Source of the DNA: Mobula hypostoma
Lineage: Eukaryota
Direction: 5' to 3'
NCBI RefSeq assembly: GCF_963921235.1
Contig: NC_086105.1
Location: 39,804,001-39,868,000, forward strand
DNA: 64,000 nucleotides
The position numbers and the translations under genes were made by a program. A model generated the notes under the pieces. That model worked only from the letters and a program-made list of their open reading frames with translations. It did no database searches and had not been told where the DNA came from. Of this stretch, positions 1 through 64,000 are shown piece by piece (the first letter of the stretch is position 1; every line of letters begins with the position of its first letter).

Positions 1-2459
1 ATCCGCTGTTAATATCTCTATTGAGAATGGCAACTGATCTTGCAAATAAGGAATTCAAGCACATACAATTGACCAAAATGGTCAATATCTGTAACTAATA
101 AGCCAATTTTGCAAAAAAGAGCAGTTTTCTGTCTTGACTTCAGAGTGACAGGGGCAATGCTGTTGTCCCTGTGCACAAATAAAATGAAAATGTGTTTGAG
201 TCGTAAGAGTCTGTGTGGTTTGGGCCTGTTATTTTATTATCGGTACCTTCAGGAAAACTGGTTTTATTCTTTCTAACTAGATAATCAAATTGCCATTTTA
301 TATTGTTTCATTTGTAACTGTAATTAAAACTACTTTCACACAAAATACCCATAGTTACAGTATATTTAATGTTATTGCGATCCTTAGAAAATAAAGAACT
401 AGTTAAATGCTTACTGTTAGCTTGCTCCGTAATCAAGGGCTAAATGCTATGTTGGTTTCCTTTCTCAGGAATGACAGTCATTAATTACAAACTGTGCACA
501 GTGCAGCTAGTGTACAGTCTCTCATTTTAATAAGGTACACATCTCCTGTCTTTCAGGGCTTATTGTTGAAAAAGGATCAAATAAAAGAAAATCAGTGGCC
601 CTTTTTCTAAAAAATCAGTCCAGCTAAACCAAATGTTTGTACTTTTGACTTTAATAGGATTAAGTAATCAAAATGGTTTCAGAAGGAACAGAGAAAGCCA
701 ATTGCAAGTTCTTGCACAAATATTGCATTCCCAATATCTTTCATTTTCAAAGGTCAGCCTGCCATGACTGGTGATGCAGGCAGCTGGTGTAACCTGTTGA
801 TTAGCCTGGTGGAAGTATTAAATGCTTCCCACTGTTGACATTTTTGGTTTGATGACGATTTTTGGATTTTTGCCAGTGGAGTATTTTGGGTTACATCTAA
901 AATTTAAAAAAAGTAGTAACAGTAATGATATGAGCACATAACTGTGACCATAGTAGAACCAACATCAGTAAAATTGCTGAGCCAATTAAGACAACCGAGA
1001 AAAGGTCTTAACCCAAACAGCCAAAACCCATAACGAGCAAGAGTTCCATTCTTGGACTATGCAACATTAACACATCCAGCTCTGCCACTGCAACTCCTTC
1101 AAAAAACTGGTTGGATAGGAAATTGATTAGTGCCTTGGTTCTCATTTGAAATGCATTGGTGCCGACTTGGTATTAAAATAAGAATGATTTGTTATTTACA
1201 TTATGTAGCCAATAAATGCTTGCCATCATGGCAAGTTGAATCCTGGAACAGTACAACACAGGAGGAGTTCATTCAGCCTTTTGTTTTAAAAGCCAATCCA
1301 TTAGTTCCACTTCCTCATTCTTATCCTACACAACTACCATTTTTTCTCCAAGTAGCCATTTCCCATCTTAGACAACGGAAGAATATATATTTTGCCCTTA
1401 TTATCAGCTGCAATAGTTTTTTCGTGTGTACCACACCTGGTTCTTTGACTAATCACATTAAAAATTTTGCTGTGCATCAAAAGGTGCATTTGTTTTCTCA
1501 CTTTTCTTGTTTTGATGGAGAGCCGTTGACCTAAAATGGTGACTTTGTTTTTCTGTGCTGCCTAATGTGCTGAATACCTGCAGCATTTTCTGTTTTTATT
1601 TATTTGTTTATTTTCTTTATTCACCCTTTGAACAATGGAAACTATTTCTTAAAATGATTACTTTATCTAAATCTTTCATGATATTAGATGTCTCTTTACA
1701 GTATCCATTTAGCCTCTCTGCTTTGAGGAGAGAAATATTAAATGGGGAAAAACGTGTGGTACCAAAGGCCAACAGTAACCACATGTTAATGATTTGAGAA
1801 GGTAACACAATGGTTGCCTAACCTTAACCCTGTAATTTTGGTGTAAGGGTTCTGAGTCAGAGGCTGTTGTTTCAGTTACTCTTTGAAGCGGTAGTCCTAA
1901 ACCACTAACGTGCAATACAAGCCAGTTATAAAACAGTATTCTTTCTGAATGGGGAATAAAGGCAGAGACTACTTGTTGCCAGTGATTGAAATGTAATTCC
2001 CAACATGCCCAGCACAACTCATTTGAGCATAAGGAGTATGCTGAAGTGTGTTTAGTTCAACCTTTTAGCATTTTAATTGTATCACTTTGGCCCTAAATAA
2101 ATTCGATGAATTGAGAGGATTTATACTGAGTAAATGACAAAAAAGATGAATTTTTGAAAAGTTAATAGCTGAACATTTGTCCAGGGCCTACGATAAGCTT
2201 GTCTAATCATTTATGTACTTCGAAAAGTAGTAAGCTTTTATAGGAAAAAAATGTCTTTTCTTCAAGGAAGATTTTTCTCTTTCATTCTATGATTTCAGTT
2301 ATTGACTCTGCTCACACCATTCAACTCCATTGACTCCATCACTAACGTTTCCATACTGCACTGAGTGACTTGTTTTTCATTATACCATCATAACCACCAC
2401 CTCCCCACTTCCTTGTGTAGCTTGGTTGAATTGCCACCTCAAAAAATGACTGGAACTTA

Positions 2460-2870
2460 AGAAATGGAAATAGGAGCAACCAAGTCAGCCTCTCATGCCT
2501 TCAGTGCCATTCTGTACAAGCATGGCTGATCATTTATTTCAGGGGTCTTTATCAGTATAAACCATACATCTCTTGATTCCTTTAGTATTCAAACATTAAC
2601 CTCTGCCTTGAAGATAATCAGTATCTGAGACTCCACTGTCCTCTTTCATAAAGAATTCCAAAGAGTCAAAGTCTTTGTGCTGAAGGAATTTCCATTCACA
2701 GTCAGGAAGTGCCCCTCCTTCCATCGTTCTTGTGTAATCTTCAGTCTACCCTATCTAGCTCGATAGGATTTTAGACTTTTCAAGTAGATCATCTTCCAGT
2801 GTTCTAAACTTCAGAGAACATGAGGCCAGTTGATTTAATCTCATCTCATGGGACACTTCCCACCACACTC
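2460..2870 (-). mobile_element. Decayed CR1/HER1-type LINE 3' end
   Basis: Reverse complement resembles the 3' UTR of the intact copy at 28800-28890 (gatcagccatg...gaatggc...ctccta). Confidence 0.7.
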
Positions 2871-3199
2871 CCCTCATTCCATTCATTGCCACAATGCTCC
2901 AGGAATAGAGTCAGTGTTTGGATTACAGTAAATGAGTTGCTATGATTTTAATTAAACATAAAATGCCCCACGCCGTTTTATTTGAGAAAACCTACAGGAT
3001 CACTTTTCCTGCTGTGTTTTTGCCACTTAAATAAATCAATATTTTTCTGAACTCTTCAATTATCATATTAATGCTACCATTGCTTGTCTACTTTCATACA
3101 TTCAAAATACTTCCCCACACTACCATAGCCAAATTGTGTTTCCAACTTCTTTGGTTTAATTTGTTTAGATTTAACATCCTAACTTTAGATTGAATTAGT

Positions 3200-3500
3200 C
3201 AGAGAATCACTCAGTTAGGAAATGAACCTTTCAGTTCAACTGGTCCAAGCCAATGAAGATTCCCATCTATGCTAGTCCCATTTGTCCACATTTAGCCCAT
3301 ATTCTTCTAAATCTTGCCTGTCCATATTCCTATCTAAGTACCTTTTAAATGTTAATATTGCTCTCATATATTTAAATATTTAAAATAATTTTAATTTCAA
3401 GTCCTCCTCATAGAAGGCACTTGCCTCAAGTTTTTTTTAAAGACCCTCTTCTGACAATGTAGAACATATTTTACTTTATATTCTTAGATTTCCCAATCCC
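3200..3500 (-). mobile_element. Decayed CR1-type LINE 3' end (second subfamily)
   Basis: ctagtcccatttg...gcccatat...ctaaa...tccata...tatctaa pattern of shark CR1 3' ends. Confidence 0.55.
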
Positions 3501-3754
3501 CATGATCCTTTGATGTGGTTCATCCACTTTGATCTTTTGTCCACTGTAACACCGTTGACATTGGGTTTCTTACTGTGTCAATTGCAAACTGAAGCTTATC
3601 AAAAACTCTATAAGTGAGCCCGTCAAAAACAATGGGTTTTACAAGACCTTCCAGAAAACATTGGGCATAACTCACCTTTCTACTTATAGCCTCTGTTTTT
3701 AATTCACCTTCTCCATTTGCAATATTTTTCATTCAAGAATATTGTTTACTCATT

Positions 3755-3850
3755 CACAAGATTAAAGGAGAACAAAATAATTGTTACTCCAGATGCCGTA
3801 CAGCATATAAAAACACATTAAGTTAAAGAAACACAATAATAAAAAAATGC
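3755..3850 (-). mobile_element. Rex1/Babar-type 3' terminal fragment
   Basis: aaggagaacaaaataattgttactccagat matches 56290-56320. Confidence 0.6.
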
Positions 3851-4299
3851 TCTAATGGTAAAAAAGTTTTAGATGTGAACCATCTCCTTTCTGGTTTCCT
3901 TTAATATTTTAGCAGTACAGTTTTTAATTTTAATTACATTCTTTACTTTGCCAGAATTTTGTCTGTCATTTGAGTGTGCTACAAGAAACCCTTTTTGCCA
4001 TTCACATACCCTGAAGGAATAGCATTTTATATCTGAACTTATTGAAATAACATCCTCTGTACTGAACCTGAATTACCAAAACATAAAATGTTAAATCTTA
4101 CATGAAGTAGAAATACAATAATATTTGAATAGAGGATATCTGAAATATTATTTACAATCCTGGGGTCCTGCACTGCATTGAAAAGCAAAGTAATTGGCTA
4201 CAATGCATCACCAAAAGGGGTTTCACACATGAGCCCTTTTATAGAAGTGACTGAATCAAAGAATGGGTAAGAGATCAGGTAGATTGGTATCCTCCTGTA

Positions 4300-5380
4300 A
4301 TAGCAGTCCCCTGGATCTGAGGATGATTTACTTCCTTTCTGGTGTTGAGCTGACTGATGAGGACATGGGAATTGCAGACTCTTCCTTTTGAAAGGGCAAG
4401 AGCAGTCTGATAAACAGAAGGGAAGGCAATTTGGGAAACGGCGACTCCATCTGCCATTCACACTGAGATACTTTGTGCTCCTGGTGTATTGCTAGATTTT
4501 CTCAATACCATTCCAAGTACCCTCCTCCTGCACTTATGAACAGTTGTTGGCTAGAGGTTCTCAAGAATCGATGGGGATGTTGCATTTTATTTTCAAGGAA
4601 GCTCTGAGCACATTCTTAGATATCATCTGTCTTCCTGGTCATCTATTCCTGAGACAGAGCTTGGAACAAAGTACCTGTTTCAGCACTTCAGTGTTGAGCA
4701 TGTGGAAGATCTTGTTTAATAGAGTGAATAAGGGTAGATGGGGACGTTAGTGCTGGGCATGTTAGCCTGGGAGAAGCCACTAATATTCTTTTGTTTATAC
4801 TTTGAGTGAACTTGGGAGAATTTTACATACTGTTGCAGTATTGGTGATATCATTTCAAGTGCCTGTTGTAGATTATCCATCTCCAAAGCACATGGGAAGG
4901 CAATGATGAGCGCTGCCTAATAGCCCAGGAATTTTGTGCTGGATGTGTGGTCATGATCTGCAGGCCTCTTTCCTCAGTTGATCTAATGCTCTTAGTGCAT
5001 TGAAGGCAATGGTGAAATTCATCTTGAATGTTTCCCTTCATTGGGATAGGGAAGTGGTCCATATTTTCCAAGGTCACACCGTCAAGGGGTGGACTTCTGC
5101 AATGGATGCAGATTGGTAGAGGATGTTTGTCTTGCAGATGCTGCATGCAAGCCTCATTCTTTTGAATGCCCCAGTGAGCAGGCTCACAATAATTGGAGCA
5201 TGGCCTCAGGGTGTGTGCAAACACAAGTCTAATCTTCATATTGCACCTCACCAACTGAGATCTTAGTTCTGGAGTTCAGTCACTGTAGGCAGAACTATTT
5301 CCTATTAGGTTAGACAATAGCTCCACTGCTTCAAGAACGTTTCTTGGAGGTGAGGTGCAGCATTGAGGAGACAATTAAAT
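4300..5380 (-). mobile_element. RTE-clade LINE remnant (RT C-terminal half and 3' end)
   Basis: Minus-strand frames give RTKISVGEVQYED (ELQYADD-like), LENMDHFP (LENVDHFPYLG-like), SQANMPS and LRASLK..CNIP; 3' end similar to 20015-20170. Confidence 0.75.
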
Positions 5381-6287
5381 TTTAAATCAGCAAAGGCCAA
5401 GAAATTTTCTAATAAAAAATCTATGTTCAAATAATATTTGTGCAGTGACCCACGTAATATTTGTACATGGGTTGTTGCAGCAGCATTCCTAAAGCATGCT
5501 GCTCAATAGACAGGCCTTGCACACTCACGTGTAGTGCTAGTGAACGCAAATGGGTGTATTTTGATTGGAGGTGGGGACTTTTAGTGGGTGGGGCTTGGGA
5601 AAATCGAGATGTGTGTTTGGAAGAGGACAGAGTGGCAAAGCTTGACGCAAAGTGTTCTTTTGATTTGGTGGGGGGGCAAGTGCAGAGGCAGTGCCAAAAA
5701 TATTCAAGGTTTAGAGGGGCATTAATTGAAATTGGGTAAGAGGAGTATCCGGATTTCAAAAGATCATCATTGTTAGGGAATATTCTGAAGTTATGTAAAT
5801 ATAGCAAATATTAATTCAACCAGAACCAGTCTTCAGTTTTAATTGTAAATTGCAAGCAGTAAACTAGTTAAGTGCCCACAGACTAAGAGATACAGTTTGC
5901 AAAATAGTGGCCATGAGACATTTGCGTATACATGAGCCAAATTTTAAGACAATTGGGTTGTGTTAATTGGACTACATCACACCAGGTAACATGTGCTAAA
6001 TTATTTTCTCCTTTGTGACTTGGTTTCAAACTGGCAGACCAGACCAATGTTGTCTCTTAGCATATTGAACATAGCCACGGGTACAGGCAATCCATAATTC
6101 TTGTGTGCTCAGGATATTTGTGTACTCAGAGAAAGCGCTGACAACATTAAATTTGTGCGTTTGGCTCGGTGTTTTAATAAGTATTTAAACTATTTGTGTG
6201 AACTATTTTGTGACAAAGGTTTTCGTCATTCAGAAGTGTCTCCCACTGTAGGTATTTAATTCAGAGAAAGTATTGTCAACCCAAAAT

Positions 6288-6496
6288 GTTGAAGTGAAAA
6301 TATTGTAACTATTGAAATTGTATTGAATCACTTACTGTTACCTTTGATCGTAAGGGTATAAAATGTGATGTACCTTTGAGTGTGTGAGCCCTTACGGAGA
6401 GTGTCTTCATGAAAATGCCTGCTTGTTGTGACAAATAAAGACTTCTACATCACCAGCTTCAGTGTCTCTCTGATGACTTTTATCACAGTCACAACA
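6288..6496 (+). mobile_element. Probable short solo LTR
   Basis: TGTTG start, TATAAAA (6357), AATAAA (6434), ends GTCACAACA. No clean TSD. Confidence 0.5.
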
Positions 6497-7208
6497 ATCA
6501 CTGGGCCATCAGGAGAACGTGTATCAGGCTTGAGTGCATTGTGGTGGTGGGGAGAAACCCCTGAAAGCCATTCATGGGCTTGAACAATGTTGGTAGCCAG
6601 GAAATGGTGGTCAAGAGAAAACGTTAAGGTGTAATTGGAAGACAAACCTATCTTGATGACAACTAGGTAGCTATTGGCTGAGTAAAGCCTTAAGTAATAG
6701 AAAGGCAGCATTTGACTCTCCAATAAAGCCTCTTTTGTTGCACAAGGTTCACATTCTCCCTTGGCCACATTTATGCTAATTAAGTTTGTGCAAGATATTA
6801 GAACAGGCTCATTAGACACATACAACAGCCCTCTATCCTTTTGTATGCCAAGTGCCAGAGTGCTTCAAAGAAGCTCAAAGTGTGTGGTCTAGGCACAAAG
6901 GACCTGCTCATATGGAGCTTAAGATTAACTTCCTGTGAGTGCATGTGGATACTTTCATTTAATAAGGCTTCATAAAGACATCATCCTCTTCCAATTCCTT
7001 GGCTGTCTCCATTCTTTTATGCATAGTTTTCGATAACTCCTTTATCAGTATCTTGAAAGTTTCTAATTTCATGTACAGCAAAATAATAGCAGTTCTACAC
7101 TACGGCAGCATAAGTGTAGTGTAGAATATCATTGCCTCATCCCTTGCTTCACATGTTCATTCGACCATTTCCCCTGCACCTTCATTATTGACCTACATCT
7201 TCATAATA

Positions 7209-7234
7209 CAGTGGATTCCAGTTAATTGGGACAC
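7209..7234 (+). mobile_element. Tigger/pogo-like MITE terminus
   Basis: TA followed by CAGTGGATTCCAGTTAATTGGGACAC; the opposite end is not identified. Confidence 0.5.
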
Positions 7235-7379
7235 TTAACACGTCGCGTGTTCTTTTAGTTGAGAGCAAAGTGAGACTCTGTCTGTTCTCGTGGATGCAAA
7301 CAAGATGCCTTTGTGCATGGTCTCCTTTTTCCCATACTTACAGGAGTATGACAGGAGAGTCTGAGTGCAGCATCCTATC

Positions 7380-7852
7380 CTTCTTTTCCTCTTCTGGCCA
7401 TCTATCCCACAGGATGAAGATGGTTCCTTTCAGTCAGTTAGTGGGGTTATACCCCACTCCTCAGAAAGGAACAGCATGTGCGTGAATGGATTTTTGGTGC
7501 GTAGGGGGTTGCACAGGTCCAGACCCACTCTCTCGACATCCCCTCCCGGATCCAGCGACATGGTGGGGTCCAAGACGGCTGGGGGAAGTTCTGTTGTGGT
7601 GAGTGGCCAGACCAAGCTTCGATGCAAGGGATGCCCTTTCCGTGCTTCACGGCACGTGTTTGCTAGATGGCCGTTGGCTCTACGAGAGGGTTCATCCGCC
7701 CTTTGACACGTCTTGTTTTTCATCCTGCAGGGTGTCTAGCCACACTCCTCACCAGGTGAGGGAGCCAGTTTAGTCGCCGACCACCCGACCATGTGACAGG
7801 TAGTACTGGGTTACATGGTACCAGTTGCACTCAGACAAGTGACCTGACCTCC
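7380..7852 (-). mobile_element. RTE-derived non-autonomous (SINE-like) element
   Basis: RTE-style 3' end ACCATCTTCATCCTGTGGGATAGATGGCC plus (GAA)-like tail; CpG-rich structured 5' part; no ORF. Confidence 0.65.
7765..7844 (-). ncRNA. Candidate HDV-like ribozyme at the element 5' end
   Basis: P2 CCAGT/ACTGG preceded by CTAA; P3 ACC/GGT around loop TGTCACAT; P1 GGTCACTTG/CGGGTGGTC followed by GG. P1 length and P4 are non-canonical. Confidence 0.35.
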
Positions 7853-8469
7853 TGTACACTTCGTATCCACTTTTATAGACCCGTCAAAGAGTTACTAAAA
7901 TAGGAGTGCCTATTCTCACACTCCTAAAGCCTATAACATTCCAAAGTAGTTTAGTTTCACAGAATAGAATAATACTTGGTATAAATTCAGCTTAAGTAAC
8001 ACTAGTTCAAATTGCAGCTTTAAAAAAAAGAATTACAAAAGAACCTACCTCAGCAAAATCTTACTTTTGCTTTACACTCCCACTGCGAATATATTGAAGC
8101 TTGAATAAGGCAAATGTCTTAAATTTTAAAATAAAGAGTCTGCAGACAGAACGTTTAGCTTCCTTAGATCTTGTTTATATTATAAAAGACTTATCAAGGC
8201 AGTTAATCCCTATCAGAACATCCTTAGCATGGTGATATTTCCAAAAAATGCTTCACTAAACAGGTCCTGCCAAAGTAATTATAGGAAATAATTAAATTGA
8301 GCTTGGGAGATAAATGTAGGCATGAATGTAGGAAGAAGCATTAACAATAGTTTTGGAGGTGGAGATTGCAGGGAAGGGAATTAGAGATGTTGGATCACTA
8401 TGGCTGATGGCTTTTCCATCAGTTATGCAGCTGACTGAGGTGAGGGAATTCCACCAAAGTAGGTCAGAT

Positions 8470-8720
8470 TAAGAAAATGCTGGAAGCATTCAGCAGATCA
8501 GGCAGCATCCATGGAAAGAGTAACTGAGTTAATTAATGTGCAAAGTCTAAGACCTTGTGTTATAATGGGGGAAGAGAGGCAACAAGTTAATTTTATGTTG
8601 CAGGACGGGTGGTGGGGGAGGGATGGATAGGACAAAGGGAATCTCTAATTGTGTAAGGCCCGTGTTGCCATGGCAATGTAGAGTTAATCTGGTTGATGGA
8701 TTAATGGGGCAAGTGGGGTT
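8470..8720 (-). mobile_element. Penelope-like terminal repeat fragment
   Basis: aaatgctggaagcattcagcagatcaggcagcatccatgg motif shared with the other copies. Confidence 0.65.
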
Positions 8721-8759
8721 GAGAAAATGAACAAAAGCTATGAAAAAGGAATTAGGTAG

Positions 8760-9090
8760 TAGGAACATGATCATAGGAGCATTTAAGATCATTTGGCTTA
8801 TTGACTCTGTTCCACCATCCGATCATGGCTTATTTATTTTTCCTCTCAACCCCATTCCCCTGCATTCTTCCTGTCTTTTGGTGCTCTTACTAATTAAGCA
8901 TCTATCAACCTCTGCTTAAATATACCCAGAGCAGTCTGTGGCAATGAATTCCATAGATTCAGCGTCCTCTGGCTAACGAAATTTCTCCTCGTATCTGTTC
9001 TAAAATGACGTGCTTCTATTCTGAGTCTGTGCCCTTTGGTCCTAGACCCTCCCACTATTGAAAACATTCTCTGCATATCCATTCTATTGG
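8760..9090 (-). mobile_element. CR1 3' fragment, target of the Gypsy insertion (resumes at 15033)
   Basis: ORF 8894-9082 SRTKGHRLRIEARHFRTDTRRNFVSQRTLNLWNSLPQ is the CR1 ORF2 C-terminus. Confidence 0.88.
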
Positions 9091-9449
9091 TGTAACAATC
9101 CTCAGATGAGTAGACCCAGGTATGGAGTAAACTCAGGACTCAATAGTAGAAACTAACGATGAAGATGTATTCAGAGAATAATACAGGGAATGATCAAACT
9201 AAGAGCTTACTTGCTCAGTGCTTGAGCACACAGAACTCGAATCCAGGACTCAGTGATAAGCGGTGGTCCAGAATAGCTTTAAATAGAAAATGAAACACAG
9301 GAAATCCATGCGGATCAAAGTCAAAAACTAATCACTTGAGAACGAGAAGCATGAAGAAACTGTATGCACATGACGAGCATCACGAAAAACACCGTGACAG
9401 CTTCATGATCAAAGGAGTCATTAAGCAACTCCAATAAACTCAGAGAAAT

Positions 9450-9552
9450 GGAGTCCTGTTGATGTGCCTTGGCCTGAAATGTTGACTGTTTACTCTTTTC
9501 TATAGATGCTGCCTGGCCTGCTGAGTTCCTCCAGCAATTTGTATGTGTTGTA
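9450..9552 (+). mobile_element. Penelope terminal-repeat mini-insertion in the Gypsy 3' LTR
   Basis: agtcctgttga...gaaatgttgact...gatgctgcctggcctgctgagttcctccagc; interrupts the LTR homology. Confidence 0.8.
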
Positions 9553-10139
9553 TAAATAACGTTCACATTGGTCAAGACATGCCACTACCTGACACCTCTC
9601 GCTGGTCCAAAGAGTTCTTAATAGGAAGCCTCCCCCACACCCCCATGGCCAGCACCTGATGGCCCAGGGCAATTAGGATAATTGTTATGAAAGTCCATGA
9701 TTAGTTCAGGGTCCAGAACGTCATGAATAGGGAACCCAGCATCTTTCCTCCAGGCCATAGTGATCCCAGTCTACAAGATATTGTCTTGTCATAAACAGAA
9801 TGAGAGTCCAGTAGTTGCCTGTGTAAACCTGTTGTCTGTTGAGAAAACGAGCAGGGGTAGGAACCTTGGTGTCACACCTTGCTACCGGGTGTGGGTAAGC
9901 GTGCCCGATGAGGGTCACTAGTTGTAAAAAAAAAGGATGGCAAGCTGCAAAAGCACATTAGTGCAAGGAGTTTTATTTAGTGCCAGGTGGGAAAAAATGC
10001 AAAAACTGCCCAAAAGTTGTGAAGAAAAATGTATTTGCAAATAGACAAATGAAAACAAACATGTGTGTACAAAATTTTACAAATGTACGGAGGCTTTCTC
10101 CATGACACACTATTGTTTTAAATTTTACAATACAGTATA

Positions 10140-10620
10140 ATGAAGGGGTTAATATCTGAGGAGCGTTTGGCAGCTTTGGGCCTGCGCTCACTGGAACTTA
10201 GAAGAATGTGGGGAGGGGTGCGGGGAGGCGGGATCTCATTGAAACCTACCAAATGTTGAAAGGAATAGATAGGGTGGATGTGGAAAGGATGTTTCCTATG
10301 GTGGGGGTATCCAAAACTAGAGGGAACAGCCTTAAAATTGAGGGGCAACTCTTCAGGACAGAGGTAAGGAGGAATCATTTTCAGCCAGAGATTAGTAAAA
10401 CTGTGGAATGCTCTGCCACAGACTGTGGTGAAGGCCAAGTCCATGCGTATACTTAAGGCGATAGTTGATTGTTTTCTGATTGGTCAGGGTATCAAGGGAT
10501 ATGGCGAGAAGGCAGGTGTACGGGGTTGAGTGGGATCTGGGATTAGTCATGATAGAATGGTGGAGCAGACTTGTTGGGCTGAATGGCCTAATTCTGCTCC
10601 TATGTCTTCTGGTCTTATGA
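10140..10620 (+). mobile_element. CR1 3' fragment nested in the Gypsy
   Basis: DLIETYQMLKGIDRVDVERMFP; 3' UTR and tail present. Confidence 0.9.
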
Positions 10621-13600
10621 CTGTTCATGAACCGTCAACTCCAACCTCCGCACCTCTCTAGCAAAGCCAGACTGAATGTTTAAATCTGCCTCCGCCTGGC
10701 CTAGAAGGAACAGGAAATTTTACTGTTGGTCGGGGGGCGGGGGGGAGAGAGAGCGAGAGAGTGGGGGGGGGGAGTCAGGTGACCAGACCATAATAATTAT
10801 TTCAGGTACAGAATTGGAACATTTTAAGCAGGGATTCTAACATCCTCCAGTTTTATTCCACAACAAATGCCTTAGTTAAACCCATAGATCAGTGTCCACA
10901 TGCTCAGATGAATATAAATGAATAATGCCTGCCCACCAGTGGTGTTGCCTGTGTAGGGTGGAGTGCGCCTGCTCCCACAAACCCAGGCATTATTTTAGGA
11001 CACCCCAAATGGTCCCTTGGGTCTTTTAGGGTGGTTCGGCTGTCTACAAACTGATGTAACAGTGTGAGTGAAGACAGATGAAACTGTTTGGAATGCCTGT
11101 GTCTAGAATCCTTATTTTTATGAGTTATAAACCAGTAGAGCACATTAACTGAAGGGTTTGTTTCAATTAGCCACGCTAGCGATTGTTTTACTGTTGGGGT
11201 GTGTAAATGCTGAACTTCCAAGAACTAAAGAATGGGAGGGCAAAGTGTGTGGACTACTGGGGAAACTAGAGCTGGTTCAGAATGAAGAAGAGTGACCAAA
11301 TGGGTAAAGGGGCAAATCAGTGGGAGAATTAGCATTGCCAGCCTGTTATGTCACTTGGGAACAGGGCCAAGGGACAGGAAAATACAGGCTTGAGGTGAGA
11401 GATGTGAAAGGTGTGGTGGATAGACAAGATTCTGGGTAATTGTAACTGTTAAGTCAGGATTGATTTTTCAGAGAACCTTAAAAGGTCTGATGTATTTGGG
11501 AGCCAATTTCCGAGATTCCATTTGCTATGGAAGGTCCTGGGTAGAAAGCCAAACCTAGACAGAACAGAGGAGCTGCTGCCCATCGATGGTTAGCCTATTG
11601 CTGCTGCTATTGAGAGTTGGCCAATAGAGTTGATCTTGCCTTAGACCATGTCTGCCTATATCTCTTGACCAATTTACCAGCAACAAGGGCACTCACCTCA
11701 CACTCCTGCTCCAAGTCTAGTGGTTATCTGTAGCTAAACTGACATTCGAAAGGGGACATCCAAATGGAGGAGTGAAAAAGGTTATTGTGCATGAATTCTG
11801 CCCACATAAGATGGTCACTCCATGTAGTCGGATTTATCGAGGCCAGACACCATACAGATCTCTCCCAATCCTGATTCATTCTTTCTGTCCACGCATTAGT
11901 TTGCAGTTGGAACCCTGAGGATTAACAGTTGCCCTGCTGAGAGGACAAAAGGCCATTCAGAATTTGGAAGTGAAATGCAGGCCATGGTCGGAGTTGATAT
12001 CCTGGGGGAAGCCATGAATCCTGAAGATATTTTACACCGTCAGCTCAGCTGTCTCTACCACTGTGGGTAGCTTGGGGAGAGGAACAAAATGATAAAGCCT
12101 TCAGAAACTGGTCTACCACAACCATAATGCCAGTACTCCCTTGCGGTGGAGAAAGCCCAGTGATAAAATCCATAGAAGTATGTGACCAGGGATGAGCAGG
12201 ATTAGATAAAGGCTATAAATGTCCTTGGGGCAGGGCACTGGGTTCTTCATCCTGGCAACACATTGATAGCTGAAACGTAGTCTTTGACATCTTCGGTCAT
12301 ACCTGGCCACAAGAACCTCCTCTTTATAAGCTCCAAAGCATGTGAATCCTGGGTGACCAACCATGTTGAAGGTATGCCCCAATTCAATACCTTTGTGCAG
12401 GCCACTTCATGGACAAAGATATGACCAGGTGACCATTGCCGGGATCAGCATCATGTTGCTCCTGGGACCTCCACACCATGGAATCAGTTCCCCCATTTAA
12501 TGGGAGCTGCCAGCCTTGAGCTGGGGAAAATATTCTCTGGGAATTTCTTCTTAAATGGTGTTTCAAACTGCCTAGAAAGAGCATCCAGTTTCTGGTTCTT
12601 GGAAGCAGGTCTGTATGCAATGGTAAAATTGAACCTGTTGAAGGACAATGACTAGCGTGCCTGCTGAGAGTTCAGTCTTTTAAGCTCCTCGATATAAGCT
12701 AGGTTCTTATGTTTGGTCCAAACCAAAAAAGAGTGTTAGACTTCCTCTGGCCAATGACTCCATTGTTGAAGTGCCAACTCCCTTTTGCCGATATCATAGT
12801 TCATCTCAGTGGAGAGAGTTGTCTGGAGAAGAAGGCACATGGGTGTAGCTTCTGGTCTGAGATAGTTTCATTGAGATAGCATAGCTCCAACTTAGGTGTT
12901 AAACTCCACTGCAAAAGTAGGTCTGGATTAGGGGGAAACAAGTACAGGTGCTGTGGTAAATCTGTTCCTGAGATTGCAGAAAGCAGCTTCTCCCTCTGGA
13001 ATCCAATGGAAAACCCCAGTAGATATTTTAGTAAGGTTGGTAAGTGGAGCTGGGATTGCACTGATAGAATTGGCAAACCCTAAAAGGCACTGAGCTGTTT
13101 GACTGTCCTAGGTTGTGGCCACATAGGTCTTCTCAGGGTCCATCTGTAAATTCCCATTGGAAATGACAAAACCTAGAAAAAAAACTTCAGCGACATGAAA
13201 TTCGCTCGTGTCAAGCTTAACAAAAACTTGGTCTAGTAGGTGTTGAAGTGGGGGACATATATCTGAAGTGACCGAGGAAAAATAAGAATATCTTCCAAAT
13301 AAACAAAGACAAAATGGTTAAGCATCTCTTGGAGTGCATTGTTGATGGAGTTGTGAAAGACTGCTAGAGCATTAACTAAACTGAATTGCATCACCAGGTA
13401 CTTGTAATGTCCGGTGGGTGTGTTGAAGATGTCTTCCATTCATCTTTCTCTCTGATCCGGATTAGGTTGTAGGGATTCCAGAGATCAAGGTTAATGAAAC
13501 TCAAATTCTGTGTTCATTGGAGAAGTGGGTACCACTTCTTAATAGTAATTCTATTTAGACCTCTGTAATTGATAAATGGTCTTAGTCCATCGTCTTTCTT

Positions 13601-14071
13601 GGATATGGAAGCGAACCCCGCTCCGGTAGGTGAAGTGGACGGTCAGATAATCATAGATGTCAAACCCTCCATAGTTTGCTTTTCAGGAGTAGACAAGACA
13701 TAGAGCCGCCCCTGAGGAGGACACGTACCAGGTAGTAAATTGATGGTGCGATTGTAGTCTGCATAGTGGTTCTCCTCTTGTTGAACACCTCCAACTCTGA
13801 AGGAACTCTAGACAGCTCCGTTGAGTTCAAGTCAAGGTCTTGTGGAGTCAAGAAGCAACTTGACTGATGTCGCAACATGGTTCACAGTCAGTCACTTGGA
13901 CACTCAGGCAGGCCTCTTGGAACCTCTTGCAAGGCACTTCTCCTGGCATAAGGTTGACCAACCCTGAATGGTGCCAGAAGACCAGTTAATCCAAGGATTA
14001 TGAGGATGTAACCGCAGATAATCAAGGATTGGGGGAATGTCTGAAGAATGAATAAAATGGAAATGAATCAT

Positions 14072-14770
14072 GGAACATAAAACATAGAAAATCTATAGAA
14101 CATTACAGGCCCTTCGGCCCACAATGTTGTCCTGACCATGTGACCTACTCTAGAAGCTGTCTAGAATTTCCCTTCTGCATAGCCTTCTATTTTTCTAAGC
14201 TCCATGTACCTATCTAAGAGACTCTTAAAAGACCCTTTTGTATCTGCCTCTACCACCTTCACTGGCAGTGCATTCCACACACACCATCACTCTTTGTGTG
14301 AAAAACTTACCTCTGACATCCCCCTTGTACCTACTTCCAAGCACCTTAAAACTATGCCCTCTTGTGTTAGCCATTTTAGCCCTGGGAAAAAGCCTCCGGC
14401 TAGCTACACAATCAATGCCTCTGATCATCTTATACACCTTGATCAGGTCACCTCTTGTCCTCTGTCACTCCAAGGAGAAAAGCCCAAGTTCACTCAAGTT
14501 TTCATATGGCATGCTCTCCAATCCAGTCAGCATCCTGTGCACTTTCTCAATATCATCCACATCCTTCCTGTAATGAGGTGACCAGAACTGAGCACAATAC
14601 TCCAAGTGGGATCTAACTAAGGTCTTATATAGCTGTAACATTACCTCACATCAACTCAATTCCATGGTTGATGAAGGCCAACACACCATGTCTTCTTAAC
14701 AACACTGTCAACCTATGGACATGGACACCAAAATCTCGTTGATTCTCCGCACTGCCAAGAATCTTATGAG
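14072..14770 (-). mobile_element. CR1 3' fragment inserted in the Gypsy protease
   Basis: YKMIRGIDCV...RGHSFKV; TSD GAATCAT at 14065-14071 and 14771-14777. Confidence 0.9.
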
Positions 14771-15254
14771 GAATCATCTCCTTGTGTTTTCCAATGGTCA
14801 ACTTGAAAGTGACGGAAACATTCCAATGGTCTACCACCCAAGGCCATAACAGAGATAGGCTGGTCGAGGTGTACCTTAGGAATTCGCATAACAAGCACAG
14901 TGAAAAACACAGTGACGGCTTCATGATAAAAGTAGTCATTAGTAACTCTAATAAACACAAAGAAATGACATTAAGGTGTGTCGAGACCTGTCGTTACCCA
15001 GTGGCCCCTGCTGCTGTGATGGGTTCATGACAATCAGACTTTTCAATCTCTCCTCAAACAGCAAACACAGGAGCAGTCTAATAAATCCTCATCATTTCTG
15101 CCTGGCTGGTACACAAACTTTTAGGAAACCAAAACTGCACAGGTATTTCAGGCACAGTCCCTCCAGGGCCCTATGTAATTGCAATAAGTTATCTTCTGCA
15201 CTCAAATCCTCCCCTAATAGCAAGCATATATTCAGTTTGCTCTGCTACATGCTG

Positions 15255-15360
15255 AAAATGCTGGAGGAGCTCAGCAAGTCAGGCAGCATCCAAGGAGGGG
15301 AATAAAGAGTCAACGTTTTGGGCTGAGATCCAGCATCTGCAGAAACTCCGGTGTCTATGA
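15255..15360 (-). mobile_element. Penelope terminal-repeat fragment
   Basis: atgctggaggagctcagcaagtcaggcagcatc motif. Confidence 0.7.
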
Positions 15361-15909
15361 TTTGTTCTGCAAATTGCTTGTGGTGTCTGTGTACAAAGCT
15401 ACTCAATTCTCCTTGAACATCAACATGTCCCATCAAGTTTTTCCAACTTATGTTCCGTCTGCCACAGTTCCTGCCTGTTCACTTAGCGCGTGTCCTTGAA
15501 GCCTCTTTACATCCTCCTCCAGGTTCAAAATAGCACCTTCTGTATCTCTGTATTATCAGCAAACTATGAAATACTGCATGATCAAGAGAGTGTTAATTAA
15601 TCCAATTAAGGGGAAAATCAGTGAATGTGGTGATTTAGATTTTCATAATGCTTTCAATAAGGTCTGATAATGGCCAGAAAACAAGGGAGTAAAAAATAAC
15701 TGCACCTTTCTCGGATGGGAAGACCCTGAACAGTGGGGTACTGCAGGGATCGGCAGAAATAGGTAGTGAAATTCAGGGCTCTGGACTTACTGGTCATCTC
15801 AGGCTGTGTTAGCTCAGAGGGAAAACTGAGCCAATAGCAGGGATAGAATAGTCAGTTCTGATACAGAGAGAGTGAATTGCCTGAATTCAAAGCTGAGTCC
15901 AGAAGGAAG

Positions 15910-16350
15910 TCAAAATCAACATTATTGTTATATATGCAAATGCATGTATGTAGAGGTGTAATGAAACTCTTACTTGGAGCAGCGTCACAGGCACATGGCA
16001 TCATTTCAGAAACATTCACTAGAAAAATATTCATTAGACATAAATTAAGTGCAATTTCACAGCAAAATTTAAAGCACCAAAAATGTTAATTTTACTGCGA
16101 AGTGGTCCAGTTTTGTTAAACTGTAGTGATTAAGGTTTTGCCAGCTGGTTCGGGAACTGACTGGCTGACGTTGCTATTCTTTAACCTGGTGGTGTGGGAC
16201 TTCAGGCCTCTGTACTTCTTGCTGATGGTAGCTGTGAAGTGGTAGCATGGTCCAGATGATGAGGATCTTTGATGATGAATATTGCCTTCTTTAGGCAGTC
16301 CTCCTGTAGATACTACCAATGGTGAGGAGGGACGTGCATGCCCATAAAGT
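15910..16350 (-). mobile_element. Rex1/Babar-type LINE 3' fragment
   Basis: KYRGLKSHTTRLKNS motif and the family 3' UTR. Confidence 0.7.
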
Positions 16351-16399
16351 ACTTGGTCCCGCTGTGAGTGCTGGATCCCACAGACAGAGAGATGGATCT

Positions 16400-17340
16400 G
16401 GGAGAGAGAACTAAAATGGTAGGAACAGAGCTGTGAAACCACCCTGCAGAGCTGGTCTGTGAAGCAATCACAGAAAATACATATGTTTTTTTCCATTGTA
16501 GGAGAGAAAATTTTGTGAAAAGACTGCAGTAGACCGGAATAGAAGGCATGGGAATTAATCACTGCTTCACCTGTTCGATTCCGCGGATGGTGAAGAGGAA
16601 ATAGATGAATGGATTGTTGTTGCATGGGAATGTGCCTTAAGGGGAATGGCTGCAGGGGGCAGAACCAGACAATTACAAAAGGACATGGACCCTTCAAAAT
16701 GCTGTGAAGATGGCGATGATCCGTGTCTGGCGGGGAAATCTTATTGACATCGGCAGAAATTGTGATGGATGATGCACTGAAAGCAGACGATGACAGGATG
16801 AAATGTGAGGACCAGGGGAAAACTATTCATGCCCTTGTGCCAAGGTTGACAGCAGAGATGCAGGAAATAGACCAGTTGCAGTCAAGAGTTCTGTCAATTA
16901 TGATGGAGGGGAAGCCATGGTTCAGGAAGAAGGAAGGAGTTTCAGGGGCACCCCTGTGGAAAGTCTCAACGTTGGAGCAAGTAGGATGGAGATGGAGGAA
17001 CTGAGAGAATGCCATGGAGTTCTTATTGGAAATAGGAATGGAGAATTTCTGGCCAAGATAAATGTACAGGTGTGTAGCCTTGTTATGGCTGTTTGTTGCT
17101 GCCCTACTCCCTGGGATAGAGACAAAGGAATTCCAACGGGGAAGGAAAGAAACAGAGATTACAATGTGAAGGTGAGGGCAAAGTAGAAATTGACATCAAA
17201 AGTAACAGTGTTTTCCACTTCTGTATGAGTGTTGGAAGCAGCACCAAAACAAGTGTCGATGTACTGGAAAAGAGTCGAAGATGAAGCTTGAAGAGGACTG
17301 AAACAAAGGCTACTGAAAATATGATTTGTGCTAAGGCAAG
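16400..17340 (-). mobile_element. Penelope-like element remnant (RT and linker)
   Basis: AFSQFLHLHPTCSNVETFH...SFFLNHGFP resembles the PFSQFLRLRRICS motif of fish/shark PLEs. Confidence 0.75.
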
Positions 17341-17754
17341 AGGACTTGAAGATGCTGTGGAAATTGATAGCATTTGTCCAAAAAAAATTAAACTGGAGTG
17401 AAGGTGGGTGGGACTTGGTTTGGGCTCAGTGGACTTCTGAAGTTGGTTCGGGTCTGGTACGTTCAACCTTCTGCCTTTCCCTGATTTAGAAGCTGTAAGG
17501 AGAATTTACTGGCTTCTAGGACAGACAGAGTAGTTATGATTAGTAAACAGCATTTTTGTAGCAACATAGATCATGATCCAGTCAGTTCAATCTACAGATC
17601 CACGTACGTTCGATTTAAATAAACATCACTCTCAGAGCTGAGAGGGAGAATGATTCAAACTGCTTATGTAGTTAGTAGTTTTGGCACCTGGTTCAGCCTG
17701 TTTGTCAAAGTGGTGTACCCAGGTGTGACTGCTGTTGCACGCAAACAGCTATTT

Positions 17755-19236
17755 CAAAGTTCAAAGTTAATTTATTATGTGTCACCACATACAGCACTGA
17801 GATTCATTTTCTTGTGAGCACACTCAATAAATCTACTGAATAATAACCATAACAGAATCAGTGAAAGACTGCCCAACTTGGGCGTTCAATCAGAGTGCAG
17901 AGGACAACAAACTGTACAAGTACAAAATGAAAGAAATAATAAATAAATAAGCGATATATATCAAGAATATGAAATAAAGAGTCCTTGAAAATGAGCCAAT
18001 TGCACGCCCATCGCCTACCTCTGGTGCTCCTCCCCACTTTTTTCTTTCTTCAAAGGCCTTCTGTCTCTTTCACTAATTAACTTCCTGGCTCTTTGCTTTT
18101 CATCCCTCTCCTCCCCCAAGTTTCACCTATCGCCTGGCGTTTATCTCCCTCCTCCCCCCACCTTTCAAATCTACTCCTCAGCTTTTTTTTTCTCCAGTCC
18201 TGCTGAAGGTTTTGGGCCTGAAATGTTGACTGTACTTTTTTCCATAGATGCTGCCTGTCCTGCTGAGTTCCTCCAGCATTTTGTGTGTGTTCCATTGGTT
18301 CTGGGAATATTTCAATGTTGGGGCAAATGAAGTTGAGTAAAATTATCCTCTTTGGTTCAAGAGCCCGATGGTTGAGGGATAGTAACTGTTCCTGAACCTG
18401 GTGGTTTGAGTCCTGAGTCCTGTATCTTCTTCCTGAAGGCAGCAGTGAGAAGAGAGCATGTCCTGGGTGTTGGGAGTCCCTGTTGATGGGTGCTGCTTTC
18501 CTGCTACAGCATTTCACTTAGATGTGTTCAATGGTAGGGAGGGTTTTACCTGTGATGGACCAGGCTGTATCCACTACTTTTTGTAGGATTTTCCATTCAA
18601 GGGCATTGGTGTTTTCATACCAGGCTGTGATGCTGCCTGTCAATACACAGACACATCTCCACAAACTCCTAAGGAAGTAAAGGCACTACTGTGCTTTCTT
18701 CGTAATTGCACTTACTTGATGGGCTTAGGACAGGTCCTCTGGAATAATAACACCGAGGAATTTAAAGTTACTGACCCTCTTCACTTCTGATCCTCTGATG
18801 AGGACAGGCTCATGAACCTCTGGTTTTCTTCTCCTGAAATCAATAATCAACTCCTTGGTCTTGCTGACATTGAGTGAGAGGTTGTTGTTATGGTGCCACC
18901 CAGCCAGATCTTTGAACTCCCTCCTGTATGCTGATTCATCACTACCTTTGCTTTGGCCTACAACAGTGATACCAGCAGGAAATTTGAATGTGGCATTGGA
19001 GCTGTGCTTAGCCACACAGTCGTAAGTGTAAAGCGAGTAGAGCAGGGAGCTAAACACACAGCCTTGTGGTGCACCTGTGCTGATTGAAGTTGTGGAAGAG
19101 ATGTTGCCAATTTGCACTGACGGGGGTCTACAAGTGAGGAGATCAAGGATCCAATTGCACAAGGAGGTATTGAGGCCAAGGTCTTGGACCTCATTGATTA
19201 GTTTTGAAATGATGATGGTATTGAATACTGAGCTGA
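17755..19236 (-). mobile_element. Rex1/Babar LINE (RT and 3' UTR) interrupted at ~18000-18290
   Basis: [57 protein letters not shown]; tail tcaaagttcaaagt. Confidence 0.9.
18002..18291 (+). mobile_element. Penelope terminal repeat with degenerate type I hammerhead (18195-18232)
   Basis: CAGTC-CTGCTGA-AGG/CCT stem-GAAA-TG-TT-GACTG. Confidence 0.8.
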
Positions 19237-19242
19237 ATTTAG

Positions 19243-19716
19243 AGCCACAGGTGTGAGCTGAGTGTCCAGTGGAGACCAAAAGTTGAGTAAGCTGTCCCAG
19301 AATGGACACAACAAGCCCCTTTACCAAAGGTACTATCTCTACCCATAGACTGCTTTGACCAGGTGGGCTAAACCAGGTTAGAGTAGTGGGTGGGCCTCAT
19401 ACCCTAGTAAGATAGGGACATACCTGTTTCAGCATGCCAAGACAGCTCCAGCAGACTGGCAGAAGAGATTAACAGTGAGATTCAATGGCCGAGAAGGAAG
19501 TTCTGCAATGCTTTGTGGAGGGTGAAGAGCATGATAAGGTACATAAGAAGTCATGGTCACCCACTGCAACAAGGAAGACCCCCCCATTGTGCCATGTACC
19601 ACTGGACCCAGATTTCCAAGGTCAAGAGAGTAGAACTGGCCCCGTGCAACAGCTTTTCCACTTTTAAGACTCTCCCACACAGGTTTCCTGTCATCATTGG
19701 ATATGACAGACGACCA
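19243..19716 (+). mobile_element. RTE-derived non-autonomous element
   Basis: Structured 5' part (GTGTCCA/TGGACAC stem, GGGCTAAACC) and RTE-like 3' hairpin tgtcatcattggatatgaca; no ORF. Confidence 0.55.
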
Positions 19717-20014
19717 ATCAGTTTTGGCTACATGCATAGTAAATGTGACATTCCAGAGATCTGCAAAGAAGTCATACAAATTTTTGAATTGTTCTATATT
19801 TTCTCCATCATATTTTTCATGCAGAGTTTATAGTCTCAATCCCACCACAAATTGCCTACAAAGTGGCACATCTTTGTGAATTGTGCATTTGTGCCAAGAG
19901 ATAAAGTAGTCGTTGTCTAGATTCATCTCAAGTACCCAGAGGTCAATGAATGATGCTGGGTATCACATATGTTAATCACATGGACTTCTGCTGCTACGGC
20001 TTTCCTTCCTTCTT

Positions 20015-20170
20015 TCTATCCACAAAGATTAAGGATGACTTCCGGCGTTTTCCTAGAGTGGTTGATGAGGTCAATTTGGGAACTGCAAACTGTCCTCATG
20101 AGTGGGATGGATAGTGTGATATGTAGCAGTGGGTGGGCTGTTTGGGATGCTGTGCACTCCTTCCATTTCC
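20015..20170 (-). mobile_element. RTE 3' end fragment
   Basis: Similar to 4310-4460. Confidence 0.5.
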
Positions 20171-21009
20171 AAAATCTTAGTGGTGTTCCTGTCAGAGAGA
20201 ATATCAGCACTTTCTCCATTGTGAACAATTACAGTTTAGGGATTTCTATCATTTTGTGATGATAACTTTTTTTCAAGCAATGATTCCTATTCTGTTGTGT
20301 ACTGTAGAGATTGGAAGTTCATATACAAAATGTCTCATGCCATACTTACAGCTTAGTACATCAAGTCAGAACCTTTGTTATCACAGAAATGGACAATGCA
20401 ATGCAACTATTCCATGCTGTAGGTGCATTCCATTTGAGCTTCCTTGTGTCTTCACCTTCTTTAAATATATCACTGTATACCTCTGTTACCTTGTCCCTGA
20501 ATTACTTACCTAGCCTCTCAAACATTCTTCCATTCATAGTTCTTCAATTCATCTCACTCAAACCAGGCACAGTTCCAAATTCACAGCTCTTCTTGTGTGT
20601 GCAAGTTTCTGATAATCATGCCTTCCATTGATATTTCCTACATAGAAAGATTCCCTTTTCATTGTTTCATCAAAAATCCTTCATAATTTTACAAATGTCT
20701 GAAATCACTCCTCAGTTTTCTTTTCTCCTGAGAGAAGCTACTCAGTGTGGTTCATCTTGATATAAACTCACATTTCTGGCATTGTCCCTGCAAATATTCT
20801 TTCCACCATTGATGTATTTTTATGCATATATAATGCCGCAAGCAGAAGTAAAGACAGTACAATAAGTGTAGTCTAACCATGGTTCTATAGCACATTTAGA
20901 GCATTTCCCTACTTAATTTAGTTGTTCCAGAAATAAACTCTGCTGTGTGGTTTGTCTTTTTCTATGTGACTTTGATAGCCTTTGGTGCAACTTCTATGGT
21001 TTTTGTGTT

Positions 21010-23922
21010 TGTAATCTGAGATCTGCAATCTGTTGAGGGCCAGATCAGTGGCAATCAGGTCTGGCAACCAAGTAATGTGCAAGAAGCCCAGGTACAACCT
21101 CCGGAAAGCCATCTCACATGTGAAGTGGCAATCCTGGACCAAACTTGAATCTCTGAAGGATGCTCGACAGCTATGGCGGGGCTTGAATGCTATCACCTCC
21201 TACAAAGTTAAAACAAGCAACACAGGTTACGCAAACAACAGGAATTCTGCAGATGCTGGAAATTGAAGCAACACACATCAAAGTTGCTGGTGAATGCAGC
21301 AGGCCAAGCAGCATCTGTAGGAAGAGGTGCAGTCGACATTGAGCTCAGTGCCTTTTATGCTTGCTTTGACCATCTAAATATGGAGGCAACTTCACAAACT
21401 CCCGAAGCCCCTGATGACCTTGTGATTTCGGTTTCTGAGGCTGATGTGAGAGCCTTCTTCAGGGTGGTGAATCCATGGAAAGCATTTGGCCCAGATGGGT
21501 TACCTGTCTGAGTACTATAGACCTGTGCTGATCAATTGGCTGTAGTGTTCACTGATATCTTTAACCTCTCGCTTCGGCAGTCTGAAGTACAATCTGCTTC
21601 AAGCAGACGACAATTATACAGATGCTTAAGAAGAACATGGTAACCTTCCTGAATGACTTACATCCAAAGTATTTTGAGAGGCTGGTAATGAAACATGTCA
21701 ACTTCTGCCTGAGAAATGACTTGGATCCGCTCCAATTTGTCTCCCGTTACAACAGGGCAACAGCAGATGCCATTTCGTTGGCGCTTCGCTCAGCCTTACT
21801 TCACTGGATAACTTCACTTAACTCCACTTGCTCCATCACCGAGATGCTCCCACAAGCTATGGGCTCCTTTTAAAGGACTTCATCTTACGTTCTCGATATT
21901 TATTGTTTATCATTATTATTATTTTTATTTATTTTTTCTCAGCTCAAGCTGGTAAACCTGAGGTATGGGCATAGCTAAGCATGCTCATTTGTCAATTGCA
22001 AGGAACTTTCAGACTATTCTAGTGGTGTTTAGTATTGTAGCTTTCTGAAGACTTACTTCTGAAGATATTACTGTGTAGCCCTAATTGTTTAATGCTATTG
22101 TGCAGTGCCTTTGGGATGATAGTGGTTACAGATATTACTATCAAGGCAATACATACCCTGTTCATGTTCCAAAGTCTTTCAATTTCCTCTTTTACTTCAT
22201 CATATTTCTGGTGTTTTTCACTTACTTCTGTAAGTTATGTGTATTTGGAATGGCTATATCTATTAAATAAGCAGTTCTTGCTTGTTTATCTTGCATTATC
22301 TTATCCGAACAGTCATTATGAATTGTTCTATCTGTAATAACTGATCAGTCATAATATAATTTGTGGTTATCTGACTCCAAAGCTGGATCAGACTTGTATT
22401 TATAGTAAGGTATGATTTAATTTATGAGTTTGTATTTTAAAGCAAGGTTTTGATGAATGATGTTTGTCACTTGATTGTGCCTGTGTAAATAATCAAATCG
22501 TGTTAAACTGCTACAGGATCCTGTAATGCATTGGCTTCCTTCTGGTTTTTCTTTGTATTTGCAATTTGTTGTATTTTACACACTGGTACCTATTTGGTTC
22601 AGTCTTTCATTGATTCTATTATGGTTATTGGATTTATTAGTATGCCAGCAAGAAAATGAATCTTAGGGTTGTATATGGTAACATATATGTACTTCGATAA
22701 TAAATTTACTTTGAACTTTGAACCCTGGAACATCTGGACAGTGAAAATGCATACATCAGGATGTTCTTTGTTGACTACAGTTTGGAATTTAGTACTCTCA
22801 TCCTTCAGAACAAATCAGTAAGTTTCCAGACCTAGGCCTCAATACCTCATTGTGCACCTGGATCCTCGATTCATCATTTGACCCCAGTGAGTTTTGATCG
22901 GCAGCAACATCTCCTCTACAATCTCTGTGCGCCCAGATGCACCACAAGTCTGATCTACTCACTTAATACGTATGACTGTGAGGCTAAGCATAACTTCAAA
23001 GCCGTTTTGTGGCGACAACACTGTCGACGGCGAATCAGATGTGTAGTTAATCAGCATATGGTGGGGGGAGATTATAAATGTGGCTAGTGGTGCCACAACA
23101 GCAACCTTTCACTCAATGTCAGCAAGTCCAAGGAGATGATTATTGACTTCAGGAGGAGGAAACCGGAGGTCCAAGAGCCAGCCCTCATCGGGAGAATTAG
23201 ATGTGCAGAGGGTCAGCGATTTGAAATTCCTCGGTTTTATAATTTCAGAGGATCTGTCCTGGGTCCTGCACGTAAGTGCCATTATAGAGAAAGCACCTCT
23301 ATTTTAGAAGTTTGCGAATATTCGGCATGTCATCCAAAACTTTGACAAACTTCCATAGGTGAGCGGTAGAACGCATCACAGCCTGGTATGCAAACACGAA
23401 TGCCCTTGAACGGAGAAGTCTACAAAAAGTAATGGATGCAGCCCAGTCCATCACGGGTAAAGCTCTCCCCACCATTGAACACATCTACCCGGAGCGCTGT
23501 CAAATGAAACTAGCATTCAGGTCATTCCCTCTTCTCCTTGTTGTCAGGAAGGCACAGGAGCTTCAGGACTCACACCACCAGGTTCAGAAACATTTATTAT
23601 CCCACAACCATCAGGCTCTTGAACCAGAGGGGAAAACTTCACTCAACTCCACTCGTCCCATCACTGAACTATTCGCGCAATCTATGTACTCGCTTTCAAG
23701 GACTCTGAAACTTATTTTCTGGATATTTATTGTTTTTTTTCTTTTGTATTTGCATAGTTTGTTGTCTTTTGCGCATTGGTTGTTGGTCCATCCTAATGGG
23801 GCGGTCTTTCATTGACTCTATTGTGTTTCTTCCAGTTACTGCGTATGTCCGCAAGAAAATTAATCTCGGGGATGCATATAACGACTTGTATGTATTTTGA
23901 TAATAGATTTACTTTGAACTTT
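21010..23922 (+). mobile_element. Rex1/Babar LINE split by nested insertions (A: 21010-21798 and 22723-23922; B, a 3'-end copy: 21799-22722)
   Basis: [38 protein letters not shown]; the reading resumes at ccctggaacatctggac (22723); two tails actttgaacttt at 22709 and 23911; PLE insert at ~21225-21340. Confidence 0.85.
21938..22551 (-). mobile_element. R4/Dong-clade non-LTR retrotransposon, 5'-truncated
   Basis: Reverse complement matches 57445-58030 (CITGSCSS, YLHRHNQV, PD..D endonuclease region, same 3' UTR CCTCAGGTTT...GCTGAG). Confidence 0.85.
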
Positions 23923-24711
23923 AAGCTCTGTTTATCTAATTCCCCACTTCTTTCGCACCTTGCCAGTAATAAGTAACCTCTCTATTCTTAAGGAAATAAC
24001 TACCTCGTATTTATATGGTGAGCTTCACTTGGCAATCATTTACCCACATTGCCTTCCTGTTGTTTGTCAGTGCTGGAATTCTGCGTACACTTGCCCCCAC
24101 GCATCCACAACTTCACTTCCCGGGTGCTTGATTTTTGTTTTGACAGGAAGGAAATGTGGACGAAGAGGAAGTTTTTCACTCACTCACTGATCAGTGTCGA
24201 GGCAGTCCATTTGAGAAATAAACCACGGCGTCCACTCTTTGCAAGGAGCAGCTGCCGAGTGCAATAGACGCCTGTAGAACCCCTTCGCTCGTTCCATTAT
24301 ATATTCCCTTTGCCTTTTCAGCCATTTAATCTCCCTCTCCATTTCTGTACACTTTAAAAACGTGTTTATTTCATGAAGCCAACCCCAACGTTTTGCTCCC
24401 TTTCCGAGCCGAGGTCTCCCCTGCTGAACACTGCCAATCCCCTTCGTTTTTTAAAATTTCAGATGTCTAGTTTCCCCGATATTTGACGTTTCTTGGCAGT
24501 GGGGAATCCCTTCCCTTCTGCTAAGGGAATAAAACCCTATAAACTTAGGAAAGTGTTCAGGTGAACTGCCTGGGTTTTCCTGAAAGGAGTCTTTCTGTCA
24601 GAGTAGGAGTTGTACCGCAGCTGATTGTGTCCCCGGGATTAAGCTGCGTGTCAGGGACGAGGCTGCTGTAAGGGGTCGTGGATCGAAAATCCACACCCCT
24701 TCCAACAAACA

Positions 24712-24714
<3 letters not shown>

Positions 24715-24744
<30 letters not shown>
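24715..24744. repeat. (AC)n microsatellite
   Basis: Directly visible. Confidence 0.97.
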
Positions 24745-24747
<3 letters not shown>

Positions 24748-25122
24748 TGTAGGCTGTTTTGATAAAGCCATTCGTTAAGAATGGATTATGGGAACGGCTA
24801 AACCTTCTTCTACAACCTCCCCCTCCCCACCCCCACCCCCGTCCTTCCCTTATCCGGCACTCAGCCACAGCTCAAGAGAAAAATGGGAGTTCAATACTAG
24901 CGCTGCGCGGAAGGAGCCAGATTTATTATTGGGAAGGCGAGGAGCTGACTGGCAGGTTTTAGTCTCCCGGAATCCAGTACAAAGGCAGCTGAAATTCTCT
25001 CACACACAGTGAGGCAGATCACATTCACGCTCAAGCTGACACTCATTTGGTGGGGTGTCCTCATTCACTGGATGCGAGTGCTTGTCACTGCGATAGGCAG
25101 GCGAGAGTACACATTCATTGAG

Positions 25123-25124
<2 letters not shown>

Positions 25125-25163
<39 letters not shown>

Positions 25164-25179
25164 ATTTCTCTCTCTCTCT
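25125..25179. repeat. (TC)n microsatellite, probably in the 5' UTR
   Basis: Pure to 25160, interrupted to 25179. Confidence 0.97.
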
Positions 25180-25438
25180 TTCGCTCGCTCGTTCGCGCAG
25201 ATACAATACACACAATCAGACCGAGCTGCTCCGCTCATCCTTTCGCCGCAGTCACTCACAGAGAAGACAAACAGATCTGCCTTGGTCGGCTGCCTTGTCG
25301 CGGGCTCCATGCACGGTTCCCCCCGCCTCACTCAAAGCAGCAACCGCGACGGAAACCAGAAGGAAGGTCTTCACCAGACGGGCCGTGTAGCCTGTCTTCA
25401 CAACCAACAAGTTGTCGCCGAAGCAAGACCCACTGGCC

Positions 25439-25490
25439 ATGCAGCCTTACTCTCGCTGGGTCCTTGCACTCCTGTGTATCTGTCAAGTGG
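25439..25490 (+). CDS. PTPRZ1: First coding exon (signal peptide) of a receptor-type tyrosine phosphatase zeta-like gene
   Basis: ggccATG context, translation MQPYSRWVLALLCICQV plus 1 nt, then canonical donor G|GTGAGT (phase 1). Lies in the only CpG-rich non-repeat region. Resembles the PTPRZ1 exon-1 end LLCVCRL|D, which is also phase 1 (recalled, not aligned). Exon 2 not found in the window, so the gene name rests on 17 codons. Confidence 0.68.
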
Positions 25491-27330
25491 GTGAGTGTAA
25501 CGTTATCCAGTCTGCCGATCCTCTTTACCTACCTAAAATCCATCAAAAGACACATTTGCTGTGATAATCGCCACGCATTAGAAATATTCTGCGAATCGTT
25601 TCTGTCTAGGGTTCTGTACTAACAGTTGCCGAAGGCTTACAGAGGAGAGAGCGGCATCCCAGTTGAGGGCAGGTTGTTTATCCAAACCCAGAATTTTTAT
25701 TTGACCATTTTCTGAGTTTGCATGTGGTTGGCCGGTGACAGAGCCTTTGGACTGTGGGGTGCTCGCGGATTTATGTGGACCATGGTGCGGAGTGCAGTAG
25801 TGGGAGAGAGAGAGAGACTGTTAGATACGAGAAAGCTTGGCGTTCTCCCAGCACTTGTTCATCTTCCCTAAAGCTTTAAAGATATTAGGAATAGACCTGC
25901 TGAAAGAAGAGCTTAAGTTATTGGCGTTTTTAAAGAGTTCGGCTGGGTGACTCGATTTGCCCCTACCTTTTATGTAAGCAACAATATTAACCGCCTCTGC
26001 CCCTTAATCGGTATAAACTCTTACTTTTGGCGTTTAGTATGCTGTAGCCAACCTTTAGTTTGAAGTTCGAGGGACTTGCTGTCTCTTTGATATTGCTGAA
26101 ATATAAATTGAGAACATTTTCATTTAACGGTGAGGTGAGTCGCACTTGCACTCCTTATAAAGCCCACGACCAATAAGGTAAATTTTCGGTTTTAGTCGGA
26201 AACAATGCGCTTTGCTGTTCTTTGTGTTTGACTGGTTTTGCTGTCAGCGTCTGTTGACCATTGGCTGTTTACTCTGGGGTGGTTTGTTATACAAGTAGAG
26301 GGAGAGACCGTAAAGATGCTCAAAAGAGATAAAATATTCGATACACGCCGGCTGCTGGGTCACTGTCCACCAGTGCAATCCATCGACTGAAAGCAAGTGG
26401 TCAGCTATGCAATTACTGATCCCAGTGCTAAACCAAGAGTGGATGAAAATGATTGGAGGAGGGGGCGATGGAGGAAGCAGATCTGGCAGGTGGTGAATGA
26501 ACTCTAACAGAGGTTCTTTCACCTCTGCCACTTGGGCTGAAATCTAGCCCAGACGTTGATTAACTTGTCCGATGTACGATTAGATTGGATATTTCCCTAT
26601 GGATTCGAGGCCAGAATGCCTTGGTTATTGGATGTGCTTTTAATTATGGATCAGTCGACCTACCATTGAATTTCTTCTTGTAACCAAGTTAACGTTGCAG
26701 AATTGCTTTAAAGGACAGTTGAATTGCTGTTTAAAAAGTCTCTCAACAACTAAGTGCTGTTTAAACTCATCCATGTCTAGAGGTGTACAATTTGCATGTT
26801 ACGAAAAATAATTGAGCATTTTCTGTGAAAATTCAAGTGTTAAAAATCTCTGGGCAATATAAAATCTATGCCCTTGGACCATACACAATGTTAAAGGTAA
26901 TCACTGGAAATAATTGATGTGCAAGTTACCAGGGGATAGTAATCCTCTCAATATATAATAACAATGTAATTTGTTTACTTGAAATGTCTGAATTTGTACA
27001 TAATTGCTTAGTTTTCATGGTCACTGATTCTTTTGGATTGATTTAGAAATGAAATGGAGGAAAAATAACAGTCTTATCTGACCGCTTTCACTGATCGTAG
27101 TCCTTTCTATACCATTACTAACTGCAATTTTATTCCAGCTTGGGCAATGAAGCTGTTATGAAACATTCTTTTAATTTAAAACAAAATTAAACTAACATTC
27201 ATGCTAATCATTTTAATTGCCACACTGGCTCTCTTACCTTAGTGATCTAGTTTCCTTTTCAAAAGTCCATTGGAATTGCATTTTAGATTACATGTACCAC
27301 AGTTTTATCCAAATGGAATATAGTTCAAAG

Positions 27331-27842
27331 GTTCCTTAAGGTTGTCATAGTAGTGGGGTTGTGCTCCCACCACCTATTAAATGCTCCCAATGACGTGGGT
27401 CTCAAGTAGACTCTGATAACCAGGTCCATCTGCTGGTTTTCATGGGTGGCTTATCTACTAAGCCGAACAGAACCATTTCTACTGACAGGAGAAGGGGCAA
27501 AGGCGGGTTACTGCCACCTTAAAACCAGTCGCTCTAGAAGAAGGAAAACTCTGATTTCAAACCTCCCCTGCCTTGCGGCTATACCCACTCATGGGGGTGG
27601 CTTCGGGAGTAAACACTGAGAAAAGATCCAAAGCTGGTGTCCTTAAGGAATACTATGTCGTGTTCAGTGCTGGCTGGCGGCTCCTGAGATGTTTCTGGTC
27701 TCTGCCCGTTCTTTGGATTCATCAGCTGCGTGGAGAAGGGCAGCCTGCTGCGTGGGTAACAGCTTGTTCTCAATACCACTTACTGGCTTGCGTAGAAAGC
27801 TAGGACGCAACATTAGTGATCAACCCCAATCAATGGAGGGCC
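27331..27842 (+). mobile_element. RTE-derived non-autonomous element with TSD
   Basis: TSD TATAGTTCAAAG (27319-27330) / TATATTTCAAAG (27843-27854); RTE 5'-UTR-like ggaaaactctgatttcaaacct; no ORF. Confidence 0.75.
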
Positions 27843-28033
27843 TATATTTCAAAGAGTAATTAGAAGAAAATGAAGAAAGTACTATGGAAATCTTGTATTT
27901 ACTAATTGTTTACATATTACAATGTGGATTGAAAAACTAGTCATTTTAAAAATAGATTAAACAATAATCCAAAATCAAAACCTTCAGTGCTAAAAATCGG
28001 AAACAGTTGGATAGTATATTATATAAGACTATA

Positions 28034-29366
28034 CACTCAGTACCCACTTTATTAGGTACACCTGTACACCTGCTGTTTAATGCAAATTTATAATATGTGA
28101 AGTTATCCACTTTGGTGGCAAAAATAGGAAAACAGATTATTATCTGAATGGTGGCCGATTAGGAAAAGGGGAGGTGCAACGAGACCTGGGTGTCATTATA
28201 CACCAGTCATTGAAAGTGGGCATGCAGGTACAGCAGGCGGTGAAAAAGGCGAACGGTATGCTGGCATTTATAGCGAGAGGATTCGAGTACAGGAGCAGGG
28301 AGGTACTACTGCAGTTGTACAAGGCCTTGGTGAGACCACACCTGGAGTATTGTGTGCAGTTTTGGTCCCCTAATCTGAGGAAAGACATCTTTGCCATAGA
28401 GGGAGTACAAAGAAGGTTCACCAGATTGATTCCTGGGATGGCAGGTCTTTCATATGAAGAAAGACTGGATGAACTGGGCTTGTACTCGTTGGAATTTAGA
28501 AGATTGAGGGGGGATCTGATTGAAACGTATAAGATCCTAAAGGGATTGGACAGGCTAGATGCAGGAAGATTGTTCCCGATGTTGGGGAGGTCTAGAACGA
28601 GGGGTCACAGTTTGAGGATAGAGGGGAAGCCTTTTAGGACCGAGGTTAGGAAAAACTTCTTCACACAGAGAGTGGTGAATCTGTGGAATTCTCTGCCACA
28701 GCAAACTGTTGAGGCCAGTTCATTAGCTATGTTTAAAAGGAAGTTAGATATGGCCCTTGTGGCTACAGGGGTCAGGGGGTATGAAGGGAAGGCTGGGTTC
28801 TGAGTTGGATGATCAGCCATGATCATAATAAATGGCGGTGCAGGCTCGAAGGGCCGAATGGCCTACTCCTGCACCTATTTTCTATGTTTCTATGTTAATA
28901 TGCCAATCATGTGGCAGCAACTCTTTGCATAAGCATGCAGACATGGTCAAGACATTTAGCTGTTGTTCAGACCAAACATCTAAATGGGGAAGAAATGTGA
29001 CTTTGACTGTGGAATGATTATTCATGCCAGATGGTGTGGTCTGAGTATCCCAGAAACTGCTAAGCTCCTAGGATTTTCACATACAATGTTCTTTAGGGTG
29101 GTGCAAATAAACAATGAGAAAAATCATTGAGCAGCATTCGGTGAAAATGCTTTATTAATAAGGAAGGTCAGAGGAGAATGGCCAGACTGGTTCAAACTAA
29201 CAGTAAGGCGACAGTAACTCAAATAACCATGCTTTGCAATAGTATCTTTGAACACACATGTTGAACCATGAAGCAGATGGACACCAGCAGCAGCAGACCA
29301 CAACAGGTTCCACTCCTGTGGCCACTTTACGTGCACTCCTGTACTTAATAAAGTGTTCACTAAGTG
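28034..29366. mobile_element. Tc1-like non-autonomous DNA transposon
   Basis: TA-flanked TIRs CACTCAGTACCCACTTTATTAGGTAC / GTACTTAATAAAGTGTTCACTAAGTG. Confidence 0.85.
28098..28895 (+). mobile_element. Young 5'-truncated CR1/HER1 LINE inside the Tc1 element
   Basis: Uninterrupted ORF2 C-terminus 28096-28803 (LYKALVRPHLEYCVQFWSP), intact 3' UTR, (TTTCTATG)2 tail, TAATATG at 28091 and 28896. Confidence 0.96.
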
Positions 29367-29569
29367 TACATGTTGTTGTCTTTGTGTCATTTTCTCCCAA
29401 ATAAGCATGCGTATCTTTTCCTTACTCTTCATCTTTCGACAAAATACAATACTGATTTCCATGAGCAAAATCAGAAATGTTTCACTGATGTCAGTCTGGT
29501 TAGATAATTTCTGATCTCTGGTTGGCGTCGTAGAAGCTAATGTGTCTGAGCGCACACCCACTTTACCAG

Positions 29570-30495
29570 AAGTACAGGAAAGTTGTACAGTATCTTTACA
29601 GGAAAGATATTTGCATGAATAGTAGATTGGCTGACTGGCAGGAGGAAAAGAGTGGGAATAAAGGGGGCCTTTTCTGGTTTGCTGCCAGTGACTTCTGGTG
29701 TGTCACAGGGGTCAGTGTTACGAATGCTTCTTTTAATGTTATATGTCAATGATGTAGATGATGGAATTGATGGCTTTGTGGCCAAGTTTGCAGACCATAC
29801 AAAGATAGGTGGAGGGGCAGGTAGTGTTGAGGAAGAAGTGGGTCTGCAGGCTGAGTCAGTGGTAAGGAAGGCAAATGAAACGTTAGCATTCATTTTGAGA
29901 CGACTAGAATATAAAAGCAAGGGTGTACAGTAATGCTGAGGCTTTATAAGGAATTGATCAGAATGCACTTGGAATATTGTGAGCAGTTTTGGGCCCCTTT
30001 TCTGAGAAAAGATGTGCTAGCAATGGGAAGGGTCCAGAGGAGATTCACGAGAATGATTCTGGGAATGAAAGAGTTAGCATAGGAGGAGCATTGATAGCTC
30101 TGGGCCTGTACTCACTAGAGTTTAGAAGAATAAGGGGGGATCTTGAAGGGCTAAGACGGAGTAGATGTGGAGAGGATGTTTCCCATGGTGGGGGACTCTA
30201 GGACCAGGAGGCACTGCCTCAGAACAGAGGTACATCCATTTAGAACAGAGGTGAGGAGGAATTTCTTTAGCTAGATGGTGGTAAATCTGTGAAATAGATT
30301 GCCACAGATGGCTGTGGGAGGCCATGTTATTGGATATATTTAAAGAGGAGATTGATTGCTTCTTGATTAGTCAGGATAGCAAAGGTTACGGGGAGAAGGC
30401 AGGAAAGAGGGATAATAAATCAATCAGCCATAATTGAATGGTAGAGCAGACCTAATGGGCCAAAAGGCCTAATTCTGCTCCTATGTCTTATGGAC
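29570..30495 (+). mobile_element. Decayed CR1 with internal deletion
   Basis: VTSGVSQGSVL, VAKFADHTKIGG, LGLYSLEFRRIRGDL, 3' UTR. Confidence 0.9.
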
Positions 30496-33400
30496 ATATA
30501 ATTATATAATTTTCCCCCTTTGTAAAATTACATTCATTTTTTCTCTATATTTTCTATCTATCCCTGTACATTTCATGTAAAATTTAATTATGCCTTAATG
30601 CTCTTTCTGCTTTATGCTAATTTATAATCCATTTGAGTGCAGAGATATCATAGAAAAGTTCTTGTAGCAGCAGTACAGTAATTGAAATCCATCAGCAATA
30701 GACTTTAAATATGTGCTGATGGGTTTTGAGAATTGCAGTGAAATCCCCTTTCCAGAAATAACTTCAAGCTACAGTTATCTGAAAACTTCCAATGACATCA
30801 TTTAGTGTTTTGGTAGTTTGTGTCAAATATAGTCAGTCACAAAAGGATGTCAGTAATATTTGAGAGTTAATGATCTGGGGTTGTTTGTTTTTAAATTGCA
30901 TTACATGACATTCTTCCATCTTCAAAACTGCTGAAGGTTCAGCTGCCAGGATTGCTGCAAGTGGGAATTGCAGTTCTCTTCCCAGTTCTTCTTTTGTTTC
31001 TGTGGCATCTCTCTGCCACCTCATGGTGATCCAACTCATGGATGAAGGGGGCTTATCCAACATTTTCATTTTGCTTTGATGCTGAAAATGCCGGCTGTTG
31101 AGTATAGAGCCAGGAAACCTATTATTCCCAGGTCCAAGCTGATAGTTGCAGGATAGTTGTTAGCTATACTTTTAGTCAAGTTCAGTGCCACAGAAGCATG
31201 TATCAGCACCTTCTGAGAAAGTCAATATTTCGTCAATCACACATAATAAAAGCTTCTTTCTGAATGTGAATTTACACAGTCAAATATCAAAAATGCTAGT
31301 TTGACAAAGCTGGATGGCTTTCTGTGGGGGTCTTGCATTCTAGAAGAACTGCAGAGGATTTGTTGCTGCAGAAATACAAGGCAAGTGTTATTCTAAAACC
31401 AGAATATCTTTGAATTTGTCCCTTATGTTTGAAAATATACTTAAATTATATATCAATGGGCCACAGATAATCATGCCAATGAAATTAATGTATCATTGAT
31501 GGTACATGATTAAAATTATGTATAATCTCTTCTGTCAACCACAAATTGAGCTAATTTTATATTTGGGAATGAATTATGGAAAGACAAGTTTGAGCAGATT
31601 TTGAGAAGTGTAAGGTCCTTGACATTGGCTCCAAAGGAGCTGTTTTATTTCTCGTGGGGAGAAAGGATTTAGTTGATAAGTAATGCAGTTAAGGAATAAA
31701 ATGAATATGATTAACCTGTACTGAAACTGTAAACACTTTGCAGTCAAGTGATTACAGCGATTAATATTATAAAGTGAAGAGTTGATGGAAATGTAAAGAG
31801 CCCCAGGATGTGATACTTTATAAAACTTTAATGAGACTAGAAGTGGAATGTTGTTTATTTTCTGGTCATTCTAATATTGAAGACATTGAAACATAGAAAA
31901 GATTCCAAATAGAGTTGTCACATTGTTCTCATGTGTTTCCTGTCTGTTTCAAACACAAGCTATGTAGAATAACTAGTTTTTATTAGACGGACATGAACTC
32001 AGTTATTTTTTAAATGAAGGGAGTTGAAACAAGAAAGGTAGATGCTTTTGGCTGGACTAGCAGAATATTATTAGCAACATGACTAAAAGCTGAGAATGCA
32101 GGGTATTTTTTATCTGAAGATCTGTAAATTTTATTCATTTAAATGGATTATGGTGACTAAACAACAAAGGATTTGTCAATGTAGATCCAAAGTGGAAACC
32201 CACAAGGGTTATCAATGTAGTTTTTGTCTTCCTTGCATGTTAATGGTACCAAGAGATGAAGACGTTGTTGCTTGTAAAAATTTCTTCATAGTCAATTAAA
32301 TAATGATTGAAGAAAAATGATTTAAGAACAGCAATTGCCTGAATTTGCACAATAATTGGATTTTCTTTTCAGCCAATAAAGCTTAATTCACAAATGCCTT
32401 GTATGAAATTTCTAGGGGAATAAGAGCAGAATTCAGCCATTCAGCCCATCGAGTCTGCTCCATCATCAGATGGCTAAGTTATTTTGCTTCTCAATCTCAT
32501 TTTCCTGCCTTCTCCCCATAACCTTTGATCAAGAATTAGCCCTTACTAATCAAGAATTTATCACCTTTGCTTTAAATACATCCAATGACTTGGCCTCCAC
32601 AGCCATTTCTGTTGTGGCGATGAATTCCACAAATCCATCACCTCTGGCTAAAGCAATTCCTCCTCATCTCTTCTGAAGGGATATCCTTCTATTCTGAAGT
32701 TGTGCCGTATGGTCCGATACTCGCCTGCTACTGGACACATCCTCTCCATGTACACTCTATCTTGGCATTTCAATATTTAGTAGGTTTCAATGATGTCCTC
32801 CCTTATACACTTAGCTCCAGCAAGTACAGGTCCAATGCTCCTCATACGTTAACCATTTCATTCCTTGGGTAATTCTCGTAAAACTCCTCTGGACCCTCTC
32901 CAATGTGAGCATATCCGGCACTAGGGCTCTTGGGTTCCTTTGCACCTGCACTTTCTGAATTTGCTCCCCATTTAGAGAATAGTCTGCACTTCATTCCTTG
33001 TACTAAAATGCATGACCATACACTTCCCTACACTGTATTTCAGCTGCCATATTTTTGTTCATTCTCCTAATCTGTCCAAGCCCTTCTGCAGATTCCCTGC
33101 TTCCTCAACACTATCTGCCCCTCCACCTATCTTTGTATTGTTCACAAACTTGGCCATAAAAACATCAATTCCATCGTCCAAATCATTAACCTACATCATG
33201 AAAAGAAATGGACCCAACACAGACCCTTGCAGAATAGCACTAGTCACTGGCAGCCAATCATAAAAGGACCCCTTTTTTTCCACTCTTTGTCTCCTGCCAG
33301 TCACACAATATTCTAACCATCTTTCCTATAATACCATGGGACTTCATCTTGTTTAACAGCCTCATGTGCAGCAATTTGTCAAAGTCCTTCTGAAAATCCA

Positions 33401-33599
33401 AATAAACAATTTCCTTTGACTCAGCTTTGTCTATCTTGCCTATTATTTCCTCAAATAATTCAGATTTGTCAGGCAAGATTTCCCCTAAAGGAAACCATGC
33501 TGACTTTGGCTTATTTTATTATGTGCCTCCAAGTATACCGAAACCTCATCCTTAATAATGGACTCTAATATCTTGCCAACCACTGAAGTCAGTCTAACT

Positions 33600-34390
33600 C
33601 AAAGTTAGTAACTTAAAGTACATTATCAAAGTATGTATGCAGTATACAACCCTGAGATTCATCTTCCTACAGACAACCAAGGAACAGAGAAACACCATGA
33701 AACCACTTCAAATAAAACATCGAACACCAAACACGCAGAAAAGAACAGCTTGCACAAACGGCAAAAAAACGAGCAAAAAACACAGAACATAAAACATCAA
33801 ACCACAGAATTATTGAAACAGTCCAGGAATATTCAGTTCAGTTTAACACTGTATCACTCATCGACTGCAGGCCACAGTGCCTGCCTGCCTACCTCGATCA
33901 AAATCACACAAAATAGCAATAAAAAATAGGAGTAACCAGAAACACATCATAACGTAAACTACAGAGTCCAATCCACAAGCTGCGTAGATTAAACTTTGCT
34001 CATGACCTAAGACTCGTCCGGCAGCAGGGAGAGAGTGACTAGTGAAAAGCAGACACCTTCCTCCAGGAGCTGTAAGCAAGAGGGAGAGAGAAACTGGTCA
34101 AACACAGGCAGATGGCACTATATACCTGCTCGCCTTCTGCTCTCGCTCTCATTAATTTCAATCTTGCTTGACACTTTAGCTGGAGAGATTGGCGAGAAGT
34201 GGATAGAGCTAGTGCCCTGTCTCCAGGCTTTTTGGCCCCCAGCCTGCACACTCCACTCAAAATCTCACTGAACTCCCTCGCAGACAGCAAAGCACCAGAT
34301 CACTCAACTGGCCTGAAAATATGCCATCAAAATGTAAACCACAGGTTCCAATAGAAGCAGAATCATATTTGAAAGTAGAGGAAGAAGAAG
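33600..34390 (-). mobile_element. Rex1-type non-autonomous element (non-coding body plus 3' tail)
   Basis: Tail matches Rex1 3' ends (tacaaccctgagattcat); body non-coding. Confidence 0.55.
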
Positions 34391-34407
34391 GAAAAGAAGT
34401 GTTATAT

Positions 34408-35722
34408 CCACAGTGATGAAGTGTTTTGAGACGCTGGTGTGGAAGCATATCAGCTCCTATCTGAATGGTGACTTGGTTCTGCTCCAATTCGCCTACCAAA
34501 GCAACAGATCTACTGCAGATGCTATCTCGTTGGCTCTTCATACAATGCTGGAACATCTGGACAGCAAAGGTGCATACATCAGGATGCTCTTTATCGATTA
34601 CAGCTCAGCATTTAGCACCATCATCCCCTCAAAACTAATTAGTAAAATTTAAGGCCTTGGCCTCAATACCCCTTTTTATGCAAGTGGATCCTGGATTTCC
34701 TCAAGTCAGTTCGGATTAGTAAACACATCTCTTCCACAATCTCTATCAGCACAGAAGCACCACAGAGATGTGTGCTTAGCCCTCTGCTCTACTCACTTTA
34801 CACCTATGACTATGTGGCTAGGTACAACTCCAACACCAAATACTTTTGCTGACAACATCACTGTATCCAAGGGGATGATGAATCAGCATACAGGAGGGAG
34901 ACTAAAAACTTGGCTGTGGTATAATAACAACAACCTCTCATTCAATGTCATTACAACCAAGAAGCAGATTGTACACATCAGAAGTGGGAAACCAGAGGTC
35001 CATGAGCCAGTACTCGTCAGAGGATCAGAGGTGGAGAGGGTCAGTAACATTAAATTCCTGGATGTCACTATGTCAGAAGACCTGTCCTGGACCCACCACG
35101 TAAATATAGCATGATAGTACCTGTTTCCTCAGGAGTCTGTGGAGGTTTGGCATGTCATCGAAAACATTGGCAAACTTCTATCGATGTGTGGAAAGTGTAC
35201 ATACTGGCTGCATTACGGCCTGGTATAGGAACACTAATACCTTTGAGTGAAAAATTCTATAAAAGGTAGTAGATTCAGCCCAGTATATCATGGCTAAAAC
35301 CCTCCCAACCACTGAGCACATCTACATGAAACTTTGCCATAGAAAAGAAGCATCAATTGGCAAAGACCGTCACCATCCAGGCCATGCTCTTTCTCACTGT
35401 CGCCATCAGGTAGAAAGTACAGCTGCCGGACTCACACCACCAGGTTCAAGAACAATTACGACCCCTCAACCATCAGGCTCTTGAACAAAAGGGGATAGCT
35501 ACACTCATTTAAAGGTTCTGTTACATTGTTATTTCATGTTCGTTACTTATTGATATTTATCTATATCTGCATTTGCACGATTTGTTTACAGTTAACAGTT
35601 CCTGATGTTTACAGATAATAGTGACTGTTCTATAGATTTGCTAAATATGCCCGCAGAAAAGAATCTCAGGGTTGTATGTGTGACATATATGTACTCTGAT
35701 AATAAATTTCACTTTGAACTTT
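34408..35722 (+). mobile_element. Rex1/Babar LINE RT and 3' end
   Basis: [46 protein letters not shown]; tail actttgaacttt. Confidence 0.92.
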
Positions 35723-37342
35723 AGTTTTGTGAACTGTCTGAAGGGTGTTGCCTTTGGTTGCCTTGTTCACTAGTGCCATCTTGATCAACCATCTAGCCTA
35801 CAATGTTCTGTCTTTTGCCTTTCTCCTTTCTTAAAGAGTGGAGTGACATTTGCTATTTCCAGTCCTCTGGAACTATTCAGAATCAGTTGATGCTTGAAAG
35901 ATCATTATTAATGCTTTCAGAATCTCTTCAGCTATGCTTTTTAGAACCCTGCTATGTAGTGCACCTGGTCCAGGTGACTTACCTACCTTCAGACATTCTA
36001 GTTTCCCTTAATAACAGTGATTACTCTGATTTCTGGCCCCAGACCCTCTCAAGTTTATGGCATGATGCTGGAGTCTTCCACAGTGAATACATATTCAATT
36101 CATTTGCCATATCTTTGTTCCCTATTGCTACTCTTTCAGTGGCATTTTACAGTAGTCTGCTCTCCACTGATGTCTGCCTTTTACCCTTTATATATCTGAA
36201 AAGCTTTTGGTATCCACTTTTATGTTATTGGCTAGTTTATCTTTATATTTTATCTTTTCTTTTATAGTTTTTTTTAGCTGTCTTCTGTTGGTTTTTAAAA
36301 GCTTCTCAGTTTTCTAGCTTCCTACTAATTTTTGCAATATTTAAAAAAATTTATGCTGTCTCAGCCTTGGTTGCCTTACTCTCCCTTTAGAATGCTTCTT
36401 CTTTGGGATGAACTGATCCTGTGTCTTTCAAATTACTCCCAGGAATTCCAGCCGCTCTACCATCTTTTTCCGCTAATATCCCCTTCCAATCAACTTTGGC
36501 AAGCTTCTCTTTCACCATGTCTCTATAATTACCTTCACTCAACTGTAATACCGATACAACCGATTTTGGCTTCTCCTTTTCAAACTGCAGTTCATGGTGT
36601 GTAGTCCATCCAGTCCAGGTGACTCAACCACAAACATTTGTACCTTCAGACCTTCAGTTTCCCAAGCAGTTCTATTATACTGTGATTACTGCCTTCTTGG
36701 GGTTCGTATACCTTAAGCTTGTTAATCTAATCTGGTTCACATCCTTATTCTACTACTATATTTCATGGTCATATTACACAACATCCTGAATTGATCCCAA
36801 CTCACATCTGTGCTTGAAAACATTCCCCTGTTGTGTTGGGTACAACTCCAAACACGTTATCTTTTACTTTTGAACTTATCTATATAATCACAAAGGTTTC
36901 CAGCAACTTGTGCCATAAAGCCTCACACAATGATTTTCAATAGGGTATTATTTATCCCTTTTATCCTTTTTTTTATAGGAAAGATCTAACAGAACTTTTC
37001 TCGAAATAGTGTTAAGTTGGTGGAGCAAAAGCATTCAATTAATTAGCACTATTTCTAGTTGCATAATGGGTAATTTACTCTCATTAAAGCAGGACTACAC
37101 GTCATCTCTGAAGCTTCTTTCCTGCAGCTATCCAGCTTCTTAACAAAACTCACTCAAGTGCGATAACCAAACTGTCCTTGCAGAACATCCGTTAAATGGT
37201 CTTCCCTGCTTTCCTTGTTCTGTTGATAATTAGTTAGTCTGTTCATATGTTCGCATTTATTTAAGTTTGATTATTGATGTTCTGCAAATTGTTTATTGCT
37301 CATGGCTGTTTGCAGTACTATGTTGTGAATTGTTGGTTGCTA

Positions 37343-38322
37343 TAATTTTCTGAAACACACTGCAGTGGAGTTCAATAGTGGAGAGACTTCAAGATGGAAC
37401 AAGTTCTGCACAACTTTCTTTGTTCACAACAACTACCAATGTCTGTTATGCGGTTGCTCTGTGTTTTATGCCTGACACTGAACCGTAATCAATTCTGGAA
37501 AGTTTCACATACTATCGATAAAGTGATTCTGATTCTGATTGATTGTAGGTTAAGTATTGGCCCAGGCAAAGCAATGTATGGGACTTTAAATCTGCCCTTG
37601 TATTATCTGTTTATTAATTGTAAAGAAGAAGCCAATTTAATGCCTAATAAACTGTGCAAGAAACTGGAAAAAGACTAATTTTGTAGCATAAATTGGATTA
37701 GCATTATGAGCTGGAAGCAAACTAATTCAGCAATTTTGTACCAGGAAAGGGAGATTTGTTAGAAGTATACAAAATTATGCAGGGCATTGATAGGGTAAAT
37801 GCAAGTAGGCTTTTCCCACTGAAGTTGGGTGGGACTACAACTAGAGGTCATGGTTTATGGGTGAAAGGTGAAATATTTAAGGGGAACATAAGGGGAAACT
37901 TCTTCTCTGAGAGGGTGATGAGCGTATGGAACGAGCTGCCAGCGCAAGTGATACATGCGATATTGATTTCAGCATTTAAGAAAAGTTTGGGTAGGTACAT
38001 GGATGGGAGCGGTCTGGGTGCAGGCCGATAGGATGAGTCGGTGTAAATGGTTCGGCATGTGCTTGATAGGCCAAAGGGCCTGTTTCTGTCCTGTGGCTTT
38101 CTATGACTCTTTGCCTCACGTTGGATGAGTTAAACATGCAACCAATACAAAAGTTTTTCTTTGCTCTGTACATGCACAGTCCTGTGACTTGCATGCAAAT
38201 GAGAAAATACAGTAATAATCGTAATTTTCTGAAACACACTGCAGTGGAGTTCAATAGTGGAGAGACTTCAAGATGGAACAAATTCTGTACAACTTTCTTT
38301 GTTCACAACAACTACCAATGTC
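37343..38322 (+). repeat. 101-bp direct duplication (37343-37443 and 38222-38322)
   Basis: Two mismatches over 101 bp. Confidence 0.95.
37745..38110 (+). mobile_element. CR1 3' fragment
   Basis: EVYKIMQGIDRVNASRLFP...VWNELP. Confidence 0.9.
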
Positions 38323-39691
38323 AACTTCATTAGCTATCATTGCTTATTATAGATTTCTGTTTTTCCGTCATACACTCCTTTAAAAAAGTAATGTTTAATA
38401 GTAATCATTGTCCACTGTATTGAGTGAACAGATTTTAAATTTCCAAAAGTTTTAAATTTCTATATATAAAGCACTTTATTCCGTGAAATTGTATGATATG
38501 AATTCCTTTTAAAATTGAGTAAATTGATTTGAATATTTAATAAACTTAAAATATCAATGAAACAAAGTACTTGTGTTAAAGAGCAGTGATCTGTAAAATT
38601 AGAAGGGCTTTGACCTTACAGTATTGGAAGTGATTAATGATAAAATTGGAAGTTTTAACCATACATAAAAACTGTACATTTTTTGAGAAGATTTAAAATT
38701 TAAGTCCTAGTACTGTCAAACAGTTACATATAGGCTGCCCATTGATAAGATCTGATCTGGTTGGCTGCTCTGATTACTTGGTCTTTTTGGCTCTGATAAT
38801 GTGATGGTGTGTTGCGTGCATCTGGGAGACTTCTTCCCCTTCCTTCTCCATTGTTTTCTTTATATTGATGGTCTTCTGACTTGTGAATATTTGTTCTTGT
38901 TCATTGACCTGTTTGATATAGAAATAATGTCATTGTGAAATTTTAAGAAGTCTTTGAGAAGAATAATAGTCTGCAGGGGACTTGCATGTTTGCAGTGGGG
39001 GGTTGGTGCAAGACTGAAATACAGAAACTATTTATTTTCAACTTCTGGCAAACATTTTCAACTCACTGCATATATAAAGCAACATCTGCAATTGTCATAT
39101 CAGCTACGTTAGATAGAGGTGATGTCTTAATATGATTTTTCTTGAAAGATTGAAACAATATGCTTTCTTCAACCATGAAATTTGGCTTTGTTATGGGGAC
39201 GCTAACAGACAAGATGTTTCTCAGGAATCTTCACAGGGATACCCAAATACCAATGGCACTTTGGAATGAGTTAATCTGACTGTGGCACTGAGTTTGCTAC
39301 TGAATTTGTCCGAGTGTACCTTCCACCGAGTGAAAGAATACCTCCACATGAACACTCTAAATAGAAAGTGTAGTGACTCCCCCCATAGCATTGTAGGTGT
39401 TTGCTTATTAATGCTTAGAACCTATGATATTTCAGAATGATTAATTGCTGAAATGAAAGCAGCTAATGCTGAAAAAGCTCAGCAGGATAGGTAGCACCTG
39501 TGGAAACAGGAAATGGTCAAAGTTGGAGGCTGCTATCCTCATTAGAACTGTGAAAGAGAAAGACAGTGTCCCATTTTGTTTCTCCACCTTTTCCTTTTTC
39601 TGACAAAGTATCACGGCTTCCTCCACCCCACCCCAAATATTGGCACTTTCAATAGGTGTCACCTTTCCTGCCATGTTATTCTCACCCTTTT

Positions 39692-40318
39692 AGGTTTAGA
39701 TTTAGATTATGAAGACACACTGTCCTCTTTTATTGTCATTTAGTAATGCATGCATTAAGAAATGATGCAATATTTCCTCCGGTGTGATATCACAAAACAC
39801 AGGACAGACCAAGACTGAAAAAAACGAACAAAACCGCATAATTATAACATATAGTTACAACAGTGCAACAATACCAAAACTTGATGAAGAAGTCCATGGG
39901 CACAGTAAAAAGTTCAAAGTCTCTCAAATGTCCCACATCCCACGCAGACGGGAGGAGGAAGAAAAACTCTCCCTGCCACTCCTGACCACGGTCCGATTCT
40001 GAGTCATCCGAAAACTTCGAGCTCTGATCAGCTCTCCGACTCCAAGTACTGAGCACCATCTCTATGCGAACAATTCGACCTCCATCTCGGTCGCCAACAG
40101 CAGGCAAAGCCGGGGATTTTGAGGCCTTCCCTCCAAAAGATTCTGGATCACGCAGTAACAACAGCAGCGAACTGGCGTTTCAGAAATTTTTTCAGATGTT
40201 CCTCTGTACTTTCACGTCCGTCTCCATCAAATCAGAATTGTCCACAGCCTCTATTTAACGGATATGATATCATTTTTCACCGGAGGGCTGCGCACGTGCG
40301 GCGTGCTGTTCTCTCTCC
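39692..40318 (-). mobile_element. CpG-rich non-autonomous LINE derivative with a Rex1/L2-like tail, inserted in Penelope fragments
   Basis: Tail ...ctaaatgacaataaaagaggac...ataatctaaatctaaa; imperfect TSD TCTCACCCTTTT/TCTCGCCATTTT. Confidence 0.65.
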
Positions 40319-41951
40319 TCTCGCCATTTTCTGCTTTATTTCAGATTTTCAATGCCTGCCTTCTTTGATTTTCATTTACTGGTTGAATCCTGAGACAGGT
40401 TAAAGTTAGAAAGCAAGAAGATGAGAAATAAAAGAAAGACTATGCCATTTGGCTCATGACTGCTCTGCCATTCAGTAGATCAGGGGTAATCTTCTACCTC
40501 TATGTTGTCTCTCTTCAAGACTCACTGGAGATGTAAAAAGATCAGGAGCTCTTATGTCATTGGCCAGCTGTTGTGGTGGGAATTATGCAACAGTGCAAAA
40601 TGGCCAGCAGCCCATTTTTTATTGTAACACATTGTAACTAAAAGCATTCTGCATGTAGGTTATTTCCTAGAGAGAAGTAAGGATAATGGGGTCGGTGTTG
40701 GCAAGAGACACCAATGTAAAAGATCAGTCATGATCTCACTGAAGGGCAAAGTGAACGTCATAGGCCAATTGGAAACATGAAAGACTGCAGATGCTGGATT
40801 CTGGAGCAACACACAAAGAGTTAAGGAACTCAGCAGGTCAGACAGCATCTGTGGGTGGGGTGGAAAGATGGTCAACACCTGTTTTTTTCTATCTAGTGAA
40901 GCATATGCTTGTACCAGATGATGACTGGGATGGGGGGGATTATTCTCTGAGGAGATATAAATATACCAGGGCAATACTTTCTTGAGCTCAGTGGAACGGG
41001 GAATAATCTCACTGAATCATACAAAATTCTTGTGGGGTTTGACAGAGTAGATGCACAGACTGTGATCTTGAAATAAGAGGTCTGACATAGTGAGAAGGGA
41101 TTTCTACATCCTGAGGATATTCTGTACACATGGTGGCTGTGGTGGCTTAGTTACAAAGTATGCTCAAGATGGTGGTTGGCTGATTTTTAGCTGAGAGGCT
41201 TTAGATTTACAGGTTAAGTGCAGGGAAGTGCTGAGGCATAAGTGGAAAATCAGGTGCAAGGGACTGAGGATGGTGAATTTCTGAAGTTGTTCTTTCAGGA
41301 GCAGTAAATAATTGGAGAAATGTAAGGGAGGTAAATACATTTTGAAATATCAGGAATCTCAGGGCTCAGGGGAACAGGCATAGAAGAGTAATTGAAGCCT
41401 GAGACAGATCAGCCATATTGAATGCTAGGTAGGCTTGAGGGGCCAGGTGGCTTAGTCTTCCTATTTTCTGTATTCTTGTGAATGGTCCACTCCAGGTAAT
41501 ATTCTATTGTTTGATGAACCAGATTGTGAGTTTTGTCTGTGGTAATATGTTGTACTATATGAGGTCCAAAATGTAACATGCGGTAGGTTTGGCCCTACAC
41601 ATGTAAATTGATGCACTAAATTGCTGCTACTAACTCCACCCTGTTTGAGCCAGCAGAGGGGTTGTGTTGGTCAGAATCTGGTTGGAGCCAGAGGGTATGG
41701 AAAATGAGGTCTCTGGGGTGGGAGTGGAGGCTCTGCGGTAGTGGGGAATGGCTTGGTTGAAAGTTGTATTCTGGCAGCTGGTGAGCCAGGAGAGGTGTTA
41801 GTGGGTTGGGGTCTGAGATGGGTAGGTCGGCATTGTAGGCAGCTGTGTGTCTGAGGCCTGGGGTGGGGGGGGGGGGCAGTAGATAGCACAAGTCCTGAGT
41901 TTTTGGGGCTGCAGTGGGAATCAGTGCCAAGCTTGGGAGTAGGAAGGGAGA

Positions 41952-42207
41952 AACTCCACCATGGATGGTCCAAAGCAGGGTTGAAAGGAGCAGGGTTGGG
42001 CACAGGGCTAACAAACTCATCCACAAGAGCCCAGTGCTACAGAAATGCCAACAGATGCTCCAAAGACCTGGGGGAGGAAGGCTACACCAAGGCGATGGGG
42101 TATACCTGGGAAATCTTGAAAGACTAGTCCAGGACAGAAGACTCTGCTGATCTGCTGTCAGAGGTCTACGCCCCAGAAGGGGTGATGTGCTTAAGAAGAA
42201 GAAGAAG
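41952..42207 (+). mobile_element. Bipartite RTE-derived element with a 5' twister-ribozyme remnant
   Basis: 5' AACTCCACC...GGTCCAAAGC...AAAGGAGCAGGGTTGGGCACAGGGCTAACAA (RTE 5'-UTR type) joined to RTE ORF end (W.NLERLVQDRRL) and (AAG)n tail. Confidence 0.75.
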
Positions 42208-42444
42208 GAGGAGAGGGTTTGGGATCTAAAGGAGAGCAGTGTAAGGGAAGCAGTCCCACCCATTGGGATCTCTGCACTGGGCTGAGACCTGCTGAGGGAG
42301 AGCCCTTCAATCTTACTGCTGCAGAACAAGAAGTTGAAATTGGAGTTCCCTATGTTGGGCCAGTTCACAAGGATCTTAATTAAAACTTTTTCTACTAGCT
42401 CTCTAAAATGGCATTGCATGAGGAAACACATGATTATTTGTGCA

Positions 42445-42570
42445 TTAGATGCCAAGTTTCTTTAGCCTCTTGAGGAAGTAGGGGCATCGGTGAGGTTTCT
42501 TGGCTGTGACATCAATGTGGTTGGACCAGAAAATATGCACTCTGGAAACAGTGTTGATCAAATTGCAAAT
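42445..42570 (-). mobile_element. Rex1 fragment
   Basis: WSNHIDVTAKKPHRCPYFLKRLKKLG. Confidence 0.75.
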
Positions 42571-42654
42571 GTTCCAAGAAAAATCCCTGAAAGCCACCTT
42601 CGTAAAAGCAGTTAAAGTGTAAGACTTTACCTTTTTACCTGGCTCACAATGCCA

Positions 42655-43350
42655 ACTCACTAAACTCACTCAGTGGGTGAACTTCGTTATGAAGAAAGAA
42701 AAGCCTAATGGATGGCAAGTGTATGTCTGGACAAAAAAGACACACATTACATTATCAAGAAGAGCCATACCCCGTACCAACTCTGGAATAAATATTGGGA
42801 GTGCTGGCAGAGGACAATGTTTCTAGTTGAAATATGAACCTTAAAATGGAATCTTCACTGTTGCTAATGTTTAATATAGCATTTGGAAGATATGTGTTCC
42901 ACCATTACATTTTGCCCTTTAGAGCAGCATGTGTTTAGGAAAAAGGTTGATGAGATTATATGAGGAAGCAATAGGCCGAGCCAATGACATTCAGACGTGC
43001 GGAGTGGATGAGAAGCCCTATGATTGTCAGCCCCATAAGAAAAAGAACCAGAAAGATTGGATGCATGCTAAGTGCTGGCAAATGCATCATAAAGGTCAAA
43101 GACCACCAGTTTTTCAGAATGTTAAACACACCAAATGAGGAAGAATTAAGAAACTTTCTGTAACTAATCCAATACATGCACACATTCGTCCATCACGTTC
43201 GGACATCCAGAACCTAAGAGGACTAATGAAATAAGATACCAAATATTAGTGACCACAAATCCATGAAATAAGTTTTAGCAAACTTCAGGAGTTTCGCCAA
43301 GATGATACTGTCACATCACAATGGAGAAAAAAAGGCTCTAACTTTACAAG
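42655..43350 (+). mobile_element. Heavily decayed Gypsy pol (RT) fragment
   Basis: Frameshifted WVN..KEKPNG..VCLD, PYPVPTLE, VFRKKVDEI, ANDI, EELRNFL, LRGLMK. Confidence 0.6.
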
Positions 43351-46300
43351 TAGATGACAAAATGACAGCATGTACATATAACACACTTGATTGGCAAAAA
43401 CAAGTGAGCTCAGTAAAGGAGAGCTCAATAAAGTAGAGTTGGATCTGTATGTGAAAATTTCTAAATCTGTCTGTACATATTGAAATTTGTGGTAGAAAAT
43501 ATTCCTTAAAGGAAATGAAAATGGAGTATTAGCAACACTGCAAAGATTACTTTCAACGCCACAGAGCTCATTCTGAAATATTTCACTCTGAATAGAAATG
43601 CCATTCACCACAGGCAAAGTATGAGGTGAGAGATCCAGCTGTGAAGATATACCAGCTAATAAATGTAATGCTTACAACTCTGAGTGAGGTTGGAAATCGG
43701 AGGACAGATGGGCAAAGATGCAGAGTAGCAGACAATTTCTTTGCAAGTAATTTGGTGTGGCTTGAAAAGATGTAATAAATACAATCAGTACTGAGATTTG
43801 GTAAATCAGGAAAGATATTTTGCCTGTTATTATACATGGAATGTGCACATTATATCTCTCAGCCGCAGATGCCCTGTAATCTGAAAATAAAACACAAGAC
43901 ACAAATTTGATTCTTAAAGAGTATTTAAGAAACCAAGTTCTGGGAATAAGTAATACTGATGTGTATGAACAACAAATGTAAGCAAATTAGAGAGTTGTGG
44001 TGCAAATTACATTTACAATGGCTTTAAATGAGTTCTTATTTTGTGTATTTCGACAATCGTTCCTGGGTACATAATACATCATTAAAATTCATGAGTTTAA
44101 TTTTTAATTTGGTTAGATTGATTTCAAGAGAAAAGCTCTTATGTACCACTATCTTGATCTTCTTGAAGCAAGGAACAGGAAGAGGAAATTTGATAGATGT
44201 GTTTGAAATCATGAATATTTTTCTTCTATTGGGTAAAGTTTTAGTCAGTAGGGAAAAAGATGGTCAAGTAATAGGCCAAAACTGTGGAGGCGATATTTTA
44301 CTGTTTAACACACAGGGAGCTGCGATCAAGATTGCACTGCTTGAGAGGGTGGTGGAAGCAGTTTCAATAAGCAGATTCAGATGAATATGTGAAAGGCAAG
44401 GAATTACAGTGGCACAGAGGAAGGACAGGAAAGTGATAGTCTTCCTAAAGAATGATCCATCTGTGGAATATTATGTTATGATTACAAAATTTGTAAAGCT
44501 TCAATGTCTACAATGCAACATTCTTTGTAAAAGATGAAATACTTTTTTTAACTGGATATACTTTGCATCAGAAAGGGAACGTTACATATATAAAAGATAG
44601 GAACGCTGCTTTGGAGAGAAATGGGCATACAAAAATCAAGAGTTATGGCATTATGGTGTTCAGGTAATAGGTATTATCACAGACAGGGTATATGCTGGAT
44701 GTGATAAATTGTTAACAAAGAAATTGATAACAAGAATGGGTGAAACATGAGCATTTAATGTTTTTATAATACTGTTTGTGAAATGGATCATTGTAACTTG
44801 CAGAACTGAAACCTAGCACATATAAATAATGTAAACCATTGTCACAGCAAACATGTATCATGAATGCCCATGGATGTGCATCTTTCTGCCACGTGTTTGA
44901 AAGGCAATGTAAAGTGTCTGACCTTATTTACCCAAGTTGCCGGTGCTTTGAGTCATCATTTAGTTATTTCTTGCACCCTTTCAAGATTATGCACATAATT
45001 ATGTCTGCCTCTCAGTTTTGCTCTGTTGTTGGAGATGCTTTATTTTGAGTGAGAGGTTAAAGTCTGAGACCTTTTTGCCTGCTTTAATAATTCAAATAAA
45101 GGTTAATGATCCCGATTCTTTATGTTTATCCTTTGGCCTTCTTCCAGGTTTGACATTTACCAAAAAGTATCTTTTAACAGTTTTCTGTGAGTGCCATTCT
45201 GTGATATTGCTTACCTAAACACATTTCAGACAAACTTGCTGAATACAAAGCAGTTTGAAATATATATGTAAACATGTATTCTGAAATTCAAATATGCTAT
45301 ACTTTCAGTGGATTCCAATTGAAAGTTGATTTTTATGTTTTGGAATAAAATGTGAAAGCAAACACTTTTTGTCAGTGTGTGGTGACGTAACTCTACAAAT
45401 ATAACGAGGTACTTCTGGGCCACATTTTAGTTTCATGCATTGAGGCAAATTCCCCACACAGCACTGCTTTTGTATCATTATAGGCCACCTTGGACCACAT
45501 TGCCTCAGGAGAGACCATGTTGGAGACAATCTGAACTTCTGAATGAAGAGTTGGTCAGTTAATAACTTCCATTAATCCTGGCCCCTAATTTATGAACACA
45601 CTATCAAACCCTTCCCCCAGTGAGTCCTACAGTATTGACAAAACAATGAATCAATGAAGTTCTGTCTTGAACCCAGAGTCCAAACATAGTGTGAAATGCT
45701 GGATGTTGTCTGCAGCAGGAAGATGGAGATCCATGGGCAGAACATGATGGGTACATCTTGGGAGGACATTGACCAAAGTGTTGACCTTTTATCAGATTAC
45801 GTCAAGAACTCCCAACAGTTGACCTCTATTTTCAAGGCAGTGAGATGTACTCAAATTGGTTTCCTTCTTAAATTACTTCTGTCATATTTTACTTCACTCA
45901 CTAATGTAACATGGAAGATGTCAGCACGTGTCAGGTTTATGATGCATGAGTTTGTAAGAGTAAAAGCTATTTCTTGCCCTCATTAACCAGTGGGAGAATG
46001 TGACAGAAAAGCTCATTACCATGGCTTGGCATCAACTATATTAATCAATCTGTTCATATTTTTGGAAGGTTAAGATCTTTATAATGAATCATAATGCTGT
46101 GATGAAAAATAAGAAGATAGAGTTTGCATTTACCTCCTCAGGAAGTAATTTTAAAGTTTAATTAACCACTGTCCAAGAAATAGTTTAATATTTATTCAGA
46201 AAGTTCCATTTGTTCATATAATTGCTTCATAACCTTGACACTGGGTCGTGACATAAACAGGATGGAGAATGTAATTTAAATAATGCTATTTTTAAGGCTT

Positions 46301-46994
46301 GGATAGTGATGAGGAAAGGGTACTTTTGGAAAAAGAGAACCTGAACATAAAAATAAGTCAAACTTCAGTTCATTGAGTTGGACCTCAACTGGAGGATCCT
46401 GGCTTTGCATTAAGTCTGTATACAGAGCATCTTGCCACTGTCATTAAGGTGGACAATCCCATAGATGCAAATCTCACTCCCCGAGCAAAGATTTCTCCCA
46501 TTACTGAGAAACCAGCATCTAGAATTGGTGGTCTCAGTTATTTGAAGATCCACCAAACTGACAGACCTCATCACTGATTTGAGGGGATTATCTCCAAGTC
46601 GTAAAAACATAAGAAAGAGGAGCTGGAGTAGCTATTTGGTCCTTTGAAGCTGCTCTGCCGTCCCTATGGATCTTAGCTGATCTTCTACCTCAGTGCCATT
46701 TTTCATCACTATCACCCTATCTCTCAATTCCTGCCATATCCAGAAATATATCAAAATCTCTTTGCATAAAATTGATGATTGTTTCCACAGCCTCCTGAGA
46801 TAGAGAAATTTCTCCTTATCTCAGTCCTAAGTGGCCTACCCCTTTTTCACAAACTGTGCTGCCCTAGATTCAAACTCTTTAAGAGGAAGCTTCCCTAAAT
46901 CTACCCTGTCATGCCTTTAAAAGTTAATTTTTAAACTTTGAAGGGATCTTCTCTCCTTCTAAACTTTGCTGAATACAGTCTCAGTTTACTTGGT

Positions 46995-47134
46995 GACACA
47001 AGAAATTCCGCAGATGCTGGAAATCTTGAGCAACACACAAAATGCTGGAGGAACTCAGGAGGTCACCCAGCATCTAAGGAGGAAAATGAAAGTTAATATT
47101 TCAAACTGAGACCCTTCATTGGGACTGTCTAAAA
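46995..47134 (-). mobile_element. Penelope terminal-repeat-only insertion with 16-bp TSD
   Basis: TSD TCTCAGT(T/C)TACTTGGT at 46979-46994 and 47135-47150. Confidence 0.85.
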
Positions 47135-47254
47135 TCTCAGTCTACTTGGTCTCTTATTGTGCTGCAAACCCTTCATCTCTGGAACCAACATAATGAGTCT
47201 TGCTGGACTTGCTGTGTGACAAATACATCCTTTCCCATTTAAGGCTCAAACTTT

Positions 47255-47660
47255 CATCGTTGTGGCTATCCCTCGAGGTCAAGGATGATGGTCTTCATTC
47301 TGAAGAAGTAGCCCACAGAGTGAAGATGCCTGTGCATGTATTTGTTTAATGTGTACTTGATGTTGCACTCCAAGAAGCACACGATACTTCACAAATCAAC
47401 CAACTTATTCCAATGGCATGGAAACCACGACGATTGGAGCTGATGGATTTGTTGCAGCCCTCATCTGCCTTCACGGCTGTTGAGATCAAAGTAACTTGGT
47501 CCGTCTGTTCCACCATTGAGGTCTTGGATGGATTGTTCTTTGTCAGGGACCTCTCCCTTGTCCTTACTGCCATGGGTGACCCTACCAGGAGCATTGCTCT
47601 CGGGATTACAGGACCACACAAGCTTCTCCACCATGACAAGGTGACAATCCACGGAGAAGA
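47255..47660 (-). mobile_element. Bipartite RTE (BovB/Expander-type 5' end) non-autonomous element
   Basis: 5' CACCTTGTCATGGTGGAGAAGCTTG...GGGTCACCCA...GACAAAG; 3' ACCATCATCCTTGACCTCGAGGGATAGCC; perfect TSD CTCAAACTTT (47245-47254, 47661-47670). Confidence 0.85.
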
Positions 47661-48633
47661 CTCAAACTTTACACAACACTCAAGGTGCAGTCTCACCAAG
47701 CATTAGTACTTCCTTATTTCTGCAATCAAGTCCTCCTATAATGGAAAGGAATATAACATTCACCTGTGTACAAGCGTTCCCATCTCCCTATGAACATCAG
47801 TCCCTCATCATTCAACATACACATGGCTTTTCTGGGTTCTTCTGCGTTCTATACTTGATGTTCATAAGATTTCACAGGCTGAGATCATAGAGTAAGCACA
47901 TCCTTGTGAATAGCAAGTAACAGCACATAAAATTCAACAAGACATTGCCTCTGAATCAGTTGCTTATTATAGCACATCAATTTTACCATTTTGTTACCAC
48001 TAAACCCAATAGGACTTTTGTGTTGTACAGGACTGCTGAATTGCTGTTGCCTCACCTGACAGGCATACCTTGGGTTCCTCTGAGAAGCTAACCTCTATAA
48101 TTCCATCTTTAGGCCATTGCCAGCTTCCTATCAAGCTTGTGCATCTGGAGTGTGTTTCTTCTCATCATCTCTTTCTGTTCCTGTTGCCTTGTCTACTATA
48201 TATACAAATTCCTTCTGTTACATTAATTTATTGAATGTAGATCCCAGTCTTCAGGGTTATGCTCTATGTTCATTCAAACACTTCTGCCTGTCTACCTTTG
48301 TACTGGTCCTCAGTACCATGCACTTGAATTTTCACACTAACTTCCCACATGGGACTTTATGAAAAGCTTCCTGAAAGTACAAGTACATCACATCTCCCTT
48401 ACTTGTTTTGCAAATTGTGTCCTTAAAAAAAAAACCCTCAGTATGTTTATCAAATACAATTTTGTATTTTGAAATTCATGTCAACTTTGTTTAATTCTGT
48501 GGATACTTTCTAAGTGTCTTGTAATTTCATTCTTTTACAATCACCACTACCATTTCCCCATTACCAGTACTGGGCTAACCTGCCTATAGTTCCATTTGTG
48601 TTATCAAATTCCCAAGAATTATTTAGGATCTAT

Positions 48634-49337
48634 TGTCATAGTCCGGTCCGTGAAATCCATATTCCGGTTCAAGGTCCGGTCCATCGACCCTTGCTCCAGG
48701 TTTTCCTTTCGACCCTGTTTCTGTCCTTGTTGAGCTAATTGAGGCAACTGATGCTATTTGGGACTGGCTGCATAAATACCTCCAGAGAGCAGGGCCTGGT
48801 TGCTGGATTGTTCTTGTCCTTACTGCTTGGATTCCCTCCTCTGCCTTCTGTTTCCTCACCTGAAGCCCTGCCTTGTGTTGCCGGTAACTCTTGCCTCACC
48901 TGAAGTTCTCGTCTTGCCTTGCTTTGCCAGTAGCCTTGCCTTGTCTTGCTGTCTGGTCCTGGAGCCACCCTGTACCTAGCTCCTTTCCTGTCCCTTGCCT
49001 CCGCCCAGGTAAGTCAGGCCGTCTTGCCGTTACCTGGGGTTGGTTCTGTCCCTTCCTGTCCCTTGCGTCCACCCAGGTAAGCCAGGCTGTCTTGCCATTA
49101 CCTGGGGTTGGTTCTGTCCCTTCCTGTCCCTTGCCTCTGTCGGGTGGTGATCCATGCCTTGCCCAGGAGGAGCCTGCCAAATCTCAAGTCTCCTGCCTCA
49201 CCTCGAGCCTGTAGATTTCTAGGTTCCTGGTTTTCCTGTCCATGTCCTTGCCATCGTCCTGTATCCTAGTCCTGCCCCTAGTACTTTAGTGTCTGTGTCT
49301 TGCACTTGGGTCCGTTCCCAGCCGTGCCCTTATGACA
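48634..49337 (+). mobile_element. Gypsy-type solo LTR inside a decayed CR1
   Basis: TGTCATA...TATGACA termini, 5-bp TSD TCTAT, CATAAATA box at 48771, internal 68-bp tandem repeat. Confidence 0.92.
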
Positions 49338-51714
49338 TCTATAGAATTTTGGAAAATGATAACCAATGCACCTATTTCCATAACTAACTTCTTTAGAACT
49401 ATGGGATGCAAAAGATCAGGCTCTGGGTATTTCTTGATGCACCATCCCCACTTCTCTCATATTCTGCCCCATCCCTCTCCTAGGCAGCTGCTGTAAACCA
49501 AATACATTTTGAAAAGCCCTGTAGAGTCAGAATCAGACTGATCAAACAGATGAATGGAGGAAGTCACCCGGCTCAGAATCTTGATAAAGCCTGTTTCCTC
49601 CGCAGACACCTGAGACATATTTTGCATGTTGATGAACTGGAGATGGCTAAGTTCAATTTCAGCCTTGTGTGGTTATGACTTGTTATTTTAATCCTTATTT
49701 AGTCCTGAGCTCTTATCGTTGAATAAAACTTCATTAGTCTGGCAAAAGCTACACTTCAGCATCAGTCAATAATCTTTAATTAGCCGCCCAATTATTTAAT
49801 GGCATCACAGTGATATTGTTTTGATACAATAAAGAATTCACAATGATCATAAGGCTATATAGCTGTAGTAGAATCCATACCTTGGAAACAATTTTTTGCC
49901 AGCTTAATCTACCCCCAGTGCAAGTATTATTTTATATTACATTGTAACTTGTGACATATAGCATGATACATACAAAATTTGTATTACATAACATGTAAAG
50001 TATTATTCCATTAAGCTGTAGCTCTGCTGATTAAAAGTTTTATTGGTTCAGGTAGCTTTGTAAATTGGAAGGTATACATTAGTTGACTAACTCACAATTG
50101 CTCCATGGTGATCTATTGCTTTGTTTCGGTAATACAGTGAGGTTATCAGTGCAATAATACTGCACATTTCTTAGTAATTAAGTGGACTGATTTATCTAAA
50201 ATGGAGCTGAGCTCTCTGAGTATTGTTGGAGTTGTACTCATCCAGACAAGTCATGAATATTACATCATAGTCCTAACTTGTGCCTCGTGGATGGTGGAAA
50301 TACTTTGAGATGACTCATTTGTCAGAGGATACCAGACATTGTTCATTGTATGGGATGGGAATATTCTTGGATAGTCTTCTGGATAACAGTTTAATTTTAC
50401 ACTTCTATTCATAGCTAGGTGTGATATGACAGCAGATCTGTGTTAGGTCTCTGACAGGCAGCACACGTCATATTTTACAGTTTCGCAAAGTTGGAGCTTG
50501 GCTTTTAGGTATGTCCGCTCTTACCATGCCCTTCTGCAATCTTCATTGTATCCTTACTGGATGTGATTGGCTATATGCGGGATATGCCAGATTGTGTGCA
50601 GCCAAGACCCCATTGACATGTTGCTATAAATGTTAAGGATGCTCCAACACCATTCCAAGAGGACCCAAAGTTGTTGTTATAGATTGGGGATTAAGGAGTC
50701 ACACTGCACCCACTGTTTGGGCTGCCCTTCAAGCAGTTTATTGCTTCTTCCAACTTTGCAGATTTCTGCTGGAGGTCTCACTACAGGGATCAAAGCTCAG
50801 GGGCAAGTCAGCATCAGGCCCCTTGAGAATTGCTGGCAAAGATCTTTCAATGATTCCTAAACATCTCTGGGGGGAAAAAAACTGTGTGTCTCCAATGACA
50901 TAGATATAAATCATTAAAAATTAAAATCAAACTTTGAATCATTTTCAAATGCTGGAAATTAAATGAGAAAATGTTTAGTTAATTAGAAAAGTTCCCACAC
51001 CCAAATGAGTCAGGCCACAATACACAAAAACTGAGGGGCCAGGTGAGAAGTACATCCTATCCCTTTGCTCACTGTGTTTGTACTTCACTCATTGATTTAG
51101 TGGTGGAATGAACATCTGACCCCAGCTTAATCCTGACTTCAGGATGGGTTTGCAAAGTGGGATTGTACTGACTCACACATTGCAGTTTGCTGGTGGTTCT
51201 CACTGAAACTGCTGGCTACATCTTTCTACACCAGTCCTTCCAAAATAAATGTCATGTCGTTCATACCCTTACCTTTTACCAAAGAGTGGACTTCTCTGTA
51301 ACAATAGTTATTGTTTCTCAGTGTTTGTGAAATACACTGAGTACTTTTCTTTTGGTATTCTGAAAGAGTAGTATTCTGGTTCATTTTGACTTGGTTCTAT
51401 TCTTATGCTAAATGATTAAGGTTTGATCCCAGGTCTAGTGATTATGAAGGAAGGTTGAAATATTTATTGCTTTCATTATCTATTTTCCTCAGGCTAAATA
51501 TACAAAAGGAACAATTCTTTTGGAAACAATTGAATTAAACTTGGCTTGATCTTTTGTGATTGAAACACTTTTTAAAAGTTTTGTTCAGAAGTTAAACTTA
51601 TCACAGGCAAATCTTGGCAATTTACAATTTTTAGTTCCGTAACACCATGGTTCTATTCACTTTGCTGAGGATGTGAAAGTGCCAGAACACTTCTAATAAA
51701 CTGAAGGGGTGAAC

Positions 51715-51830
51715 TGCAGAACCAAAAATCTGCAGATGCTGGACATCTGACACAAAAACAGAAAATGTGAGAAATAGCCAGTGGGTCAGTCCACATCTAT
51801 GGAGAGTGAAATAAATTTAAAGTTTTATGT
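51715..51830 (-). mobile_element. Penelope terminal-repeat fragment (similar ones at ~39460, ~40775 and ~55190)
   Basis: ctgcagatgctgg...cagcatct motifs. Confidence 0.6.
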
Positions 51831-52164
51831 CAGTAATCTTTATTTAGGCCGAGTCGATAACCTGTTTGTAAAAGCATGTATGCATATATATATGAATAAT
51901 AGAAAAGGAGACTAACGGATGCATTGGCATCATTAAAAAGCAATGAAAAACAAACCCTTTTGTATTCAGAATATTGCTCCTCTATTCCAAACATTGGAAG
52001 ACCATAAAAATTCTGGGAAGTTACAGACAGTCCTGAACTTTTCAATTTCCCACCATGGGAAAGATTAAGGAGAGAGCCAAAGAGCAGGCCATAATTTGCT
52101 TGCTGAACTACATGTCTTGATTTTAAAGACTAAATCATGTACCTTAAAGTTAAATTAAAACAAA

Positions 52165-52670
52165 AGAGACTATCAGCTAAAACAAGAGAGACTAACTTCT
52201 TCAGCTCATAAAGATGAAGATGGACAATATTTCAACGGGACAACAGCCAGAGTCTTGAGTCAAGCAAGAACAAGAATTTCTCGAAGCGTGGTTCTCTACA
52301 GACGGATGTATCAACAAACACATTGACATAGAGCTGGTATATGAACCCTTATAGAGAAAAGAGAAATGTCAAATATCAATGAATCGCCAGTAATCTTGAG
52401 ATCTGGACAGCGAAGCAAACACTTCCAATGGCCCTCCCTTGAGCCTAGCCAATCAGAATCTTCTATTGTTAAACTGTTCACAATGTTCTGAACCAGTCAA
52501 CCCGATCACGAAGTCTAATTAATATCCATTGGGACCTGGGAGGAGCATATAAGCTGATGTTCTGAAGAGACAACACCCTCAACTGCGCTCTGATGATGGC
52601 TTCTCAACTGGAGCCGAAATGTCTGCAAACATTTAGCCAAGCTCTGTGATCTACCAAACTTCCACAAGAG
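52165..52670 (+). mobile_element. Penelope (Poseidon-type) GIY-YIG C-terminus and terminal repeat
   Basis: EFLEAWFSTDGCINKHIDIELVYEPL, followed by a hammerhead motif. Confidence 0.8.
52587..52626 (+). ncRNA. Minimal type I hammerhead ribozyme motif
   Basis: CTGATGA(T), stem II GGCTTC/GGAGCC, GAAA, TG, TC; stem I weak. Confidence 0.6.
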
Positions 52671-53344
52671 AAAGTAGTTGGAGGGACAAGCGCAGAGTAC
52701 AAGTGCAAACACACAAAGTTTGAGTACTACAGTGCTGTGTTGGCACAAAAGGAAAAAAGCTGCAGCTTCATAAGCTGCATTGGGGTTACCTACGAAGGCA
52801 TTTGAATCATTCATATTCTACATGGCCTGGAAGGAGATGCTTATGAAGGCCAATGCTACCTTTGAGCTGGAGGAGTGTACTGATAATGCGCAGGCATTGA
52901 ATGTGCAACGTTACTTCCAGAGATCTGCTCTGGAATATATTACACACACGCTAATAACTTCACAGAAACTAAAGTTATCTGTTTGTAATGGTAGCCCAGA
53001 GTTTTGAAGAATACTTTAACCTACGGCTGAATGAAGTAGCAGAGACCTATAAAATTCAGTGCATAGATTGAAAGCTGGAAGAAACTATCAGTAATTATAT
53101 GATCATATTCAAAATCTTGTCATGGTATTGTATTTTTGGATCATGAATTCAGAGACAGGTTTATATGTGTTCTAAGTGCATAAAGGATTGAATTGAAGGT
53201 GTTTTGCACAATAAAAGCTTTACTGGATTTTGTATGTTTAATTGTGATGGAGTTGAAATGTAATTGCAATAGAGAAAGCAGCGATGAATTCTAGGCATTT
53301 CTTCCGTAGTATTTTCCTCTTGATCCCCTTTTTCCTGCTTTACC

Positions 53345-54202
53345 AGAATCAGCATCAGGTCTATAATCACTGACATGTGTCCTGAAATTTGTTGTTTTGC
53401 AACAGCAGTAGAATTATCATAGGTTACAAAAATGGATAAATATCACAAAAAGGGGAATGATAGACCATTCAGAAATCTGATGGCAGAGGGGAAGAAGCTG
53501 TCCTTAAAACATTGAGTGTGGGTCTTTGGGATCCCGTACCTCCTCCCAAATGAAGAAGGCATGTCCTGGAATGTGAGGGTCCTTAACAATGAATGCTAAC
53601 ACCTTGAGGCACAGCCTTTTGAAGATGTCTTTGATGACCAGGAAGGTTATGCTGATAATGGAACTAGCTGAGTCTATGACTCTCTGCAGTTTCTTGCGAT
53701 TCTGCGCTTTGGAGTAGGCTGTGATGCAATGTCAGAATGCGGTCCACCATACATCTGTAGAAGTCTGCACAAATCTTTGGTGACACACCAAATCTTCTCA
53801 AACTCCTAATGAGGAGGAGCCACTGCCCTGTCTTCGTGATTATATCAATAAATTCTCTGAGGTGTTGATGCTCAGGAACTTAAAGCTACTCACCCTTTCC
53901 ACCACTGACCCCTCAATGACAACTGGTGTGTGCTCTCCTGACTTCCCCTTCCTGATGTCCACAATCAGTTCCTTGATCTTGCTGACATTGAGAGGGAGGT
54001 TGTAGTTATAAAACTTCTCAACTTGCTGACTTATCTCACTCCTGTATGCCTTCTTGTCTCTATATGAGATGCTGCCAATAGCAGTAGTGTCATCAGCGAA
54101 TTTATAGATTGTGTTTGAACTGTGCCTAGCCACATAGTTGTGAGCGTAACAGAGTATAGCAGTGGCTAAGCACACATCCTTGAGGTGTACCTGTGTTGAT
54201 TG
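53345..54202 (-). mobile_element. Rex1/Babar LINE fragment
   Basis: IYKFADDTT, LNVSKIKELIVDIRK, VERVSSFKFL; tail atcagaatcagg-like. Confidence 0.88.
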
Positions 54203-56247
54203 GTCTTACTACAGTTTCTGGGATGCCACTGATGCTTAATAAGTAGTTAAAGATTTTGTTGGGGGTGGGGGGAGTGGGGAAGGATATCTCTTCATTTCAC
54301 TTTTTGAGGCTAGCCGTATGGAACTTGAGTTCAAAAAGGCATGGTAATGTGTACATTTGCAAGTTTTGCAGTCAGATTTACTTTTCAATATGAGGTCAAA
54401 GTGATAAAGCTCATGCAATAGTTATCACAGTCTCTTAATACCTCCTACTTTGGGATAATTTGTGGCAAAAATTTACATTTTCAGCCATTTGTTGTTACAT
54501 GCTAATATGCCTTTATCTTATGACAACAGTAATCATGTATTAGCTAAAGGTTGAACTTGCAGTGAGACGTTGTTTGTAATAATTCATGAACCAGAGCATG
54601 CTGGCATGTTTTATATATTTATTGCCTTTGAAATATTTAAATTATAATATAAAGTTCTGATATTAACAACTTATCCTAAACTGTTCTGATAGGCATTCAC
54701 AGTATGAAAAGTCTCAATTTTCTTCTGAATATTAGTGAATAATTACCCTTTCATAATTAACATAGTTTCATGAATAAGTTATTACAAAAATTCCAATAAT
54801 CCAGCATACATGTGGATTGGCAGATTTTCCAGAATATTAGATGTTAATTTGTCAACATAAGTACTGTACTTCATTTTTATTTTAGACATTACTTAGTATT
54901 ATTAATTTTCCTGTGTTTAATTTTCCTGGCTGTTCAACAATTATTCCGTAGCCATTGTGCTGAATATCTTTTCCCTGGATACTAGCAATCACGTTTCCAT
55001 AATTTATTATTCAATGTTTGAATATGACTGAAGCCAGTCTATGTGTTGTCTGTGTTGCCGTGGATCAGCATATTAACGATAGAGAGGAGGGGTCATAGAA
55101 GAACAACTTTAAGGCATTGGAGGTGACTGTGCTAGAGACAGGGATTCCAGTAACTGAAAAACATGAAAACTACGGCAATCTGAAATTTAAAGATAAACCT
55201 GGAGATTCTTGGTGATGCTCAGCAAGTCAGGCAGCATCTGTGGAGAAAGAATCAGTGTTAATGTTTCAGGGTGATGACCTTTCAATAGAAATATTACAAA
55301 TCCAAACTATTTTATGTTGGGGGGGTGGAGAAAACAAAGTGAATGTAATATAGGGTGGAAACAGGAGAGATTGAATGATGTGGTGTCCTTGAGGACTTAC
55401 AGTAATATTCACAGATAATCCACCTGGTTAATAGAGGGTGAAGGGAAACAAAGCAGGCTCTGGCTGATCAAAGCTGAGCCCATGGGATACTGAGTGGGAA
55501 AAGCAAAACTCTACAACTGCCAGCAGCCTGGAAGGAAAACAGAATGCTGGATATCTTCAAGAGAATGGCATAGGTCTAAACTACGTCTGTCTTTTTCTTT
55601 TTGCTCTCTTAATCCTTGATCCACTCTTACATCTCCATTCAGAACTGTATTTCTGCTTCTTCCTGCACTCTTAGAGAACTTGAAGGTTTCACCACCTTGC
55701 TTGCCAGCTTCCATCCTGCTCTCATTTTTATGAGGTTCATTCCTGACTCTTCCCTCCTTCTTCTCAACTTGTCCAACTCTGTCTTGAGTGTTGTCAGTGA
55801 ATAATATCTATTACAGGACAAAACCTCCCCTCTGTCTCCATTCTTCTTTTTACCTCTGTCTGTCTGTTGTCCATTGATGTGCTACTTACATAGATCCACC
55901 ACCCGCAGACAGCAAGTTGTCACAGTTAATAGCTTGCATTCCTATTCTATTCATTAAAATCTCTTTTCCAAGAAGATTGGTGAGGTTGTTAATTCAACAG
56001 CACCTTAGAAGTAACTTGTATGGGTCCAGAATTACTATTCATTCCATCTTGGTAGAATTTCACTGGGCAAATGCTGTGGAATATATGAAAGCATTCAGTA
56101 ATTATTTACTTTGTTTATTTGGCAGTTTAAAATAACAAAATCAAAGCTGTGATGGGTAGAAATATGAAATTATAATTTGTTTGAACATAAGAGAATGCAC
56201 CCATTTTAAATAATGATAATTGAGATTAATAATAGTACTTTTCTCAT

Positions 56248-58715
56248 AAGATTCAAGACTGTTTAATGTCATTTCCTGTATACAAGTGTAAGGAAAATGA
56301 AATAATTGTTACTCCAGATCTGATTCCTACAACATCTGATGAGGTATTGGTGTACAAGAATCACTCTATCTTTTAACAACCAAAACAAAACAACCACCAT
56401 TATCAGAATAAATTGAGATATTTTCCAGGGCAACTCTCTAAGCCCACTATAGTTTTGTCCAGCTTTAAATCTGCTCTCTAATTTACTGAATCAAATCGGA
56501 GACAACCAAGTGAATTATACCTTGACACATCTTCTATACATGGATAATTTTAAATTATATGCTCCATCATCAGTAAAGCTAAAACAATTAATTTAAATAG
56601 TAGAACTATTTTTAAAAAGTATAAACATGAACTTTGGACTAGATAACTGCAGAACATTAAACATAAAAAAAGGTGCTGTAGAGCTAGTAGAATTTAAAAC
56701 AGAGCAGCTGGATGCAACACAATCGATGGATGAATATGAAACATTTAAGTTTCTGGGATATCAACAATCAAAGAAAATAGATCATTGTGCACTAAAGGGA
56801 AAACTTTTGACAGAATTTACTTCAAGGCTTAAGAAAATCTGTCAGAGGTCAATAGTAAAAATATAACACAGCCAATTAACACTTTCGCTGTACTCATATT
56901 AATGTATTCTTTTTTATATAATATCTTGGTCTGAAATTGATCTGGAAAATATACAAAGAAAAATAGGAACTGAAATGATAAATTTTAGAAAACACCATGA
57001 ACATTCAAACACACTTCAATTAACACTACATAGGACAGAAGGAGGAAGAAGAATAACAGACATTAAAAATTTACACAACAGTCAGCTAAAAACTACTAAG
57101 GATATATTTTCATCAATGAAAATGAAAATTTCAGCACTCCACAAGACCATATGCAATTCTGATAAGAAGTACACACCACTAAACTTAAATGAAAGCACAA
57201 TCCTAAAAAATGAAGAAATTAACACTACAGAAGAAAAAGTTAATATTGGAAGAGCATGGCCTCTATGGAAGACATTCCCATGATCTGAGCAGAGGCGATA
57301 TTGACAATGAAACATCAAACACCTGGCTCAGAGTAGGAGACCTCTTCCCAGGGGTTTCTCGTAACAATACAGGACCAGGTGGTTAACACAAAAAGTCATC
57401 AAAAATACAAAATAAAAGACCACCAAATTCAAGACAATAAATGCCAAGAGAAATCAGAAACAATCCAACACATTACAGAAACTTGCAGCAGTTTACCTCA
57501 ATCTGATTACTTCCACAGGCACAGTCGAGTGGCAAACATCATTCACCATAAACGACACCATACCTTACTATAAATACAAGCCTGATCCAGTTTTAGAATC
57601 AGATTCCTACAAATTATATTACAACCGATCCATTATTACAGAGAGGACAATTTATAATAACTGTCCAGACATAATACTGCAGCGTAAACAAGCAGGATTA
57701 ACTTAATAAATATAGCTGTTTCAAATACACATAACGTACAGAAATAAATAAGTTTACAACACTAGAAATATGCTGAACTAAAAGAGGAAACTGAAAGATT
57801 TTGGAATATGTACAGGGTATACATTGTCCTGATAGTAATATCTGTAACTGGCATCATCCCAAAGGCAATAGCATTAAACAATTAGGGCTACATGGTAATA
57901 TCTATGTAAATCTCTGGAAAGCTACAATATTAAACACCACTAGAATAGTCTGAAAGTTCTGAGTGATTGAGAGATGAGTGTGCATGACTAAGCCCATACC
58001 TCAGGTTTTGCCCGCTTGAACTGAGTAAAAATAAAAATATTCATAAAGCACAAAATAAATATAAATACATAAAATAGCTTATATATATAGATTGATTCTG
58101 TGTGCGTTAAGTGACACTAGACCGTACATTATGTGACTGATGGGAAATAATAAAGGAGAGGTGGAGTTAGTGGGTGAAGGTGTTGATCAACTTTACTGGT
58201 TGGGAAAAGTAACAGTTTAAGCATCCGGTGCTCCTGCCATGGATGCTACATAGACCCCTCCTAATGGGAGTGTGACAGACAGTTCATGAACAGACTGTGT
58301 GGGAGCCTTCACGATGTTGGCTCCCTTTTCCGGCTCCTTTCTGCATATATGTCCTTGACGACAGATAGGCTGGTACCAGTGATACGTTGGGCAGTTTTGA
58401 CAGCCCGTTGTAGAGCCTCCCTGTCTGCCGCTGTGCAGTTTCCACACCAAGCAGCGACACAGCTTGTTAGGATGCTCTCTACTGTACATCTGTAGGATAA
58501 CGTGAATATTGATGTGCAAAGCCCAGCTCTCTTCAGTCTCCTCAGCTTCCTTGATGAGTTGTTGAGCTTTTTTGATTGTGTAGACTGTGTTCTGGGACCA
58601 TGAGCGGTTTGTGATGCGCACTCCCTGGCGTCTGAAACTGCTTGCACTGCTGTGTCGCCGATGTAAAGTGGTCTGTGAGTGGTGCGAGTTTCCTGAATTC
58701 CTGAAGGTGAATCCA
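56248..58715 (-). mobile_element. Rex1/Babar LINE 3' part (56248-56326 and 58041-58715) split by an R4 element
   Basis: YRCTVESILTSCVAAWCGNCTAADREALQRAVKTAQRI; 3' UTR on both sides of the insert. Confidence 0.85.
56327..58040 (+). mobile_element. R4/Dong-clade non-LTR retrotransposon (RT, CCHC knuckle, restriction-like endonuclease), decayed
   Basis: IFQGNSLSPL, HLLYMDNFKLYA, MNFGLDNC, FKFLGY, INTFAV, LHRTEGGR, IQDQVVNT, ETIQHITETC, RHSRVANIIH, TIYNNCPDII. Confidence 0.9.
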
Positions 58716-61700
58716 GAGATATGCAATTTGTATGCTTACAAGAGCGTGATCTTTTTGACAGGAGTAATGGGCAGACTGATAAGTAATGTTAGTAGGTTGT
58801 GTTCTGTGTCCGGTAAAAAGTTTGCTAATATCAGTGATTATCTAGGCATCTAAATTTTAAAAAAGGTTGAAAAGTTGAACAAAATTGTATTGACCTGAAG
58901 GTATAATTTATTTATTGCATATTGATTTATATTAGTAAAATTTTCTTCAATTTTTGCATTAAATGGAAATACAAAAAGTGTAAAAACTTGTAGGAATAAT
59001 TTTCTGTAAATTTGTCACACTGATTAAGGAAATTATTGTTCAGTGCAATAAAAGCAGACATTTACCATTCCCTTCTCCCTAAGGAGAGGGAAAATCAAAT
59101 ATATAGCAACATTTATTTCACATTTTAAAATTACAAATATCATCTATATGACATTCACATAATTGGCAATGTGTCACCATCTAGTGTGGTCTTAGGGTTT
59201 GACATAAGCTGATACTTTTGGAGTATTTGAATTACCATATTCAGACCATCAGTAAGCTGTGTACCTCTCTGCATTATTACAAATCCTTAATAGCAATGTT
59301 TCACAGCAGATCATTCAGTCAAAATAGATTAAATTAACTAAGTATATCAGTAAATATTATCGGACAAAACCACAATTTTAGAGCCAAAGTCTAATTACTT
59401 TCATAATTACCCTGTGGAAATTACAAATATTAATGAAGAAAATGTTTTAAATAATCTCTTTATGAAAAATGCTACTGAAGCTGTTAGACCCTCTTAAATT
59501 GGATTCAGTGTTTTAAAAATCTATTTATTTAGTTAAGGTTGTTTGAGAGTTAGGGTTGTAAATACATATACTTAATCTCACAGCAATGTGAATATCATTG
59601 CATAAATCCAGGGGCTGATTCAGAAAAATAATGTGAATTATTTTTAACGATGTAGTATCCAGTATAAATGAGTTTAAACGTTTTCAATTTCAATCAGAGG
59701 TTGAACAACTGCTGAATCAGAATGAATGAACTGAACCAAACTTGATGTTTAAATTCTACAGTAAGTTTTATATTACAATGACACTTACCCTTATAATATG
59801 GAACATAATTATAGACTGTGAAACTAACATAATTAGTCACTGAAATAAAGAGAGAGCACGGCACTATGATAAGGGGAATGAAATTGTAATAGGTTCGCAA
59901 TAATTGAAAGGAATAGCATAGAAATTATGGGAATGGCAGTGTAATCTCTTGAGATGATCTCAGAGCTTTATTTAATCACCGGAATAATACTGCTTAATCA
60001 CTGACTAAAGTATCACTTAAAGCCAGTTTGAACACAGCTTTCTGTTCTGGTATGATTGTGCCACACTAATACAACATACATAAAATTAATTCCTCAAACA
60101 ACTTTTCATGACTCTATTTCTGCAGTCTGAAACTCTCGTGGCCCTGTTTTAATCTGAAATTTCTCAATCATCTGAATATATTCCACGAGTGTGACTTTGA
60201 TAATATTCCCACCTGCTTAAGTGATTGTTCTGTATGGGGCATACATGGATTTTTAATTATTTTTGAAAATGACTCATTTGCATCACAGCTAAGGCTGTAC
60301 TGTTAAAAAAAAATAGAACAACATCTCTTGATGGAACCAAACATTTGTATCTATTAGTATAATTCTGGGCCAGAATTTAAATTAATAATTTAGCTGTAAA
60401 TGTCAGTGATGTACATCTGTGAGCTTTGTGGAGTATTTTTATGATCCAGATTGAGATGCAAGGTCATATTGAATATTTTAAGCCTGAGTAATAGAGGCAT
60501 TGCTGAGAAAGTTATTTCATGGAGATTGACTGAGATTGATGGTAGGCAGATGGTTTGTTGTCCATAATTTGCCATTTTGTGGGTTGAATTTTCATTTCGA
60601 ATTCCAACTTTCAGTAGGGTTATTATGGTGGAAGTGCCTGTGGTGCAAATGCATGAAAATGGTTGCATATGTTAAGGACAAATTAAATTGACCTTATTTA
60701 CCCCATTTGTTGGTCTCAAACACTTCATTTGTTGGTTTAGTGATATAGATAAAGATGAGAGGGAATGATATAACTTGATTAAATGTATGCTGCATTGTCC
60801 TTCATTTTAGATGGTGAGGGTTGTAGTAAACTGTTGGCCAATAGTTTATTAAGGACTGGTGGGGCCATCTGACCACTTGCTCTGTTCATGGACTTGTCAG
60901 AGAGTCTTGGGGCTGGATTGTGCATTGTAAGTTATACTGAGGTGAAGGAACAGATACCCTTTGTATCTGTGGGACTAGATGGCACATTCATTTGAATTTG
61001 GATGCTATTTTGAATTCACACGCTAAGGTTAATTAGTTTTATTTTGTTCATTTTATATATATCTCTACATATTAATGAACAGAATTTTGATATTTCAACA
61101 TTTTTTTTCCTCAACACATTTTAAATGTGAGGTTATCAGCAGATATCCCAGCAGCTTCTTCCAAGGCGTTTAGCACAACTCTGCACAGCCACAGGGTCTT
61201 TCAGTTATAACTACACCACATGGTGGGATCTGAGCAAGCTCTGCAGATCTCAGATGCTGTGACAACTCATGCTAGCTTAACCTGCTATCAAAGCTTTCTG
61301 ACAGATTGAATCCTTATGAAAGTCACTGACATTCAGAGACTTTGAAAAGCTATTGAAAATTAATTTTGGTATTCATCGTTTGAAAATTCATAAATTTTTC
61401 AAGTCTGTTTTTGTGTTTTAGTAAAATAATGAAGAACAATTGTTAATGTAATTCACCCAAAGAAATATAAGTTACTTGTTACTTGCCTCTCCTCATGTTG
61501 AAATAGATGGTATTGCTTGATCCATGCCTGGAAACCAGCATTGGCTCAGCAAGTAGATTTCCCAGTGCCCCTCTGGATGAACTACACAGTGGTGCTTTAC
61601 CACTGGATTTCATGAGGAAGGCAGTCAGAAACACCTCAGGAAATATTGGATTTCCAATTCCGCGTGCACTTGAATGATGGTCCTGATATTCCTCATTGTT

Positions 61701-63414
61701 ATGGGAGAAGATTCTGTGCTATTACTGTAGGACTAATTCTGGCAGATGCCTTTAGGTATTAAAGCAAATGGTCCAAGTACTTTTAATACCATACATTAAA
61801 ACTGCTTCAAATTGATATTTCACTTAATAACCATCTCAAATCAATATGTTGTGCTTGAATTATATCTTCTTTTATTTCTGAAAAATTTATAAACTTATCC
61901 CCACATCTTGCACTACCAGCTATATTTGGGTTGAAAGGCAAAAGGGTCATTTGTTGCTAGGTCTGAACTAGTACTCTTCTTGTTGGCTTGGAGGCCATTG
62001 GTGATGTTCCCTTGATTAGACTCCTGTGAAAGAGCTCGGCTCTTGCATTTCCTGTGAAATGATTTTACCAAGACGAGGGAGTTAGCAGATTAGAATACTA
62101 AACCTGTATCTTATTTATTTTTAGCTTTGATTTGTAGAGGTTTGGTTTATAAATATAACTGCATGATAAAACAGAGTGGAGTTTTAAAGTCTTTCCCTCT
62201 GGGTGCATCCATGTGTTTCCATTTAGTGTCGCACAACTGAGTTGCCTTTCAAGCATTATTTTCCAGAATGCATTATGATTTAAAATACAATTGTCTAGAA
62301 ATGTCATTGATTAGTATTTGTTTATTAGTTGCTAACTGCCCAAAATTTGATTTTATATACCTTGAGTAGGTTGCCTTCTTAATAATTTCCAGAACTGCAA
62401 CCATTGCAAAATTTGACTAGATATTTCTGGGAGGGTGAGTGATTCATGCCAGCTCGGTAGATCTTTAGATCTTGTGACATCATACATTTGGCACTGCACT
62501 GCAGATCAACTACCTTTTGAAATTGGACATCTGATAATGAAGAAATGGCTGGTCTATCACAGTCATGGGACCACAAGAAGCAAAGCTTACTGAAGGTGAC
62601 CAATGAGAAGTGATTTCCACCATCTTCACTGTGGTGTTGTTTACAATGCTCAAGATATGTTTTCTACAGCAATTGCAGTCTTGTTAGTTTCTACAGGTGT
62701 TATAATCTCTGCAGCACTGAACATCCTGCATCTTGTAGTGGCAGGGACCTTTCACAGAGTCGGGCTGATCATGAAGAAGCTTACATGAAGAAATGGCCAC
62801 ACACATAGGATTTTGGATTTACCCTTTGTCATGTTTTCCACTCACCATGGTAGTCTTTCATCCAGTGGTCTCTGGCTACCATGGGAAAATCCTTTAAGGT
62901 TTGATGATCTTCACTATCATCAGCATCAACATTGTTGGAGCAAAATAACTTTCATGCAGCATTTGTGGAAACGTGAAACTTAAACCACTTGACTTCTTCT
63001 GAGGTAGGAAATAAAAACAAATATTAAAAGATTAGCCTTGTATCAAAGGTACACACATCAGAATTAGCTTTACATGCAATAACAGTTTTAGTCAATTTCT
63101 AAGTAAGTGCTTTAGAGAATAGCATCTCTAACATTGCAATCTCTTTGGATCCAAAAATAGTTTGTAATTAATATGACAACAGGATATTTGAAGAAATGTT
63201 GGATTGAAGTAATAGGTTTCCTAAGCACCCAAGTCAGAAAAAATTACTAAAACATTTAACTGAATTGTTTGATTCTCCAAATGGGTGTGTCACATCCATG
63301 TTGAAGTATAACTAATTATAACTTTCCTTTTTCTGACCATATTAGATAATTTATGTGTAATTAAAAGTGACATCAACAAATTAATACTTTCAGGAAGTGC
63401 CGTGCAACTCTAAT

Positions 63415-63935
63415 TCATAGAAGAGGCAGGAGATCATTTGGTCGATCAAATCTGCACTAGCATACTTGAAGAGTTAATCTTTCTCCACCGCTCTTTCCCT
63501 ATTTTTATGGAAGTTTCTTCTCCTTTCTAATTCTCTTTTTGAAGATTATTTTGAATATGTTTCTAAAACTCAACACATTCTGGATCAATCATTGTTTGCT
63601 AATGAATTTTTTTTTCATTGTCCTGATCTCTTGCTTGTAACTTTAAATCTGTGCCCTTTGCAAATCAGCATTTCAGCTATTGGCATCTTTTCCCTTCACT
63701 TTATCATAATCTTGCATCCTTCTATTAAATCCTTTCTTGTCTTTCTTTGCTTTGTGGAGTACAAGGGAATCTTCTGAAGCCTGTTGTAGAACAAGAACAC
63801 ATACTAAAGCCCTTCCAATAAATTACATATGTAACCCTTTCAAATCGTCAAACTGTTCATGCCCTTCTTAAAACATAGTGCCAAGAACCTCCAAGACTTC
63901 AAATAGGACCAAACTTGTGCTTTATATAGATTAAT
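63415..63935 (-). mobile_element. Old CR1 3' fragment
   Basis: catagaagaggcaggagatcatttggtc tail and degenerate ORF2 3' motifs. Confidence 0.55.
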
Positions 63936-64000
63936 TTACTGTGTTTTATACTCTTATGATTAGGATATTTAATGACCTATCGCCTCATTTAATGATTTGT

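What the first reader, a model, noticed from the sequence alone, without database searches (positions are those of the whole stretch)
56248..58100. R4/Dong LINE inserted antisense into the TAA-rich 3' UTR of a Rex1 LINE (2 of 2 copies)
Seen: the R4-clade element (56327-58040, +) splits the 3' UTR of a minus-strand Rex1 element, with its tail running into the A/TAA-rich tract. The second copy (21938-22551, -) splits the 3' UTR of a plus-strand Rex1 copy at a (TTA)n tract. Both are antisense to the host. Known: Dong elements of the R4 clade target (TAA)n repeats with a restriction-like endonuclease. Inference: in this genome the abundant Rex1 3' UTR may serve as the main landing pad, a transposon-on-transposon targeting relationship. 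n=2.
Basis: partly seen in the sequence, partly recalled or inferred. Interest (0 to 1): 0.7.

Follow-up and report, generated by a model that had tools for sequence, protein, structure and literature searches.

The report
Dong-like LINE nested in Rex1-like tails
Two dead, front-truncated copies of a Dong-type jumping gene each sit backwards inside the A/T-rich tail of another jumping gene (Rex1-like), most likely because this family homes to A/TAA-rich runs and Rex1-like tails supply many of them.

Summary
The window has exactly two copies of one LINE with a restriction-like endonuclease (RLE): about 56324-58025 (+) and 21938-about 22551 (-). Both are 5'-truncated and decayed. Each lies antisense in the 3' UTR of a Rex1-like LINE, with its 3' end against an A/TAA-rich run.

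For copy 1, contigs from three related species join 56291-56324 directly to 58043-58058. The flanks are therefore one continuous UTR elsewhere, and this is a true insertion with about 7 bp lost. For copy 2, two uninterrupted UTRs in the window bracket the site.

"Dong-type" is supported by behaviour. Relatives are about 1190 aa with RT, CCHC and PD-D-K motifs. All five contigs fetched for relatives start in (TAA)n and four end in (AAT)n. Placement in the R4 clade rather than HERO could not be tested, because no labelled references were available. The Rex1 label is also untested.

The "main landing pad" idea is untested. Rex1-like UTRs hold roughly 25-44% of comparable A-rich tracts in the window, so 2 of 2 is unremarkable. 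Antisense orientation follows from strand-specific targeting. An earlier unchecked note of this scan reports the same family stacked in a free TAA microsatellite.

Verdict: an ordinary consequence of known Dong-type targeting.

The parts
56324..58025 (+). Copy 1 of the Dong-like RLE LINE. It is 5'-truncated within the RT domain and decayed. It holds the RT palm/thumb remnants, the CCHC motif (about 57440-57540), the RLE (about 57580-57740), the C-terminus (about 57960) and a short 3' UTR ending in GAACTGAG.
   Evidence: tblastn with relatives, E about 1e-60; frame translations; motif alignment
58026..58042 (+). A/TAA-like run (TAAAAATAAAAATATTC) at the 3' junction of copy 1. It may be the insert's tail and/or the remainder of the host's A-run.
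   Evidence: Sequence. Joints to the host UTR resume at 58043-58058.
56248..56323 (-). Distal (3'-terminal) part of the Rex1-like type F 3' UTR. It is the host of copy 1 and ends near 56248.
   Evidence: Depth jumps from about 13 to about 79,000 at 56238-56371. Loose ends at 56248 and joints from 56291-56324 to 58043-58058.
58043..58726 (-). Proximal 3' UTR (58043-about 58200) and C-terminal ORF remnant (58309-58647) of the Rex1-like type F host. The host is 5'-truncated near 58700.
   Evidence: ORF list; 32-34% aa identity to other Rex1-like C-termini in the window; depth profile
21938..22551 (-). Copy 2 of the Dong-like RLE LINE, comprising its last 600 bp or so: CCHC, RLE, C-terminus and 3' UTR.
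   Evidence: 76% identity to 57439-58035; tblastn with P0001, E 1e-38; translation
21894..21937 (-). A/TAA-rich run next to the 3' end of copy 2 (AAAAAATAAATAAAAATAATAATAATGATAAACAATAAATATC on the insert's strand). It is partly native host tract and partly possibly the insert's tail.
   Evidence: Comparison with uninterrupted UTRs A and C
21806..21893 (+). Left part of Rex1-like 3' UTR fragment B, the host of copy 2.
   Evidence: 75% identity to 23631-23735; alignment
22552..22730 (+). Right part of Rex1-like 3' UTR fragment B, ending in (ACTTTGA)2.
   Evidence: 72% identity to 23743-23930 and 71% to 17926-17753; TRF
23631..23930 (+). Uninterrupted 3' UTR of Rex1-like copy A. The empty site is GATATTTATTG-T8-CTTTTGTATTTGCA, around 23725-23745.
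17753..18003 (-). Uninterrupted 3' UTR of Rex1-like copy C. Its empty site has a native TTATTTATTTATTATTTCTTTC stretch.
3740..3850 (-). Short uninterrupted fragment of the type F 3' UTR, spanning the site occupied in copy 1.

Best explanation
Two independent, old insertions of one Dong-like family of RLE-encoding LINE landed in A/TAA-rich runs. These runs happen to be the antisense strand of a T/TTA-rich stretch in the 3' UTRs of two diverged Rex1-like LINE lineages. Inferred mechanism, by analogy with R2 and Dong: the RLE nicks the T-rich strand (the Rex1 sense strand) at the end of the T-run. The exposed 3' OH primes reverse transcription of the element's RNA, whose 3' end is a short UTR (tACCAGC-loop-GCTGAG) followed by an A/TAA-type tail. 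Reverse transcription stops early, giving the 5' truncation. The 5' junction is sealed by microhomology with a small target loss: about 7 bp (GCAGCAC) in copy 1, and an ambiguous 'AAATACAAAGAAAAA' overlap in copy 2. Because the A-rich strand fixes the orientation, every such insertion in a Rex1-like UTR is antisense. Rex1-like tails are very abundant in this genome, so they supply many of these runs. Shown: the identity, structure, junctions and contiguity of the flanks, and the (TAA)n embedding of relatives. Inferred: the nick position, the tail pairing, and that the specificity is for the tract and not for Rex1 as such.
For: RLE-LINE identity. Flanks contiguous in other copies, with GCAGCAC plus an A-run at the empty site: (tables 5, 5c, 7). 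Empty sites of the second host type. Relatives L001-L005 all start in (TAA)n and four of five end in (AAT)n, including a 5'-truncated copy (L001). The 3'-end motif is shared between the window copies, L001 and L004. Dong elements target TAA microsatellites and belong to the R4 lineage: PMC3812793, PMC3774820. Rex1-like UTRs hold 4/9, 4/11, 4/16 or 6/14 of A-rich AT tracts in the window, depending on threshold. Seven Rex1-like UTR sites lie in 64 kb, two of them occupied. Both families are very abundant in three species: table 2.
Against: Both native sites are mostly A-runs with scattered T (AAAAAAAACAATAAATA; GCAGCAC+An), not clean (TAA)n, so the target preference of this ray family may differ from classic Dong. 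After removing the two tracts that touch the inserts (these may be partly insert tail), Rex1-like UTRs hold only 14-33% of the tracts. That gives P(2 of 2) of about 0.02-0.11, which leaves some room for a real Rex1 preference. No other copies of the family from this genome could be sampled.
Confidence: 0.68

Rival explanations
1. True transposon-on-transposon specificity. This ray lineage recognises a sequence of the Rex1-like 3' UTR itself (for example TTATTG-Tn followed by TGC..AT) and uses it as its main target, as Tx1 LINEs use a DNA transposon.
For: 2 of 2 copies lie in Rex1-like UTRs from two lineages only about 33% identical in the C-terminal protein. Both are at the 3' edge of a T-run preceded by TTATTG, 90-130 nt downstream of the AACTCCAC box. 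Known targets of specific LINEs include transposons (PMC4640811, PMC5035012).
Against: n=2 and noticed post hoc. The tract census makes 2 of 2 unremarkable. Homology of the two sites is not robust in alignment. Five of seven Rex1-like sites in the window are empty. Relatives sit in plain (TAA)n. An earlier unchecked note of this scan (s1-144322) reports the same family stacked in a TAA-type microsatellite.
Confidence: 0.15
2. No target preference: chance nesting in a repeat-rich region.
For: The window is dense in Rex1-like copies, and nested TEs are common.
Against: The AT-rich UTR sites make up well under 1% of the window. Two random hits there, both with the 3' end on an A-rich run, would have P of about 1e-5 (own estimate). 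Relatives are clearly microsatellite-embedded.
Confidence: 0.05
3. Passenger model. An R4 fragment once landed in a Rex1 master copy, and Rex1 then spread the composite, so the copies reflect Rex1 amplification and not R4 targeting.
For: Host B is a 5'-truncated Rex1-like retrocopy that could have carried the insert when it landed in copy A.
Against: The two inserts have different truncation points (residue about 627 versus about 1008 of 1193), different host lineages and different junctions. They are therefore at least two separate insertion events. Many uninterrupted copies of both UTR types exist.
Confidence: 0.07

Closest known systems
Dong (Bombyx mori) and Dong-like elements (DongAg, DongBg), R4 clade of RLE-encoding non-LTR retrotransposons
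   Same: Single-ORF LINE with RT, a CCHC motif and a PD-(D/E)xK restriction-like endonuclease at the C-terminus. Relatives are embedded in (TAA)n on both sides. The 3' end of the window copies abuts A/TAA-rich sequence. The named close relatives of P0003, a full-length relative about 42% identical to the window element, are insects, including many Lepidoptera.
   Different: The host is a cartilaginous fish (a ray, according to earlier unchecked notes). The occupied sites are short impure A/T runs inside another LINE's UTR, not long pure (TAA)n. Clade placement by RT phylogeny was not done.
Rex6 / vertebrate R4-like elements (teleosts, Anolis)
   Same: RLE-encoding LINEs of the Dong/Rex6 group are known in most fish genomes and in Anolis (PMC4350176, PMC5753468).
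   Different: No labelled Rex6 sequence was available for comparison. The best database relatives of the window copies are only 46% identical or less.
HERO clade RLE LINEs
   Same: Same overall architecture. Some HERO families are microsatellite-specific (PMC4640811). Earlier unchecked notes of this scan report HERO-like elements in this genome.
   Different: The hammerhead-bearing or long 3' UTR that those notes describe for this genome's HERO elements is not seen here. The 3' UTR is short (about 70 nt) and ends in a TAA-type tail, as in the Dong-like relatives. This was not resolved by phylogeny.
Tx1L (Xenopus), and Kibi/Koshi/Waldo/Mino microsatellite-specific LINEs
   Same: These are precedents for LINEs that target another transposon or a microsatellite, with fixed orientation.
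   Different: They carry an APE-type endonuclease and belong to other clades. Tx1L recognises a defined site in a DNA transposon, which is not shown here.

Membership tests
RLE-encoding LINE (R2 group: R2, R4, HERO, NeSL, CRE) | Reverse transcriptase followed by a CCHC zinc-knuckle and a PD-(D/E)xK restriction-like endonuclease in one ORF | tested here: met
   RT remnants, CCHC, RPDI, IDIAxP and EK..KY motifs align with full-length relatives. Relative P0003 matches solved R2 proteins at E 4.6e-39. Pfam finds RVT_1 in P0003 and a weak, sub-threshold zf-RVT hit in P0001.
R4 clade (R4, Dong, Rex6) | RT-domain phylogeny grouping with R4, Dong and Rex6 references to the exclusion of HERO, R2, NeSL and CRE | not testable with these tools
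   No labelled reference sequences could be retrieved. Named relatives are only 'uncharacterized protein' entries from insects.
Dong-type elements | Insertion in (TAA)n microsatellites in a fixed orientation, with TAA repeats at both ends | tested here: met
   Met for relatives: L001-L005 all begin in (TAA)n, and L001, L002, L004 and L005 end in (AAT)n. In the window, both 3' junctions are A/TAA-like but impure, and the 5' flanks are host UTR.
Dong-type elements | 5' HDV-like self-cleaving ribozyme (reported for Dong and R4, PMC3774820) | tested here: inconclusive
   Both window copies lack the 5' end. An Rfam scan of the first 500 nt of full-length relative L002 found nothing at E<=1.
Rex1/Babar clade (hosts) | RT phylogeny within the CR1 group; a conserved C-terminal domain; a 3' UTR ending in short tandem repeats | tested here: inconclusive
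   A CR1-group-like RT (FADDTT) and C-terminal motifs are present. There is a weak hit to PF09004. The tails end in (ACTTTGA)2 or CTTGAAT-like units. The homology search gave no clade-labelled hits. The 'Rex1' label rests on my recollection and on earlier unchecked notes.
Transposon-specific LINE (Tx1L-like behaviour) | The great majority of copies lie at one defined site of another TE, beyond what target composition explains | not testable with these tools
   Only two copies were accessible. The window census shows no excess that needs this explanation.

The most novel reading that the evidence does not exclude
The ray's Dong-like lineage has shifted from free (TAA)n to a conserved T-run motif of Rex1-like 3' UTRs and uses that hyper-abundant LINE tail as its principal, orientation-fixed landing site. 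This would be an RLE LINE specific for another LINE.
Probability: 0.13. Interest if true: 0.55.

Novelty: new member of a known kind. Interest (0 to 1): 0.25.

Why it matters
If the preference were real, it would add a LINE-in-LINE case to the list of safe-haven targets of site-specific retrotransposons. It would also show how an abundant element's tail can support a second family. As it stands, the locus is a clean, well-resolved example of Dong-type insertion in a cartilaginous fish. The empty sites, a small target deletion and 5' microhomology are all visible. It is useful for annotating this genome's repeats but not surprising.

Tried and rejected
(1) Pfam on the ORF pieces of the window copies gave nothing for the RLE element and only weak hits for the hosts.
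(2) A word-index protein search with the 71-aa C-terminal piece of copy 2 found no candidates. This justified the exhaustive search, whose best hits were 46% identical or less. The ray family itself is therefore not represented, and I could not fetch more copies from this genome through proteins.
(3) Read laying at 80% likeness proved that the flanks are contiguous elsewhere. Contigs break at the repeats, so it showed neither whether the sister species carry the insertion at the orthologous locus nor what flanks other R4 copies. No loose-end pile-up at the element's 3' end appeared among the listed rows, and this is uninformative.
(4) Rfam on the 5' end of a full-length relative found no HDV-like ribozyme.
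(5) The original Dong and R4 papers (PMC309301, PMC307436) are not held.
(6) A homology search for the host RT piece gave no clade-labelled hits.
(7) An alignment of the two host UTR types across the insertion site was too low in complexity to prove the sites are homologous.
(8) The small conserved hairpin at the element's 3' end has no covariation.
(9) I rejected template switching by Rex1 RT as the origin, because the insert is antisense and the flanks rejoin cleanly in other copies.

Full report
**What is at the coordinates**

The stretch 56324-58025 (+) is a decayed, 5'-truncated LINE. Its three-frame translation shows these remnants:
- the RT motifs (IFQGNSLSPL, LLYMDNFKLYA, MNFGLDNC.., FKFLGY);
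- a conserved middle region;
- a CCHC motif (..KCQEKSETIQHITETC..DYFHRHSRVANIIH);
- a PD..D..K nuclease (..CPDIIL.., INIAV..N..K);
- a C-terminus near 57960.

A tblastn of full-length relatives against the window aligns copy 1 to residues 627-1178 of the 1193-aa protein P0003, with E about 1e-60. It aligns copy 2 (22560-21997, minus strand) to roughly residues 1008-1178. It finds no third copy. The two copies are 76% identical over about 600 bp. "2 of 2 copies" is therefore correct.

**The host of copy 1**

To the right, on the minus strand, lies a C-terminal ORF remnant (58309-58647) of a Rex1-like LINE. It is 32-34% identical to the C-termini of four other Rex1-like copies in the window.

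The key test was laying contigs of four public runs from three related species on 55300-59300.
- Unique flanks have depth of about 10-50. The segment 56238-58650 is highly repeated.
- Many contigs in every run jump from 56291, 56320 or 56324 directly to 58043-58058 (table 5).
- So in other genomic copies the two flanks form one continuous sequence. The 1.7-kb element is a genuine insertion into that 3' UTR.
- The letters between the sides of these joints (table 5c), the loose ends at 56324 (GCAGCAC followed by a long A-run) and those at 58054 (A-run, then CAC) give the native site.
- A short uninterrupted fragment of the same UTR at window 3740-3850 agrees.
- Compared with these, copy 1 has lost about 7 bp (GCAGCAC) of target. 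Its 3' end (GAACTGAG, 58025) is followed by TAAAAATAAAAATA and then the host's ATTCATAAAGCACAAAATAAATA.

**The host of copy 2**

The flanks 21806-21937 and 22552-22730 (+) match the two halves of uninterrupted Rex1-like 3' UTRs at 23631-23930 (+) and 17753-18003 (-). The break falls in a T/TTA-rich stretch just 5' of TTTTGTATTTGCA.

This host is only a 3' UTR fragment. It is itself inserted in the RT ORF of a larger Rex1-like copy, whose ORF stops at about 21805 and resumes at about 22731. The structure is a three-level nest.

One uninterrupted copy has only T8 at the site, and the other has TTATTTATTTATTATTTCTTTC. Part of the (ATT)n next to the insert may therefore be the insert's own tail and not native UTR. 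The 5' junction is ambiguous over about 15 nt, because AAATACAAAGAAAAA fits both the host and the element.

**What the inserted element is**

- Pfam on the window pieces was blank, and the word-index search found nothing.
- The exhaustive search with the longest uninterrupted piece (126 aa) gave 177 hits, the best 46% identical. Many are proteins of about 1190 aa.
- Pfam finds RVT_1 in the full-length relatives, and a weak sub-threshold zf-RVT hit in the partial relative P0001.
- Their best solved relatives are R2 proteins (E 4.6e-39).
- They align with the window pieces through the CCHC and RLE motifs.
- Named members are insects.

I fetched the contigs of five relatives. All five begin in (TAA)n and four end in (AAT)n. 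One of them, L001, is a 5'-truncated copy whose DNA is 64-70% identical to the window copies through the 3' UTR.

The extreme 3' end (tACCAGC-loop-GCTGAG) is shared by both window copies, L001 and L004.

Dong elements are the known TAA-microsatellite-specific members of the R4 lineage (PMC3812793, PMC3774820). Dong/Rex6-type elements are known in fishes (PMC4350176). The element therefore behaves like Dong.

I could not run the defining test for the R4 clade, an RT phylogeny with labelled references. HERO, which also has microsatellite-specific families (PMC4640811) and which earlier notes of this scan report in this genome, is not formally excluded. The Rex1 label of the hosts is likewise untested at clade level.

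**How it most likely works**

This is inferred by analogy with R2 and Dong.
- The RLE nicks the T-rich strand, which is the Rex1 sense strand, at the end of the T-run.
- The A/TAA-type tail of the element's RNA pairs there, and reverse transcription starts.
- Reverse transcription aborts early, giving the 5' truncations at residue about 627 and about 1008.
- The 5' end is joined with microhomology and a small target loss.
- The A-rich strand dictates orientation, so an insert in a Rex1-like UTR must be antisense. "Both antisense" is therefore not a second, independent observation.

**Is Rex1 the landing pad?**

The window holds seven Rex1-like UTR sites. Two are occupied and five are empty.

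A census of A-rich, A/T-only tracts on both strands shows that Rex1-like UTRs hold 4 of 9, 4 of 11, 4 of 16 or 6 of 14, depending on threshold. Without the two tracts that touch the inserts the share is 14-33%. Under plain A/TAA targeting, 2 of 2 has a probability of roughly 0.02-0.2. That is not remarkable for a pattern noticed after the fact.

Against random insertion the pattern is very unlikely: the sites cover well under 1% of the window. Some tract preference is therefore real.

Both native sites share TTATTG followed by a T-run, 90-130 nt downstream of an AACTCCAC box. That leaves room for a Rex1-specific reading, but the cross-lineage alignment is not robust. An earlier, unchecked note of this scan (s1-144322) reports the same family stacked in a TAA-type microsatellite, which points the other way.

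I could not sample further copies from this genome. The single read-laying run did not list loose ends at the element's 3' end. No tool searches this genome's DNA. The family has no close protein in the databases.

**Verdict**

The Dong-type identity and the A/TAA-tract insertion are well supported. The Rex1-specific "landing pad" is an untested extrapolation, and the simpler reading is that Rex1-like tails merely supply the tracts. This is a new member of a known kind, of low to moderate interest.

Noticed in passing
window 21000-23930: A three-level nest. A Rex1-like copy (+) has its RT ORF interrupted at about 21805/22731 by a roughly 290-bp 5'-truncated Rex1-like 3' UTR retrocopy, with a possible CTGG target duplication. 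That retrocopy in turn carries the Dong-like fragment.
   Followed up: partly
window 57995-58025 and 21938-21968; L001 1225-1245; L004 about 3838-3860: A conserved extreme 3' end, tACCAGC-(4-6 nt)-GCTGAG, forms a 4-bp hairpin just before the TAA-type tail. It is shared by the ray copies and by distant relatives. There is no covariation, so it may simply be a conserved RT-recognition sequence.
   Followed up: partly
L001-L005 (Logan/ENA contigs): The full-length relatives with names are all insects (Lepidoptera, Coleoptera, Diptera, Hemiptera). The best hit to the ray element is only 46% identical. Many contigs are 3.8-4.1 kb, that is, one element bounded by TAA repeats where assemblies break. 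Another first-reader note flags this family as a horizontal-transfer candidate; I did not examine that.
   Followed up: no
window 56238-56371 (table 2): The last 80-130 bp of the type F Rex1-like tail is far more abundant than the rest of that element in all three species: summed depth of about 79,000 against 5,000-22,000. This suggests many very short 5'-truncated copies, or a SINE-like non-autonomous family sharing this tail.
   Followed up: no
window 48981-49137: A 68-bp unit repeated 2.3 times at 92% identity (TRF score 272), G+C-rich. It was not examined.
   Followed up: no
window 53300-54175 (-): A further Rex1-like copy with a different tail type (...CTGATGCTGATTCTG). Its UTR has no insertion. 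At least three tail types of Rex1-like elements coexist in this window.
   Followed up: partly
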